Source of the DNA: Desulfobaccales bacterium
GTDB lineage: Bacteria; Desulfobacterota; Desulfobaccia; Desulfobaccales; 0-14-0-80-60-11
Direction: 5' to 3'
Length of the DNA stretch: 43,587 nt
Assembly: GCA_030694005.1 (NCBI GenBank)
Contig: JAUXZG010000224.1
Span: 1 to 43,587, forward strand
Part shown: positions 1 through 43,587 of the stretch, piece after piece
Numbering within the stretch: the first letter of the stretch is position 1
Layout of the letters: every line of letters begins with the position of its first letter
Made by a program: the position numbers and the translations under genes
Notes under the pieces: generated by a model
What the model was told of the DNA's origin: nothing
What the model saw: the letters and a program-made list of their open reading frames with translations, nothing else
The model's database searches: none

Positions 1-202
1 GGGGGAACGCGGTTCCCCCACCCTCCCCACAAACTCCCCCCCCCACCCCCTTTATGTCAGCCGGGGAAGGCTGGGCCAAAGGCCCCGCCTTCCCCGGCTT
101 ATTAACCCCCTTGAGGGATTGGGGGTGGGGGTTTGGGGGAGGGGGCAGGGGCCAGTGGCACAGGCTTCCAGCCTGTGAAGCCCCTTAGCCCCCTCCCCCA
201 AA
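1..202. repeat. Composite G/C-rich palindromic intergenic repeat (family A), with a REP hairpin nested at 155-177
   Basis: 28-nt core AGGGATTGGGGGTGGGGGTTTGGGGGAG at 114-141 is identical at 1783-1810 and near-identical at 23344-23371 (reverse) and 30921-30948; several internal hairpins. Confidence 0.85.
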
Positions 203-214
203 TCATTTCCTTCC

Positions 215-1681
215 CTACCCTCCCTCGCCCCGGATGCGGTTGATGAGGCCGGAGGTGGAGGTCGGGTCGGTCACCGGCAGCAGCCTAATCTCGCCCCCGT
301 AAGCCTGAACGATCTCTCTTCCGGCCACCTGTTCTTCCGGGTAATTGCTGCCTTTGGTTAGGACGTCGGGTTTCAGATCCTCAAGGATCTGGGGGAGCTG
401 GTGGGTGTCGAAAAGGGTGACATAGTCCACCGCTTGAAGCGCCGCCAGGATGCGCAGGCGCTCTGCTTCCCCGATGACCGGCCGGCCCGGCCCTTTCACC
501 TGGCGCGCCGAGGCGTCGGAGTCCACCGCCACCACCAGGGCGTCGCCTAAGCGCCGGGAGTCTTCCAGGAATTTTATATGCCCCCCGTGGAGCAGGTCAA
601 AACAGCCGTTGGTGAACACTAGCCTTTTGCCCTGGGCCTGCAGGTAGGAGACCGTAAGACGCAACTCCGGCAGGCTGACGATCTTTTCTTCCAGGCGGGT
701 CCCCTTACGGCCCAGTTCCCTTTCCAGTTCCGTCCTAAAGATAGGGGCGGTGCCCACCTTACCCACCACCACGCCCGCGGCCAGGTTGGCCAGGGTGGCA
801 GCCAGGACCGGGTCGCCCCACTGGGCCAGCCCCAGGGCCATCAGGGCCACCACCGTGTCCCCGGCTCCAGAGACATCAAAGACCTCCCGGGGTTCAGCCG
901 GGATATGCCGCGGCGGCCCTTTTCGGGGAAACAGGAGCATGCCTTCCGGCCCTAAAGTGATCAACAGGTGGTCAAGTTCGAGGGACTGCCGCAGCCGAAC
1001 GCCAGCCTGCACCAAATCCTCCCAGCGGGCCAGAGAATGACCCACGGCCAGCTCAGCTTCCTTGCGGTTGGGGGTGATTACCGTGGCCTGGGCGTAAGGG
1101 GAGTAATCCGCGCCTTTGGGGTCCACCACCACCGGCAGCCCCTGGGCCCGCCCGCGCCGAATCAAGTCCTTAAGCAGGTGGGGAGTAAGCGTGCCTTTGT
1201 CGTAATCGGACAGAACCAGGGCCTGGATAAAGGGAAGACGCTCCTCAAAATATTTCCGGGCAGACTCTGCGAAGGCGGGCGGCGCCGGCAAACGGCTTTC
1301 CTGATCGATGCGCACCACCTGCTGGGAATTGCCGATGACCCGGGTCTTTAAGGAGGTGCGGCGCCCCGGGTCTGAAAAGAGGCCCTCCGGGGCTACCCCC
1401 AGCCTGGTCAGCTCCTGGCGCAACAGATGGGCGGCATTATCCTGGCCCACCAACCCCAGGACTTCCACCTGGGCTCCTAGAGCCACCAGGTTGTTGACCA
1501 CATTGCCGGCGCCCCCCAGGGTGCGGGTCTCCCGCTCCACCTCGATCACCGGCACCGGGGCCTCCGGGGAAATGCGCTCTACCCGCCCCCAGAGGTACTC
1601 ATCCAACATGAAATCCCCGGCCACCAACACCCTGAGAGCGGCAAATCCCCCTAAATCCAGACGCCGGAGACGCTCATCCAT
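215..1681 (-). CDS. hldE: Bifunctional heptose-7-phosphate kinase / heptose-1-phosphate adenylyltransferase (488 aa)
   Basis: GDFMLDEY...RISPEAPVPV and DVSGAGDTV (PfkB kinase) plus FTNGCFDLLHGGH (cytidylyltransferase-like). Start moved to ATG 1681 after AAGGGAG; the longer ORF start lies in a repeat. Confidence 0.95.
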   Translation of the reverse strand: MDERLRRLDLGGFAALRVLVAGDFMLDEYLWGRVERISPEAPVPVIEVERETRTLGGAGNVVNNLVALGAQVEVLGLVGQDNAAHLLRQELTRLGVAPEGLFSDPGRRTSLKTRVIGNSQQVVRIDQESRLPAPPAFAESARKYFEERLPFIQALVLSDYDKGTLTPHLLKDLIRRGRAQGLPVVVDPKGADYSPYAQATVITPNRKEAELAVGHSLARWEDLVQAGVRLRQSLELDHLLITLGPEGMLLFPRKGPPRHIPAEPREVFDVSGAGDTVVALMALGLAQWGDPVLAATLANLAAGVVVGKVGTAPIFRTELERELGRKGTRLEEKIVSLPELRLTVSYLQAQGKRLVFTNGCFDLLHGGHIKFLEDSRRLGDALVVAVDSDASARQVKGPGRPVIGEAERLRILAALQAVDYVTLFDTHQLPQILEDLKPDVLTKGSNYPEEQVAGREIVQAYGGEIRLLPVTDPTSTSGLINRIRGEGG

Positions 1682-1710
1682 GGTTTGCTCCCTTGGTGTG
1701 AGGAATGGTA

Positions 1711-1850
1711 GTGGGGGGAGGGCCAGGGAACTGAGTTCCCTGCCCTCCCCCCACACCCCCCTCCCAACCCGCTCAAAACTTAAGGGATTGGGGGTGGGGG
1801 TTTGGGGGAGGATTGTAAGCGGGCCAGCGGCCCTTAGCCCCCTCACCCAA
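1711..1850. repeat. Family A repeat
   Basis: Hairpin GTGGGGGGAGGGCCAGGGA...TCCCTGCCCTCCCCCCAC, 28-nt core, and CCCTTAGCCCCCTC end. Confidence 0.85.
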
Positions 1851-1863
1851 AAACCTCACTCCC

Positions 1864-3195
1864 CTACCCTTCCACTTTCTGGCCGATGTGGAAGTAAGTA
1901 AATCCCAGTTTAGCCATCTTGGCCGGGTTGTAGATATTGCGGCCGTCAAAGATAACCGGGGTTTTCATCAGGGATTTCATCCGGTCGAAATCCGGTTCCC
2001 GAAATTTGGTCCATTCGGTGGCGATGAGCAGGGCCTCGGCCCCCTCCAGGGCCTCGTAGCCGGTGGCGGTAAAGCTGATGGCCCGGTTCTCCCCCAGGTA
2101 CTGGCGGGTGGCCGGTATAGCCTGGGGATCATAGGCTTTGAGGCGCACCCCCATCTCCAACAGCCTGGAAATGAGGGTGAGGGCCGGGGCCTCCCGGATA
2201 TCATCCGTCTGGGGCTTGAAGGAGAGGCCCCAGAGGGCGAAGACCCGCCCTTTGAGCTCATCCTTATAATATTTCAGGATGGTGTCGATAAAAATGGCGC
2301 GTTGATCTAGATTAACGGCTTCCGCGGCCGCCAGCAGGCGGGGGGTATAACCCCGGGACTGGGCGGTATGGATCAGGGCCTGCATATCTTTGGGGAAGCA
2401 AGAACCGCCGTAGCCCAGCCCGGGGAAGAGGAACAGGTTGCCGATGCGGGGGTCCGAGCCGATACCCTGGCGCACCATGGCGATATCCGCGCCGGTGCGG
2501 GCGCAGATGTTGGCCATCTCATTGATAAAAGAAATTTTGGTGGCCAGAAAGGCGTTGGCGGCGTACTTGGTCAATTCCGCCGAGACCACGTCCATGATGA
2601 TGATGGGATGGTTGGTGCGCACAAAGGGGGCATAGAGTTCCTTCATCAGCTCCGCCACCCGGACATCGTCGCAGCCCGCGACGATGCGATCCGGCTTCAT
2701 GAAATCATCCAGGGCCGTGCCTTCTTTGAGGAACTCCGGGTTAGAGACCACGTCAAATTCTAAGTTCTCTCCCCGGGCTTTAAGTTCTTTAGAAATGACC
2801 TGCCGGACTTGCGCGGCGGTGCCCACCGGTACGGTGGATTTCTCCACAATCACCTTATAGCCGTTCATGTGGCGGCCGATATCTTTGGCCACCTGCAGCA
2901 CCATGGACAGATCGGCGGAGCCGTCCTGATCCTGAGGGGTGCCCACCGCGACGAAGATGACCAGGCTTTCTTGGACTGCGGAGGCCAGCTCCGTGGTGAA
3001 AAACAGGCGTTTTTCCTGACAATTGCGCTTTACATAATCATCCAAGCCGGGTTCATAGATGGGGATGCGCCCTTTTCTCAAGGCCTTCACCTTGGCAGCA
3101 TCCGCATCTACACAGATCACTTCATTGCCCATCTCGGCAAAGCAGGCCGCGGTCACCAGGCCCACATAGCCTGCGCCGATTATTGCCAGTTTCAT
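1864..3195 (-). CDS. ugd: UDP-glucose 6-dehydrogenase (443 aa)
   Basis: GAGYVGL Rossmann motif, SNPEFLKEG, GYGGSCFPKD catalytic Cys; SD GGAGG upstream. Confidence 0.95.
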   Translation of the reverse strand: MKLAIIGAGYVGLVTAACFAEMGNEVICVDADAAKVKALRKGRIPIYEPGLDDYVKRNCQEKRLFFTTELASAVQESLVIFVAVGTPQDQDGSADLSMVLQVAKDIGRHMNGYKVIVEKSTVPVGTAAQVRQVISKELKARGENLEFDVVSNPEFLKEGTALDDFMKPDRIVAGCDDVRVAELMKELYAPFVRTNHPIIIMDVVSAELTKYAANAFLATKISFINEMANICARTGADIAMVRQGIGSDPRIGNLFLFPGLGYGGSCFPKDMQALIHTAQSRGYTPRLLAAAEAVNLDQRAIFIDTILKYYKDELKGRVFALWGLSFKPQTDDIREAPALTLISRLLEMGVRLKAYDPQAIPATRQYLGENRAISFTATGYEALEGAEALLIATEWTKFREPDFDRMKSLMKTPVIFDGRNIYNPAKMAKLGFTYFHIGQKVEG

Positions 3196-3240
3196 AAGAT
3201 TTCCTTACCTCCTTGGCGGTACCGTCTTTTAGGCCTCAAC

Positions 3241-5523
3241 TCAGAAAGAATCCGGGCTTTCTTGGCCGCGCTTGCCCTCTTCCGGGAAGCGCACCGGCGA
3301 CCGTTTTAATCTCTCACCTAATCCTGGGATGAAAAAGGTAAACCCGACTCTCTTATCGTCCGGCCGTTCGGTGTAAGAGAGAACCACTCCCAGGCATTGG
3401 CGTTGCAAAACCAGTCCATATCGCTTTTCCAATCTTTTGTCGGTTTGAAAAGTATGGCCGTAGGTGACCCAGGTTTTCACCGACTGCATAAGATTTAAAT
3501 AGGTCATCACATTAATTTGTTGGGCGAAATCTTTAATAAAAATGTAATCCAGGCTCAGAAAATTCTGCTTCCGGGCGTCTTGGAGAACCGCCTTGAAATT
3601 GGCTCTGCTAAACCCATCCTCGTAAGTAGAGACCCCCATGCCCATCCCCAAAGTAATTTGCCGGAAAGGATTATATTCCGCCTCCCCCAAGAAGTCGGAG
3701 AAGCGGTGGTGGCGCAGGTTGGTGCCGTCCAGGGCCATGCTGGAAGTGTTGAAGAAGGCGCTCTGGCTCAGACGCAGCCAGAGGAGGTCCGTCACCGTGG
3801 CCTGCCCCTGGCGGTTCTGGTCGCGCTTCAAGATATCGCTGCCGATACTGTAGGTCAGGGCATTCACGCCTCCCAAGGGGTCGTCCCCCTCCCGCACCGG
3901 CAGGTTGCGGTTAGCCTTTACCACCCAACCCTGATCAAAGGGTTCGAAGTTGGGATAACGATTGGCCTCATAACGGGGCATATTCCAATAGGTTACTTCT
4001 GGACGCAGGATATGCCGATAAAATCGGGTGGCCCCGGCTTCCCGACCGTAATCCCGGGACCAGGCGCTGGCTAAAGAAACCTTGGAATCAAAGAGCTGGC
4101 GATCGATATATTGCTCCGGAGGAGCCTCCCGGCCGGTGGGGTCTGTCTGGAGTTTCCCCTGGTTGCTGTGGTCCACCCGAAACAGGGTCTCCCTAAAACC
4201 CGTTCGGGAGCTGAAGGAGAGGCCGGCTAGGGGCTGACCTTGCAGCCACAATTGGGGATGAAGGTCCAGACGGTCGCCGTTCATGCCATGGTCCTGATGA
4301 AAATAGCCATAGGAGGAATCCAGACCCACGAACAGCGGCAAGTTCCCCAGGCGCTGGGGAACGCTCTGCAGGGCCACTCCGGGCAGTCTCTGGTAAGGGC
4401 GTGGATCAGTCTGGTCCAGTCTCTGGTAATAACGGCCATAGGCGGTGAGATTGGCCCAGGAAAAATTGCGGGCCACCAGGAGGTTGGAAACCCGAGTGGG
4501 CACCTCCTCTTGTTCCAGGTCCCGGCCCATTTCCTGGACAAGGTCCCGGGAATAACGATTGAGGCCCATATAGCCGAAATTAAAGTCTTTGAGATAGGCG
4601 GCGTCGCTGACATGGTCCACGGTGAGGCGCATACTGACATCGTTGGGCAAGTCTTGATTCGTCATCCCCGCGGCCCAATAACGGTGAGGGGTAGGGACTT
4701 TCTGAAATTCATGGTCACTCAAGTAGAAGAGACGGAAGTTACTGGCCGTATCCTGGTGCCCCCGCTGGCGAAACTCCCCGCCCTGCATATACCCCCGATT
4801 GGTTAGATAGGTCTGATAAAAAGTGGCATCGGCATGATTGTTTATGGCCCAATAAAAGGGGAGTTCCACTACCGTGCCGCCGGCCCGGTGCTGCCCGAAA
4901 GAAGGCATGAGAAACCCGGTCTGACGGGTGGTCATGACCGGCAAGACGGCAAAAGGGACATAGAGGACCGGCACTCCCGACACCCGCACCAGATTATCCC
5001 GGCTGGTGGCATAGCCCTCCAGGACCACGGTGAGAGTGCGGGCCGAAAAACTCCAGGCCGGCAGGTCCGCATCGCAAGTGGTGACCACCGACCTCTCGGC
5101 ATAATAGGAATTTTCGCCGACTTTGCGGATCAAGGCGCTTTCTATGCGGAAGTGGTTTCTTTTCAAAAAGAGCCGGGCCTCGTGCATCTCGCCACAGCGG
5201 GTGGCCAGGTTGAATTGCCCCTCCTGGCCGGTAAAGATATCTTCCTCCATGACTATCACCACATTGCCCTGTAACCAAGCACTTTTGGTGACCTCATTGA
5301 CCAGGACCCGGTCGGCGCTGAGACGCCGGTCACCCTGCCGGATCTCTACGCGCCCCTGGGCCTCATAAGTATGGGCCTCGGTGTCATAAGTAAGTTTCTC
5401 CGCCCGGATCCTCCAGGGGCCGCCTTCAAAGCGTTCAGACTTGAAGAGCTCCAGCTCCGCGGCCCCGGCGCTGCCCAGGCTTAGCAAAAAAACCAGAACC
5501 CCCCAGATCCAGTACCGTAACAT
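3241..5523 (-). CDS. lptD: LPS-assembly outer-membrane protein LptD-like (760 aa)
   Basis: Signal peptide, OstA-like N-terminus, TTC...PAW motif, RQTGFLMPSFG, LPFYWAI, C-terminal QC in a beta-barrel-like region. Confidence 0.85.
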   Translation of the reverse strand: MLRYWIWGVLVFLLSLGSAGAAELELFKSERFEGGPWRIRAEKLTYDTEAHTYEAQGRVEIRQGDRRLSADRVLVNEVTKSAWLQGNVVIVMEEDIFTGQEGQFNLATRCGEMHEARLFLKRNHFRIESALIRKVGENSYYAERSVVTTCDADLPAWSFSARTLTVVLEGYATSRDNLVRVSGVPVLYVPFAVLPVMTTRQTGFLMPSFGQHRAGGTVVELPFYWAINNHADATFYQTYLTNRGYMQGGEFRQRGHQDTASNFRLFYLSDHEFQKVPTPHRYWAAGMTNQDLPNDVSMRLTVDHVSDAAYLKDFNFGYMGLNRYSRDLVQEMGRDLEQEEVPTRVSNLLVARNFSWANLTAYGRYYQRLDQTDPRPYQRLPGVALQSVPQRLGNLPLFVGLDSSYGYFHQDHGMNGDRLDLHPQLWLQGQPLAGLSFSSRTGFRETLFRVDHSNQGKLQTDPTGREAPPEQYIDRQLFDSKVSLASAWSRDYGREAGATRFYRHILRPEVTYWNMPRYEANRYPNFEPFDQGWVVKANRNLPVREGDDPLGGVNALTYSIGSDILKRDQNRQGQATVTDLLWLRLSQSAFFNTSSMALDGTNLRHHRFSDFLGEAEYNPFRQITLGMGMGVSTYEDGFSRANFKAVLQDARKQNFLSLDYIFIKDFAQQINVMTYLNLMQSVKTWVTYGHTFQTDKRLEKRYGLVLQRQCLGVVLSYTERPDDKRVGFTFFIPGLGERLKRSPVRFPEEGKRGQESPDSF

Positions 5524-5689
5524 CCCTATCTCCTGAAGGCCGTGACTCCTGGAATCGCCGGATCATACCACATGGCCCCCCCATCTTTCAAAAAAGTCGT
5601 GGCCTGGGTGAGCCAAGACTTTTTCAGGAACTAGAAAGCGGCAGAGCCTGGGCCTCAGCAATGGAAGGGCCCCTCGCCACCAACCGCGG

Positions 5690-5718
5690 TTGCAGGGGTG
5701 GGCGTCCTGGCGTATAAT
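5690..5718 (+). promoter_or_regulatory. Candidate sigma70 promoter for tRNA-Arg
   Basis: TTGCAG-17 nt-TATAAT about 75 bp upstream of the tRNA. Confidence 0.5.
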
Positions 5719-5792
5719 AGCAGGCACCGGCCGGGAAGCCAGGGTTATTTACAGCCGCGGTACTCTGGCTGGAAATCTTCGATGGTAATCTT

Positions 5793-5871
5793 GCCCCCGT
5801 AGCTCAGTAATGGATAGAGCAAGGGATTCCTAATCCCTGTGTCCCGAGTTCGAGTCTCGGCGGGGGCGCCA
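5793..5871 (+). tRNA. tRNA-Arg, anticodon CCT
   Basis: Acceptor GCCCCCG/CGGGGGC plus GCCA, D-arm GCTC/GAGC, anticodon arm AGGGA-TTCCTAA-TCCCT, T-loop GTTCGAGT. Confidence 0.97.
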
Positions 5872-5875
5872 TTAA

Positions 5876-5888
5876 TATCAATAAGTTA
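5876..5888 (+). promoter_or_regulatory. IHF-binding consensus site next to the tRNA 3' end
   Basis: TATCAATAAGTTA matches WATCAANNNNTTR exactly. Confidence 0.5.
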
Positions 5889-5971
5889 AACAAAACCTAA
5901 CCCCCCCCTGGGGGCAGCTCAGACCGACTAGGTCGACATCGGCAGAATCTAATTTCCGGTTAAAATTTTTA

Positions 5972-5987
5972 TGGCATATAACTTGCT
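5972..5987 (+). promoter_or_regulatory. sigma54 (-24/-12) promoter upstream of the activator gene
   Basis: TGGCATATAACTTGCT, GG-N10-GC spacing, in AT-rich intergenic DNA. Confidence 0.75.
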
Positions 5988-6103
5988 TAAATATATTATA
6001 ATATTATGGAAGACTAATGTCGGATTTCCTGCCTATCTAAAAGCTTAAGAGAGAGAGACCCACCACGCCGACATAGCCCTTCCCCAATCTTTGGGCACTC
6101 GCT

Positions 6104-7777
6104 ATGGATGCAGATTGTGGGATATTGGTGGTAAGTCGCCACGGTAAGCTGTTGGCCGCCAACCCCATGGCGGAGTCCCTTCTCGCTCGCCCTCTGCCCT
6201 CCGGTAGTCTCCTGGAGGCCGATTGCTCGCTGACCCGTTCCCTCTCCCGGTATGGCCACCCCATCTGGGAAATGCTGAGTCGTGGGGAGGAAGAACACGG
6301 ACTGTTGCAGGTAGATGAGCTAACGGGAACCGGCATTTTTTACAGGTGCATCCCCCTTTTCAACGAGGAGAATATGGTCACGGGCACGGTCATCACCTTG
6401 GAAAGAAGGAGTGACAAAGCCCTGAGCCAGGCCCTTAATTTCCTGGGTCTGACCCCCGATGAGATCATGGACCAGATTCCGGAGGGGGTGTTTGTGGTAA
6501 ACACCCGGTGGCAACTCAGTTATTTTAACCACACCGCCCAGGAAATCACCGGGTATTCCCGGGACGAAGCCATGGGCAAGTTTTGCTGGGACATCTTCCG
6601 GACCGAGCTGTGTCACAAGAAATGCCCTATGCGCATCTCCATGAGCACCGGCCAGGCCCTGATGGACCAGGAAGTGGAAATCCTCACCAAATCGGGTCAA
6701 AAAAAATTGATCCTGCTTAATACCGCGCAGATCAAAAAGCCGGGCAACCGGGTGCTGGGAGGGGTGCAGACCTTTCGCGACCTGAGCGGCCTCCAGTACC
6801 CAGAGGAAGGGAAGGGTCGTGAGGTTATTGCAGACATCGTGGGGGTCAGTCCCCGGATGCAGGAAATTATCCAAAGCCTTCCCATCATTGCCGCCTCCGA
6901 CTCCAATGTGCTGATCCTGGGCGAGTCGGGAACCGGCAAAGAGCTCATCGCCCGGGCCATTCACCTGCTGAGCCCCAGGCGTAAAGGGCCCTTTCAGGCC
7001 ATCAATTGTTCGGCGATCCCGGAGACTTTACTGGAGTCCGAGCTTTTTGGCTACGAGCGGGGGGCTTTCACGGGGGCCGTGAGCAGCAAGGCGGGAAAGT
7101 TTGAGTTGGCCAAGGGCGGCACGCTATTTCTGGATGAGATCGGCGACCTCCGGCCGGAGCTCCAGGTGAAGCTGCTGAGGGTGTTGGAGGGTAGAGGCTT
7201 CGAGCGGGTGGGCGGCAATCGGAAAATCCCCCTGGAGGCCAGGATTGTTGCGGCCACCAATGTGGAACTGCAGGAAGCCATGCGACAGGGCCGGTTCCGG
7301 GACGACCTTTACTACCGGCTCTTCACCGTGCCCATCCACCTGCCGCCCCTGCGGGAAAAGCGGGAAGATATCCCCATCCTCGTCAAGTACTTCCTGGAAC
7401 AGCTCAACCAAAAATTTAACAAGAGAATCAGGGGGGTGGACCCCAAGGTGATGAAAATTTTCTGCCGCCACCCCTGGCCCGGCAATGTGCGGGAAATGCA
7501 GCATGTCTTGGAATACTGCTTCGTCTTTGCCAAGGGCCCCTTCATCACCGAGCGTCATCTGCCTCACCTGGAAAGCGCCTGGGCCGGCAGAGAACTGGAG
7601 TCGCTGGATAGTTCCCTCAGCCCCTTACAGGCACTAGAACGAGAAACCATCCTCAAGGCCCTGGAGCGCGTGTACGGCAGCAAGCACGAGGCGGCTCGGG
7701 TGCTGCAAATCAGCCGCAGCAAGCTGTGGAGAAAAATGCGGTCCTATGAGATCAGGGATGCTGAATTTAAAAAATGA
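6104..7777 (+). CDS. PAS-domain sigma54-dependent enhancer-binding activator (557 aa)
   Basis: PAS (FNHTAQEITGYS..E..GK.C), Walker A GESGTGKE, ESELFGYERGAFTGA, LFLDEIGD, WPGNVRE, Fis-type HTH AARVLQISRSKLWRKM; no receiver domain. Confidence 0.95.
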   Translation: MDADCGILVVSRHGKLLAANPMAESLLARPLPSGSLLEADCSLTRSLSRYGHPIWEMLSRGEEEHGLLQVDELTGTGIFYRCIPLFNEENMVTGTVITLERRSDKALSQALNFLGLTPDEIMDQIPEGVFVVNTRWQLSYFNHTAQEITGYSRDEAMGKFCWDIFRTELCHKKCPMRISMSTGQALMDQEVEILTKSGQKKLILLNTAQIKKPGNRVLGGVQTFRDLSGLQYPEEGKGREVIADIVGVSPRMQEIIQSLPIIAASDSNVLILGESGTGKELIARAIHLLSPRRKGPFQAINCSAIPETLLESELFGYERGAFTGAVSSKAGKFELAKGGTLFLDEIGDLRPELQVKLLRVLEGRGFERVGGNRKIPLEARIVAATNVELQEAMRQGRFRDDLYYRLFTVPIHLPPLREKREDIPILVKYFLEQLNQKFNKRIRGVDPKVMKIFCRHPWPGNVREMQHVLEYCFVFAKGPFITERHLPHLESAWAGRELESLDSSLSPLQALERETILKALERVYGSKHEAARVLQISRSKLWRKMRSYEIRDAEFKK

Positions 7778-7925
7778 GACGCCTTTTGCAATTGTGCCAC
7801 ATTTCTTTAAAGACCTAACTATCAGATTTAACAGAATTTAATTAATAAATGCCCTAATTTGTTTTAATTTCGCTCATTTTTTGCCCCGCCCAATTTTTCT
7901 CTCTTTTCAAAAATAATCTTCTCTT

Positions 7926-7943
7926 AAAATTTCGCGACATTTT
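7926..7943. promoter_or_regulatory. Near-perfect palindrome, candidate upstream activator site
   Basis: AAAATTTCGCGACATTTT (one mismatched pair) about 150 bp upstream of the sigma54 site at 8091. Confidence 0.35.
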
Positions 7944-8090
7944 GCCTTTTTGATAACTATATGAATATGCTGGTATTATTTGATATGCTTTAAAAGATGT
8001 TTTAATTCCGCCCACTTTTATTCCTGCCTGAAAGTTCAATATCTCTCCGCCATCGCCAAAAAACTAATGATGTCAATGTGATAAGCTATT

Positions 8091-8106
8091 TGGCCCCCTC
8101 TTTGCT
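8091..8106 (+). promoter_or_regulatory. sigma54 promoter of the redox operon
   Basis: TGGCCCCCTCTTTGCT with GG-N10-GC spacing, ending 40 bp before the GTG start. Confidence 0.7.
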
Positions 8107-8145
8107 CTTATAGGAAGCAAAAGAGAGCCAAAAGGAGATAGGACC

Positions 8146-8610
8146 GTGAGCGTATCTTTCGAAAAAATTGAAGCCATATTGGACCGTTTCCCGCCGCAGC
8201 CGGAACATCTGGTCAGCGCTTTCCAGGAGATCCAAGCCGAGTTCAAGTATATTCCCGCGGACGCCTTCAATGCGGTGTGCGATCACCTGGGGGTGCCTCG
8301 GTCGCAAGGCTGGGCGGTGGCCACCTTTTTCAAGTCTTTCAGTTTTGAGCCTAAGGGAATCCATGAGATCAAGGTCTGTCTGGGCACCGCCTGTCACCTT
8401 AAGGGCGGGGCCCGCCTGGTAGAGGGCCTGGAACGGGAACTGAAGGTGGAACGGGGCCATACCACCGGTGACTTACTCTTTACCTTGGATACGGTCAACT
8501 GTGTGGGAGCCTGCGCTCTGGCCCCGGTAGTGGTAGTGGGTGAAGAGTATCAAGCCAATACCAATTCCCGGAAGCTCAAAAAGCATCTGAAAAAGGTTGC
8601 GGCTGAGTAG
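8146..8610 (+). CDS. NuoE/HydC/BamG-like [2Fe-2S] subunit (154 aa)
   Basis: VATFF, VCLGTACHLKG, VNCVGACALAP; SD AAGGAG. Confidence 0.92.
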   Translation: MSVSFEKIEAILDRFPPQPEHLVSAFQEIQAEFKYIPADAFNAVCDHLGVPRSQGWAVATFFKSFSFEPKGIHEIKVCLGTACHLKGGARLVEGLERELKVERGHTTGDLLFTLDTVNCVGACALAPVVVVGEEYQANTNSRKLKKHLKKVAAE

Positions 8611-8634
8611 AACCCGCACACAAGGGGTGAGGTC

Positions 8635-10536
8635 ATGCGACAAATTAGCACTGCCTTAAAACTGGATGAAAATCGGCTCGCTTCCCCGGCGGCCCTGGCG
8701 GCCTATCGGGAAAGCATCCTGGCCGAGAGGGATCCCAACCGGCCCATCATCATTGTCTGCCACGGCACCGGCTGTCTGGCGACCAATAGCCCGAAAGTCG
8801 CCGACACCCTGCGCCGGGCCATCGCCGCGGCCGGGCTCCAAGCTCAGGTGGTCCCGGAGATCAAGACTACCGGCTGTCACGGCTTTTGCTCCCGGGGCCC
8901 CTTGGTGATTTTCCACCCCACCGGCTTATTCTACCAAAGAGTTCAGCCGGAGGATGTCGAGGAAATCGTCCAGACAACCCTCCTGGAAGGGAAGCCGGTG
9001 GAGCGTCTGCTCTACGTAGATCCGAACACCGGGGAGCACATCGTGCACGATCACGATATCCCCTTTTACAAATATCAGCAGCGTCTGGTGCTGCGGAACA
9101 TTGGCAAGATCGACCCGGCTGACATCCGGGACACCATTGCTGCGGGCGGTTACCAGTCCCTGGCCAAGGTCCTGGCCGGCATGACCCCGGAGGAAGTCAT
9201 TGCTGTGGTGGAGACCTCGGGGTTGCGCGGCCGGGGCGGCGGCGGCTTCCTGGCCGGACGGAAATGGCGCCTGGCCGTGGAAAATGTTCGAAAGAGCCCC
9301 GGGCCGGTCTACGTAGTGGGCAATGGCGACGAAGGGGACCCCGGAGCCTTCATGGACCGGACTCTGATGGAGGGCGATCCCCATGCCGTCCTGGAGGGGA
9401 TGATCATCGGCGCCTATGCCCTGGGCGCCCAACAGGGCTACATTTACGTGCGACTCGAATACCCCCTGGCCGTCCGGCACCTCTCGGTAGCCATCGAGCA
9501 GGCCCGGGCCCTGGGACTCCTGGGTCAAAACATCCTGGGCACGGGCTTTGATTTCGATATCAAGATCAACCGGGGCGCGGGGGCCTTTGTCTGCGGCGAA
9601 GAGACCGCCCTGATCGCCTCGCTGGAAGGGCGGGTGGGGGAACCCAAAACCAGGCCGCCCTATCCGGCTGAAAAGGGACTCTGGAACCGGCCCACCATCA
9701 TTAACAACGTGGAGACCTGGGGAAACGTCCCCCAGATCATCGAAAAGGGGGCCGATTGGTTTGCCGGCATGGGGGTGCCCCACAGCACCGGCACCAAGAT
9801 CTTTTCCCTGGTGGGCAAGGTTAACAATGTGGGTTTGGTGGAAGTGCCCATGGGCATCACCCTGGGTCGCATCGTCGAAGAGATCGGCGGCGGGGTGCCG
9901 GGCCGAGACGAGTTCAAGGCCGTCCAGACCGGCGGTCCCTCTGGAGGTTGTATCCCCTGGGAACTCAAAGATACCCCCGTGGACTTTGACTCCTTGACCC
10001 GAGTTGGATCGATGATGGGGTCGGGGGGCATGATCGTCATGGATAAACGGGACTGCATGGTGGATGTGGCCAAGTATTTCCTGGAATTTCTCATGGATGA
10101 ATCCTGTGGCAAGTGCGTTCCCTGTCGGATGGGGCTCGAGCGGATGCATGCCATGTTGGGAGAGTTTACCATGGGCAAGGGGAGCCTGGAGGACCTGGAC
10201 GAGCTTCACTCTCTGGCCGAAGGGATAAAGGACGGCTCCCTTTGCGCCCTGGGGGGGACCGCTCCTAATCCGGTGCTTTCCACTATCCGTTACTTCCGGG
10301 ATGAATATGAAGCCCATATTCTCCACAAGACCTGTCCCGGCAAGGTTTGCCGGGAATTGATCACTTATGCCATCAACTCGGAACTCTGTAACGGCTGTAC
10401 CCTTTGCGCCCGAGAATGTCCGGCGGGGGCGATTACCGGGGTGAAAAAGAAACCTCACGAAATCAACAGCTCTCTGTGTATCAAATGTGGCGTCTGCTTC
10501 GAGGTCTGCAAACCCGAAGCGGTGGAAATCTTGTAA
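8635..10536 (+). CDS. NuoF/HydB/BamH-like FMN- and NAD(H)-binding subunit with extra Fe-S domains (633 aa)
   Basis: N-terminal thioredoxin-like CHGTGC...CHGFC, GLRGRGGGGF, DEGDPGAFMDR, GAFVCGEETAL, GGPSGG, ESCGKCVPCR, C-terminal 2x[4Fe-4S]. Confidence 0.95.
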   Translation: MRQISTALKLDENRLASPAALAAYRESILAERDPNRPIIIVCHGTGCLATNSPKVADTLRRAIAAAGLQAQVVPEIKTTGCHGFCSRGPLVIFHPTGLFYQRVQPEDVEEIVQTTLLEGKPVERLLYVDPNTGEHIVHDHDIPFYKYQQRLVLRNIGKIDPADIRDTIAAGGYQSLAKVLAGMTPEEVIAVVETSGLRGRGGGGFLAGRKWRLAVENVRKSPGPVYVVGNGDEGDPGAFMDRTLMEGDPHAVLEGMIIGAYALGAQQGYIYVRLEYPLAVRHLSVAIEQARALGLLGQNILGTGFDFDIKINRGAGAFVCGEETALIASLEGRVGEPKTRPPYPAEKGLWNRPTIINNVETWGNVPQIIEKGADWFAGMGVPHSTGTKIFSLVGKVNNVGLVEVPMGITLGRIVEEIGGGVPGRDEFKAVQTGGPSGGCIPWELKDTPVDFDSLTRVGSMMGSGGMIVMDKRDCMVDVAKYFLEFLMDESCGKCVPCRMGLERMHAMLGEFTMGKGSLEDLDELHSLAEGIKDGSLCALGGTAPNPVLSTIRYFRDEYEAHILHKTCPGKVCRELITYAINSELCNGCTLCARECPAGAITGVKKKPHEINSSLCIKCGVCFEVCKPEAVEIL

Positions 10537-10550
10537 GGGGAGGGCGGGGC

Positions 10551-11123
10551 ATGATCAGCTTCACTATTAACGACCGGGAAGTAACAGGCCAAGAAGGCTG
10601 GACCATCCTGGAGGTGGCCAAGTGGCACGGCATCGACATCCCCACCCTCTGCTACCATGGCGCCGTGGAACCGTATGGCGCCTGCCGGCTCTGCGTGGTA
10701 GAGGTGGATGATGGGCAGCAGCGGCGGTTGGTAGCCTCCTGTCTCCATCCCGTTCAAGAAGGGCTCAAGGTGCAGACCGACAGCGAGCGGGTGAAAAACG
10801 TGCGCCGCTGGATTTTGCAAATGATGGTGGATGAACATCCCGGCTCCCAGAGAATCAAGGAGCTGGCCAAGTCCTATGGCGTGAAGGAATCCAGGTTTAA
10901 GAGTGATCGCGTTGAAGATTTGTGTATTTTATGCGGTCTCTGCGTCCGGGCCTGCGATGAGGTGGTGGGCGCGCGGGCCATCTCCCTCGGCAACCGGGGA
11001 GTGCGCAAAGAGGTGGCCACCACCCATCGTCTTCCCAGCCCGGAATGTGTTGCCTGTGGGACCTGCCTCTATGTCTGTCCCACGGGCGCGATGGAACAAT
11101 TATTCGACCGGATCAGGGGTTGA
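10551..11123 (+). CDS. Short NuoG/HydA-N-terminus/BamI-like Fe-S protein with no catalytic domain (190 aa)
   Basis: IPTLCYH...GACRLCVVE...ASC [2Fe-2S]; CILCGLCVRAC and CVACGTCLYVCP [4Fe-4S]; then stop. Start ATG 10551 after GGGAGG. Confidence 0.9.
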   Translation: MISFTINDREVTGQEGWTILEVAKWHGIDIPTLCYHGAVEPYGACRLCVVEVDDGQQRRLVASCLHPVQEGLKVQTDSERVKNVRRWILQMMVDEHPGSQRIKELAKSYGVKESRFKSDRVEDLCILCGLCVRACDEVVGARAISLGNRGVRKEVATTHRLPSPECVACGTCLYVCPTGAMEQLFDRIRG

Positions 11124-11168
11124 CCCTGAAAAATCCTGGTCGCGGCAGGCGTGAATAAGGAGAAGGAC

Positions 11169-13595
11169 ATGAAGAACAACGAAGCCAAAATCGGCGTTTT
11201 CCTTTGCGAGTGCGGCGGAAAAATCAGCAGCCGCATAGACCTGCCGGCGGTGGGCGAATTGCTCAAGTATGAACCCTGGGCGCATCTGGAGATTTCCCCT
11301 TACCCTTGCCTGGCCCCCGGTCTGGAAGCCATGCAGGCGAAGGTGCAGGAAAAGGGGCTCAACCGGATCCTGGTGGGCGGCTGTTCTTCCCGAGTGATGA
11401 AAAAGAAGTTCGCCGCGGCCCTGGCGCCGGTGGGGATCCACGAGTACCAGGTGGAGATGGTTAACTTAAAGGACCACGTGGCTGCCGTCCACGAAGACTC
11501 TCCGCAAAAGCTGGCCCGCAAGGCCGCGGCCCTCCTGGCCGGGGGAATGGCCGGGCTTCGGCTCCTGGAGCCTTACGAACCCGTCTCGGTACCCTTTCAG
11601 GGGCCGGTCCTCATCATGGGCGGCGGCATCTCCGGTTTCGCGGCGGCCCGGGAACTGGCCCGCAAGGGGATGGAGAGCCGGCTCTTTTCCCCCGCCCGGG
11701 ATCCAGGCCAGGTCCTGGCACAACTCCCGCGAACTTTTCCCGGCAGCCAGCTTTTCTCTAAAGAACTGACAGAACTCCTCCGGGAAGTGTTCACCAGCCC
11801 CCTGGTCAAGGTTTTACCTGACCTGCCGGTGGAATATGTGGTGGGACACGTGGGCGATTATCGCCTGGGGTTGCGCCAATCCGACGGCACGGTGACCGAG
11901 GTGACCGGCTCGGCCTTGATCCTGGCCCTGGATCGGGAGTTCGTCCCCGGAGATTACGAATATATCGGGGGCGGCGAGCGGGTGTGCGATCTGCTGGAGA
12001 TGGAGGAACGCCTGGCCCAGGGCGAAATTGAGGCCGGCAAAGTGGTCTTCTGGGTGAACAGCCCGGAACACGGTAAAGCCGCCCAGCAGTTCAACGCAGT
12101 GGCCGCCTGGCGGAACAGCCTGGTGCTGGCCCGGAATCATCCCCGGGTAAAACCCACCGTGCTTTACCCGGCCAACATTACCCTGCCGCTCAGCGGCGCC
12201 GACCTGGCGGAGGCGCGGGGGTGCGGCATTGCCCTGCAGTCTTACGCCCCGGAGGTCCACCCCGTGGTCCAGTCCGGATACCTGACTTACTTCAGCCCTC
12301 AAGACCATCTGGAGCACGAACTGGAATGGGACAATCTGGTGGTCTCCATGGTGCCGGGAGAGCCGGCGGCCAAAACCCAGGAACTGCTCCGGTGGCTGCC
12401 CGTGTACTCGGAAAACGGGGGCCGGCTCAGAAAAACGCAACTGAAACTCAAGCCCGATCAGGTGGCCGATGAGACCATTTTTCTGACGGGATCAGCCGGC
12501 GAACTTAAGGACCTGAACGAAGTCTTGAGACAGGGCAAGAAGGCGGCCCAAGGGGTGTTGCACCTCCAGGAAAAGGCCAAGAGGGGCGCCCTGGTGAGCC
12601 CGGTGGTGGTCACCATCGACCAGGACCTCTGTGAAGGCTGCGGCCTCTGCACCGAAATCTGTCCCTGCGGTGGAGTGGAGCACGTCAAACCCGGCAGCGG
12701 CCCGGTGCCGCGCCACGCGGACAGCCACCTCTGCAGCGGCGGCGGCACCTGTGCGGCCACTTGCCCTTACGAAGCCGTCAAGATGCTCAATAATACCGCC
12801 CAGCAACTGGAGGCGCGCCTCAAGGCGGTGCTCTCCCGGATGCAGGAAAATGAGGCGCTGGGGTTCATTTGCAGTTGGGGCGGCCTGGGCGCCGCGGATC
12901 TGGCCGGAGTTAAGGGGCTTTCCTACCCCCGCGGGGTATATCTAATCCCGGTGAACTGCCTGGGTTCCATTGATCCCGCCATCTTTTCCATGGCCTTTGT
13001 GAACGGGGCGAACAGCATCCTCCTGGGCGGCTGTACGCCCACGGCCTCCTGCCACTATGTCTACGGGGTGGATCATTCCTGGGTTCGGGTCAATATCATG
13101 AAAAAGCTCCTCTCCCTGGCCGGTCTGGAGCGGAGACGGATCACCATGGGATATGTGGACGTCAACCAGCCGGAGGCCTTTGTGCGCATGGTGGAGTCCC
13201 ACCTGGACGGGATGCATAAATTGGCCCCCATTAACCGGGACGAAAAAACCAAGACCAAACTCTGGGCCATCCATGCTACGCTCCACCGTCCCCGGGTGCG
13301 CTGGGTTTTGGGGACGAGTTTGAGAAGGCCCACCGAGAAGGAGTTTCCCGGCGAGCAAGTCAACGCCGTAGATGCCGATGAGACCATGCTGGACGTGCTC
13401 CGGGAGGAGTTTCTGGCCTCCAGAATCCTCAAGGCCATCCATGACCAACCTCTCAACCCGCCACAAATTGCCCAAAGCATGGATGAGCCGGTGAAGACAA
13501 TTACCCCCATGTTGACTGATATGGCCAAGGAGGGTCGGGTTACCATTAAGAGCTGGGAAGGCGGCTATCCCCTCTATGCTACCGGTAAGCCGTGA
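11169..13595 (+). CDS. HdrA-like / 2x[4Fe-4S] ferredoxin / MvhD(FlpD)-like / C-terminal winged-helix fusion (808 aa)
   Basis: IGVFLCECG...GGCSSR...EMVNLKDH (HdrA N-terminus), GGGISG, CEGCGLCTEICP and CSGGGTCAATCP, FICSW...ADLAG...VNCLG...GGC....SCHY (MvhD), HTH-like tail; SD AAGGAG. Confidence 0.85.
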   Translation: MKNNEAKIGVFLCECGGKISSRIDLPAVGELLKYEPWAHLEISPYPCLAPGLEAMQAKVQEKGLNRILVGGCSSRVMKKKFAAALAPVGIHEYQVEMVNLKDHVAAVHEDSPQKLARKAAALLAGGMAGLRLLEPYEPVSVPFQGPVLIMGGGISGFAAARELARKGMESRLFSPARDPGQVLAQLPRTFPGSQLFSKELTELLREVFTSPLVKVLPDLPVEYVVGHVGDYRLGLRQSDGTVTEVTGSALILALDREFVPGDYEYIGGGERVCDLLEMEERLAQGEIEAGKVVFWVNSPEHGKAAQQFNAVAAWRNSLVLARNHPRVKPTVLYPANITLPLSGADLAEARGCGIALQSYAPEVHPVVQSGYLTYFSPQDHLEHELEWDNLVVSMVPGEPAAKTQELLRWLPVYSENGGRLRKTQLKLKPDQVADETIFLTGSAGELKDLNEVLRQGKKAAQGVLHLQEKAKRGALVSPVVVTIDQDLCEGCGLCTEICPCGGVEHVKPGSGPVPRHADSHLCSGGGTCAATCPYEAVKMLNNTAQQLEARLKAVLSRMQENEALGFICSWGGLGAADLAGVKGLSYPRGVYLIPVNCLGSIDPAIFSMAFVNGANSILLGGCTPTASCHYVYGVDHSWVRVNIMKKLLSLAGLERRRITMGYVDVNQPEAFVRMVESHLDGMHKLAPINRDEKTKTKLWAIHATLHRPRVRWVLGTSLRRPTEKEFPGEQVNAVDADETMLDVLREEFLASRILKAIHDQPLNPPQIAQSMDEPVKTITPMLTDMAKEGRVTIKSWEGGYPLYATGKP

Positions 13596-13623
13596 TGATG
13601 GCGAGCAATACCGCAATAAATAT

Positions 13624-16146
13624 TCAAATTAACGACAGCCTCTCGTCGTAAATGAATTCCCGGGTATGCCTGGCAACCCTTTCCGGTTCCAGGTGAATCC
13701 TGGCGGTGCCGGTCTCCATGCCGGCCCGGGCCACCGCCTCGGCGACGGCCGGCGGCACCCTAAAATCCATAGCGCCCGGCAGGATATAACCGGGGCTCAA
13801 TTTATCGCCTACCAAATCGGCGATAGCGTGGGCCGCCGCCATATTCATGGCATCATTGATGGCTCTCGCCCGGATGTCCAGGGCGCCGCGAAAGATGCCG
13901 GGAAAGGCCAGACAGTTGTTCACTTGATTGGGGAAATCCGATCGGCCCGTGGCCACCACCGCCGCTCCGGCCATTTTCGCCTCGTCGGGGTGGATTTCCG
14001 GGTCAGGATTGGCCAGGGCAAAGACAATGGGGTCCTTAGCCATGGATTTCACCATTTTCTGGGTCAGCACGTTGGGCCCGGAGAGCCCGATAAAGACTTC
14101 CGCCCCCCTCAAGGCGTCCGCCAGGCTGCCCTTTTGCTTTTCAGCGTTGGTGATTTGCGCCAACTCTTTCTTGATGAAATTCATCCCCTTAAGACGCCCC
14201 TGGTAAATAACCCCGGTGGTATCGCAGATAATGATGTTTTGGGCGCCGGCCAGGAGCAAAAGTTTGGTCACGGCGATGGCGGACGCGCCGGCGCCGCTGA
14301 AGACAATCCTTACCTCTGCCAGTTTACGGTCCACGATCTTCAAGGCATTCATCAAGGCGGCCATGGCGACCACCGCAGTGCCGTGCTGATCGTCATGAAA
14401 TACCGGAATATCCAGGCGTTCGCCTAATTTTCGCTCAATTTCAAAACAACGGGGCGACGAGATATCCTCCAGGTTAATCCCGCCGAAGGCCGGAGAGATG
14501 TTTTCCACCAGTTTAACCACCAAATCGGTTTCCTGGGTACTGATGCAGATGGGAAAGGCTTCGACGCCCCCGAAGGTTTTAAACAGGACGGCTTTCCCCT
14601 CCATGACCGGCAGTGCCGCCCGGGGGCCGATATTCCCCAGGCCCAAAACCGCGCTGCCGTCGGTAACTATGGCCACCAGGTTATTTTTGCAGGTATAGTC
14701 ATAGGCCCCCATGGGGTCCTTAAGAATTTTCTGACAAACCTCGGCCACCGCCTCCGGGGAATAGAGCCGTTTATAAATGACTTCATCCTTGATGGGCACC
14801 TTGGTGTAAACCTGCACACACCCCTGATAGCGGCGATGCAGTTCCAGGGCTTCCTCGTTAAGGCTCATTTTGCCGTAATCCTGGCCTTCCGAGGGCAGCC
14901 AGGCCAGTTCTCCCTCGTAAATATATCTTTCCGTCCGCTCTTGAACTCTTTCCGGAGACATTTCTGCGGGAGTCAGTTGCGCCGCGCCGGTTTCCTGAGC
15001 CGCCTGGGCTACCGCTCTGGCCACCACCGGGGAGATTCTCCAGTCCATTTGCCGGGGAATAATATTGCTGGGAGACAATTCTTCTTCCGGAATCATGTCC
15101 GCCACGGCCCGGGCCGCGGCCAGGAACATCTCGATGTTGACCCTTTCCGCCCCCACATCCAGGCATCCCCGGAAAAATCCCGGAGTTACTAGAGATGAGC
15201 GTATCTGGTTTTCGCTGTCCGCCTGGCCGGTGGCCACCACTTTGGCGCCTCCGGCTTTGGCTTCGGCTTCGCTGATTTCCGGCTCCGGCAGAGCCAGGGC
15301 AAAGACGATGGGGTCTTTGGCCATACTGGCGACCATTTCCCCATTGACCAATCCTCCTGCGGACAGGCCGATAAAAACATCCGCGCCTTTTATGACCTCA
15401 GCCAGGCTGCCTCTGACGTCCCGGGGTTTAACCAGACGGGCGATTTCCGATTTGGCCCAATTCATTCCTACCAAGCGGTAAACGCGCAGCGCCCCATGCC
15501 GGTCGCAAAGGACAATATCTTCGATGCCCGCCACCAGCAGTCCTTTGGCCACCCCAATGCCGGCGGCGCCGGCGCCGTTGATGACTATCTTCACTTCGGT
15601 CAAGCTTTTCCCCACCACCTTGAGGGCGTTATATAGGGCAGCCAGCACAATTATGCCCGCGGCATGGTTTTCATGGTGCAGCACCGACACCCTCACCGCT
15701 TTCCTGATCCTGTTCTCAATAGTGAAGCATTTGGGGGCGGCAATACTTTCCAGACAAAATCCTCCAAAGGAAGGGGCGAGGGAACGGACAATTTCTACTA
15801 TCTCATCGGCATCTTGAGTCAGCAGCGCAATGGGCACGGCATCCACGTTGGCAAAAGTTTTATAGATAACCGACTTGGCTTCCAACTTGGGCAGGGCTGC
15901 TAAAGCCCCGATATTGCCAAATTCATAAACGCGACTGCCATCCGTGATCAGGGCAATGGAATTGCCCCGGCAGGTGTAGCGGTAGGAGGCGATGGGGTGC
16001 TTTTCGATCTCCCGGCAGACGGCCCCCACTCCGGGCGTGTAGATCCGACTCAACACGGACACATCCCTGATGGGCATCTTGCTTTTGATGCCAATTAAGC
16101 CGCGATAACGCCGCCGATAAGCTAAGGCGTCTGATTCGGTAACCAT
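13624..16146 (-). CDS. Tandem (two-domain) malic enzyme with degenerate N-terminal copy (840 aa)
   Basis: Two ~420-aa malic-enzyme repeats in one frame. C-terminal copy has VMEGKAVLFK, NLEDI, HDDQHGTA, GAGASA, NQVNN. Start ATG 16146 after GAGGT. Confidence 0.92.
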   Translation of the reverse strand: MVTESDALAYRRRYRGLIGIKSKMPIRDVSVLSRIYTPGVGAVCREIEKHPIASYRYTCRGNSIALITDGSRVYEFGNIGALAALPKLEAKSVIYKTFANVDAVPIALLTQDADEIVEIVRSLAPSFGGFCLESIAAPKCFTIENRIRKAVRVSVLHHENHAAGIIVLAALYNALKVVGKSLTEVKIVINGAGAAGIGVAKGLLVAGIEDIVLCDRHGALRVYRLVGMNWAKSEIARLVKPRDVRGSLAEVIKGADVFIGLSAGGLVNGEMVASMAKDPIVFALALPEPEISEAEAKAGGAKVVATGQADSENQIRSSLVTPGFFRGCLDVGAERVNIEMFLAAARAVADMIPEEELSPSNIIPRQMDWRISPVVARAVAQAAQETGAAQLTPAEMSPERVQERTERYIYEGELAWLPSEGQDYGKMSLNEEALELHRRYQGCVQVYTKVPIKDEVIYKRLYSPEAVAEVCQKILKDPMGAYDYTCKNNLVAIVTDGSAVLGLGNIGPRAALPVMEGKAVLFKTFGGVEAFPICISTQETDLVVKLVENISPAFGGINLEDISSPRCFEIERKLGERLDIPVFHDDQHGTAVVAMAALMNALKIVDRKLAEVRIVFSGAGASAIAVTKLLLLAGAQNIIICDTTGVIYQGRLKGMNFIKKELAQITNAEKQKGSLADALRGAEVFIGLSGPNVLTQKMVKSMAKDPIVFALANPDPEIHPDEAKMAGAAVVATGRSDFPNQVNNCLAFPGIFRGALDIRARAINDAMNMAAAHAIADLVGDKLSPGYILPGAMDFRVPPAVAEAVARAGMETGTARIHLEPERVARHTREFIYDERLSLI

Positions 16147-16315
16147 TTCTGCTATACCTCGAAAGGCTAAAGGTAGCTTATTTGTCTCCTGACTTGGCCC
16201 CGGGTCCAGGAAAATGATGGTCGCGTCGGAAAACCGGCCCGGACCCTGCTGGTTGAGGCGACCGTGGTCCTTACCCCACCTTACGCGGGTACCATTGACC
16301 ATCCCGTGACATTTT

Positions 16316-16342
16316 AAGGGTTCATGTAGGGCTTGAACCCTT
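16316..16342. promoter_or_regulatory. Perfect 9-bp inverted repeat (terminator, attenuator or operator)
   Basis: AAGGGTTCA-N9-TGAACCCTT flanked by T runs. Confidence 0.35.
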
Positions 16343-16658
16343 TTGGATTAAGATATTAACCCTTTACTTTCTGGAATACAATCCTTCAGCTTCCGTCTCC
16401 AGGCATAACAGCCGAAATAAAGACGCCGTAAGGTTAAATTATGTTAATAGCCTGATGAACTTAAGTCTGGCCTGCAGAGCAGACTTCCCTCTTGACTCGG
16501 ACCTTCACCTGGGGGCATGTTTTTGTTTCTTCTATTTAGGCAGGTCTCCTTTTGGGCCCCCTCCCGAGCTTTGATAACCAAAATGAATATCAATTTCAAA
16601 ATATTATACTACTTGACCCCGCCGCCGGTGGCCTGATTCTCTTTCGTAGACGCCAATA

Positions 16659-16674
16659 AGCAAGGCGTCGGCCA
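16659..16674 (-). promoter_or_regulatory. Candidate sigma54 promoter facing the malic enzyme gene
   Basis: Minus strand TGGCCGACGCCTTGCT, GG-N10-GC; about 500 bp from the start codon. Confidence 0.45.
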
Positions 16675-17006
16675 ATTCTGCTTGGCAAAATATTCAGCCT
16701 CATGAATCAGCGAGGTGAGCCTCTAATCCATGACCCGAGGAAAACCATGGGGATAAAACCCAGCGGCCTAGTTCTTGCTTAAATCATTAAAAATCTATAT
16801 AAGTTAACCTTAATGAAAATTAGATTTAGGCTCTTTAAGCGGGGATGGCAGATGGGGGGATCCCCACAAAATGATTGAGCCACCTACACGGTTCAGATAC
16901 ACTGTCAAGGCAATGGCTACCTTTCCCCTGGGGCGGCAGCTATCAGCGTGATGGCTTGCTTTTAGATGAGAATCCCTTAAGTAAAAGAATTGGCTAACGA
17001 GAGACT

Positions 17007-18338
17007 GTGACTACCGCAAAAATGTTGGAAGAAAAAATTCTGTCACGTCGGGCCTTGATCGGCATCATCGGTCTGGGCTATGTCGGTCTGCCGATAGTCC
17101 TCCGCTTTGCTCAGCAGGGCTTTACCGTCCTTGGGTTTGATACCGACCCTCAAAAAGTAGCAGCCCTCAATTCTGGAAAATCCTATATCCAGCATATTCC
17201 CAGCGACCGGATCGCCGCGCTGCGCCCGCCGGCGTCGGTGGACCCAAAGTTTGAAGCCACCAGCGACCTGAGGCGCCTTAAGGAACCGGACGCCTTGCTG
17301 ATCTGCGTGCCAACCCCGCTCAACCGCCATCGGGAACCGGACCTTAACTACCTGGTGCAGACCACCAGAGACATTACCCAGACCTTAAGGGTGGGTCAAC
17401 TGGTTTCTTTAGAGTCCACCACCTACCCCGGCACTACCGAAGAGGTCATGTTGCCCCTGCTTAAGGCCACTAACTTGAAAGTAGGGGAAGATTTCTTCCT
17501 AATTTATTCGCCAGAGCGGGAGGACCCAGGCAATCCCACCTATAATGTTTTTAACATCCCTAAAGTGGTAGGGGGCATCACCGAAACGTGCTCCCGCCTG
17601 GGGGAGATCCTTTACGGCCAGATCGTGGAACAGGTGGTCCCGGTATCCTCCACCCAGGTAGCGGAGATGACCAAGCTCCTGGAAAACATCTACCGGGCAG
17701 TGAATATTGCCCTGGTAAATGAACTCAAGGTTCTGTGCCTGCGCATGAATATGGATATCAACGAAGTTATCAACGCGGCCAAGACCAAGCCTTTCGGATT
17801 CCAGGCTTTTTATCCCGGGCCGGGGTTAGGGGGGCATTGTATCCCCATAGATCCATTTTATTTGACCTGGAAAGCCCGGGAGTATGATTTCAGCACGCGC
17901 TTAATTGAACTGGCCGGCGAGATCAACACCCACATGCCTTATTTTGTCATCGAACGAACCGTCCAGGCCCTCAACGACCGCGGCCAGCCCATTAAAGGGA
18001 CCCGGGTATTGGTAATCGGCGTTGCTTATAAGAAAGATGTTGATGACTTGCGGGAATCCCCCAGTTTAAAACTGATTGACTTGTTGCTCCAGAGGGGGGC
18101 GCGGGTGGACTATCATGATCCTTATATTCCGGTAATGCCGCGCACCCGGCGCCATCAATTTGATATGCGGTCCGTACCCCTTACTCCAGAAAATCTGGCC
18201 ACCTATAGCGCCGTAATTATTGCCACCGACCATTCCTGTCTGGACTACCAAAGCCTAGCCACTCATGCTCCCTTAATCATAGACACCCGCTATGCTATCC
18301 CAGGCAGGAGCTATGCCGAGAAAGTGATAAGGGCCTGA
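17007..18338 (+). CDS. wbpA: UDP-N-acetylglucosamine 6-dehydrogenase (WbpA/WecC family)
   Basis: GLGYVGLP, LESTTYPGTT, SPEREDPGN, GPGLGGHCIPIDP, YKKDVDDLRESP; start GTG 17007 or ATG 17022. Confidence 0.88.
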   Translation: MTTAKMLEEKILSRRALIGIIGLGYVGLPIVLRFAQQGFTVLGFDTDPQKVAALNSGKSYIQHIPSDRIAALRPPASVDPKFEATSDLRRLKEPDALLICVPTPLNRHREPDLNYLVQTTRDITQTLRVGQLVSLESTTYPGTTEEVMLPLLKATNLKVGEDFFLIYSPEREDPGNPTYNVFNIPKVVGGITETCSRLGEILYGQIVEQVVPVSSTQVAEMTKLLENIYRAVNIALVNELKVLCLRMNMDINEVINAAKTKPFGFQAFYPGPGLGGHCIPIDPFYLTWKAREYDFSTRLIELAGEINTHMPYFVIERTVQALNDRGQPIKGTRVLVIGVAYKKDVDDLRESPSLKLIDLLLQRGARVDYHDPYIPVMPRTRRHQFDMRSVPLTPENLATYSAVIIATDHSCLDYQSLATHAPLIIDTRYAIPGRSYAEKVIRA

Positions 18339-18340
18339 TC

Positions 18341-18600
18341 ATCAAGACAGCCCCCAAACCGCGGGTCGGGATAGGGTCCATCCGCCAGGATCTCCTGGAA
18401 GTTTGCTTGATAAGGCATTTTGCCAGGGGCCTGTGGTGGTCCCAGCAAACCGCTTTGGCCGATGCTTCTAAGATTAGCGTCGGCGTCCAACTCTGCAACA
18501 AAATCTCAGAAGTCCTGGCTAACCTGGAAATTGACGCCGCCGTCAGGGCCGCTGGCGCCGGCCCTTGCGACGCTGGTTCAAAAGGCTCTGCGGATTAGGC
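18341..18600 (+). pseudogene. Possible decayed fragment of a Gfo/Idh/MocA (WbpB-like) oxidoreductase
   Basis: Broken frames give PRVGIG..., SEVLANLEIDAAV and LATLVQKAL, resembling the family N-terminus; lies where wbpB is expected. Confidence 0.3.
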
Positions 18601-18734
18601 TATTCGGCCTCTCAAAGCGAGGGAAGGGGTGCCGGCGGGCTTGAATTGAGCCCTCGGTGACAAGGCCACCTCAGTGGTTTAGGTTGGGGAAGGAATTAGG
18701 CGCGCTTATTATTCGTGCTAAAAGGAAATTAAAC

Positions 18735-19991
18735 ATGATTGTTGACGCGGTATATGATGAGGGCCTGATCAGATTAGCTCCAGAGATCCGCATTAAAGAA
18801 ACCAGGTTTCCGGTTAAGGTGATGATCCCCAATGAATTTCTGGTTTCCGAGCCCTCCCCGAAAACCAAGGAGACTATTGACTTCATTGACCTAAAAGCTC
18901 AACAACAGGCTATCCTCCCTTCCCTGTGCGAGCGCCTTCAACGAGTTTTGTCCCATGGGCAGTACATCATGGGTCCTGAAATCGGAGAGTTGGAGGACCG
19001 GCTAGCCGCCTATGTGGGAGTCAAACATGCCGTTTCCTGTTCGTCCGGCACCGATGCGCTGCTTATGACCCTGATGGCTTATGGAGTTGGACCTGGGGAC
19101 GCCGTCTTTACCACCCCCTTTACTTTCATTGCCACCGCCGAGGTCATCCAACTCTTGGGAGCCACGCCGGTCTTTGTGGATATTGACCCGCAAACTTTCA
19201 ACCTTGATCCGCAGGCCCTAACCGAGACCATCATTGGCCTCAGGAAAAATCCCCTTACCTCTTCTCTTAGACCTAAGGGGATCATCCCGGTTGACCTGTT
19301 CGGCCAGCCTGCAGACTACGATGGGATTAAGGCCACCGCCCAGGAGCACGGCCTGTTCGTCCTCGAAGATGCCGCCCAATCTTTTGGGGCTACCTATAAA
19401 GGGCGCCGGGCCTGCTCTCTAACTGAGGTCGCGGCCACCTCTTTCTTTCCCGCCAAACCCCTGGGATGCTACGGTGACGGGGGAGCTATTTTTACTGATG
19501 ACGATCAGCTGGCCGAGGTTCTAAAATCTATCCGCATACATGGTCAGGGAACCCATCGATACCTGAATGTGCGTCTCGGCCTTAACGGCCGCTTCGATAC
19601 CATACAAGCGGCTATTTTACTGGCTAAGCTGGAAGTCTTTGATAGGGAAGTCCTGGCCCGCCAGGAGGTGGCCCGGCGTTATAGTGAAGCCCTTAAGGGC
19701 GCGGTTGCAGTTCCCTATGTAGCCCCTCAATGCGCCTCGGTCTGGGCCCAGTATTCCGTACTCAGTGACCGGCGAGAGGTCCTGCAACAGAAACTGAAGG
19801 AGGCCGGAATTCCCACGGCAGTCTATTATCCCTTACCCCTTCATCTCCAAGACGCCTTCGCCCACTTGGGACATAAGCCAGGCGATTTTCCCATCAGTGA
19901 AGACGCGGCGGCGCGCATCTTCAGTTTGCCGATGCACCCATATCTAAGTGCCGCCCAGCAAGAGAGGATTATTGAGATATTACTGAGTTAA
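18735..19991 (+). CDS. DegT/DnrJ/EryC1 (WbpE-like) aminotransferase with ~47-aa N-terminal extension (418 aa)
   Basis: FIDLKAQ, SSGTDAL, TFIATAE, EDAAQSFG, SFFPAKPLGCYGDGG (PLP Lys); start ATG 18735 after AAGGA. Confidence 0.9.
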   Translation: MIVDAVYDEGLIRLAPEIRIKETRFPVKVMIPNEFLVSEPSPKTKETIDFIDLKAQQQAILPSLCERLQRVLSHGQYIMGPEIGELEDRLAAYVGVKHAVSCSSGTDALLMTLMAYGVGPGDAVFTTPFTFIATAEVIQLLGATPVFVDIDPQTFNLDPQALTETIIGLRKNPLTSSLRPKGIIPVDLFGQPADYDGIKATAQEHGLFVLEDAAQSFGATYKGRRACSLTEVAATSFFPAKPLGCYGDGGAIFTDDDQLAEVLKSIRIHGQGTHRYLNVRLGLNGRFDTIQAAILLAKLEVFDREVLARQEVARRYSEALKGAVAVPYVAPQCASVWAQYSVLSDRREVLQQKLKEAGIPTAVYYPLPLHLQDAFAHLGHKPGDFPISEDAAARIFSLPMHPYLSAAQQERIIEILLS

Positions 19992-20372
19992 GATCCTTGG
20001 AACATTTTGCCGGCTTCAACACTTAAGCCAATCTTTCCTTAGAAGCCCACCCCTCCCTGCAATGTCTCTCTTTCCTCCATATCCCGTCCTCTTGGCACAA
20101 AGACTTAATAATCAAATTCTGTGTCCGGAGAATCTGATTCACCTCAAAAATATTTGCTAGATTAATTTACCTCAGGTCGCCGCAAGAATTTATTCCAGGT
20201 GGCCGGGGTAATACGGGATTATTCTGGCCGGATAAGACCGCTGGGAGAGGGTGGTGGCGGTAAAAACCGAATTCTCTGAGCGCGCCGCCGCACAAAATCT
20301 TCTTAAAGATCTGCCGGCCGGCGGCAAACCTTAATCTCGGAGGGTCAGATGTTTGGAAGGGTATTGGGGCGG

Positions 20373-22283
20373 CTAGTCTTTCTTATCATCTAAGTATTGA
20401 TAATGTCTATAGTTTGGGATGATCAATCTAAACTTGTCTATCAGGCCCTGGCTGTCGCGATTGTCAACCAGGGCTTGGATGTCGCGCAGATGGGCCTCCC
20501 AGACCTCAATGTCTTCCTGAGGACCCATGGCGCAACTGAGCATGGGGTGCGCTGTGGGGCGAGGCTCTTCATCATCATTGAACAACTCCTCATAAAGTTT
20601 TTCCCCCGGTCGCAGGCCGGTGTAAATGATGGGAACGTCCTCGCCCGGAGTTCTGCGAGCCAGCATGATGAGTTTCTCAGCCAGCTCGCGGATTTTAACG
20701 AGGCGCCCCATTTTAAATACGAAAATGTCCCCCCCCTGCCCCATACAGGCTGCTTGGAGAACCAGCTGCACCGCTTCCGGAATAGTCATGAAAAACCGCT
20801 CAATCTCTGGGTGAGTTACGGTTAAGGGCCCCCCTTGGGCAAGTTGTTCCTTGAATATAGGGATAACACTGCCCGCACTTCCCAAAACGTTGCCAAAGCG
20901 CGTGGTCAGAAATCTGGTGGCGCTATGGTTATTAGAGGCCTGAACATATTTTTCGGCAATGCGTTTACTCACTCCCATAATGCTGGTGGGGTTAACGGCC
21001 TTGTCGGTGGAGATCATCACGAAACACTCGGAGGCGGCGGATAACGCGGCTTTCACCAATTTTCGGGTGCCCAGGATATTGTTATAAGCCGCCTCTACCG
21101 GGTAGCGCTCCATGAGCGGGACATGTTTGTAAGCCGCGGCATGGAAAATTACCTGGGGACGATAATGCTGGAACAAGATTTCCAGACCGGGACCATCGTT
21201 GATGCTGGCCACCAAAGCATGCAGGTCTAATTCCGGAAATCGCCGCCTTAAAGACATCTCGGTCTCGTAAAGGCTATTCTCTGCCCTTTCCAACAGCACC
21301 AGGGATCGAGGTTGATAATTGGCCACCTGCCGGCAGAGTTCAGAACCGATGGAACCGCCGCCGCCGGTAACCAGGATCACCCGATCCCTGATAAAATCTG
21401 CAATTTGCTCCCTCTCAATGTAAATGGGGGGACGGGCTAAGAGGTCCTCAAGCTCGATGTCCCGGGCATCGGCCAGACGGAAATGGCCCCCCAATACTTC
21501 GCTTATGGAGGGGATGATCTTGACCTTTACCTGCCAGCGTTTGCACTCCTCAATGATCTCGTTTAGTTGGTCCTGGGGAGCATCGGGCCAGGCAAAGATA
21601 ATCTCTTGAACCCGGTAACGATCTAATGCTTTGGCAATCTGTCGGAGGCCGATAATAGGGGTATCGTAAACCCGATAACCGCGGAACTGGGCATCAGGGT
21701 CTACCACTATGACGGGGAGAAAGGTGTTTCCGTGGCTTACCATCTCCCGCAGCAAAGGCTCCGTGGCTTCCATGGGGCCAACCAGCATGACTCGGAGGGC
21801 TCTGGGTTTTTCGGCCAGCAATTTGGCCCTTTCTCGAATATGCCGCACCATGAAGCGACAACCGCCGGTAAAGACCACCACCAAGAGCCAATCCAGGACA
21901 TAGATGGAACGGGGAATGGTCCCCAGGTAGCGACTAAAGAAAAAATCCATGATGGTCAGAAGGATGAGGCTCATCAAGGTGGCCCGCAGGATGTTTTGCA
22001 GGTCTGCGAAACTGACGTAGCGCCACAAGCCCCGGTAAAGATCGTGATATAGGAAAAGAAGTCCCTGAATTATCAGAACCATGGGTAGAGTTCTGATCAT
22101 GGTTCGGAAATGGGTCTGAGGGATTGAGCCTTCGAAGCGCAAGTAGTAAGAGCCCCAATAAGCCAGGGCCAGTAAACTTAACTGAAAGAACACCAAAAAT
22201 GGCCACCGGTGGGCCATAAAACGGTCCAGCCACCGTGCAAAAAGGGGATTCTTCCAAACCGAGGCCAAGGATCTGATTAACAT
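20373..22283 (-). CDS. Membrane-anchored UDP-GlcNAc 4,6-dehydratase (PglF/WbpM/CapD family, 636 aa)
   Basis: N-terminal TM helices, LYRGLWRY, IELEDLLAR, VTGGGGSIGSEL, HAAAYKHVP, STDKAVNPT, RFGNVLGS, GLRPGEKLYEEL. Confidence 0.93.
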   Translation of the reverse strand: MLIRSLASVWKNPLFARWLDRFMAHRWPFLVFFQLSLLALAYWGSYYLRFEGSIPQTHFRTMIRTLPMVLIIQGLLFLYHDLYRGLWRYVSFADLQNILRATLMSLILLTIMDFFFSRYLGTIPRSIYVLDWLLVVVFTGGCRFMVRHIRERAKLLAEKPRALRVMLVGPMEATEPLLREMVSHGNTFLPVIVVDPDAQFRGYRVYDTPIIGLRQIAKALDRYRVQEIIFAWPDAPQDQLNEIIEECKRWQVKVKIIPSISEVLGGHFRLADARDIELEDLLARPPIYIEREQIADFIRDRVILVTGGGGSIGSELCRQVANYQPRSLVLLERAENSLYETEMSLRRRFPELDLHALVASINDGPGLEILFQHYRPQVIFHAAAYKHVPLMERYPVEAAYNNILGTRKLVKAALSAASECFVMISTDKAVNPTSIMGVSKRIAEKYVQASNNHSATRFLTTRFGNVLGSAGSVIPIFKEQLAQGGPLTVTHPEIERFFMTIPEAVQLVLQAACMGQGGDIFVFKMGRLVKIRELAEKLIMLARRTPGEDVPIIYTGLRPGEKLYEELFNDDEEPRPTAHPMLSCAMGPQEDIEVWEAHLRDIQALVDNRDSQGLIDKFRLIIPNYRHYQYLDDKKD

Positions 22284-22492
22284 ATCGTCTCGTGCCTGTT
22301 TTTTTCGGCCTTTAGGTTGGTCCCCATCTGCTCCACCAGCATATAATTCACCGACAAACTGACCTCCCTTCGATAATTATACCAGGTTTTAGGTTAGACC
22401 AAGGGCTAATTGATGTTTCCCCGTTTCTTAAAGATGCGGTGCAAGGAGGGCCGGGAGTCACACCCCCTGGCCTTCCCCAAAAAGCCCCTGCC

Positions 22493-23284
22493 TCACTTCC
22501 GGGCTATGGCGCAGATGATTTCATAGGTCACGGGGATGAAGCCATTATACCCAAAACCGGATTCATAGGCAGCCATCAGGGCTTTAAACAGCCGGGGGGC
22601 AAAAGCCCGGGGCTGCGGATTAGTGGCTCCAGTGGCCTGGAGGCTTTTAAGAAAGTCCCTCACCGTAGGAAAGGTCACGGTTATTAGTTCCTGGGTCAGC
22701 CTGGTCTTATGGAATCCGGCCTGACTCAGGAGCCCGGCCCAGGACTGCTTGTCCAAAAAACCCTGGGCCGGGATTTCCGGTATCACTTTGAAGTTCAAAC
22801 CATTGGCCGCCTGCCTTAGAGAGGCCCCCAGCTCCTTAAAGGTCTGGGGACCCAAGGTTGAAAAGGCCAGCACCCCTCCCGGGGCAAGACTCTTAAAATA
22901 AACCGCTAAGGTAGCCGCCGGACGGGTAAGCCACTGGAAAACGGCATTGGCCATGATCAGATCGAAGCAGCCCCTGGCCCAGGTCTCGCCGTCCGCCACC
23001 AGCCAGGCCACTCCTGAGTCTGGCCCCAGACGGCGCCGGGCCGCGGCCACCAGGGCCACATCCAGGTCCAGGGCCACAACCTGGGCGGCAGTGTTTGCTT
23101 GCCGGAGCTGCCAGGTTAGACAGCCGGTGCCGCAGCCGATCTCCAGGATGCGGGCCACCCGGGGCACAAAATCCTCCGTCAACGCCATCAGCCTTTGCGC
23201 CATCAAACGCTGGGTGCCGGCATGCCTATCATAAGAAGCGGCCCGCCGGGCAAAATTCCGCCGAATACCTTGCTTGATCTCCAT
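22493..23284 (-). CDS. bioC: Malonyl-ACP O-methyltransferase (263 aa)
   Basis: FARRAASYD...Q, ILEIGCGTG, ANAVFQW, GPQTFKEL; in bio operon; start trimmed out of the repeat. Confidence 0.88.
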   Translation of the reverse strand: MEIKQGIRRNFARRAASYDRHAGTQRLMAQRLMALTEDFVPRVARILEIGCGTGCLTWQLRQANTAAQVVALDLDVALVAAARRRLGPDSGVAWLVADGETWARGCFDLIMANAVFQWLTRPAATLAVYFKSLAPGGVLAFSTLGPQTFKELGASLRQAANGLNFKVIPEIPAQGFLDKQSWAGLLSQAGFHKTRLTQELITVTFPTVRDFLKSLQATGATNPQPRAFAPRLFKALMAAYESGFGYNGFIPVTYEIICAIARK

Positions 23285-23301
23285 AAGGCCTTTAGGGGGG
23301 T

Positions 23302-23504
23302 CTTTGGGGAGGGGGCTAAGGGCCGGTGGGCCCACTTACTACCCTCCCCCAAACCCCCACCCCCAACCCCTTAAGATTCTGGTGCTGGGTAAGTCGGGGC
23401 CTCTGGCCCCGCCTTCCCTGGCTCCCTTAAAGGGGGTTGGGTGGGGAGTTTAAGGGGAGGGTGGGGGAACACTTACAAAAAATTCCCCCAGCCCTCCCCT
23501 CAAA
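23302..23504. repeat. Family A repeat, reverse orientation relative to 1-202; overlaps the bioH 3' end
   Basis: Reverse complement of the 28-nt core (1 mismatch) and the same module order as 1-202. Confidence 0.85.
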
Positions 23505-24187
23505 ATATCCTCCAAAATTTCATTAAAAGCCGCGGCCTGGGTCAAAAAGGGGAGGTGGCCGGCGCCCGGCAGAAGGTAAAGTCTGGACCCCGGGATCTGG
23601 TCGTGGAGAAACTGGGCCTGGGCCCGGGAAACGATGGCATCCTGGTCTCCCTGCACAATTACCGGCCTGCCGGCTACGCGGGAAAGATGGGGCCTGAGAT
23701 CCTGGCGGAGTAAATAATCCAAACCTGGCGCCAGATTCTCCGGACAGGTTCCCGTCTGAAAGTAGGCCAGGACTTCCGCCCGAAAGGCTTTCTCTCCCGG
23801 GGCCAGGCACCTGTCGGCAAACCTCGTCAGCACCCCCTGGGGGTCATCGTTGAGGCCCTGGCGCATGGCCCGCACCACTTTAGCCTGCTGCCCCCAGGGA
23901 TAATCCGGCCGCTGGCAGAAAACCGCCGCCACCCCCACCAGCACCAGACCACCCGGCGTGGCCGCCAAACCGGCCAGGGTCTCCAGCAGCAGCATGCCAC
24001 CCAGAGACCAGCCCACTAACACGCACTCCTCAAGAGGCAATCCTTGCAAATATGACGACAACCAACCGCGTTCCCATCTGGGAATGGTGGGGGCCAGGAC
24101 CTCAAGCAGACCCCCCCAGGCCGCCACCTGTCGTTGCCAGATGCGCCCCGGGGCACCCCAGCCGTGGAACAAAACCATAGTCTTCAT
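23450..24187 (-). CDS. bioH: Pimeloyl-ACP methyl ester esterase, BioH-like
   Basis: HGWG, GWSLGG nucleophile elbow, GDQD, GHLPF; ATGA overlap with bioF. Confidence 0.8.
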   Translation of the reverse strand: MKTMVLFHGWGAPGRIWQRQVAAWGGLLEVLAPTIPRWERGWLSSYLQGLPLEECVLVGWSLGGMLLLETLAGLAATPGGLVLVGVAAVFCQRPDYPWGQQAKVVRAMRQGLNDDPQGVLTRFADRCLAPGEKAFRAEVLAYFQTGTCPENLAPGLDYLLRQDLRPHLSRVAGRPVIVQGDQDAIVSRAQAQFLHDQIPGSRLYLLPGAGHLPFLTQAAAFNEILEDILRGGLGEFFVSVPPPSP

Positions 24188-25359
24188 GAGGCCAGGCCCA
24201 TTTGCCGGGCAACCTTAATGATAGTCTGGCGGGCCTGGGCCAGGTCCTCCGGAGAATGTGCCGCGGACAAAGAAAAGCGCACCCGGGCCTTCCCCGGCGG
24301 CACGGTGGGCGGCCTCAAGGCCACCGCCATCAGGCCCTGGTCTTTTAAGCGCGCCGCGAAATCCAGGGTCCGGCCATTATCTCCCACCAGGACCGGCACA
24401 ATCTGGGTCTCGCTTCTCAGGGTGTCCAAACCGGCCTTTTTGAGTCCCAGCCGGAAGCCCTCCGCTTCCTGGAGAAGATAGGCCCGGCGCTCCGGCTCCT
24501 TAAGCACGATTTCCAGGGCCTGGCCAATGGCCCCCAACACCGGCGGCGGCAGGGCGGTGGAATAGATGAACGACCGGGCCCGATTATGCAGGTAGTCAAT
24601 AAGCCGCCGCTCACCGGCCACATAGCCTCCCAGGGACCCGAGGGCCTTGGAAAAGGTGCCCATATGGATGTCCACCCGCTCCGTCAGCCCCAAGGCCTGA
24701 GCCAGCCCCGCACCCCGCTCTCCCAAAACCCCGGTGGCGTGGGCTTCATCGATCATCAACCAGGCCCCATAGCGCTCCTTTAGATTCACCAGGTCCGTCA
24801 AAAGGGCCAAATCCCCGTCCACGGAGAACACGGAGTCGCTGACAATAAGGCGCTTCTTGCCCCCCGGAGTTTTTTGTAAGAATTTCTCCAACCGGTCCAG
24901 GTCCCGGTGGGGAAAGCGCTGCAAGGTCGCCCCGGAAAGTTTAATCCCGTCCATGATGCTGGCATGGTTGAGTTTATCACTGAAAATGACATCCTTAGGC
25001 CCCATCAGGGCGGAGATCACCCCCAGATTGGCCATGTACCCGGTGCTGAAGATCACGGCGCTTTCGGTCCCTTTGAAAGTAGCTAGTTGAGCTTCCACCG
25101 CCTCATGCAAAGCCAGGTGGCCCACCACTAGGCGGGAAGCTCCGGCCCCTACCCCCCAACGGGACGCGGCCGCCTGCGCCGCGGCAATGAGGCGGGGGTC
25201 CTGGGCCAGACCCAGGTAATCATTGGCGGAAAGATTGAGCAACACCCGCCCGGCCACCCGCACCCGGCCCCCAGACAAGACCTCCTCCACCACCTGCAGC
25301 CGACGCCGCAAGGCCTGGGCCTCTAACACCGCCAATTCCTGAGCTAACTGTTCAAACAT
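24184..25359 (-). CDS. bioF: 8-amino-7-oxononanoate synthase
   Basis: SANDYLGL, GYMANLG, NHASIMDG, DEAHATG, GTFSKALG, RPPTVP. Confidence 0.96.
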   Translation of the reverse strand: MFEQLAQELAVLEAQALRRRLQVVEEVLSGGRVRVAGRVLLNLSANDYLGLAQDPRLIAAAQAAASRWGVGAGASRLVVGHLALHEAVEAQLATFKGTESAVIFSTGYMANLGVISALMGPKDVIFSDKLNHASIMDGIKLSGATLQRFPHRDLDRLEKFLQKTPGGKKRLIVSDSVFSVDGDLALLTDLVNLKERYGAWLMIDEAHATGVLGERGAGLAQALGLTERVDIHMGTFSKALGSLGGYVAGERRLIDYLHNRARSFIYSTALPPPVLGAIGQALEIVLKEPERRAYLLQEAEGFRLGLKKAGLDTLRSETQIVPVLVGDNGRTLDFAARLKDQGLMAVALRPPTVPPGKARVRFSLSAAHSPEDLAQARQTIIKVARQMGLAS

Positions 25360-25376
25360 AGTTGGATGGTGGATTT

Positions 25377-25421
25377 GTGGGGGGAGGGCCAGGGAGTTAA
25401 ACTCCCTGCCCCTCCCCCAAA
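25377..25421. repeat. Short family A hairpin
   Basis: GTGGGGGGAGGGCCAGGGAG-TTAAA-CTCCCTGCCCCTCCCCCA, near-identical to 36431-36474 and 1711-1754. Confidence 0.85.
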
Positions 25422-25422
25422 T

Positions 25423-26190
25423 CTATCTCTCAATCATACATTCCAAGAAGGCCCGGGCGGCGCAGGCCTGGGCCAGATTGCGGCAAACTCCGTCCATGGC
25501 GGCCAGGAAAGTTTGTTTTCCTGCGGGGCTTTCCAGGTCTGCCACTTCGGGGATCTTTCCCAGGACCGGCACTTCGGTGATGGCCTCAATCACCTCCGGG
25601 TTGGTCTCCTCGGCCAGGGAGGGCTTGTCAGGGTAGCGATTGAGGATGACTCCGGCCACCGGCAGCCCGTTTTGGCGCGCTGCCATGACCGTCAGGGCGG
25701 TGTGGTTGATGGTCCCCAGTCCGGCCCGGGCCACTACCAACAGGGGCAGACGCAACCAGGGAACCAGATTAAGGACCAGGAATCGGGTGCCGATTAACGG
25801 AACATAGAGTCCTCCTGCACCCTCCACTACCAGAAATTCATAGCGGCCGGCCAGTTCCCGGATAGCTGCGGCCACCTTTTCCAGGTCAACCTGCACCCCT
25901 TCCCGGGGGGCAGCCACTCCCGGGGCCAGAGGCAGCCTTAAGGCGATGGGGGTGAGCAACTCCAGAGGTTCCCTCAGGCCGGCCAATTCCTGGGCCAATC
26001 TGGCGTCGGTGGGGACCAGACGGCCATTTTCTTCCGGGCAGCCACTCTGGACGGGTTTAAAATAGACGGCTTTCAGGCCCCACTGCCGCAACACCGCGGT
26101 GAGTCCCGCGGCGATCCAGGTCTTGCCTACCCCGGTATCGGTGCCGGTGACAAAGACGCCTTTGAGTGGTGGTAGAGGCGGCAGTTCCAT
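25423..26190 (-). CDS. bioD: Dethiobiotin synthetase (255 aa)
   Basis: FVTGTDTGVGKT, FKPVQSG, VEGAGG, LGTINH; SD AGGAGG before ATG 26190. Confidence 0.95.
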   Translation of the reverse strand: MELPPLPPLKGVFVTGTDTGVGKTWIAAGLTAVLRQWGLKAVYFKPVQSGCPEENGRLVPTDARLAQELAGLREPLELLTPIALRLPLAPGVAAPREGVQVDLEKVAAAIRELAGRYEFLVVEGAGGLYVPLIGTRFLVLNLVPWLRLPLLVVARAGLGTINHTALTVMAARQNGLPVAGVILNRYPDKPSLAEETNPEVIEAITEVPVLGKIPEVADLESPAGKQTFLAAMDGVCRNLAQACAARAFLECMIER

Positions 26191-26247
26191 ATTTCCTCCT
26201 GTGGGGTGGGGGCAAGCCCGCATAGCTAAGCTGCCCGGGGCCCCCCG

Positions 26248-27183
26248 TCACTCTTTTCCTGCCAACTTCAGATCCAGATCCTTAAGCACCTGCCGGTCGT
26301 CTTCGGGTAAGCGGCCTTTGGTGGTGAGGTAATCCCCGGTCATCAAGGCGTCCGCCCCGGCGGCGAAGACCAGCGGCGCTAAGGAGCGCAGGGTCACTTG
26401 GCGGCCGCCGCAGATGATGAGAGAGCGGTCCGGAAAAAAAAGCCGAAAGGCCACGATGATCTTTAAGGCCTCCAGGGGCGAAAGCAGTGGCCGGGCCTCA
26501 AGGCCCGTCCCCGGCAACGGGTGCAGAAAATTGAGGGGAATGGCCTCCACCTCCAGTTCCTTTAAGCTCTGGGCCAATTCCCAGCGTTGGGCGACACTTT
26601 CCCCCAATCCCAGGATACCGCCGGCACATACCGTCAGGCCGGCCTCTTTGGCGGCCTCAATAGTAGCCACCCGTTCGGCAAAGGTATGAGTGGAGCAAAT
26701 CCGGGGGAAAAAGGAGGGCGCGGTCTCCAGATTGTGATGATAACGGTAAACCCCGGCGGCCTTTAAATCACTAAGGAATTCCTGACCCACAATCCCCAAA
26801 GAAGCGCAGACCTGAATGGGGGTGGCCCGGCGGATGGCGGCCACCGCCTTAAGGATGGCCTTTTGTTCCTGAGGGGAGATGATGCCTCGCCCGGAAGTCA
26901 CCAGGGAGAAGCGGGCGGCTCCGGCCGCGGCCGCCTGCTGGGCGGCAGCCACCAACTCGTCGCGCCCCAATAAGGGATAACGGGGAGCCCCGGCCCGGGA
27001 GGCGGCCGCCTGGGAACAGAAGGCGCAGTCTTCGGAGCACAGCCCGGACTTGGCGTTGATGATGACGCACAGACTCACCCGCGCCCCGAAATGCCGCTCC
27101 CTTAAGGCGCTGGCCTCTCCCAGCCGAGGCCACAACTGGGCCCAATTAAGGCGGAAAATCGCCTCCCATTCAGCATAACGCAT
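26248..27183 (-). CDS. bioB: Biotin synthase (radical SAM)
   Basis: NAKSGLCSEDCAFCSQ, YHHNLET, IPLNFL, GDYLTT; start uncertain (27183/27192/27198). Confidence 0.95.
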   Translation of the reverse strand: MRYAEWEAIFRLNWAQLWPRLGEASALRERHFGARVSLCVIINAKSGLCSEDCAFCSQAAASRAGAPRYPLLGRDELVAAAQQAAAAGAARFSLVTSGRGIISPQEQKAILKAVAAIRRATPIQVCASLGIVGQEFLSDLKAAGVYRYHHNLETAPSFFPRICSTHTFAERVATIEAAKEAGLTVCAGGILGLGESVAQRWELAQSLKELEVEAIPLNFLHPLPGTGLEARPLLSPLEALKIIVAFRLFFPDRSLIICGGRQVTLRSLAPLVFAAGADALMTGDYLTTKGRLPEDDRQVLKDLDLKLAGKE

Positions 27184-27221
27184 AGCAGGCATCCCCAATT
27201 AGCATCTCTTAGGAAAGGGCG

Positions 27222-27255
27222 ATTGTCAACCACTTCTCATTAACTGGTTTACAAT
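27222..27255. promoter_or_regulatory. BirA (biotin repressor) operator
   Basis: ATTGTCAACC-N14-GGTTTACAAT fits the WWTGTtAAC-N14-16-GTTaACAWW consensus, directly upstream of bioB. Confidence 0.85.
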
Positions 27256-27750
27256 TGCAGCCCAGACCTCTGGCCAACTAGCGGCCTTTTAACCCTTTAG
27301 GCGGCCATCCTGAGACGGGGCGGCTTTCCCCGTTCGGTCGCGCCGGAGAAGGCGCCGGGGGTGGTGGTTAAATTATCTCAACTTTTCTCTGGGGATGCCG
27401 ATAACAAAAATAAAAAGGTCAGAGTGGGACTGGGTAGGGGGCGGGTTCCGTCTTCCCCCAAAGCCGCGTTTTCCTGAAAGCTTAGGGCAAGTCTTATCCT
27501 GGCAAGAAATCAGCGCCCACTTGCCAGCCAGGTCTAATGGCAATAGCTCACGAAATATCCAAGGCAAGATAACCATGATGGGAATCAAGTATGGGCTCTG
27601 TAGTTGGCTTTTCAATCTGTAAAAGATATTGACACATGTATCCATAGGTTATGCTTAGCAATTTGACTCCACTGCCAAATTTTCGTTTTTCTCAAAGTAG
27701 TTCATACCAGATTCCCGATATTTCAGGTTTCCGTGGTGAGGTGGCAACCT

Positions 27751-30700
27751 ATGTCTCATCTCTTTAGCAGCTTACGCATTCGGCTCCTTCTCCTAGTTCT
27801 CCTTGCAGTCATCCCGGCACTGGGATTGATTCTTTATTCCGGACTAGAGCGGCGGCACGAGGCAGCCCTGGATGCCCAAGGAGAGGCTCTGCGGTTGGTG
27901 CGTCATGCTTCTTTAGATCAGGAACGCATGATCCAGGGAGCAGTCCAACTACTCACTGCCATCGCCCAGCTGCCCGCCATCCGTGAGCGAAATAAATCCG
28001 AGGTCCCTGAGTTCCTCCATCGCCTCTTACAGCAACACCCCTTCTATGCCAATATTGGCATAATCGGACCGGATGGCAATGTGCTTTACAGCGCTCTCCC
28101 TTTTAGCACCCCGCTCAATTATGCTGACAGCCCCTGTTTCAAGAAGGCCCTGGAAACCCGGGAACTGGTAATTGGCGAATACCAGATCGGCCGCATCTCC
28201 CGCAAGGCTGAAGTGCCCTTAGTCTATCCCGTTTTTGATCGGGCCGGGCGGTTGCAGGTCATGGTGTACACCGCCCTGGATCTGACCTGGCTCAGTAATC
28301 TGGCTGCCAAGATCGCACTTCCCCCCGGCGCCACCCTGGCCATCATTGACCGCCAGGGAACCTTCCTGGTGCGCCATCCGGAGCCGGAGAAGTGGGTCGG
28401 CAAGACCATCCCGGAGATAGAACGGGTGAAGGAAGTATTGGCCAAAGAAGAGGGGACCGCAGAAGCGCTGGGCATCGACGGCAACGTGCGTCTGTATGCT
28501 TTCACCCCCCTGAAAGGCATGCCGGAAGGCTTGTTTATGCGGGTGGGCCTCCTGAAGAAGGATGTGTTTGCCAGGGCAAACCAGGTCTTGACCCGCAACT
28601 TGATGGCCCTAGGGCTGGTAGTGGTTATGGCCTTGGTGGCAGCTTGGCTGTTCGGCTCCCTCCTGATCATGCGCGGCATTAACGTCTTGGTGACTTCCAC
28701 GCGGCGGCTGGCCGAAGGCGACTTGAGCGTGTGCACCGGTCTGGGACAGGGGGAAGGAGAGATTGACCAGCTGGCCCGGGCCTTTGACCAGATGGTGGCA
28801 GCCCTTGAGCAGCGGGAGGCCGAACGCCGGCAGGCGGAGGCGGAACTGGAAAAGGTTCTGCATGAGCGCGGGCTCATCTTGAACTCCGCCGGGGAAGGTA
28901 TTTGGGGGTTGGACCGGAGCGGCAAGGTTACCTTCGTTAATAAAGCGGCCTTAGAGATCAGCGGCTATGAGGCTCAAGAGTTGATAGGCCATAACATCCA
29001 TCAACTCTTGCATTTTTCCAAAGCCGATGGCAGCCCGCACCCTCAAGAGGACTGTCAAATTTATGCCAGCCTGGTCAACGGCGAAACCCGGCGGGTCAGC
29101 GAAGATTGGTTTTGGCACAAAGATGGCGAGTGCTTCCCGGTGGAATATGTCAGCACCGCCATTAAAGAAGGGGGCCAAGTAACCGGCGCGGTGGTGGTCT
29201 TTCGCGATATCTCGGCCCGCCGGCAGGCCGAGGAGGAACTCCAACAGGCCAAGGACTTCCTGGAAAATACCTTTGATAATTCCGCCGATGTCATCGCCAT
29301 CGTGGACAAAAAGGGCAGATTCATCAAATGGAACAAAGCCGCAGAAAAAGCCTATGGCTATAGTTTCCAGGAGCTTAAAGGGATACGCGCCTTTGATCTC
29401 TATGCCGATAATATCGAACTTAAAAAAATGCTGGACCAATTACGCCGGGAGGGTTTGGTCAGAAGATATGAAATCAATATGAAAACGAAGGATGGCCACA
29501 TTGTGCCATTTGCCCTGTCCATCAACTACTTATATGACCGGAATAATGAAATTATTGGCAGCATCTGTGTGGCCCGGGACCGGAGCGATATCAAAGCCGC
29601 CATGAACGAGCTAAACACGCTGAATGATCAACTGCGCGCCGAGATCCAAGAGCGCCAGCAGGTGGGACAGGCCCTGAAGGAGGCCAACGAAAAGCTCCAG
29701 GGCCTGGTGGAAGACGCCCAACAGCGCACCCGGGACATCACTCTCCTCAACGAACTGGGTGATCTGCTCCAGGCCTGCCAAGACCGGCAGGAAGCTTATG
29801 CGGCTGTGGCCCAGTATGCGGGCCAACTATTTCCTGACCGCACGGGCTCCCTGTTTGTCCTCAACGCCTCCCAAAACCTGTTGGAAGCCGTAGCCGGCTG
29901 GGGGGAGTCGCCCTCCGGCGAGCAGGTGTTCTCTCCGGACGATTGCTGGGCCTTCCGCCGGGGTGAGGTCCATAGGGTAGCGGGTTCCCAAACGGGTTTA
30001 CTTTGTAAGCACATCCCGACACCCTCCGTGGCGGATCATATTTGCATACCCATGATGGCCCAGGGGGAGACCATAGGCATGATCCATTTGCAAAGCAGTC
30101 TGTGCCGGCTGGAAAATGTGCCCCAGGAGGCCTTGGGATACCGGACGGACTCCAAAGACCGCCTGGCCCTGACCCTGGCCAAGCAAGTCTCCTTGGCCCT
30201 GGCCAGCTTGAGTCTCAGGGAGTCCTTGCGGGCGCAGGCCATCCGGGATCCCCTCACCAACCTGTTTAACCGGCGCTATATGGAGGAATCCCTGGAGCGC
30301 GAGGTGGCCCGGGTAAAACGACGGGGCGTCTCATTAGGGGTTATTATGGTTGACCTGGACCATTTTAAGAAATTCAACGACACCTTCGGTCACAAGGCCG
30401 GGGACGCCATGCTGGTCGCCCTGGCGGCGTTACTGAAAAATCACATCCGCCTGGAAGATATTGCCTGCCGCTACGGGGGGGAAGAGTTACTGGTGATCCT
30501 GCCGGAAACCTCCCTGGAGATAACCACCCAGCGGGCCGAGAAGCTCAGGGAACAGATCAGCCAGCTTAAGGTGGAGTTTCTGGGCCAAACCTTGGGGTTG
30601 ACCACGGCTTCCCTGGGGGTGGCTGCCTTTCCGCAGCATGGCCTGGACGGGGAGGAGCTGATTCGCGCCGCGGACGCGGCCCTGTACCGCGCCAAAAGAG

Positions 30701-30807
30701 GAGGCCGCAATCGGGTAGTGGTGGCGCAAGATTTAAAAACTCACCGAAATGCAGGCCAGCCGCAACCGGGGCTGGAAGCGAAGACCAAGACGGCTAAGGC
30801 CCGCTAG
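27751..30807 (+). CDS. Membrane sensor diguanylate cyclase (TM-Cache-TM-HAMP-PAS-PAS-GAF-GGDEF, 1018 aa)
   Basis: Two TM segments, HAMP (EIDQLARAFDQM), two PAS, GAF (DCWAFRRG), DPLTNLFNRR, DLDHFKKFNDTFGH, RLED I-site, RYGGEEL; ATG 27751 after GAGGT. Confidence 0.93.
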   Translation: MSHLFSSLRIRLLLLVLLAVIPALGLILYSGLERRHEAALDAQGEALRLVRHASLDQERMIQGAVQLLTAIAQLPAIRERNKSEVPEFLHRLLQQHPFYANIGIIGPDGNVLYSALPFSTPLNYADSPCFKKALETRELVIGEYQIGRISRKAEVPLVYPVFDRAGRLQVMVYTALDLTWLSNLAAKIALPPGATLAIIDRQGTFLVRHPEPEKWVGKTIPEIERVKEVLAKEEGTAEALGIDGNVRLYAFTPLKGMPEGLFMRVGLLKKDVFARANQVLTRNLMALGLVVVMALVAAWLFGSLLIMRGINVLVTSTRRLAEGDLSVCTGLGQGEGEIDQLARAFDQMVAALEQREAERRQAEAELEKVLHERGLILNSAGEGIWGLDRSGKVTFVNKAALEISGYEAQELIGHNIHQLLHFSKADGSPHPQEDCQIYASLVNGETRRVSEDWFWHKDGECFPVEYVSTAIKEGGQVTGAVVVFRDISARRQAEEELQQAKDFLENTFDNSADVIAIVDKKGRFIKWNKAAEKAYGYSFQELKGIRAFDLYADNIELKKMLDQLRREGLVRRYEINMKTKDGHIVPFALSINYLYDRNNEIIGSICVARDRSDIKAAMNELNTLNDQLRAEIQERQQVGQALKEANEKLQGLVEDAQQRTRDITLLNELGDLLQACQDRQEAYAAVAQYAGQLFPDRTGSLFVLNASQNLLEAVAGWGESPSGEQVFSPDDCWAFRRGEVHRVAGSQTGLLCKHIPTPSVADHICIPMMAQGETIGMIHLQSSLCRLENVPQEALGYRTDSKDRLALTLAKQVSLALASLSLRESLRAQAIRDPLTNLFNRRYMEESLEREVARVKRRGVSLGVIMVDLDHFKKFNDTFGHKAGDAMLVALAALLKNHIRLEDIACRYGGEELLVILPETSLEITTQRAEKLREQISQLKVEFLGQTLGLTTASLGVAAFPQHGLDGEELIRAADAALYRAKRGGRNRVVVAQDLKTHRNAGQPQPGLEAKTKTAKAR

Positions 30808-30838
30808 GCGGAAGAATTTCTAAAAACCCTTTGGACTT

Positions 30839-31019
30839 CTCTCCCAACCTCTTTTTGGGGGCTGGGTAAGGCGGGGCTTTTAGCCCCGCCTTACCCAGCC
30901 CCCAAAACAAAAAAGCCATAAGGGATTGGAGGTGGGGGCTTGGGGGAGTTTTTTGTAAGGGTAAGGGCCCGTGGCTTAAGAAGTCTCGCCTGTGGAAGCC
31001 CTTAGCCCCTTCCCCCCAA
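30839..31019. repeat. Family A repeat between convergent DGC and ftsK, with a long hairpin (possible terminator) and a degenerate REP at 30971-30994
   Basis: GGGGGCTGGGTAAGGCGGGGCT-TTT-AGCCCCGCCTTACCCAGCCCCC perfect hairpin; core with 2 mismatches. Confidence 0.8.
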
Positions 31020-31022
31020 TAC

Positions 31023-33260
31023 TCACCGCCTCGGAACATAGACCTCCCGGGGTTTGAGGCCGTCGGAGGGGCCCACCAGGCCCTGTTTCTCCATGGTCTC
31101 GATGATGCGGGCGGCCCGGTTGTAGCCCACCCTTAAGCGCCGCTGCAGCATGGAGATGGAGGCGTTTCGGGTCTCGGACACCAGGGCCAGGGCCTCCTCC
31201 CATTTGTCATCCTTTTCCCCCAGCTCCGCCTCTTCTTCCTCCGGTCCCTTGAGGTCCAACAGACCCGGCTCAAACTCCGGCGGGGCCTGGGCCTTTAAGA
31301 AATCCACCACCCGGCTGACCTCCTCCTCCGACACAAAAGCCCCATGGATGCGCTTTAAGCGGGAAGTGCCGGGGGGCATAAACAACAGGTCGCCCTGGCC
31401 TAACAGGCGCTCGGCCCCCACGGTGTCCAAGATGACCCGGGAGTCCATTTTGGTGGACACCTGATACGAGATGCGGGTGGGAAAGTTGGCTTTAATCAGG
31501 CCGGTGATGACGTCCACCGAGGGCCGCTGGGTGGCCACGATGAGGTGGATGCCGGAGGCCCGGGCCTTTTGGGCCAGGCGGATCAGGTATTCTTCCGTGT
31601 CCCGGGAGGAGACCAGCATCAGGTCGGCCAGTTCATCAATCACCAGAACGATATAAGGCAGGGACCGGGGCAGCAGGCCTTCTTCCAGGGCCGAGTCGGC
31701 CTTGCGAACCCTGGCCTTCTGGTTGTAGCCCTCGATATTGCGCACCGCCAAATCCGACAGCAGGACATAGCGGCGTTCCATCTCCGCCACCGCCCAGTGC
31801 AGGGTGCGGGTGGCCTCCTTGGGGCTCACCACCACCGGGTGCAGCAGGTGGGGGATGCCTTCATAGGTGGACAGCTCGATGCGCTTGGGGTCGATCAAGA
31901 GCACCCGCACCTCCTGGGGGGTGGCTTTGTACAGGATGCTCAGGATCATGGCATTGAGCCCCACGCTCTTGCCGCTGCCGGTGGCCCCGGCCATGAGCAG
32001 GTGGGGCATCTTGGCCAGGTCGGTGACCACCGTGGTGCCCATGATGTCTTTGCCCAGGGCCAGGGTGAGGCGGGAGGATGATTTTTGATAAGCCCCATCC
32101 GCCAAAATCTCTCTTAAGGCCACCACCTGCCGCTTGGGGTTGGGGATCTCGATGCCGATGACCGCCTTACCGGGCACCGGGGCCACGATGCGGATGGACA
32201 ATGCCTTCAGGGCCAGGGCCAGGTCGTCGGCCAGGCCGGTGACCTTGCTGATCTTGACCCCCGGGGCCGGCTCCAGCTCGAAGCGGCTCACCACCGGCCC
32301 GGTCATGATGGCGGTGACCCGGCCCTCCACCCCGAAATGGCGCAGGGTGTCTTCTAACTTCTTGGCCTGAGCCATCATGGTGCCCTCCTGCACCTGGTGG
32401 TCCCAGGGGGGCGGCTGGTCCAGGAAGTCCAGAGATGGCAGGGCAAATTTCCCGGGGGCCGGGGCGGCTCGCCGGGCCCGGGGGGCAGGCTCGACCGGGG
32501 GCGGGGGTGGCAAGACGACTTCTTCGTCAGCCACGCCGGTTTTGGTGATCACCGGCGCCTCTCGCAGGAGCGGCCGGGGCCGAGGGGGCGGCGGCGCCGC
32601 TTCCCTGCCCCTCCGCCATACAAAAGCCCAGGCGCCTTTAAGGATTTGCCCCAAAAGAGACATAAGGCCCACATAGGACAGCCGGGTGGCCCCCATGAAG
32701 CTGACCAACAGCAGCAGACTCAAGGCCAGGGCCGCGCCCTGGCGGTTAAAGCCGGAGAGCAAGCCTCCCGTTAGGGTCTTCCCTAACAGGCCGCCGCTGG
32801 GCATCCAGGTTCCCCCCCAGGGGATGCTGGGCCAACCGAGATAAAAAAGCCCGGCTGAGGCCAAAATGACGCCCAGGCCGGCCAGGGCCTGACCCCAGGA
32901 CAGGGTCTCCAACCCGTGACGGTGGGATTGCCAGGCCAGGCCGAAAAGCAGCAGTGGCACCAAAAAGGCCGCCAGGCCCAGGCCCCAGAGGAGATAGGCG
33001 GCTGTGAGCGCCCCGGCCTTGCCGGTGACATTGCGCACCCCGTAAGCGCTCCAAAGCTCCACCAGCCCCTGGGGGTCCTGGGGAGAATGGCTGAAAAGCG
33101 CCAGCACCCCAAACAGGGCCAGGCCCAAAAGCAACAGCGCGGTCATCTCCTGACCCAGACGCCGCCCCCAGGGGGGCAAAGGCGAACCGGCCGGCGGGGG
33201 CGCGGCCTTCCCCTTGCGGGCGGGACTGTTGACCTTCTTAGAAGCGGCTTTTGGGCCCAT
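31023..33260 (-). CDS. ftsK: DNA translocase FtsK (745 aa)
   Basis: N-terminal TMs, GPVVSRFE, PHLLMAGATGSGKS, IDELADLM, ATQRPSVDV, gamma domain SISMLQRRLRVGYNRAAR. Confidence 0.96.
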   Translation of the reverse strand: MGPKAASKKVNSPARKGKAAPPPAGSPLPPWGRRLGQEMTALLLLGLALFGVLALFSHSPQDPQGLVELWSAYGVRNVTGKAGALTAAYLLWGLGLAAFLVPLLLFGLAWQSHRHGLETLSWGQALAGLGVILASAGLFYLGWPSIPWGGTWMPSGGLLGKTLTGGLLSGFNRQGAALALSLLLLVSFMGATRLSYVGLMSLLGQILKGAWAFVWRRGREAAPPPPRPRPLLREAPVITKTGVADEEVVLPPPPPVEPAPRARRAAPAPGKFALPSLDFLDQPPPWDHQVQEGTMMAQAKKLEDTLRHFGVEGRVTAIMTGPVVSRFELEPAPGVKISKVTGLADDLALALKALSIRIVAPVPGKAVIGIEIPNPKRQVVALREILADGAYQKSSSRLTLALGKDIMGTTVVTDLAKMPHLLMAGATGSGKSVGLNAMILSILYKATPQEVRVLLIDPKRIELSTYEGIPHLLHPVVVSPKEATRTLHWAVAEMERRYVLLSDLAVRNIEGYNQKARVRKADSALEEGLLPRSLPYIVLVIDELADLMLVSSRDTEEYLIRLAQKARASGIHLIVATQRPSVDVITGLIKANFPTRISYQVSTKMDSRVILDTVGAERLLGQGDLLFMPPGTSRLKRIHGAFVSEEEVSRVVDFLKAQAPPEFEPGLLDLKGPEEEEAELGEKDDKWEEALALVSETRNASISMLQRRLRVGYNRAARIIETMEKQGLVGPSDGLKPREVYVPRR

Positions 33261-33291
33261 GGCGAACCTTAATTATTTTTGCCTATGGCTT

Positions 33292-33756
33292 TTGGGGAAG
33301 GGGGCCAGGGGTCTCTTACAATCCCTTCCCCAGGCCCCATCCCCCAACCCGCAAGAGGGGTTGAGGGTGTGAGGCTGCAGTTTAATACCTCTTCCTATCA
33401 GGAGAGGTTTTCATTCTGACCGAAGGGAAAAATCTCTAATCTTCCCCGGCCCAATAAGTCTTTCCCCTGGTGGCACCGGCATCCTGCCGGTGCTCCTTTA
33501 AAGTCCCCCTTTCTTAAAGGGGGATTTAGGGGGATTTTAAAATCCACCCCCTTATAATCCCTTTAAAAAGGGGAGAATTTGTAGGGTGGGCATTGCCCAC
33601 CTTAAACTTCATTCAAAGTCCCCCTTTATAAAAGGGGGATTTAGGGGGATTATAAATCCCCCCTTACCCCCCTTTAAAAAGGGGGGGTAGTCGTAGGGTG
33701 GGCATGGCCCACCCTAAAGCACCGATTTAATTCATGGTGGGCGGTGCCCACCCTAC
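33292..33756. repeat. Cluster of several palindromic repeat families (family A, GTGG/GTAG REPs, CCCCCTTT..AAAGGGGG units)
   Basis: REPs at 33469-33493, 33581-33601, 33693-33713 and inverted at 33736-33756; ~115-bp tandem unit starting at 33500 and 33615. Confidence 0.9.
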
Positions 33757-33757
33757 A

Positions 33758-34369
33758 TTAATCCTGCTCCAGGGCCCCCAGTAAATGCGGCTCGCCTAAG
33801 GCATGGGGGGCCGCCGTGGCCGGCAGGCGCCGGGCCGAAGTGATCTGCTTAAGGCTGGGCAGGATATAGGTTAGGGTCGCCCCGGAGATGCTGAGCTGCT
33901 GAAAAACCGTAAACCCCGCCTCCTTCACCGCGTCTTTCCAGAAGGCGTCCCGCACGGGGTCCCGGGATTCATAGGACACCTCAAAAAAAACCTTCTCGAT
34001 CTGGGCCGTGGCCAGAAGCTTGATGCAGACAAAGCACGGCTCTAAGGTGACATATAGGGTGGCCCCCTTGATGGCCACCCCGTAGCGGGCCGCCTGGGCG
34101 ATGGCGTTGGCCTCGGCGTGGGAGGCCCGGCAGTAATTGTACTTGTCCACGTCGGCGATGTGCAAGGCCCGGCGGTGGCAGTAGGGGCTGCCGTCGGGCA
34201 TCACCTGATCTGAGCAGTGGGGCGCGCCGGGCATGGAGCCGTTATAGCCCGTGGCCAAAATCTGCCGGTCCTTCACCAATACTGCGCCCGTGGGCCGGCT
34301 GTTGCAGGTGGACCGGGTGCTCACCAACTTGGCGATGAGCATGAAGTATTCATCCCATGATGGTCGCAT
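33758..34369 (-). CDS. dCMP deaminase (ComEB-like, 203 aa)
   Basis: RPSWDEYF, RSTC, TGYNG, HAEANAI, EPCFVC zinc motif. Confidence 0.93.
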   Translation of the reverse strand: MRPSWDEYFMLIAKLVSTRSTCNSRPTGAVLVKDRQILATGYNGSMPGAPHCSDQVMPDGSPYCHRRALHIADVDKYNYCRASHAEANAIAQAARYGVAIKGATLYVTLEPCFVCIKLLATAQIEKVFFEVSYESRDPVRDAFWKDAVKEAGFTVFQQLSISGATLTYILPSLKQITSARRLPATAAPHALGEPHLLGALEQD

Positions 34370-34371
34370 AT

Positions 34372-34677
34372 TTAATCCAATTTAGACTTTCCTTCAACAT
34401 AAACTCTTCTCTTTTCCGTTTCTTTTTCGAAAAACTTTTTCCCCTGGTTTTTTATAGTCTCCAATTCTTTGATGAGTCTATTTACTTCACGCTCAAGTTC
34501 CTCAAAGATTGAACAATCAAAAGAAATAGTATCAAATTCTATTTCATTTTTTCCTTCTTTCCATTTTATTCTGTCTGATGGATGCTTTATAGCAATATAA
34601 GCTCTAGGGCCAAGACCAGTTGGTTTATTTTCATAAAAATCAGAACAAGGTAAGAGTCGAAGATTCCACGTTGACAT
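34372..34677 (-). CDS. AT-rich hypothetical protein (101 aa), coiled-coil-like C-terminus
   Basis: Strong SD AAGGAGG before ATG 34677; stop 2 nt before the dCMP deaminase ATG. Confidence 0.7.
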   Translation of the reverse strand: MSTWNLRLLPCSDFYENKPTGLGPRAYIAIKHPSDRIKWKEGKNEIEFDTISFDCSIFEELEREVNRLIKELETIKNQGKKFFEKETEKRRVYVEGKSKLD

Positions 34678-34754
34678 TTTTAAACCTCCTTTCAATAAAT
34701 TAGATTATGGAATAAAATAGATTCTAATTCCAATTTCAGGGTCAAGAAAGCCTT

Positions 34755-34780
34755 GGTGGCACAGGCGTCTCGCCTGTGCA
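34755..34780 (+). repeat. REP element (GTGG foot plus hairpin) downstream of the transposase
   Basis: GGTGGCACAGGCGTCTCGCCTGTGCA. Confidence 0.9.
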
Positions 34781-34785
34781 TTTTT

Positions 34786-35313
34786 TCAATCATTCATTAT
34801 ATAGAGCCAGGGGTAATCCTCCCATCTCTGGACCAACTCCTGCTTAGCCGGATTGTTCATAATATACTGCCATTTCTCCAAAAACTCCACCTCATCCCGG
34901 ACAATGCGGTCATAGCGCTCATCTTGCCAGAGAGACCCCCCGGCACCTCTTAGCCGATTAATTTGGTGAACGCTGAAGCTCTTAACACTATGAATAATCT
35001 CTGCCAGATCAAAGACCCCGCCTTCTTCAGATATAGTCAATGGCTGAACCAGGGCATGCACATGGTCGGGCATGATAACCGCAGCATATAAGGTCCATTT
35101 GCGGCCATCCCAATAACGGAGCGCCTCCAAAGTAATGGTGCGTTCCTCTGGAGAAAGGACTTCCCCCTTTTTACAGCGCCAGGTAAGAAAATAGACGCTG
35201 CCGGGCTGTTGCCAGTGCGGCAGGGTTCTTCTCGTGACTTTAAAGGATTGCACAGGCGAGGCGCCTGTGCCACCATTCTTTTTCACTGTTTCCTGTCCCA
35301 AAAGAACATCCAT
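34786..35313 (-). CDS. REP-associated tyrosine transposase-like (Y1/HUH, IS200/IS605 superfamily)
   Basis: RRTLPHW...YFLTWR, IMPDHVH (HUH), LWQDERYDRIVRD, YIMNNP; flanked by inverted REPs. Confidence 0.9.
   Translation of the reverse strand: MDVLLGQETVKKNGGTGASPVQSFKVTRRTLPHWQQPGSVYFLTWRCKKGEVLSPEERTITLEALRYWDGRKWTLYAAVIMPDHVHALVQPLTISEEGGVFDLAEIIHSVKSFSVHQINRLRGAGGSLWQDERYDRIVRDEVEFLEKWQYIMNNPAKQELVQRWEDYPWLYIMND
35249..35274 (-). repeat. REP element, inverted partner of 34755-34780
   Basis: TGCACAGGCGAGGCGCCTGTGCCACC is the reverse complement of the left REP with 1 mismatch. Confidence 0.9.
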
Positions 35314-35350
35314 TTATTTGTTAATACTCGTCCTTAATCCTTTTTGCTCA

Positions 35351-36280
35351 TCACTGTTTCAGGAAAGTGATAATAAGCCTGTTGGTCTCCCCCGCTTCCT
35401 CTTCCGGGGGGATATGGCCGCACCTCGGGATGATGGCCAGTTCCGAGTCCGGTATGTCCCGCTTGAAATTCCGGCCGACTTTAAGCGGCACCACTTGGTC
35501 CTCCGCCCCCCAGATAATCAGGACGGGTACGCTGACGGTCTTATATCGGTCGGTGACGGCCTCGATATTCTCCGGCACAATCTGTTTCGCCGTCTCCATA
35601 ACCGCCTCCCGGGCCCCCGGCAGATTGCCGTAATAGGCATAGGTATCAATCATCTCGTCGGTAATCTTATCTTTATTATAGTAACATTTCCTCAGCACCA
35701 GGGCGGCCAGAAACCGGGGCGACAGGACCCTTGCTCCTATGGCGTTTACCACGGGTATCCGGGGGAGCCGGATGAACCAGGGCATCTTTTGCGGGTAGCC
35801 GGCGCTGTCAATGAGAACCAGGCGATTGATCCGCCCGGGGTTTTCCTCCCTCACCTTTAAATAGGTCATCAGCGCCACCCCGCCGCCCATGGAATGCCCC
35901 ATCAGCACCAGATCATGCAAATCCTGGGTGCGGATGAACTCCGCCACCATGTCGGCCTGGTCGCTGACCGCGTATTTCCCGTCGTCGGGCTTATCCGACA
36001 GGCCATAGCCTTTGAGATCAATGGTGAAAACCCGGTGCTGGTCCGCCAGCGGCGGCCCGATGAACCGCCAGGTATAGGCACAGGCCCCGAAGCCGTGCAG
36101 GAGGAGGATGGGCCTGCCCTGCCCCGCCTCGTAGTAGTTGATCTTGACCCCGTGATAGTCAAAGGTCTTCTGCTCGCCCCAGTCCTGGCCCAGGTTGCCC
36201 GGGGGCGCCGGAATCCGGTAACAACCCGCAAACATCAGGAGCAATAAACAACCGAGTGCGAGTATCTTAATTGGCCGCAT
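35351..36280 (-). CDS. Alpha/beta hydrolase, probable lipoprotein (309 aa)
   Basis: Lipobox-like LMFAGC, LLHGFG, DLKGYGLS, GHSMGG, WGAEDQVV, CGHIPPEE. Confidence 0.9.
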   Translation of the reverse strand: MRPIKILALGCLLLLMFAGCYRIPAPPGNLGQDWGEQKTFDYHGVKINYYEAGQGRPILLLHGFGACAYTWRFIGPPLADQHRVFTIDLKGYGLSDKPDDGKYAVSDQADMVAEFIRTQDLHDLVLMGHSMGGGVALMTYLKVREENPGRINRLVLIDSAGYPQKMPWFIRLPRIPVVNAIGARVLSPRFLAALVLRKCYYNKDKITDEMIDTYAYYGNLPGAREAVMETAKQIVPENIEAVTDRYKTVSVPVLIIWGAEDQVVPLKVGRNFKRDIPDSELAIIPRCGHIPPEEEAGETNRLIITFLKQ

Positions 36281-36294
36281 TATTTTTCAGAGCC

Positions 36295-36405
36295 TTACTG
36301 CCGGTCCTTCACCAACACCGCGCCCGTGGGCCGGCTGTTGCAGGTGGACCGGGTGCTCACCAACTTGGCGATGAGCAGGAAGTATTCATCGCATAAGGGT
36401 CGCAT
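36295..36405 (-). pseudogene. Truncated 5' copy of dCMP deaminase (36 codons then TAA)
   Basis: [36 protein letters not shown] versus intact MRPSWDEYFMLIAKL...KDRQI. Confidence 0.9.
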
Positions 36406-36430
36406 AAGGTTTCCGTTTGGAGATGGTTAT

Positions 36431-36474
36431 GTGGGGGGAGGGCCAGGGAGCTTGCTCCCTGCCCCCTCCCCCAA
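36431..36474. repeat. Short family A hairpin
   Basis: GTGGGGGGAGGGCCAGGGAG-CTTG-CTCCCTGCCCCCTCCCCCA. Confidence 0.85.
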
Positions 36475-36496
36475 GTTCAATCACATGCTAACAAAA

Positions 36497-37795
36497 TCAA
36501 GTCCGCAAATCAATGACTAGAGGCGAGGTCTCTTTTTCCCTCGAAATGGAGCCTGGTTCCACCAGTTTCACCCTCGGGGTGACGCCGATGCCCTGTTCTA
36601 ATTTGCGGGTGATTTTCAGGAGCAGCTCCCGTTGCACCGTCATTTTGTCGAAGAACAGGTCTTCCCGCACTTCCAGGCGCACCTCTAAATAGTCCAGGTG
36701 GCCTTCCCGGCCGATGACCAGTTGGTACAGGGGTTCGCCCTCCTGGAGGCCGGCCAGAATCTGACCTAAGCGGGCCGGAAAGATGTTGATGCCCTTGACG
36801 ATGACCACTTCGTCGCTGCGGCCTTGAATGCGGCTCAGGCGCACCGAAGTGCGGCCGCAGGGGCAGGGGGCATAATCCAGCCGCACCAGGTCGCCGGTGC
36901 GGAAGCGCACCAGGGGCGCCGCCTCCTTGGTGATGGTGGTGAGCACCAGCTCCCCCAGTTCCCCGGGCGGCAGGGTGGCGCCGCTTTTAGGGTCGATGAC
37001 CTCCGGCAGAAAATGGTCTTCATTGAGGTGCATGCCCTGGCGCTGCTCGCACTCCCCGGCCACCCCGGGACCCATGGCCTCGGACAGGGCGTAGTGGTCG
37101 ATGGCGGTGAGGTAGAGGCGGGACTCGATCTCCCGGCGCTGGGCTTCGGTCCAGGGTTCCCCGGCCAAAAGCGCCACCTTCAGGTGAAGGTCTTTGGCCT
37201 CCACTCCCATTTCCTCCATCTTGTCCGCCAGCACCAAGGAATAGGAAGGGGTGCTGGCCAACACGGTGGTGCGGTAATCCCTCATGATTTGCACCTGCCG
37301 GGCGGTCCCTCCCGGGCCGGTGGGGATCACCGAGGCCCCTAACAGTTCCACCCCGTAGTGCAGGCCAAAAGCGCTGGTGAGCAGGCCGTAGCTCAAAGTC
37401 ACCTGGACCACGTCGTCCCGGTCCACCCCGGCGGCGGTGAGGATGCGGGCGGCCAGCTTGGCCCAAGTGCGCAGGTCCCGGGCCGTGTAGCCCATGACGA
37501 TGGGCGCGCCCGGACTGCCCGTGGAGGAATGGATACGCACCACTTCCCTTAAAGGCACCGCAAACATCTCGTAAGGATAGCTCTGGGCCAGGTGATGCCG
37601 GGTGGTGAAGGGCAGGCGGGCCAGGTCCTCCAGGGACTGGCAATCCTCGGGCAAAAAGCCGAGGCCGTCAAACTTCTTCTTGTAAAATTTGACATTCTTA
37701 TAGGCCCGATGCAGGGTGGCCTGGAGACGCTCCAACTGCAACTGGAGCAAATACTTGCGCTCCATCTGCTCATAATCCTTATCAAAGATCGCCAT
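36497..37795 (-). CDS. paaK: Phenylacetate-CoA ligase family protein (432 aa)
   Basis: LQLERLQATL, VVRIHSSTG, YALSEAMGPGVAGEC, PLVRFRTGD, GRSDEVVIVKGINIFP; SD AGGAGG. Confidence 0.88.
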   Translation of the reverse strand: MAIFDKDYEQMERKYLLQLQLERLQATLHRAYKNVKFYKKKFDGLGFLPEDCQSLEDLARLPFTTRHHLAQSYPYEMFAVPLREVVRIHSSTGSPGAPIVMGYTARDLRTWAKLAARILTAAGVDRDDVVQVTLSYGLLTSAFGLHYGVELLGASVIPTGPGGTARQVQIMRDYRTTVLASTPSYSLVLADKMEEMGVEAKDLHLKVALLAGEPWTEAQRREIESRLYLTAIDHYALSEAMGPGVAGECEQRQGMHLNEDHFLPEVIDPKSGATLPPGELGELVLTTITKEAAPLVRFRTGDLVRLDYAPCPCGRTSVRLSRIQGRSDEVVIVKGINIFPARLGQILAGLQEGEPLYQLVIGREGHLDYLEVRLEVREDLFFDKMTVQRELLLKITRKLEQGIGVTPRVKLVEPGSISREKETSPLVIDLRT

Positions 37796-37810
37796 TTTTT
37801 CCTCCTGGAG

Positions 37811-37884
37811 TGGGTTGAGGGGAGGGCTGGGGGAGGGGGGCTGGGGGAGGGGGTAAGGGCCGCTGGCCCTTAGCCCCCTCCCCC
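37811..37884. repeat. Family A repeat overlapping the livG stop
   Basis: GGGGGTAAGGGCCGCTGGCCCTTAGCCCCCTCCCCCA. Confidence 0.8.
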
Positions 37885-38661
37885 AGATCCGTCTTCTTCA
37901 TCATCCTCCCGGCCCAGGTAGGCCTCGATGACCCGGGGGTCCCGGCGGATTTCCGCAGGGGGCCCCTGGGCGATTACCTGGCCGTGGTCCAGGACCACCA
38001 CCCGGTGGCTGATGCCCATGATCAGGGTCATGTCGTGTTCGATGACCAAGAGGGTTATCCCCAGGTCCCGCAGCTTTCCCAGAAGGGCCATGAGGTCTTC
38101 GGTCTCCCGGGGGTTGAGGCCCGCGGCGGGTTCGTCCATGAGCAGCAATCTGGGCTCCTGGGCCAAGGCCCGGGCGATTTCCAGGCGACGCTGTTCGCCG
38201 TAAGCCAGGGCCTCGGCCGGGGCGTCCTCCTTGTCCCCTAGCCCCACCAGGTGGAGCAATTCCTTGGCCTGCTCTTTAGCCTGGGTTTCGGCCCGGCGCA
38301 CCCGGCTTAGAGGCAACAGCGCGGCCATGGTGCCTACCTCTTCGCGCAGGTGATGGCCGGTGAGGACATTTTCCCCCACGGTCATGCCCCCGAAAAGCTG
38401 GATATTCTGAAAGGTGCGGGCCAGGCCCAGGGCGGCCCGGCGATACGGCGGCAGGCCCACCAGATCTTCCCCGGCCAACCGGACCTGGCCGGCGGTGGGG
38501 GGCAAAAGGCCGTTGATGACATTGAAACAGGTGGTTTTACCCGCGCCGTTGGGGCCGATGAGCCCCACAATATCGCCGGCGGCCACGGTGAAAGAGACCC
38601 CCTCCAGGGCCTTGACCCCGCCGAAATATTTGGTCAGATCATTAACCGCCAGTAAACTCAT
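37870..38661 (-). CDS. livG: Branched-chain-amino-acid-type ABC ATPase LivG
   Basis: GPNGAGKTT, ARTFQN, LAYGEQRRLEIARAL, DEPAAG, EHDM, VIEAYLG; ATGA overlap with livF. Confidence 0.92.
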   Translation of the reverse strand: MSLLAVNDLTKYFGGVKALEGVSFTVAAGDIVGLIGPNGAGKTTCFNVINGLLPPTAGQVRLAGEDLVGLPPYRRAALGLARTFQNIQLFGGMTVGENVLTGHHLREEVGTMAALLPLSRVRRAETQAKEQAKELLHLVGLGDKEDAPAEALAYGEQRRLEIARALAQEPRLLLMDEPAAGLNPRETEDLMALLGKLRDLGITLLVIEHDMTLIMGISHRVVVLDHGQVIAQGPPAEIRRDPRVIEAYLGREDDEEDGSGGGG

Positions 38662-39383
38662 TCCCACACTTCCCGATAACCCTTGCCCAGATAGGCCCGC
38701 TGCACTTCCGGGTCTTCTTTGAGTTCCGCCGCGGTGCCGTCCAGGATGATGCGCCCGGTCTCCAGCACATAGCCCCGATCCGCCACCTTCAGGGCGGCCC
38801 GGGCATTTTGTTCCACGAGCAAGATGGTAGTGCCGGCCTCTTTCAGCTCTTTCAGGATCTCATAAACCTGGGTTACCATCCGGGGCGCCAGCCCCATGGA
38901 GGGTTCATCCAACATCAACAGCCGGGGGCGGGCCATCAAGGCCCGGCCGATGGCCAGGATCTGCTGCTCGCCGCCGCTCAAGGTGCCGGCAGGCTGGCGA
39001 CTCCGCTCTTTCAAGATAGGAAACCGCTCTTGCAACTCCCCCAAATCCCGGCGCGCCTGCTTCTGATCCTGCCGGTGAAAGGCGCCCAATTCCAGGTTGG
39101 CGGAGACGCTCAAGGTGCGAAAAACCCGGCGGCCTTCCGGCACCAGGGCCAACCCCAGGGCGACAATGCGCTCCGGACTCAAGCGGTTCAGTTCCTGGCC
39201 GGCAAATTCAATGAGCCCCTTGCGGGGCGGCAGTAAGCCGCAGATGGCCTGCAAAGTGGTGGTCTTGCCGGCGCCGTTGCCGCCGATCAAAGTCACCACC
39301 TCCCCGGGACGCACATGGAGAGAAATGCCTTTGAGCACCGGCAACCGACCATACCCGGCCTGGACACTTTTTAGAGTGAGCAT
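38658..39383 (-). CDS. livF: ABC ATPase LivF
   Basis: GGNGAGKTT, VPEGRRVF, LSGGEQQ, DEPSMGLAP, VEQNA; start trimmed to ATG 39383. Confidence 0.92.
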   Translation of the reverse strand: MLTLKSVQAGYGRLPVLKGISLHVRPGEVVTLIGGNGAGKTTTLQAICGLLPPRKGLIEFAGQELNRLSPERIVALGLALVPEGRRVFRTLSVSANLELGAFHRQDQKQARRDLGELQERFPILKERSRQPAGTLSGGEQQILAIGRALMARPRLLMLDEPSMGLAPRMVTQVYEILKELKEAGTTILLVEQNARAALKVADRGYVLETGRIILDGTAAELKEDPEVQRAYLGKGYREVWE

Positions 39384-39404
39384 AAGTTTGTTGATTGATG
39401 TTGT

Positions 39405-39461
39405 TTTTGAGGGGAGGGGGTAAGGGCCACTTACGAAAAAGCCCTTAGCCCCCTCCCCCAA
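39405..39461. repeat. Family A hairpin between livM and livF
   Basis: GGGGAGGGGGTAAGGGC-CACTTACGAAAAA-GCCCTTAGCCCCCTCCCC. Confidence 0.8.
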
Positions 39462-39467
39462 TGACCC

Positions 39468-40337
39468 TCACCCCCGAGTCAAGAATTTCAGGCTCAATTT
39501 ACCCCGGCCCAGGAGGCCCTCCGGTCGCCAGATGAGCAAGGCCACCAGTAGGGCCCCGTAGATAAGGTCCTGGTAGGCCTGGAACTGTCGGAGCATCTCC
39601 GGCAGCACGGCCAGGGCTATGGCCCCCAGGACGGAGCCGATGATGGACCCCATGCCTCCCAGGACCACCATGCACAGGATCAGGATGGAGGTATGGAGGC
39701 CGAAGGATTCCGGGTTGATAAAGGTAATGTAATGGGCGTAAAGGGACCCGGCCAGGCCCGCCAGGGCCGCAGCCAGGGAAAAAATGACTATCTTGTAAGC
39801 CGGGGTGTTGATGCCCATAACCTGGGCGGTGGTTTCATGGTCCCGAATGGCCCGCAAGGCCCGACCGTGGTAAGACCTGACCAAGAGATAAGTGAATCCC
39901 AAGACCAAAAAGACCGCCAGGATCACCAACAAAAGATATAAGGGTTGCGGCCTAAAGCTCAGCCCCAAAAGACGGGGGGACGGGATGCCCACCAGGCCGT
40001 CCGGGCCTCCGGTGACCTCCAGATTGAGGAACACCAGGTCCACGATGACCCCGAACCCGAGCGTGACAATGGCCAGATAATCCTCTTTCAGCCTCAAGGT
40101 GGGCAATCCCAGGGCCAGGCCGCAGCCCCCGGTTACCAGCATGGCGCCCAGGGCCGCCAGGGGAAAGGGGAAGTGCCAGTGCAAGGCGGCCAGCGCCGAG
40201 GCATAGGCGCCGATGCCGTAAAACGCGGCATGCCCCAGGGAAACCTGGCCCGCATAGCCGATGATGAGATTCAGGCTGACGGCCAGGATGATGTAAATGC
40301 CGGCTAAGATGGCCAGGTGCAACAGATAGGCGGCCAT
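39468..40337 (-). CDS. livM: ABC permease LivM
   Basis: GQVSLGHAAFYGIGAY, YLAIVTLGFG, TGGPDG, VVLGGMG, PEGLLG. Confidence 0.92.
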   Translation of the reverse strand: MAAYLLHLAILAGIYIILAVSLNLIIGYAGQVSLGHAAFYGIGAYASALAALHWHFPFPLAALGAMLVTGGCGLALGLPTLRLKEDYLAIVTLGFGVIVDLVFLNLEVTGGPDGLVGIPSPRLLGLSFRPQPLYLLLVILAVFLVLGFTYLLVRSYHGRALRAIRDHETTAQVMGINTPAYKIVIFSLAAALAGLAGSLYAHYITFINPESFGLHTSILILCMVVLGGMGSIIGSVLGAIALAVLPEMLRQFQAYQDLIYGALLVALLIWRPEGLLGRGKLSLKFLTRG

Positions 40338-40339
40338 CT

Positions 40340-41203
40340 TTAGTCCCCCCGTCCCTTTAAAATCCCCTGGGGCCTTAAGAGGAGCACCCCGATGAGGATG
40401 GCGAAGGCGATGGCGTCCTTGTACCCCGAGGACACGTAGGCCGCACCCAGGCTCTCGGCCACCCCCAATAGCAGACCGCCCAGGATAGCCCCGGGGATGT
40501 TTCCCACGCCGCCTAGAATGGCGGCGCTGAAGGCCTTGAGACCGGGCAGAAGGCCCATGCGGGGATAAGTGGCGTTGTAATAAATGGCCATCATGACTCC
40601 CGCGGCGCCGCTCAAGGCAGAGCCGATGAAAAAAGTCAAGGCCACCATGCGGTCCACATTGATGCCCATGAGCCGGGCGGTATCCCGGTCCAGGGCACAG
40701 GCCACAATGGCCTTGCCGTACCTGGTGTAACGCACAAAGACCATTAACAAGCCCATTAACCCCAAGGCCGCGGCCAGAATGGCCCCCTGGAGGGTGGACA
40801 GGGGGAGCCCGGCCACCGTGATGGTGCTGAAGGTGAACTGAATGGGGAAGGGGCGGTCATTGGGACCGAACAGCAGCAGGGCCAGGCTCTGCAGAAAAAT
40901 GGAGGCGCCGATGGCGCTGATCAGGGGCACCAAGGGGTGGGCGCCCCTTAGGGGCCGGAAGGCCACCCTCTCCAGCGCTACCCCCAACAGGGCCGCGGCG
41001 ACCATCCCGGCGGCAAAGGCCAAATAAAAATTGACTTTGCCCGTGGCCAGCAGCAGCACCGCCACAAAGGCGCCGCACATGTAGATTTCCCCCTGGGCGA
41101 AATTGATCAGGCCCAGAATCCCATAGATCATGGTATAGCCCAGGGCAATCAAGGCATAGACGCTGCCGGTGGTGAGGCCGTTGAGCAATTGCTGGAGGAA
41201 CAT
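40340..41203 (-). CDS. livH: ABC permease LivH
   Basis: QQLLNGL..GSVYALIALGYTMIYG..INFAQGE, GLKAFSAAILGGVG, RPQGI. Confidence 0.93.
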   Translation of the reverse strand: MFLQQLLNGLTTGSVYALIALGYTMIYGILGLINFAQGEIYMCGAFVAVLLLATGKVNFYLAFAAGMVAAALLGVALERVAFRPLRGAHPLVPLISAIGASIFLQSLALLLFGPNDRPFPIQFTFSTITVAGLPLSTLQGAILAAALGLMGLLMVFVRYTRYGKAIVACALDRDTARLMGINVDRMVALTFFIGSALSGAAGVMMAIYYNATYPRMGLLPGLKAFSAAILGGVGNIPGAILGGLLLGVAESLGAAYVSSGYKDAIAFAILIGVLLLRPQGILKGRGD

Positions 41204-41222
41204 CAGACCCGCTAAGGCTAAG

Positions 41223-41368
41223 TTAAGGGCACTGAAAAAACCCTATTTTTAGGTAATTGCTCTGAGTGGCGGCCAGAGACGGCCGCCCCACCGCCTTGGT
41301 TTTTCTGGTGGGGCGGGCCTCCGTGCCCGCCAACAATATTTTTTCAGGTCATTTTTCAGAGGTCTTAA
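41223..41368. mobile_element. MITE-like element carrying two REP hairpins
   Basis: TTAA on both sides; imperfect terminal IRs GGGCACTGAAAAAA / GACCTCTGAAAAAT; internal oppositely oriented GTGG-REPs at 41266-41292 and 41307-41332. Confidence 0.55.
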
Positions 41369-41610
41369 GTTATCTTCTTGGAGAAAGTGGGGGATAAGGG
41401 GGCCGGCCCCAAGTCATATCCCCTTGCTTCCCTGACCCTCTTCTCCACCCCTTTTCTCAGGAAAGGTCGCCCATCACCATATCATCTTTAAGTATGAAGA
41501 GACAAGGCCGTTGTGCCCTCAAGCCAAGGAGAAGGCAGCAAGGCTGGCGGGGTTACCGCCGCCTAACGTCGGCGGTCCCGGCCTTGAGGGCCATGAAGGG
41601 TAAGCTCAAT

Positions 41611-41640
41611 AAAAAAGGCGGCCCGCAGGCCGCCTTTTTT
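41611..41640. terminator. Bidirectional rho-independent terminator after the beta-barrel gene
   Basis: AAAAAAGGCGGCC-CGCA-GGCCGCCTTTTTT. Confidence 0.9.
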
Positions 41641-41658
41641 GTTTAACCCCGGTAGGGT

Positions 41659-42483
41659 TTAGAAGTGATACGCCACGCCAAACTGACCGCTGAACAGGTG
41701 ATAGGTGGGATCAAATTTGAAGCTTTTCCCGCCATATGGGAGAATATTCTCCGGCATAGTAAAATCAAAGCTCGGTTCGGCATAGCGGTATTTGAAAGAG
41801 ATGCCCACAGAGACATTCTTGAGGGCCATGTAACGAACGCCGGCCTCCGCCGCCAGGCAGATAACCGTGGTATTGGACGCGCCGCCCTGTTTCAGGGTAT
41901 AGTTGTTTACAGCCGGGTCTATCGCATAGATGGAGAACTTAGGCTCCTGTTGGGTCCAGAGCACTGCCGGGCCCACCGCCACATAGGGCTGCAAACGCCC
42001 AAAAGGCACCTCGGAGTCCGGTAAGAACCCATAACGTCCGGCGAACATGAAGGCCAGGGTTATGGCGTTGCCTTCGCTAAAGAATTGGTTACGATAGGTG
42101 GCACCGAGACCCGGGATAGTGGTAGTGCTGGAGCCCCGGGCGCGGCGGAAGTCCACCTTGTTGTAGCTGATATCCAGGTAAAAGCCCAGATACTTCATCC
42201 AGTCGGGGTAGTCATAGCCCAGGAAGCCCTCTTTGACGAACCAGGTGCCCAGTTTCGCACCACCGTGGACTGACGTGTCAATAGCTCCGCTCAGACTGTT
42301 ATTAACAACACCGCCCATACCTCCAGGGTTAGTAAACGAATTACTTTCCTTAGAGTCCGCCGCCCAACTGCCGCCTATATAGGCCTCCACATACATTTCC
42401 GCTTTGGCTACCCCGGGCAGTGCCACCAGGGCCGCCACCAGGACCACCAACCCCAAAATCCCACAAACTTTCTTGGTGTTCAT
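41659..42483 (-). CDS. Outer-membrane beta-barrel protein (274 aa)
   Basis: Signal peptide ending AKA, amphipathic aromatic strands, QPYVAVGP, C-terminal GVAYHF; SD GGGGG before ATG 42483. Confidence 0.85.
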   Translation of the reverse strand: MNTKKVCGILGLVVLVAALVALPGVAKAEMYVEAYIGGSWAADSKESNSFTNPGGMGGVVNNSLSGAIDTSVHGGAKLGTWFVKEGFLGYDYPDWMKYLGFYLDISYNKVDFRRARGSSTTTIPGLGATYRNQFFSEGNAITLAFMFAGRYGFLPDSEVPFGRLQPYVAVGPAVLWTQQEPKFSIYAIDPAVNNYTLKQGGASNTTVICLAAEAGVRYMALKNVSVGISFKYRYAEPSFDFTMPENILPYGGKSFKFDPTYHLFSGQFGVAYHF

Positions 42484-42606
42484 TAGGTTATCCCCCCTTA
42501 ATCTTGAAAAAAATTTTGGTTCCGTTACCCAGTTAACCTTTACCCCCTTTCCTCCTTTCCCGAAGTGTTGGAATACCGAAAACCCTTCCAGATTACGGTT
42601 TGCCAT

Positions 42607-42636
42607 ATTTTAAGACTTCGTTAAATTTTTTGTCAA
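42607..42636 (-). promoter_or_regulatory. sigma70 promoter P1 of the beta-barrel gene
   Basis: TTGACA-18 nt-TAAAAT. Confidence 0.65.
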
Positions 42637-42708
42637 GTTAAATATTAAAAATCTATATGTTTATATGTTTATTTCTCAGCTCATATTACTCCAGTTGGCT
42701 GCAGCGCT

Positions 42709-42738
42709 ATTTTATGGCGGTAAAATATTTTTTGTCAA
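42709..42738 (-). promoter_or_regulatory. sigma70 promoter P2 of the beta-barrel gene
   Basis: TTGACA-18 nt-TAAAAT, 102 bp upstream of P1. Confidence 0.65.
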
Positions 42739-42767
42739 GAATAAAATCAGGATGGGGAAAAAAAGGC

Positions 42768-43586
42768 TTAATAGGCCAGGCTGATCCAGGTGGCCAACCC
42801 CAGGACCACACTGAGCAGACCGTTGAGAGTAAAAAAGGCCGGGGGGAGGTGCTTGGGGTCCCGCAGAGCCAGGATCAGGTTCTGGCCCACCAGAATCAGG
42901 ACGCTAAAGATCACGGCGCCGGCGTAAAGCAGTCCCAGTCCGGCCAGCCAACCGGTGAGGACAAAGCCCACTGCGCTGATCAGATGGCACAGGGCCGCGC
43001 CCCAACGGGCCCACCTCGGTCCCACCCTGGCCGGTAGAGAAAAAAGACCCACCCGCCGATCAAACTCCTCATCCTGCAGGGCATAAAGAATATCAAAACC
43101 AGCCACCCAAAATAGCACTGCCATTGAGAGCACCAGGACCGGAAGCCCCAGATCGCCCCGGACCGCCAGCCAGCCCCCGGCCGGCGCCAGCCCCAGACTC
43201 ATACCCAGAATCAGATGCGAGGCCCAGGTGAAGCGTTTGGTCAGGGAATAACTCAGGATTACCCCCAGGACCACCGGTGAGAGGACGAAACAAACCCGGT
43301 TGAGCTGGGCCGCGGCCCCCATAAAAATTAAGGAATTCACCACAATAAAAACTAGCGTAGCCCGTCGGCTTAGCCGACCGGCGGGCAAAGACCGGGCGGC
43401 AGTACGGGGATTCAGTCCGTCAAAGGGCGCATCCACCAGGCGATTGAAGGCCATGGCAGCCGCGCGGGCACTTACCATGGCCACCAGGATGTAAACCGCG
43501 GTTCGAAAAGTAGGCAAACCCCGCGCCGCCAGCATGGCTCCCATGAAAGCAAAGGGCAGGGCCAAAACGCTGTGGCCTACCTTGAT
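42768..43586 (-). CDS. mqnP: UbiA-family polyprenyltransferase (MqnP-like), 5' end beyond the window edge
   Basis: IK..HSVLALPFA, ARAAAMAFNRLVD..FD..NPRT..R.LP.G, YSLTKRFT, WVAGFDILYALQD. Confidence 0.8.
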   Translation of the reverse strand: MKVGHSVLALPFAFMGAMLAARGLPTFRTAVYILVAMVSARAAAMAFNRLVDAPFDGLNPRTAARSLPAGRLSRRATLVFIVVNSLIFMGAAAQLNRVCFVLSPVVLGVILSYSLTKRFTWASHLILGMSLGLAPAGGWLAVRGDLGLPVLVLSMAVLFWVAGFDILYALQDEEFDRRVGLFSLPARVGPRWARWGAALCHLISAVGFVLTGWLAGLGLLYAGAVIFSVLILVGQNLILALRDPKHLPPAFFTLNGLLSVVLGLATWISLAY

Positions 43587-43587
43587 C

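Follow-up and report, generated by a model that had tools for sequence, protein, structure and literature searches.

A predicted sigma54-controlled Bfu-HdrA operon lies beside a probably unrelated tandem malic enzyme gene in a Desulfobaccales bacterium

Several described systems bring together the kinds of subunits encoded at the locus analysed here. In Bam-Bfu, the class II benzoyl-CoA reductase (BamB-I) of Geobacter and Desulfosarcina, NuoE-, NuoF- and NuoG-N-terminal-like subunits occur with an HdrA-type flavoprotein, and the available text on this complex proposes a two-stage scheme in which the Bfu module feeds HdrA (PMC9304861). The Bfu family (HydABC, NiFe-HydABCSL and NfnABC) and the MvhADG-HdrABC and HdrA2B2C2 complexes of methanogens are further points of comparison. 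BamE and BamF are presumably homologs of HdrA and MvhD. In Desulfotignum phosphitoxidans, the same kinds of genes form nuoEFG-mvhD-hdrA clusters, each presented as one putative transcription unit; in the accessible part of that publication the clusters are mentioned at the level of annotation and without regulation, and their likeness to the operon described below is one of gene kinds only (PMC4046663). An earlier note on this DNA had regarded the gene combination as undescribed, which does not hold for the operon type, because these clusters and Bam-Bfu are already published, at least as far as the accessible parts of both sources go.

Concerning regulation, OrpR of D. vulgaris Hildenborough is a PAS-AAA+-HTH protein whose [4Fe-4S] PAS sensor motif consists of C52, D-E54, C61 and C65 according to the available portion of PMC8359166. 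In D. vulgaris, an adh-hdr operon has a response regulator of its own, which binds to a direct repeat, as stated in the accessible text of PMC3333781. The terms hdr, flx, NADH, alcohol dehydrogenase and malic are absent from the paper on the D. vulgaris sigma54 regulome (PMC4641369).

The window, i.e. the whole stretch of DNA that was analysed, comprises 43,587 nucleotides of a Desulfobaccales bacterium (contig JAUXZG010000224.1, assembly GCA_030694005.1). The earlier note had described an activator gene, a four-gene operon and a double malic enzyme gene, and Pfam and NCBIfam matches bear these descriptions out. On the forward strand, the gene of an activator with PAS, Sigma54_activat (E = 1.3e-68) and HTH_8 domains (6104-7777) is followed by the genes of a NuoE/HydC-like, that is BfuC-like, [2Fe-2S] subunit (8146-8610; PF01257, E = 2e-40), a NuoF/HydB-like (BfuB-like) FMN/NADH subunit (8635-10536; Pfam and solved-chain matches), a small Fe-S subunit similar to BfuA, the HydA N-terminus and HoxU, with 2Fe-2S and 2x[4Fe-4S] domains (10551-11123; Pfam Fer2_4 and Fer4_7, and NCBIfam), and an HdrA-MvhD fusion with a C-terminal winged-helix-like tail (11169-13595, with an alternative GTG start at 11151; FlpD, E = 1.1e-29). 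The small Fe-S gene starts at 10404 in the list of open reading frames, but Pfam matches and orthologs start at 10551. On the reverse strand, the open reading frame 13624-16302 encodes the tandem malic enzyme, with two malic and two Malic_M matches. Since its best 120 relatives have 812-858 aa, mostly 840, the real start is at 16146, which gives a gene at 13624-16146 and a protein of 840 aa. The operon and the malic enzyme gene indeed converge within 28 bp, as had been noted: the stop codons are separated by 28 nt (13596-13623), and this junction is a lineage-specific rearrangement point. Two unrelated units, a sigma54 Fe-S flavoprotein module and an independent malic enzyme, quite probably stand side by side here.

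An Rfam search of 5400-17100 (E up to 1) returned only a tRNA and one chance miRNA match, and recognized no described RNA element within the leader of the malic enzyme gene. In a scan of 13300-17010, sigma70-like promoters (2 against 2.8 expected) and terminator-like sites (7 against 5.2 expected) were recorded, and none of them fell inside the 28-nt gap.

The activator consists of a weak N-terminal PAS domain (residues 1-90), a PAS domain with a Cys triad, an AAA+ domain with GAFTGA and an HTH_8 domain. Its AAA+ sigma54-interaction domain (PF00158) scores 230 bits and its C-terminal HTH (PF02954) 39 bits; together with the GAFTGA found in the translation, this is the domain set of an enhancer-binding protein. 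The source genome also encodes rpoN (TIGR02395, 444.6 bits, above the cut-off, on contig C34). Activator orthologs start near residue 91 (6374), and the weak first PAS domain is an extra domain with respect to OrpR. In the second PAS domain, the motif C161-x-D163-x6-C170-x3-C174 is invariant in the alignment of all ten activator orthologs, and the Cys motif is also found in 8/8 distant activators. Its Cys/Asp spacing is that of OrpR, C-x-(D/E)-x6-C-x3-C, as defined in the available text of PMC8359166. This PAS domain most likely holds a redox-sensitive [4Fe-4S] cluster, as indicated by the conserved motif. One has to bear in mind that these two proteins were compared on the PAS-AAA+-HTH architecture and the common Cys/acidic motif alone, and that their regulons differ: orp operons in the accessible account of OrpR, a Bfu-HdrA operon in the window.

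Sigma54 promoters are characterized by a GG element and a GC element separated by 10 nt, their core being TGGC-N7-TTGC. Such motifs had been proposed upstream of the three units and all three are present, but conservation is restricted to those preceding the activator gene (TGGCAT-N5-TTGCT, 5972-5987, forward strand) and the operon (TGGCCC-N5-TTGCT, 8091-8106, forward strand, about 40 nt before the operon); the motif upstream of the malic enzyme gene (16660-16674, reverse strand) is a motif match only. The strict form, TGGC-N7-TTGC, occurs six times in the window against 2.73 expected, and six of 100 shuffles reach that number. Genome-wide, 24 of 87 strict sites are intergenic against 15.3 expected. 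Because the genome-wide enrichment is only mild, a single instance of the motif is weak evidence. On the other hand, the operon promoter is conserved at the same aligned place in 10/10 orthologous loci, and TGG[CT]A-N6-TTGC precedes the activator gene in all nine orthologous loci.

Four direct repeats resembling enhancers, with a consensus of about yGTTTyAATTyCGCnCAtt, are located on the forward strand between the activator gene and the operon promoter, at 7784-7802 (weak), 7860-7878, 7923-7941 and 7998-8016. Aligned blocks of three to four sites are conserved across 10 loci, and the activator site suggested earlier at 7926-7943 falls on the conserved repeat at 7923-7941. When a matrix was trained on the nine other loci, its top three matches in the window were those at 7860, 7998 and 7923, and the matrix scan found only one triple cluster of such sites in the genome. 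The same matrix gave nothing above background upstream of the activator gene (5870-5971) or upstream of the malic enzyme gene (16675-17000). Since its matches near the activator promoters of orthologous loci are inconsistent, no autoregulation site can be called.

The activator gene adjoins the operon in 9/9 orthologous loci whose flank extends far enough, and the gene order of the operon is identical across these loci. Furthermore, a type with 38-40% identity is found at eight loci of three other families, where the activator is adjacent in seven and the promoter motif is present in all eight. The source genome itself has an operon paralog (contig C171), which is also flanked by an activator and has a motif at -73. 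The queries found no further conserved genes in 12 orthologous or 8 distant loci, and the conserved core consists of four genes. The earlier proposal that the activator and the operon form a sigma54 unit is thus supported by conserved adjacency, promoters and repeats: the activator, the promoter and the operon are a conserved, predicted sigma54 unit.

Regarding the encoded complex, the BfuB-like subunit carries an N-terminal 2Fe-2S domain, an FMN/NADH site and a C-terminal 2x[4Fe-4S] domain (Pfam). It matches solved bifurcating HydB/NfnB chains end to end (7t2r_B, E = 1.2e-227, residues 37-626), whereas its matches to complex I NuoF are limited to residues 151-561. The full-length matches to HydB/NfnB, with E-values of 1e-227 to 1e-198, agree with the previous assignment of this subunit to the bifurcating HydB (Bfu) type and link the putative complex to the Bfu family, as do the BfuC- and BfuA-like partners in the same operon. 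The BfuBC core was defined by the BfuB and BfuC domain sets given in the accessible text of PMC9304861, and Pfam and solved-chain alignment found both the BfuB set and the BfuC 2Fe-2S domain. The BfuC-like subunit matches HoxE/NuoE NCBIfam models, all below their cut-offs. The BfuA-like subunit has Fer2_4 and a 4Fe-4S dicluster domain, assigned at the Pfam level and not by individual ligands, and matches two NCBIfam models, namely HoxU and, over positions 1-207 of 571, the N-terminus of group A6 FeFe hydrogenase. In contrast to the Bfu family, BfuA here has only 190 aa, without H-cluster, pterin or Nfn domain, and the third-substrate module is HdrA-MvhD.

The HdrA part of the fusion matches the solved chain 8rvu_a (E = 1.6e-48) and the MvhD part 5odc_D (E = 5.3e-19). 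Foldseek also recovers the HdrA fold (5odc_A, E = 4.8e-32 over about 660 columns), and the HdrA-type cysteines are invariant in the alignment. The likeness to MvhADG-HdrABC and HdrA2B2C2 of methanogens therefore concerns HdrA and MvhD, by both sequence and fold; the best NCBIfam model is the HdrA2 fusion (E = 7.9e-87), with 292 bits against a cut-off of 1100 bits. Unlike the methanogen complexes, the locus lacks HdrBC and hydrogenase. Unlike Bam-Bfu, it has no tungsten BamBC or other catalytic subunit, and HdrA and MvhD are fused and followed by a winged-helix tail.

From these features, a model can be proposed in which the OrpR-like activator would sense the redox state through a [4Fe-4S] cluster in its Cys3/Asp PAS domain, bind the three to four repeats at 7784-8016 and turn on the sigma54 promoter at 8091. 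The operon would then yield a soluble complex of four subunits, BfuC, BfuB, small BfuA and HdrA-MvhD, produced only under a reduced cytoplasm. In this complex, the BfuBC core may exchange electrons with NAD(H) and ferredoxin, and BfuA and the MvhD [2Fe-2S] cluster may connect this core with the flavin of HdrA, in line with the proposal for BamGHI and the HdrA module, while the final partner of HdrA would be encoded outside the operon. We infer Fe-S sensing and bifurcation from homology, and also infer which way the electrons flow.

The identity of this partner leads to a more specific proposal, which seems rather unlikely: the complex could work as an Flx-Hdr-like NADH dehydrogenase, in which the high-potential electron from HdrA passes to an HdrBC- or HdrD-type (CCG-domain) protein whose gene lies elsewhere, so that DsrC or some other disulfide is reduced together with ferredoxin. 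In heterodisulfide reductases, electrons enter through HdrA and MvhD, and the source genome carries CCG-domain stretches, 12 in all, on seven contigs other than that of the operon. The adh-hdr operon of D. vulgaris, under its dedicated response regulator binding a direct repeat (as described in the available text of PMC3333781), is also consistent with such a function. However, no CCG-domain (HdrB/HdrC) match occurs in the window, the CCG-domain stretches lie on other contigs, and the locus does not encode the catalytic partner expected of an HdrABC system. Moreover, the core does not extend beyond the four genes in the orthologous and distant loci mentioned above, and the extra gene found in 7/11 orthologous operon loci is FrhB-like, not HdrBC.

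An improbable reading is that the complex does not bifurcate at all and simply acts as an oxidoreductase between NADH and ferredoxin, or NADH and an unknown acceptor, with HdrA-MvhD as a mere electron wire. The lack of a gene for a catalytic terminal subunit in the operon would fit, and bifurcation cannot be demonstrated by homology alone, but the BfuB domain set, which separates HydB/NfnB from complex I NuoF under the definition in the accessible part of PMC9304861, together with the end-to-end alignment, argues for a bifurcating type.

As for the malic enzyme, its C-terminal half keeps the motifs EGK, LEDI, HDDQHGTA, ALANP and NQVNN, which are invariant in 126 tandem proteins and common to solved enzymes, and whose residues we take to have catalytic roles. 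In the N-terminal half these motifs are degenerate: D is replaced by S or G in 120/126 sequences and, in most sequences, DD by HE, N by L and NN by RS, while the fold and GxGxxG are kept in the sequence and the structure model. Judging by these motifs, the N-terminal half is a conserved pseudo-enzyme and the C-terminal half is the catalytic one. The latter resembles small prokaryotic malic enzymes, since 5cee_A matches residues 418-816 (E = 4.7e-127; about 50% identity by Foldseek) with all conserved motifs kept. Hybrid MaeB enzymes have a PTA-like second domain, whereas the tandem enzyme has a degenerate malic enzyme copy instead. None of the 36 solved chains matched has the tandem form, and a phrase search of the literature found no paper on a tandem, double, duplicated or fused malic enzyme, while a broader search brought up nothing relevant. 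A tandem malic enzyme of which one half is live and the other degenerate yet strongly conserved seems not to have been reported as an architecture before. The enzyme was found in 31 of the 38 other searched genomes of the order. As no second malic enzyme was found in the source genome, a housekeeping role is expected.

The earlier note had joined this enzyme to the operon in a single module. The NAD(P)H produced by malic enzyme and the binding of NAD(H) by BfuB would fit such a link. Nevertheless, the neighbourhood survey does not support membership in the module and gives the outcome that the note had named as refuting, homologs of the two units that do not co-occur: the operon was absent beside the malic enzyme at 80 genome and 80 metagenome loci (0/160), and none of the 12 operon loci has a malic enzyme beside it. 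In the same family, all 12 genomes that have both units carry them on different contigs; 11 others encode the malic enzyme but lack the operon, and one shows the reverse. Sequence homology ends at 13613 for the nearest operon locus and at 13626 for the nearest malic enzyme contig, and a relative with 92% DNA identity has only the malic enzyme cassette 13626-16282 in common with the window. The junction is real and not an assembly error, since it is bridged (13596-13623) by independent contigs of four runs from three studies. On these comparisons, the malic enzyme is a chance neighbour of the operon, found only in this lineage; it would have moved there by recent rearrangement and would stay outside the regulon.

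It is very improbable that the link is real but restricted to this lineage, the relocated gene having gained a working sigma54 promoter and the complex either taking malate-derived NAD(P)H or driving reductive pyruvate carboxylation. The motif at 16660-16674 is of consensus quality (TGGC-N7-TTGCT), intergenic and oriented toward the malic enzyme gene, and the junction is confirmed in several groundwater samples. Yet the motif is 514 nt away from the real start, on its upstream side, and falls beyond the cassette that the 92%-identical relative has in common with the window. Of 66 other malic enzyme loci, just four have a motif of this kind within 800 nt, its position ranging from -433 to -618. 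An alignment of the upstream regions of the window and 11 of these 66 loci showed no conserved block. Being distant from the start and not conserved, the motif is no better than chance, and it probably arose by chance or was acquired locally and recently. Shared regulation, which had been part of the earlier proposal, is not borne out either, no enhancer-like sites being found near the motif, and the housekeeping role expected of a sole malic enzyme does not favor it either. The malate link can thus be removed as a false lead, an accident of gene order.

The least probable reading, that HdrA-MvhD acts as a redox-dependent DNA-binding regulator instead of or besides being an enzyme subunit, draws on a tail that is predicted confidently as a winged helix (helix-helix-helix-strand-strand at about 90 in an AlphaFold model with pLDDT 87.1) and retained in homologs (807 aa) down to 37% identity, matching at 96-100% coverage, but its Pfam HTH matches are only sub-threshold (E = 0.0085) and winged helices serve as protein-docking domains too.

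Returning to the sigma54 Fe-S flavoprotein module, a doubtful but far-reaching possibility is that the four-gene core is already a complete enzyme, in which two different bifurcating centres, the flavin/Fe-S site of Bfu and the flavin of HdrA, would be coupled in series with soluble carriers only and without a catalytic end subunit, the whole being switched on by the Fe-S-sensing activator. If true, such a serial Bfu-HdrA enzyme would make very-low-potential electrons or balance the NADH and ferredoxin pools, and its core would be a new enzyme type, conserved in at least four families of the phylum.

With the malic enzyme set aside, what is delimited is a compact unit of a regulator, a promoter, enhancer-like sites and four structural genes. 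Because this unit is conserved across several families, its redox signal and its chemistry are directly testable. This matters since electron-bifurcating complexes determine how much energy is available to anaerobes living close to the thermodynamic limit, among them these groundwater relatives of sulfate reducers.

The gene calls of the earlier note were borne out by the ORF list together with Pfam and NCBIfam scans. The sigma54 activator (6104-7777, +) carries PAS, AAA+ sigma54-interaction and HTH_8 domains, with GAFTGA in its translation, and is directly followed on the same strand by an operon of four tightly spaced genes. These encode a NuoE-like 2Fe-2S protein (8146-8610), a NuoF-like protein with extra N-terminal 2Fe-2S and C-terminal 2x[4Fe-4S] domains (8635-10536), a 190-aa Fe-S protein like the N-terminus of HydA, HoxU or NuoG (10551-11123), and an HdrA-MvhD fusion ending at 13595, whose homologs have 807 aa, which makes 11169 a more probable start than 11151. 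On the minus strand, an ORF at 13624-16302 contains two malic enzyme modules; the best 120 relatives measure 812-858 aa, nearly all 840, and therefore the true start is 16146. As previously reported, the stop codons of the operon and the malic enzyme lie 28 nt apart, and TGGC-N7-TTGC is found at all three proposed sigma54 sites (5972, +; 8091, +; 16660-16674, -); the window holds six matches to this pattern versus 2.73 expected. The region is flanked on both sides by cell-envelope sugar genes and LptD. A tRNA-Arg(CCT) gene (5793-5871, +) precedes the sigma54 promoter of the activator by about 100 nt, and a biotin-synthesis-like run at 22493-27198 (-) encodes a methyltransferase, an alpha/beta hydrolase, a class I/II aminotransferase, a dethiobiotin-synthase-like AAA_26 protein and a radical SAM protein with a BATS domain.

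The activator, the operon and the malic enzyme had been proposed to form one sigma54 regulon. The comparative data sustain this for the activator and the operon, which they indicate to be one conserved sigma54 unit, but not for the malic enzyme, whose co-location is absent and whose motif is not conserved. With HdrA-MvhD as query against 41 related genomes, full-length orthologs (67-87% identity) were found in 13 of 24 same-family genomes, with one ortholog divided between two contig ends, and in none of the 14 second-family genomes searched. Wider flanks were taken for 12 of the 13 loci. The order NuoE, NuoF, Fe-S protein and HdrA-MvhD is unchanged wherever the contig permits, and an activator ortholog (72-85%) lies immediately upstream in 9/9 loci with enough flank. 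The operon promoter motif TGG(C/T)CC-N-TTGCT occupies the same aligned place in 10/10 loci, window included, and a second sigma54 motif precedes the activator gene in 9/9.

Between the activator and the operon, the alignment revealed four conserved blocks (consensus approximately yGTTTyAATTyCGCnCAtt), and the activator site suggested by the earlier note coincides with the conserved repeat at 7923-7941, a putative enhancer. A weight matrix for these enhancer-like repeats was trained on the nine other loci only, with the window excluded. Its top three matches in the 43.6 kb are the sites at 7860, 7998 and 7923 (25.3, 19.9 and 17.2 bits), followed by a match of 16.7 bits. In the whole genome, which encodes rpoN, the region upstream of the operon is the only place with three enhancer-like sites inside 300 nt. 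Among 301 sampled genomes of the phylum, 15, belonging to three other families, also have relatives with 38-40% identity. At the eight of these distant loci for which flanks were taken, the four genes keep the same order (8/8), a TGGCCC...TTGC(A/T) motif stands about 80-120 nt before NuoE (8/8), and the activator adjoins the operon in 7/8. A paralogous module exists on another contig of the genome, C171, where a separate activator (47% identity) adjoins it and a sigma54-like motif is placed at -73. This module, from activator to HdrA-MvhD, spans C171:1417-9020 at 39-64% identity, and in one relative (L117) the operon and its paralog are in tandem.

Gene neighbourhoods place the malic enzyme outside this unit. 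A species-level genome collection gave 146 confirmed malic enzyme loci, and at the best 80 of these tblastn (E up to 1e-10) had no hit to NuoE, to NuoF or to the Fe-S protein; 59 of the 80 extend at least 2.5 kb past the stop of the malic enzyme. Seven of the 80 had only HdrA paralogs, at 24-32%, in another part of the flank. When 80 of 163 metagenome contigs were tested in this way, the result was again negative (0/80; at least 1.5 kb downstream in 58), and no malic enzyme was found at the operon loci (0/12). The expected co-occurrence is thus contradicted, and presence is discordant as well: in the family of 24 genomes, 23 have the tandem malic enzyme and 13 the operon, 11 have the enzyme without the operon and one the reverse, and both lie on separate contigs in 12/12 genomes having both.

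The 28-nt gap itself is a rearrangement junction, because the match of the window to L124, the nearest contig with a malic enzyme (92% DNA identity), is confined to 13626-16282, and that to the nearest operon locus ends at 13613. In L124 the sequences flanking the malic enzyme match C13 and C239, two further contigs of this genome. An assembly error is dismissed, since contigs from four runs of three studies, one run possibly being the source sample, bridge the junction. The malic enzyme gene and 136 nt upstream behave as a relocated cassette (13626-16282). In one run (X4), a contig matches the malic enzyme side and is of different sequence before 13626; the enzyme may sit in another context in a co-occurring strain. 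As for the sigma54-like motif at 16660, the malic enzyme start is 514 nt away, and the cassette shared with L124 does not include the motif. Such a motif occurs within 800 nt of the malic enzyme in just 4/66 other loci, at other positions, and the weight matrix found no enhancer-like site near it.

A side finding of interest is the tandem malic enzyme itself. Its halves are 46% identical across 418 residues, and the C-terminal half aligns with the solved NAD-malic enzyme 5cee_A (E 4.7e-127) with high identity throughout. The residues of LEDI, HDDQHGTA, ALANP and NQVNN have known catalytic roles in other malic enzymes. Across a set of 126 tandem proteins, eight of which come from loci at 53-75% identity, all conserved motifs are intact in every C-terminal half. 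The N-terminal half has LE(S/G)I for LEDI in 120/126 and fixed replacements elsewhere (HHE(F/N)HAAG for HDDQHGTA, ALALP for ALANP, NQIRS for NQVNN), and retains GxGxxG. This half, without the conserved metal and substrate motifs, is yet strongly conserved itself across the 126 (HHE-x-H, RSS). The set spans Desulfobaccales to Nitrospirota-labelled MAGs. In the structural model (pLDDT 79.4, pTM 0.74) each half is like small malic enzymes. A housekeeping function fits, because this is the sole malic enzyme found in the genome. A phrase search of the literature found no paper on a tandem-type malic enzyme.

Concerning the operon product, the NuoF-like protein can be aligned over its whole length with solved HydB/NfnB chains of bifurcating enzymes (7t2r_B, E 1.2e-227, residues 37-626; also 7q4v, 8a6t, 7p5h and 9n5u), whereas complex I NuoF covers just residues 151-561. 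By homology, the subunit is of the BfuB type. In PMC9304861, the bifurcating Bfu family is defined by a BfuBC core, exactly as in the operon. Bam-Bfu, in which an HdrA module is proposed there to receive electrons from BamGHI, would be the closest model. The HdrA-MvhD protein matches the methanogen HdrA and MvhD chains in sequence and fold. No HdrBC-type gene was found within the operon locus, and CCG domains are encoded only on other contigs of the genome. An FrhB/FdhB-like fifth gene with a 2x[4Fe-4S] domain follows HdrA-MvhD in 7/11 orthologous loci with downstream flank (L112, L115, L116, L118, L119, L120 and L122); it was not found in this genome, whose completeness is 94.7%, or at the eight distant loci. 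Our reading is that the four genes make a soluble NADH/ferredoxin module of the Bfu type, wired to an HdrA flavin whose final partner the operon does not encode. In D. phosphitoxidans, nuoEFG had already been noted in gene clusters together with mvhD and hdrA (PMC4046663).

The last 75 residues of HdrA-MvhD (13365-13595, +; residues 739-814) form a confidently predicted winged-helix-like tail in the AlphaFold model (pLDDT 87.1). The predicted helix, helix, helix, strand, strand order fits the winged helix guessed previously, and Pfam gave only sub-threshold HTH matches. This tail on a redox enzyme subunit is retained in homologs down to 37% identity and could serve either docking or DNA binding.

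The PAS domain of the activator bears C161-W-D163-x6-C170-x3-C174, invariant in 10 aligned orthologs and present in 8/8 distant or paralogous activators. The spacing is identical to that of OrpR, a sigma54 activator of D. vulgaris. According to PMC8359166, OrpR has a [4Fe-4S] cluster that responds to redox state and controls sigma54 activation, and this cluster requires PAS residues C52, C61 and C65 and an acidic residue at 54. By this analogy, the activator looks like a redox sensor and would bind a [4Fe-4S] cluster. About 90 additional residues at the N-terminus (6104-6373) match PAS weakly (E 0.0056) and have no counterpart in nine orthologs, which begin near residue 91; they are either an extra sensor domain specific to this lineage or the product of an ORF called too long. 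Overall, the operon encodes a well-defined, conserved and biochemically uncharacterised form of a known kind of complex, in a clade perhaps already listed in PMC9304861, under a probably redox-sensing activator.

What the first reader, a model, noticed from the sequence alone, without database searches (positions are those of the whole stretch)
13624..16146. Single-chain pseudo-dimeric malic enzyme with reciprocal degeneration of its two halves
Seen: repeat 1 (16146-14869) has LESI for LEDI, HHENHAAG for HDDQHGTA and NQIRS for NQVNN, so metal/substrate ligands are lost. It keeps a canonical N-terminal YTPGV and the GAGAAG nucleotide motif. Repeat 2 (14868-13624) keeps all core ligands but its N-terminal motif has drifted to YSPEAV. 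Known (from memory): in small prokaryotic malic enzymes the catalytic Tyr segment is donated by the partner subunit. Inference: repeat 1 donates its Tyr to the repeat 2 site, giving one active site plus one dead, possibly allosteric or nucleotide-sensing site. There is no PTA domain, so this is not MaeB.
Basis: partly seen in the sequence, partly recalled or inferred. Interest (0 to 1): 0.8.

Follow-up and report, generated by a model that had tools for sequence, protein, structure and literature searches.

The report
Two-in-one malic enzyme with divided labour
This gene fuses two copies of a small malic enzyme into one chain: the second copy keeps the full catalytic site, while the first keeps the tyrosine arm that completes that site, an undescribed but widespread form of a central metabolic enzyme.

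Summary
Window 13624-16146 (-) encodes an 840-aa protein made of two complete small-type malic-enzyme (ME) modules that are 46% identical, with no PTA domain.

The fusion is not an artefact. Full-length copies occur in 57 of 83 species genomes of the same order, and contigs from three studies bridge the junction.

Module 2 keeps all canonical catalytic residues. Module 1 has changed 12 of 44 near-universal ME positions. It still keeps the YTPGV arm, the lysine, GxGxxG and the NADP-type Arg/Lys, and it evolves as slowly as module 2 (dN/dS 0.17 vs 0.18).

Three lines support "module 1's Tyr36 completes module 2's site":
- A published MaeB structure shows the Tyr is donated in trans.
- In two AlphaFold models, large MEs (Tyr in cis) align to the N-module arm plus the C-module body.
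- Natural variants fit. Forms that lost module 1's Rossmann fold keep its Tyr arm and lose module 2's own Tyr. One reversed-order fusion shows the mirror image.

Whether module 1's pocket is silent, regulatory or catalytic is untested. I found no description of this architecture in print. It is a new variant of a known kind.

The parts
13624..16146 (-). Tandem malic enzyme gene (840 aa plus stop)
   Evidence: ORF and translation. Pfam finds malic and Malic_M twice each. The 120 listed homologues are 812-858 aa.
14869..16146 (-). Module 1 (residues 1-426): remodelled ME-like pseudo-subunit
   Evidence: 46% identical to module 2. Best PDB match 5cee, E 8e-98. 12 of 44 near-universal ME positions are changed. 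dN/dS 0.17.
15997..16146 (-). Module 1 N-terminal arm with canonical YTPGV (Tyr36 codon at 16039-16041)
   Evidence: Y36, P38, G39 and V40 are present in 184 of 184 family members. Large MEs align to model range 22..836.
15742..15753 (-). LESI in place of LEDI (E133 kept, Asp changed to Ser134)
   Evidence: In the family, E133 is 184/184; position 134 is S 126, G 55, A 3.
15655..15678 (-). HHENHAAG in place of HDDQHGTA (H158 and E159 replace the two Asp)
   Evidence: H158 is 164/184 and E159 is 184/184. By offset, H158 corresponds to MaeB D174, which coordinates the catalytic Lys.
15559..15576 (-). GAGAAG dinucleotide-binding motif of module 1
   Evidence: G191 and G193 are 184/184, G196 is 183/184. 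D215, R224 and K232 are all 184/184.
15196..15210 (-). NQIRS in place of NQVNN (R316 and S317 replace the two Asn)
   Evidence: R316 is 181/184 and S317 is 183/184.
14857..14916 (-). Inter-module linker (residues 411-430)
   Evidence: This is the lowest-confidence stretch inside the model, pLDDT 74-75. Contigs from three studies bridge it.
13627..14868 (-). Module 2 (residues 427-840): canonical catalytic malic enzyme
   Evidence: Best PDB match 5cee, E 5.5e-126. Keeps 42 of 44 near-universal positions. Signature YKEDDDGGNNN.
14719..14868 (-). Module 2 N-terminal arm with drifted YSPEAV (Tyr462 codon at 14761-14763)
   Evidence: Y462 is 184/184, but the next positions vary and carry a one-residue insertion.
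14461..14475 (-). NLEDI metal-ligand motif of module 2
   Evidence: E560 and D561 are 184/184.
14374..14397 (-). HDDQHGTA motif of module 2
   Evidence: D585 and D586 are 184/184. The motif is present in 194 of 194 tandems.
14278..14295 (-). GAGASA dinucleotide motif of module 2, identical to the one in MaeB
   Evidence: MaeB carries 207-GAGASA-212.
13915..13929 (-). NQVNN substrate/nicotinamide motif of module 2
   Evidence: N743 and N744 are 184/184.

Best explanation
The gene encodes a single-chain heterodimer of two small-type malic-enzyme modules that arose by an ancient duplication-fusion.

The modules pack like the two subunits of a small prokaryotic ME, with their N-terminal arms crossed. 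Module 2 (residues 427-840) holds the one complete malate-decarboxylating site, probably NADP-dependent. That site is completed by Tyr36 on the arm of module 1.

Module 1 (residues 1-426) no longer has the canonical metal and substrate ligands. It is kept under strong selection as the obligatory partner, providing the arm, the interface and the Tyr donor. It also keeps an NADP-type dinucleotide pocket plus a conserved, remodelled substrate pocket that receives Tyr462 from module 2. That pocket most likely acts as a built-in effector or nucleotide-sensing site rather than a second malic-enzyme site.

Shown here: the architecture, the conservation, and the model geometry (model only).
Inferred: trans-Tyr catalysis in this protein (about 0.85), loss of malate decarboxylation in module 1 (about 0.75), and a regulatory role for module 1's pocket (about 0.45).
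For: Architecture:
- Two malic plus Malic_M pairs and no PTA domain. The halves are 46% identical.
- AlphaFold2 on 54 tandem sequences gives pLDDT 92.8 and pTM 0.92, with arms at pLDDT 78-96.

Real and old:
- All 120 listed close homologues are 812-858 aa.
- 146 relatives were found in species genomes, including records titled Nitrospirae and Nitrospinota.
- 69 of 83 genomes of the order have a match, and 57 of them carry it uninterrupted and full length.
- It is the only ME gene in the window's own genome, which is 94.7% complete.
- The junction is bridged by contigs of runs from three studies.
- The 10 module-1 rows form one clade (SH-aLRT 94.7). Module 2 plus the short-form C-modules held together fit as well or better (p-AU 0.877). 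A duplication inside this lineage is rejected (p-AU 0.005).

Division of labour:
- Of 44 positions that are at least 95% conserved in 100 single-module MEs, module 2 keeps 42 and module 1 keeps 32. The 12 changes sit in the LGLG, EGK, LEDI, HDDQHGTA and NQVNN motifs.
- By offset to MaeB, module 1 keeps Y, K and E, but D174 becomes H158, N300 becomes L286, and the NN pair becomes RS.
- Module 1 keeps GxGxxG, D215 and the NADP determinants R224 and K232 in 184 of 184 members.

Trans Tyr:
- Harding 2021 states that Y52 comes from the opposing monomer.
- VIA-align places 31 large, cis-Tyr MEs on model range 10-23..836-837 with about 334-382 residues aligned, which I read as module 1 arm plus module 2 body. 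17 small or hybrid MEs fall on 425-432..809-838.
- The same split appears in a model of a short form (27-30..711-727 vs 298-305..683-723).
- Crosswise conservation: module 2's body is more canonical (0.54-0.68 vs 0.48-0.58), while module 1's Tyr window is more canonical in 6 of 7 tandems shown.
- Forms whose N-module lost the Rossmann fold keep the N-arm Tyr in 15 of 16 with data, and lose the C-arm Tyr in 17 of 18.
- P0135 is the mirror image. Its canonical N-module has no arm Tyr, and its degenerate C-module has a perfect YTPGV arm.

Module 1 is maintained: mean identity to the window protein is 0.802 vs 0.805, and dN/dS is 0.170 vs 0.183.
Against: - There is no biochemical or structural data for any member.
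- I could not read the models' coordinates. The geometry rests on the first and last aligned residues reported by VIA-align, and a monomer prediction can only pair the halves within one chain.
- Tyr462 of module 2 is invariant in the family (184/184). It therefore has a selected role that this account explains only by assuming module 1's pocket is still used.
- Module 1 keeps Lys91, Glu133 and a carboxylate at position 159, so residual or altered catalysis is not excluded.
- In other tandem lineages module 1 is much less changed (for example signature YKEDNDGGVNT in L069). 'One live, one silent' may therefore not hold for the whole class.
- The Tyr-loss correlation reflects only about 3 independent changes of each trait, and the sign test has no power.
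- P0135 is a single 90% cluster.
- dS is near saturation for many pairs.
- The AU-tested groups were named after the tree had been seen.
Confidence: 0.68

Rival explanations
1. Both modules are catalytic. Module 1 is a second active site with altered chemistry or substrate, for example a metal-poor or differently metallated 2-hydroxy-acid or oxaloacetate reaction. It would use Lys91, Glu133 and Glu159 plus Tyr462 donated by module 2.
For: - K91, E133 and E159 are 184/184, and Tyr462 is 184/184.
- GxGxxG and the NADP-type R224 and K232 are kept.
- The changed pocket residues are themselves conserved: K87 184/184, R316 181/184.
- dN/dS equals that of module 2.
- Module 1 of other lineages keeps E, D and the second Asp.
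Against: - The Asp that coordinates the catalytic Lys in MaeB (D174) is His, Thr, Asn or Gln here.
- One metal-ligand Asp is replaced by Ser, Gly or Ala, which is variable and cannot ligate a metal.
- The Asn contacting the nicotinamide (N300 in MaeB) is Leu, and both Asn of NQVNN are lost.
- The ME-derived oxaloacetate decarboxylases described in PMC8100219 (passages) need Mg2+ or Mn2+.
Confidence: 0.12
2. Module 1 is purely structural. It is a dimer partner and Tyr donor whose pockets bind nothing of consequence. Its conservation reflects only folding and interface constraints.
For: - Natural forms work with far less. Short forms keep only the arm, the N-domain and terminal helices.
- P0135's degenerate module has also lost GxGxxG.
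- In those lineages, therefore, donor and scaffold suffice.
Against: - In this family the Rossmann fold, GxGxxG, D215, R224 and K232 are invariant.
- Module 1 is as constrained as the catalytic module.
- Tyr462, which would point into module 1's pocket, is invariant here but was lost in 17 of 18 forms lacking that pocket.
Confidence: 0.14
3. The halves pair homotypically between two chains (module 2 with module 2', module 1 with module 1'). Module 2's own Tyr462 from a second chain would then complete the active site, and Tyr36 would serve only module 1 sites.
For: - Tyr462 is invariant.
- A single-chain AlphaFold run cannot test inter-chain pairing.
- The oligomeric state is unknown.
Against: - The canonical P-G-V after the Tyr is kept only on module 1's arm. 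Module 2's arm carries an insertion and variable residues.
- In short forms and in P0135, the only arm Tyr present belongs to the degenerate module.
- The intra-chain packing is confident (pTM 0.92, linker pLDDT 74-75).
- Large MEs align to module 1 arm plus module 2 body.
Confidence: 0.05
4. The fusion is an assembly or read-through artefact of two adjacent ME genes.
For: None found.
Against: - One open frame runs across the junction.
- 57 of 83 species genomes of the order carry it uninterrupted.
- 120 listed clusters from several sources have the same length.
- Contigs of runs from three studies bridge 14868/14869 with no indel in the coding region.
Confidence: 0.01

Closest known systems
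Small prokaryotic malic enzymes (for example PDB 5CEE, 1VL6/2HAE, 2A9F, 1WW8/2DVM)
   Same: Each module has this fold and length. Module 2 vs 5cee gives E 5.5e-126 and module 1 gives E 8e-98. VIA gives Z 44-54 at rmsd 1.1-2.1 over 372-409 residues. The dimer has crossed N-terminal arms and an active site built from both protomers (PMC7902834 section 6).
   Different: Those are homodimers of identical chains with two equal sites. Here the two subunits are fused and have diverged, so only one keeps the full catalytic set. No solved chain covers both halves: the best TM-score normalised to the query is 0.47.
Hybrid malic enzymes (MaeB: ME domain plus PTA-like regulatory domain)
   Same: The ME module is the same type, including GAGASA and the NADP determinants equivalent to R242 and K250. 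Both are chains of about 760-840 aa in which a non-catalytic homologue of an enzyme is appended to an ME. In MaeB that domain gives acetyl-CoA control (PMC7902834 and PMC12704298 abstracts and passages).
   Different: There is no PTA domain, and the NCBIfam PRK12861 score of 665.8 is under its cut-off of 1178. The appended part is a second ME module placed N-terminally. It is also the partner subunit and the Tyr donor. Regulation by it has not been shown.
Large (eukaryotic-type, SfcA/ME1-3) malic enzymes
   Same: The catalytic residues take the same pose. In the models the N-module arm plus the C-module body superpose on one large-ME chain (Z 30-40, about 334-382 aligned). The tandem therefore re-creates a Tyr carried on the same polypeptide.
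   Different: Sequence identity is only 25-30%. In large MEs the Tyr segment belongs to the same domain set, whereas here it comes from a duplicated module. The tetramerisation domain is absent (for MaeB, by analogy).
Human NAD-dependent isocitrate dehydrogenase (IDH3) alpha-gamma and alpha-beta heterodimers. This is a functional analogue, not a relative.
   Same: It is a paralogous pair in which one subunit is catalytic and the other regulatory. The alpha-gamma heterodimer is allosterically activated by citrate and ADP (search listing and abstract starts of PMC5241874 and PMC6827300). This is the working model for module 1.
   Different: It is an unrelated fold made of separate polypeptides. 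Effector binding there is shown experimentally, whereas here it is only inferred.
Plant mitochondrial NAD-ME made of two different subunits
   Same: It is an ME built from two diverged paralogous subunits. I recall this; only the search listing and abstract start of PMC5958461 was seen.
   Different: Those are large-type MEs with separate genes. As far as I recall both subunits keep catalytic residues; this was not checked here.

Membership tests
Malic enzyme family (Pfam PF00390 malic + PF03949 Malic_M) | N-terminal 'malic' domain followed by the NAD(P)-binding Rossmann domain | tested here: met
   Both families match with two stretches each, E 7.8e-42 and 1.7e-41. Each half matches a single-module ME profile over positions 3-390.
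Malic enzyme family (Pfam PF00390 malic + PF03949 Malic_M) | Catalytic Tyr, Lys, Glu and Asp set and the Asn pair (MaeB Y52, K107, E149, D174; NQVNN) | tested here: met
   Module 2 has Y462, K518, E560, D561, D585, D586, N713, N743 and N744, all 184/184 in the family. The mapping to MaeB numbering is by offset.
Malic enzyme family: module 1 taken alone as an active ME | The same catalytic and ligand set | tested here: not met
   Module 1 has signature YKESHEGGLRS against YKEDDDGGNNN. 12 of 44 near-universal positions are changed.
Malic enzyme family | Oxidative decarboxylation of malate with NAD(P)+ and Mn2+ or Mg2+ | not testable with these tools
   This needs an enzyme assay.
Small prokaryotic ME (crossed-arm dimer) | The N-terminal arm crosses to the partner and gives it the catalytic Tyr | tested here: met
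   Met in models only. 31 large cis-Tyr MEs align to model range 10-23..836-837 with 334-382 residues aligned. The short-form model shows the same. Only range ends are reported, and I could not read the coordinates.
Small prokaryotic ME (crossed-arm dimer) | Homodimer of two identical chains of about 380-440 aa | tested here: not met
   This is one 840-aa chain with two modules 46% identical.
Hybrid MaeB | C-terminal phosphotransacetylase-like (PTA) domain | tested here: not met
   No PF01515 match. PRK12861 matches only over profile positions 21-426 of 764 and scores under its cut-off.
Regulatory pseudo-subunit (works like the IDH3 gamma subunit or the MaeB PTA domain) | The degenerate site binds an effector and changes activity of the catalytic site | not testable with these tools
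   Only indirect support: conserved GxGxxG, D215, R224 and K232 plus a conserved remodelled pocket.

The most novel reading that the evidence does not exclude
Tandem malic enzymes are a fourth structural class of ME, beside the small, large and PTA-hybrid classes. In them a duplicated subunit has become an in-chain regulatory pseudo-enzyme.

Module 1 would sense NADP(H), or another ADP-containing or carboxylate metabolite, in its remodelled site. It would pass that signal through the two crossed Tyr arms to the single live site, doing the job that the PTA domain does in MaeB.

The class also preserves a stepwise natural series:
- two near-complete sites;
- one remodelled site;
- a Rossmann-less stub that donates only the arm.

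That series records how an obligate homodimer turns into a monomeric enzyme.
Probability: 0.35. Interest if true: 0.75.

Novelty: new variant of a known kind. Interest (0 to 1): 0.62.

Why it matters
Malic enzyme sits at the pyruvate/malate node of central metabolism. Its known prokaryotic forms are small homodimers, large tetramers and PTA hybrids (PMC8100219, passages).

This tandem form is the only ME match found in most genomes of an order whose related records are titled Desulfobaccales and Desulfobacca. It also occurs in records titled Nitrospirae and Nitrospinota. The source names seen for it read as an ordinary malic enzyme.

- It offers a natural test of the trans-tyrosine mechanism. 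One chain carries two non-equivalent Tyr arms, so each arm can be mutated separately, which cannot be done in a homodimer.
- It is a clear case of a homodimer evolving into an asymmetric single chain with a pseudo-enzyme half.
- Metabolic models and annotation pipelines should count one active site per 840 aa, not two.
- If module 1 is a sensor, it is a new regulatory solution for this enzyme.

Tried and rejected
- Misassembly or read-through: rejected.
- Expression: no RNA holder was listed among 22 runs, so nothing can be said.
- Conserved operon: tblastn of five window neighbours (NuoF-like, Fer2, HdrA/MvhD-like, UDP-glucose dehydrogenase, DegT) against the 80 related loci gave no hit even at E 1e-5, while the ME control hit. 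Flanking genes in five loci were unrelated to one another, except CBS-pair proteins in 2 of 5.
- RNA elements and signals: Rfam found no match in 13000-17500. Promoter and terminator scans were not above the shuffles. There is no ORF over 51 aa in the 860-bp upstream gap.
- Hosts of the short forms: the listing of cluster members gave no organism names. The search for related loci with P0140 returned 13 loci whose matches were only about 0.9-1.3 kb long, and one shorter. The hosts remain unknown.
- Independent-contrast test of 'Rossmann lost vs C-arm Tyr lost': only 1-3 independent pairs, so there is no power. In that script P0123, an N-truncated fragment, was wrongly scored as Rossmann-less. 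I exclude it from the counts given. P0154 (C-truncated) and P0135 (reversed order) were left out beforehand.
- More relatives of the mirror-image P0135: only its own cluster was found.
- Distances in the models (Tyr36 to Lys518): not possible, because the coordinates are not exposed.
- Literature: five searches and term look-ups in PMC12704298 and PMC8100219 ('tandem' occurs 0 times in each) found no description of a tandem or pseudo-dimeric ME. Subscription journals and supplements were not searchable.
- Two align_proteins calls failed on references containing stops and were redone without those references. Two scripts failed and were fixed.
- One of the 44 'conserved' columns (opposite residue 466) is an insert-state artefact.
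Full report
**1. What is in the sequence**

The minus strand carries an open frame from 16302 to 13624 (892 aa). The start that fits the evidence is the ATG at 16146. It has GAGG 10 nt upstream and gives 840 aa (P0001), within the 812-858 aa range of all 120 close homologues listed.

Pfam finds the ME N-terminal domain and the ME NAD-binding domain twice each. It finds no phosphotransacetylase domain. The NCBIfam model for hybrid NADP-ME matches only over its ME part and scores 665.8 against a cut-off of 1178.

Residues 1-426 and 427-840 align over their whole length at 46% identity, E 3e-138.

**2. The fusion is real, conserved and old**

- The word-index protein search returned 8000 hits. 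The 120 listed are 79-100% identical over 96-100% of the query. The names that sources give them are 'malate dehydrogenase (oxaloacetate-decarboxylating)' or 'NAD(P)-dependent malic enzyme'. Named MAGs include Desulfobaccales and Syntrophobacterales.
- A scan of one genome per species found 146 relatives and kept the best 80. Most records are titled Desulfobaccales, Desulfobacca or 'delta proteobacterium' (73-87% identity). Others, titled Nitrospirae, Nitrospinota and unclassified bacteria, are 53-58% identical.
- Within the window's own order, 69 of 83 species genomes have a match (46 of 58 high-quality genomes; 15 of 17 genera). By my count of the table, 57 genomes carry an uninterrupted match from residues 1-5 to 839-840. 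The rest are cut by contig ends, or carry frameshifts or stops (G016, G040, G051, G077).
- No canonical single-module small ME appeared in that search. Only two 34%-identical matches in 604-aa frames were seen. The window's own genome (94.7% complete) has no other ME domain.
- Near-identical DNA is held by groundwater-metagenome runs of three studies. Contigs from X1 (the whole stretch), X2, X5 and X8 bridge the module junction, with no indel in the coding region.

A tree of 71 ME modules (IQ-TREE quick, LG+G4) puts the 10 module-1 sequences of full tandems in one clade (SH-aLRT 94.7). When module 2 and the C-terminal modules of the shorter relatives are held together, the tree has a higher likelihood than the free search found (p-AU 0.877). 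Forcing the four modules 1 and four modules 2 of the Desulfobaccales-type rows into one clade is rejected (lnL 98 lower, p-AU 0.005). The duplication therefore predates the split between the Desulfobaccales-type and Nitrospirae-type tandems. One caveat applies: the tested groups were named after I had seen the tree.

**3. How the two modules differ**

I took 100 single-module MEs from the representative search and found 44 positions that are at least 95% conserved in them. One of those columns is an insert-state artefact.

- Module 2 keeps the canonical residue at 42 of the 44 positions. Module 1 keeps it at 32.
- The 12 changes in module 1 fall in the LGLG loop (Y74, E75), the EGK segment (K87, A90), LEDI (S134), HDDQHGTA (H158, E159, A162, G164; A154 lies just upstream) and NQVNN (R316).
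- Seven of the 12 are at least 90% conserved in their new identity.

Section 6 of Harding et al. 2021 (PMC7902834) names the key MaeB residues:
- catalytic residues E149, D174 (which coordinates K107), K107 and Y52;
- the nucleotide motif 207-GAGASA-212;
- NADP determinants K250 and R242 (which neutralises D233);
- nicotinamide contacts N300 and V330.

By offset these map as follows (mapping inferred; frequencies).

| MaeB residue | Module 2 | Module 1 |
|---|---|---|
| Y52 | Y462 | Y36 |
| K107 | K518 | K91 |
| E149 | E560 | E133 |
| D174 | D585 | H158 (164/184; otherwise T, N, Q) |
| D233 | D642 | D215 |
| R242 | R651 | R224 |
| K250 | K659 | K232 |
| N300 | N713 | L286 |
| V330 | V742 | I315 |

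Module 1 has thus lost the Asp that positions the catalytic Lys, one metal-ligand Asp (now S, G or A), the nicotinamide-contacting Asn and the Asn pair. It keeps an intact adenosine/2'-phosphate end of an NADP-type pocket: G191, G193, D215, R224 and K232 are 184/184 and G196 is 183/184.

Module 1 is not decaying.
- Mean identity of 193 tandems to the window protein is 0.802 for module 1 and 0.805 for module 2.
- Nei-Gojobori dN/dS is 0.170 vs 0.183. This is the median over the 1420 of 2485 pairs with dS below 1.5, from 71 DNA sequences, and dS is high.
- The rows of these alignments overlap between sources and are phylogenetically related, so the counts are not independent.

**4. Which tyrosine serves which site**

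Literature. In MaeB and small prokaryotic MEs the active site is built from both protomers. [quoted passage not shown]

Models.
- AlphaFold2 on an alignment of 54 tandems gives mean pLDDT 92.8 and pTM 0.92. The arms are at pLDDT 78-96 and the linker at 74-75.
- Foldseek finds only single ME chains, with a best query-normalised TM of 0.47. No solved chain spans both halves.
- In the VIA-align second look, the 17 small or hybrid ME entries align to model residues 425-432..809-838, that is, module 2 with its own arm (Z 43-54).
- All 31 large-type ME entries, where the Tyr is in cis, align to model range 10-23..836-837 with 334-382 residues aligned (Z 30-40).
- An aligned length of about 380 over a span of about 815 means most of module 1's body is skipped. 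I read this as module 1's arm lying, relative to module 2's body, where the cis Tyr segment lies in large MEs. Chain 1gz3_A starts at residue 97 opposite model residue 22. That puts Tyr36 near ME2 residue 111, next to the catalytic Tyr112 (that number is recalled, not from a call).
- Only the range ends are reported, and I could not inspect the coordinates.
- A second model, of a 727-aa short relative (P0132; 19-sequence alignment; pLDDT 87.6, pTM 0.88), shows the same split. Small MEs fall on 298-305..683-723 and large MEs on 27-30..711-727.

Crosswise conservation. Identity to the single-ME consensus was computed for 11 tandems. In the body, module 2 scores higher (0.54-0.68 vs 0.48-0.58). 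In the 15-column window around the Tyr, module 1 scores higher in 6 of the 7 tandems shown (0.53-0.80 vs 0.27-0.40), with P0122 tied. Over the whole arm the window protein is a tie (0.40 vs 0.41). Across 194 tandems, module 1 reads YTPGV in 192 and has the Tyr in 193. Module 2's arm reads Y-[A/S]-P followed by variable residues and a one-residue insertion.

Natural deletion series. The all-against-all representative search (11,895 hits, best 150 listed) shows many proteins of 600-730 aa. In these the N-module has lost its Rossmann domain but keeps the arm, the N-domain and the terminal helices. Their C-modules nest inside the module 2 clade.
- Of 18 such proteins with a complete C-module, 17 have lost the C-arm Tyr (it is F, L, S, A, H, N, K, I or C). 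P0125 is the exception.
- 15 of the 16 with an N-arm present keep its Tyr. P0144 is the exception.
- Of 12 full tandems, 11 keep the C-arm Tyr. P0122 has lost both.
- In the Rossmann-less forms the only available Tyr is therefore the N-module's, while the C-module keeps K, E, D, D, D, N, N, N.
- On the tree these traits changed only about three times each, so no statistical claim is possible.

Mirror image. P0135 (848 aa; a cluster of 4 members, one of them seen on 35 contigs) has the opposite order. Its N-module has a canonical body (NLEDI, HDDQHGTA, GAGAAG, NQINN), but its arm has no Tyr. Its C-module has a degenerate body with the ED, DD and GxGxxG motifs lost, but a perfect YTPGV arm. Its two modules group with each other, weakly (support 53), away from the other tandems, so this looks like an independent fusion. 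It is a single lineage.

**5. Most likely mechanism**

Module 2 is the malic enzyme proper, probably NADP-dependent because it has the R651/K659 pattern. Its site is completed by Tyr36 from module 1's arm.

Module 1 is an indispensable partner. In this family it additionally keeps an NADP-type dinucleotide pocket and a conserved, remodelled, more basic substrate pocket (K87, R316, H158), into which the invariant Tyr462 should point.

Tyr462 is kept wherever module 1 has a full pocket, and lost where that pocket is gone. I therefore think the pocket is still used, most likely to bind NADP(H) or another effector and tune module 2 through the crossed arms. This would be the role that the PTA domain plays in MaeB and that the gamma subunit plays in IDH3 (abstract starts only). 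This last step is inference.

The main rivals are altered catalysis in module 1, a purely structural module 1, and homotypic pairing between chains. Their odds are given in the Rival explanations section.

**6. Context**

- The gene stands alone.
- Downstream, in convergent orientation, lies a cluster of NuoE-like, NuoF-like, ferredoxin-like and HdrA/MvhD-like genes. Upstream, after an 860-bp gap, a nucleotide-sugar and polysaccharide cluster runs the other way.
- None of these neighbours recurs in the 80 related loci.
- The genome also has a pyruvate-carboxylase/oxaloacetate-decarboxylase-type carboxyltransferase and an Ldh/Mdh-family gene. No PEP carboxylase was found.
- The physiological direction of the ME reaction cannot be told from this.

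**7. Novelty**

Five full-text searches and look-ups in a 2020 review and a 2025 MaeB paper found no description of a tandem, fused or pseudo-dimeric ME. The review divides prokaryotic MEs into two groups, with PTA fusions in group 1. Subscription journals and supplementary files could not be searched.

The enzyme family and the trans-Tyr principle are known. The single-chain asymmetric architecture, its spread and its deletion series appear to be undescribed. My verdict is a new variant of a known kind, with interest 0.62.

Noticed in passing
proteins P0125, P0128-P0133, P0138, P0140, P0144, P0149, P0150, P0153, P0160, P0227: This is a diverse set of 600-730-aa MEs. Their N-terminal part is a stub of a second ME module: arm with YTPGV, N-domain and terminal helices, but no Rossmann fold. 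Pfam sees only one ME in them. The model of P0132 has pTM 0.88. Their host organisms are unknown.
   Followed up: partly
protein P0135 (848 aa; members P0304, P0305): This is a reversed-order tandem ME with a 78-aa N-terminal extension. The canonical module comes first and has no arm Tyr. The degenerate module comes second and has a perfect YTPGV arm. Only one cluster was found.
   Followed up: partly
protein P0122 (860 aa): In this full tandem both arms lack the Tyr (S and A at that column), and module 2 reads QN instead of NN. My account does not explain it.
   Followed up: no
loci L069, L071, L072, L074, L084 (records titled Nitrospirae, Nitrospinota and others): In these tandems module 1 is far less changed (signatures YKEDNDGGVNT or YREDNDGGNNS). 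They may still have two working sites.
   Followed up: no
window 8146-13595 (+): Four genes in a row: a NuoE-like 2Fe-2S protein, a NuoF-like FMN/4Fe-4S protein, a 2Fe-2S/4Fe-4S ferredoxin-like protein, and an 814-aa protein with an MvhD/FlpD domain and 4Fe-4S motifs. They look like an NAD(P)H-linked Flx/Hdr-type electron-transfer module and converge on the ME gene.
   Followed up: no
window 16147-17006: An 860-bp gap lies between the ME start and the divergent UDP-glucose/GDP-mannose dehydrogenase gene. It has no ORF over 51 aa, no Rfam match and no notable promoter or terminator signal. The ME frame itself stays open for 52 codons upstream of the likely start.
   Followed up: partly
L006:2806-3585; L029:3233-3889; L039:3354-3836: In related loci, the gene just upstream of the tandem ME is a beta-class carbonic anhydrase (L006) or a CBS-pair protein (L029, L039), among the 5 loci looked at.
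   Followed up: no
genomes G016, G040, G051, G077: The tandem ME copies here are broken into pieces by frameshifts or in-frame stops. All except G077 are assemblies with few contigs, so these may be long-read indel errors or pseudogenes. The G040 break is at residue 460, not at the module boundary.
   Followed up: no
proteins P0311, P0313-P0318: These MEs of about 475-485 aa carry ACT-domain hits (PF13291, PF01842). They represent another appended small-molecule-binding domain in this family.
   Followed up: no
window 3241-7777 and 17007-24187: An LptD-like gene and a PAS/sigma-54 activator lie on one side. A polysaccharide and nucleotide-sugar cluster (UDP-glucose dehydrogenase family, DegT aminotransferase, Polysacc_synt_2, methyltransferase) lies on the other.
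   Followed up: no
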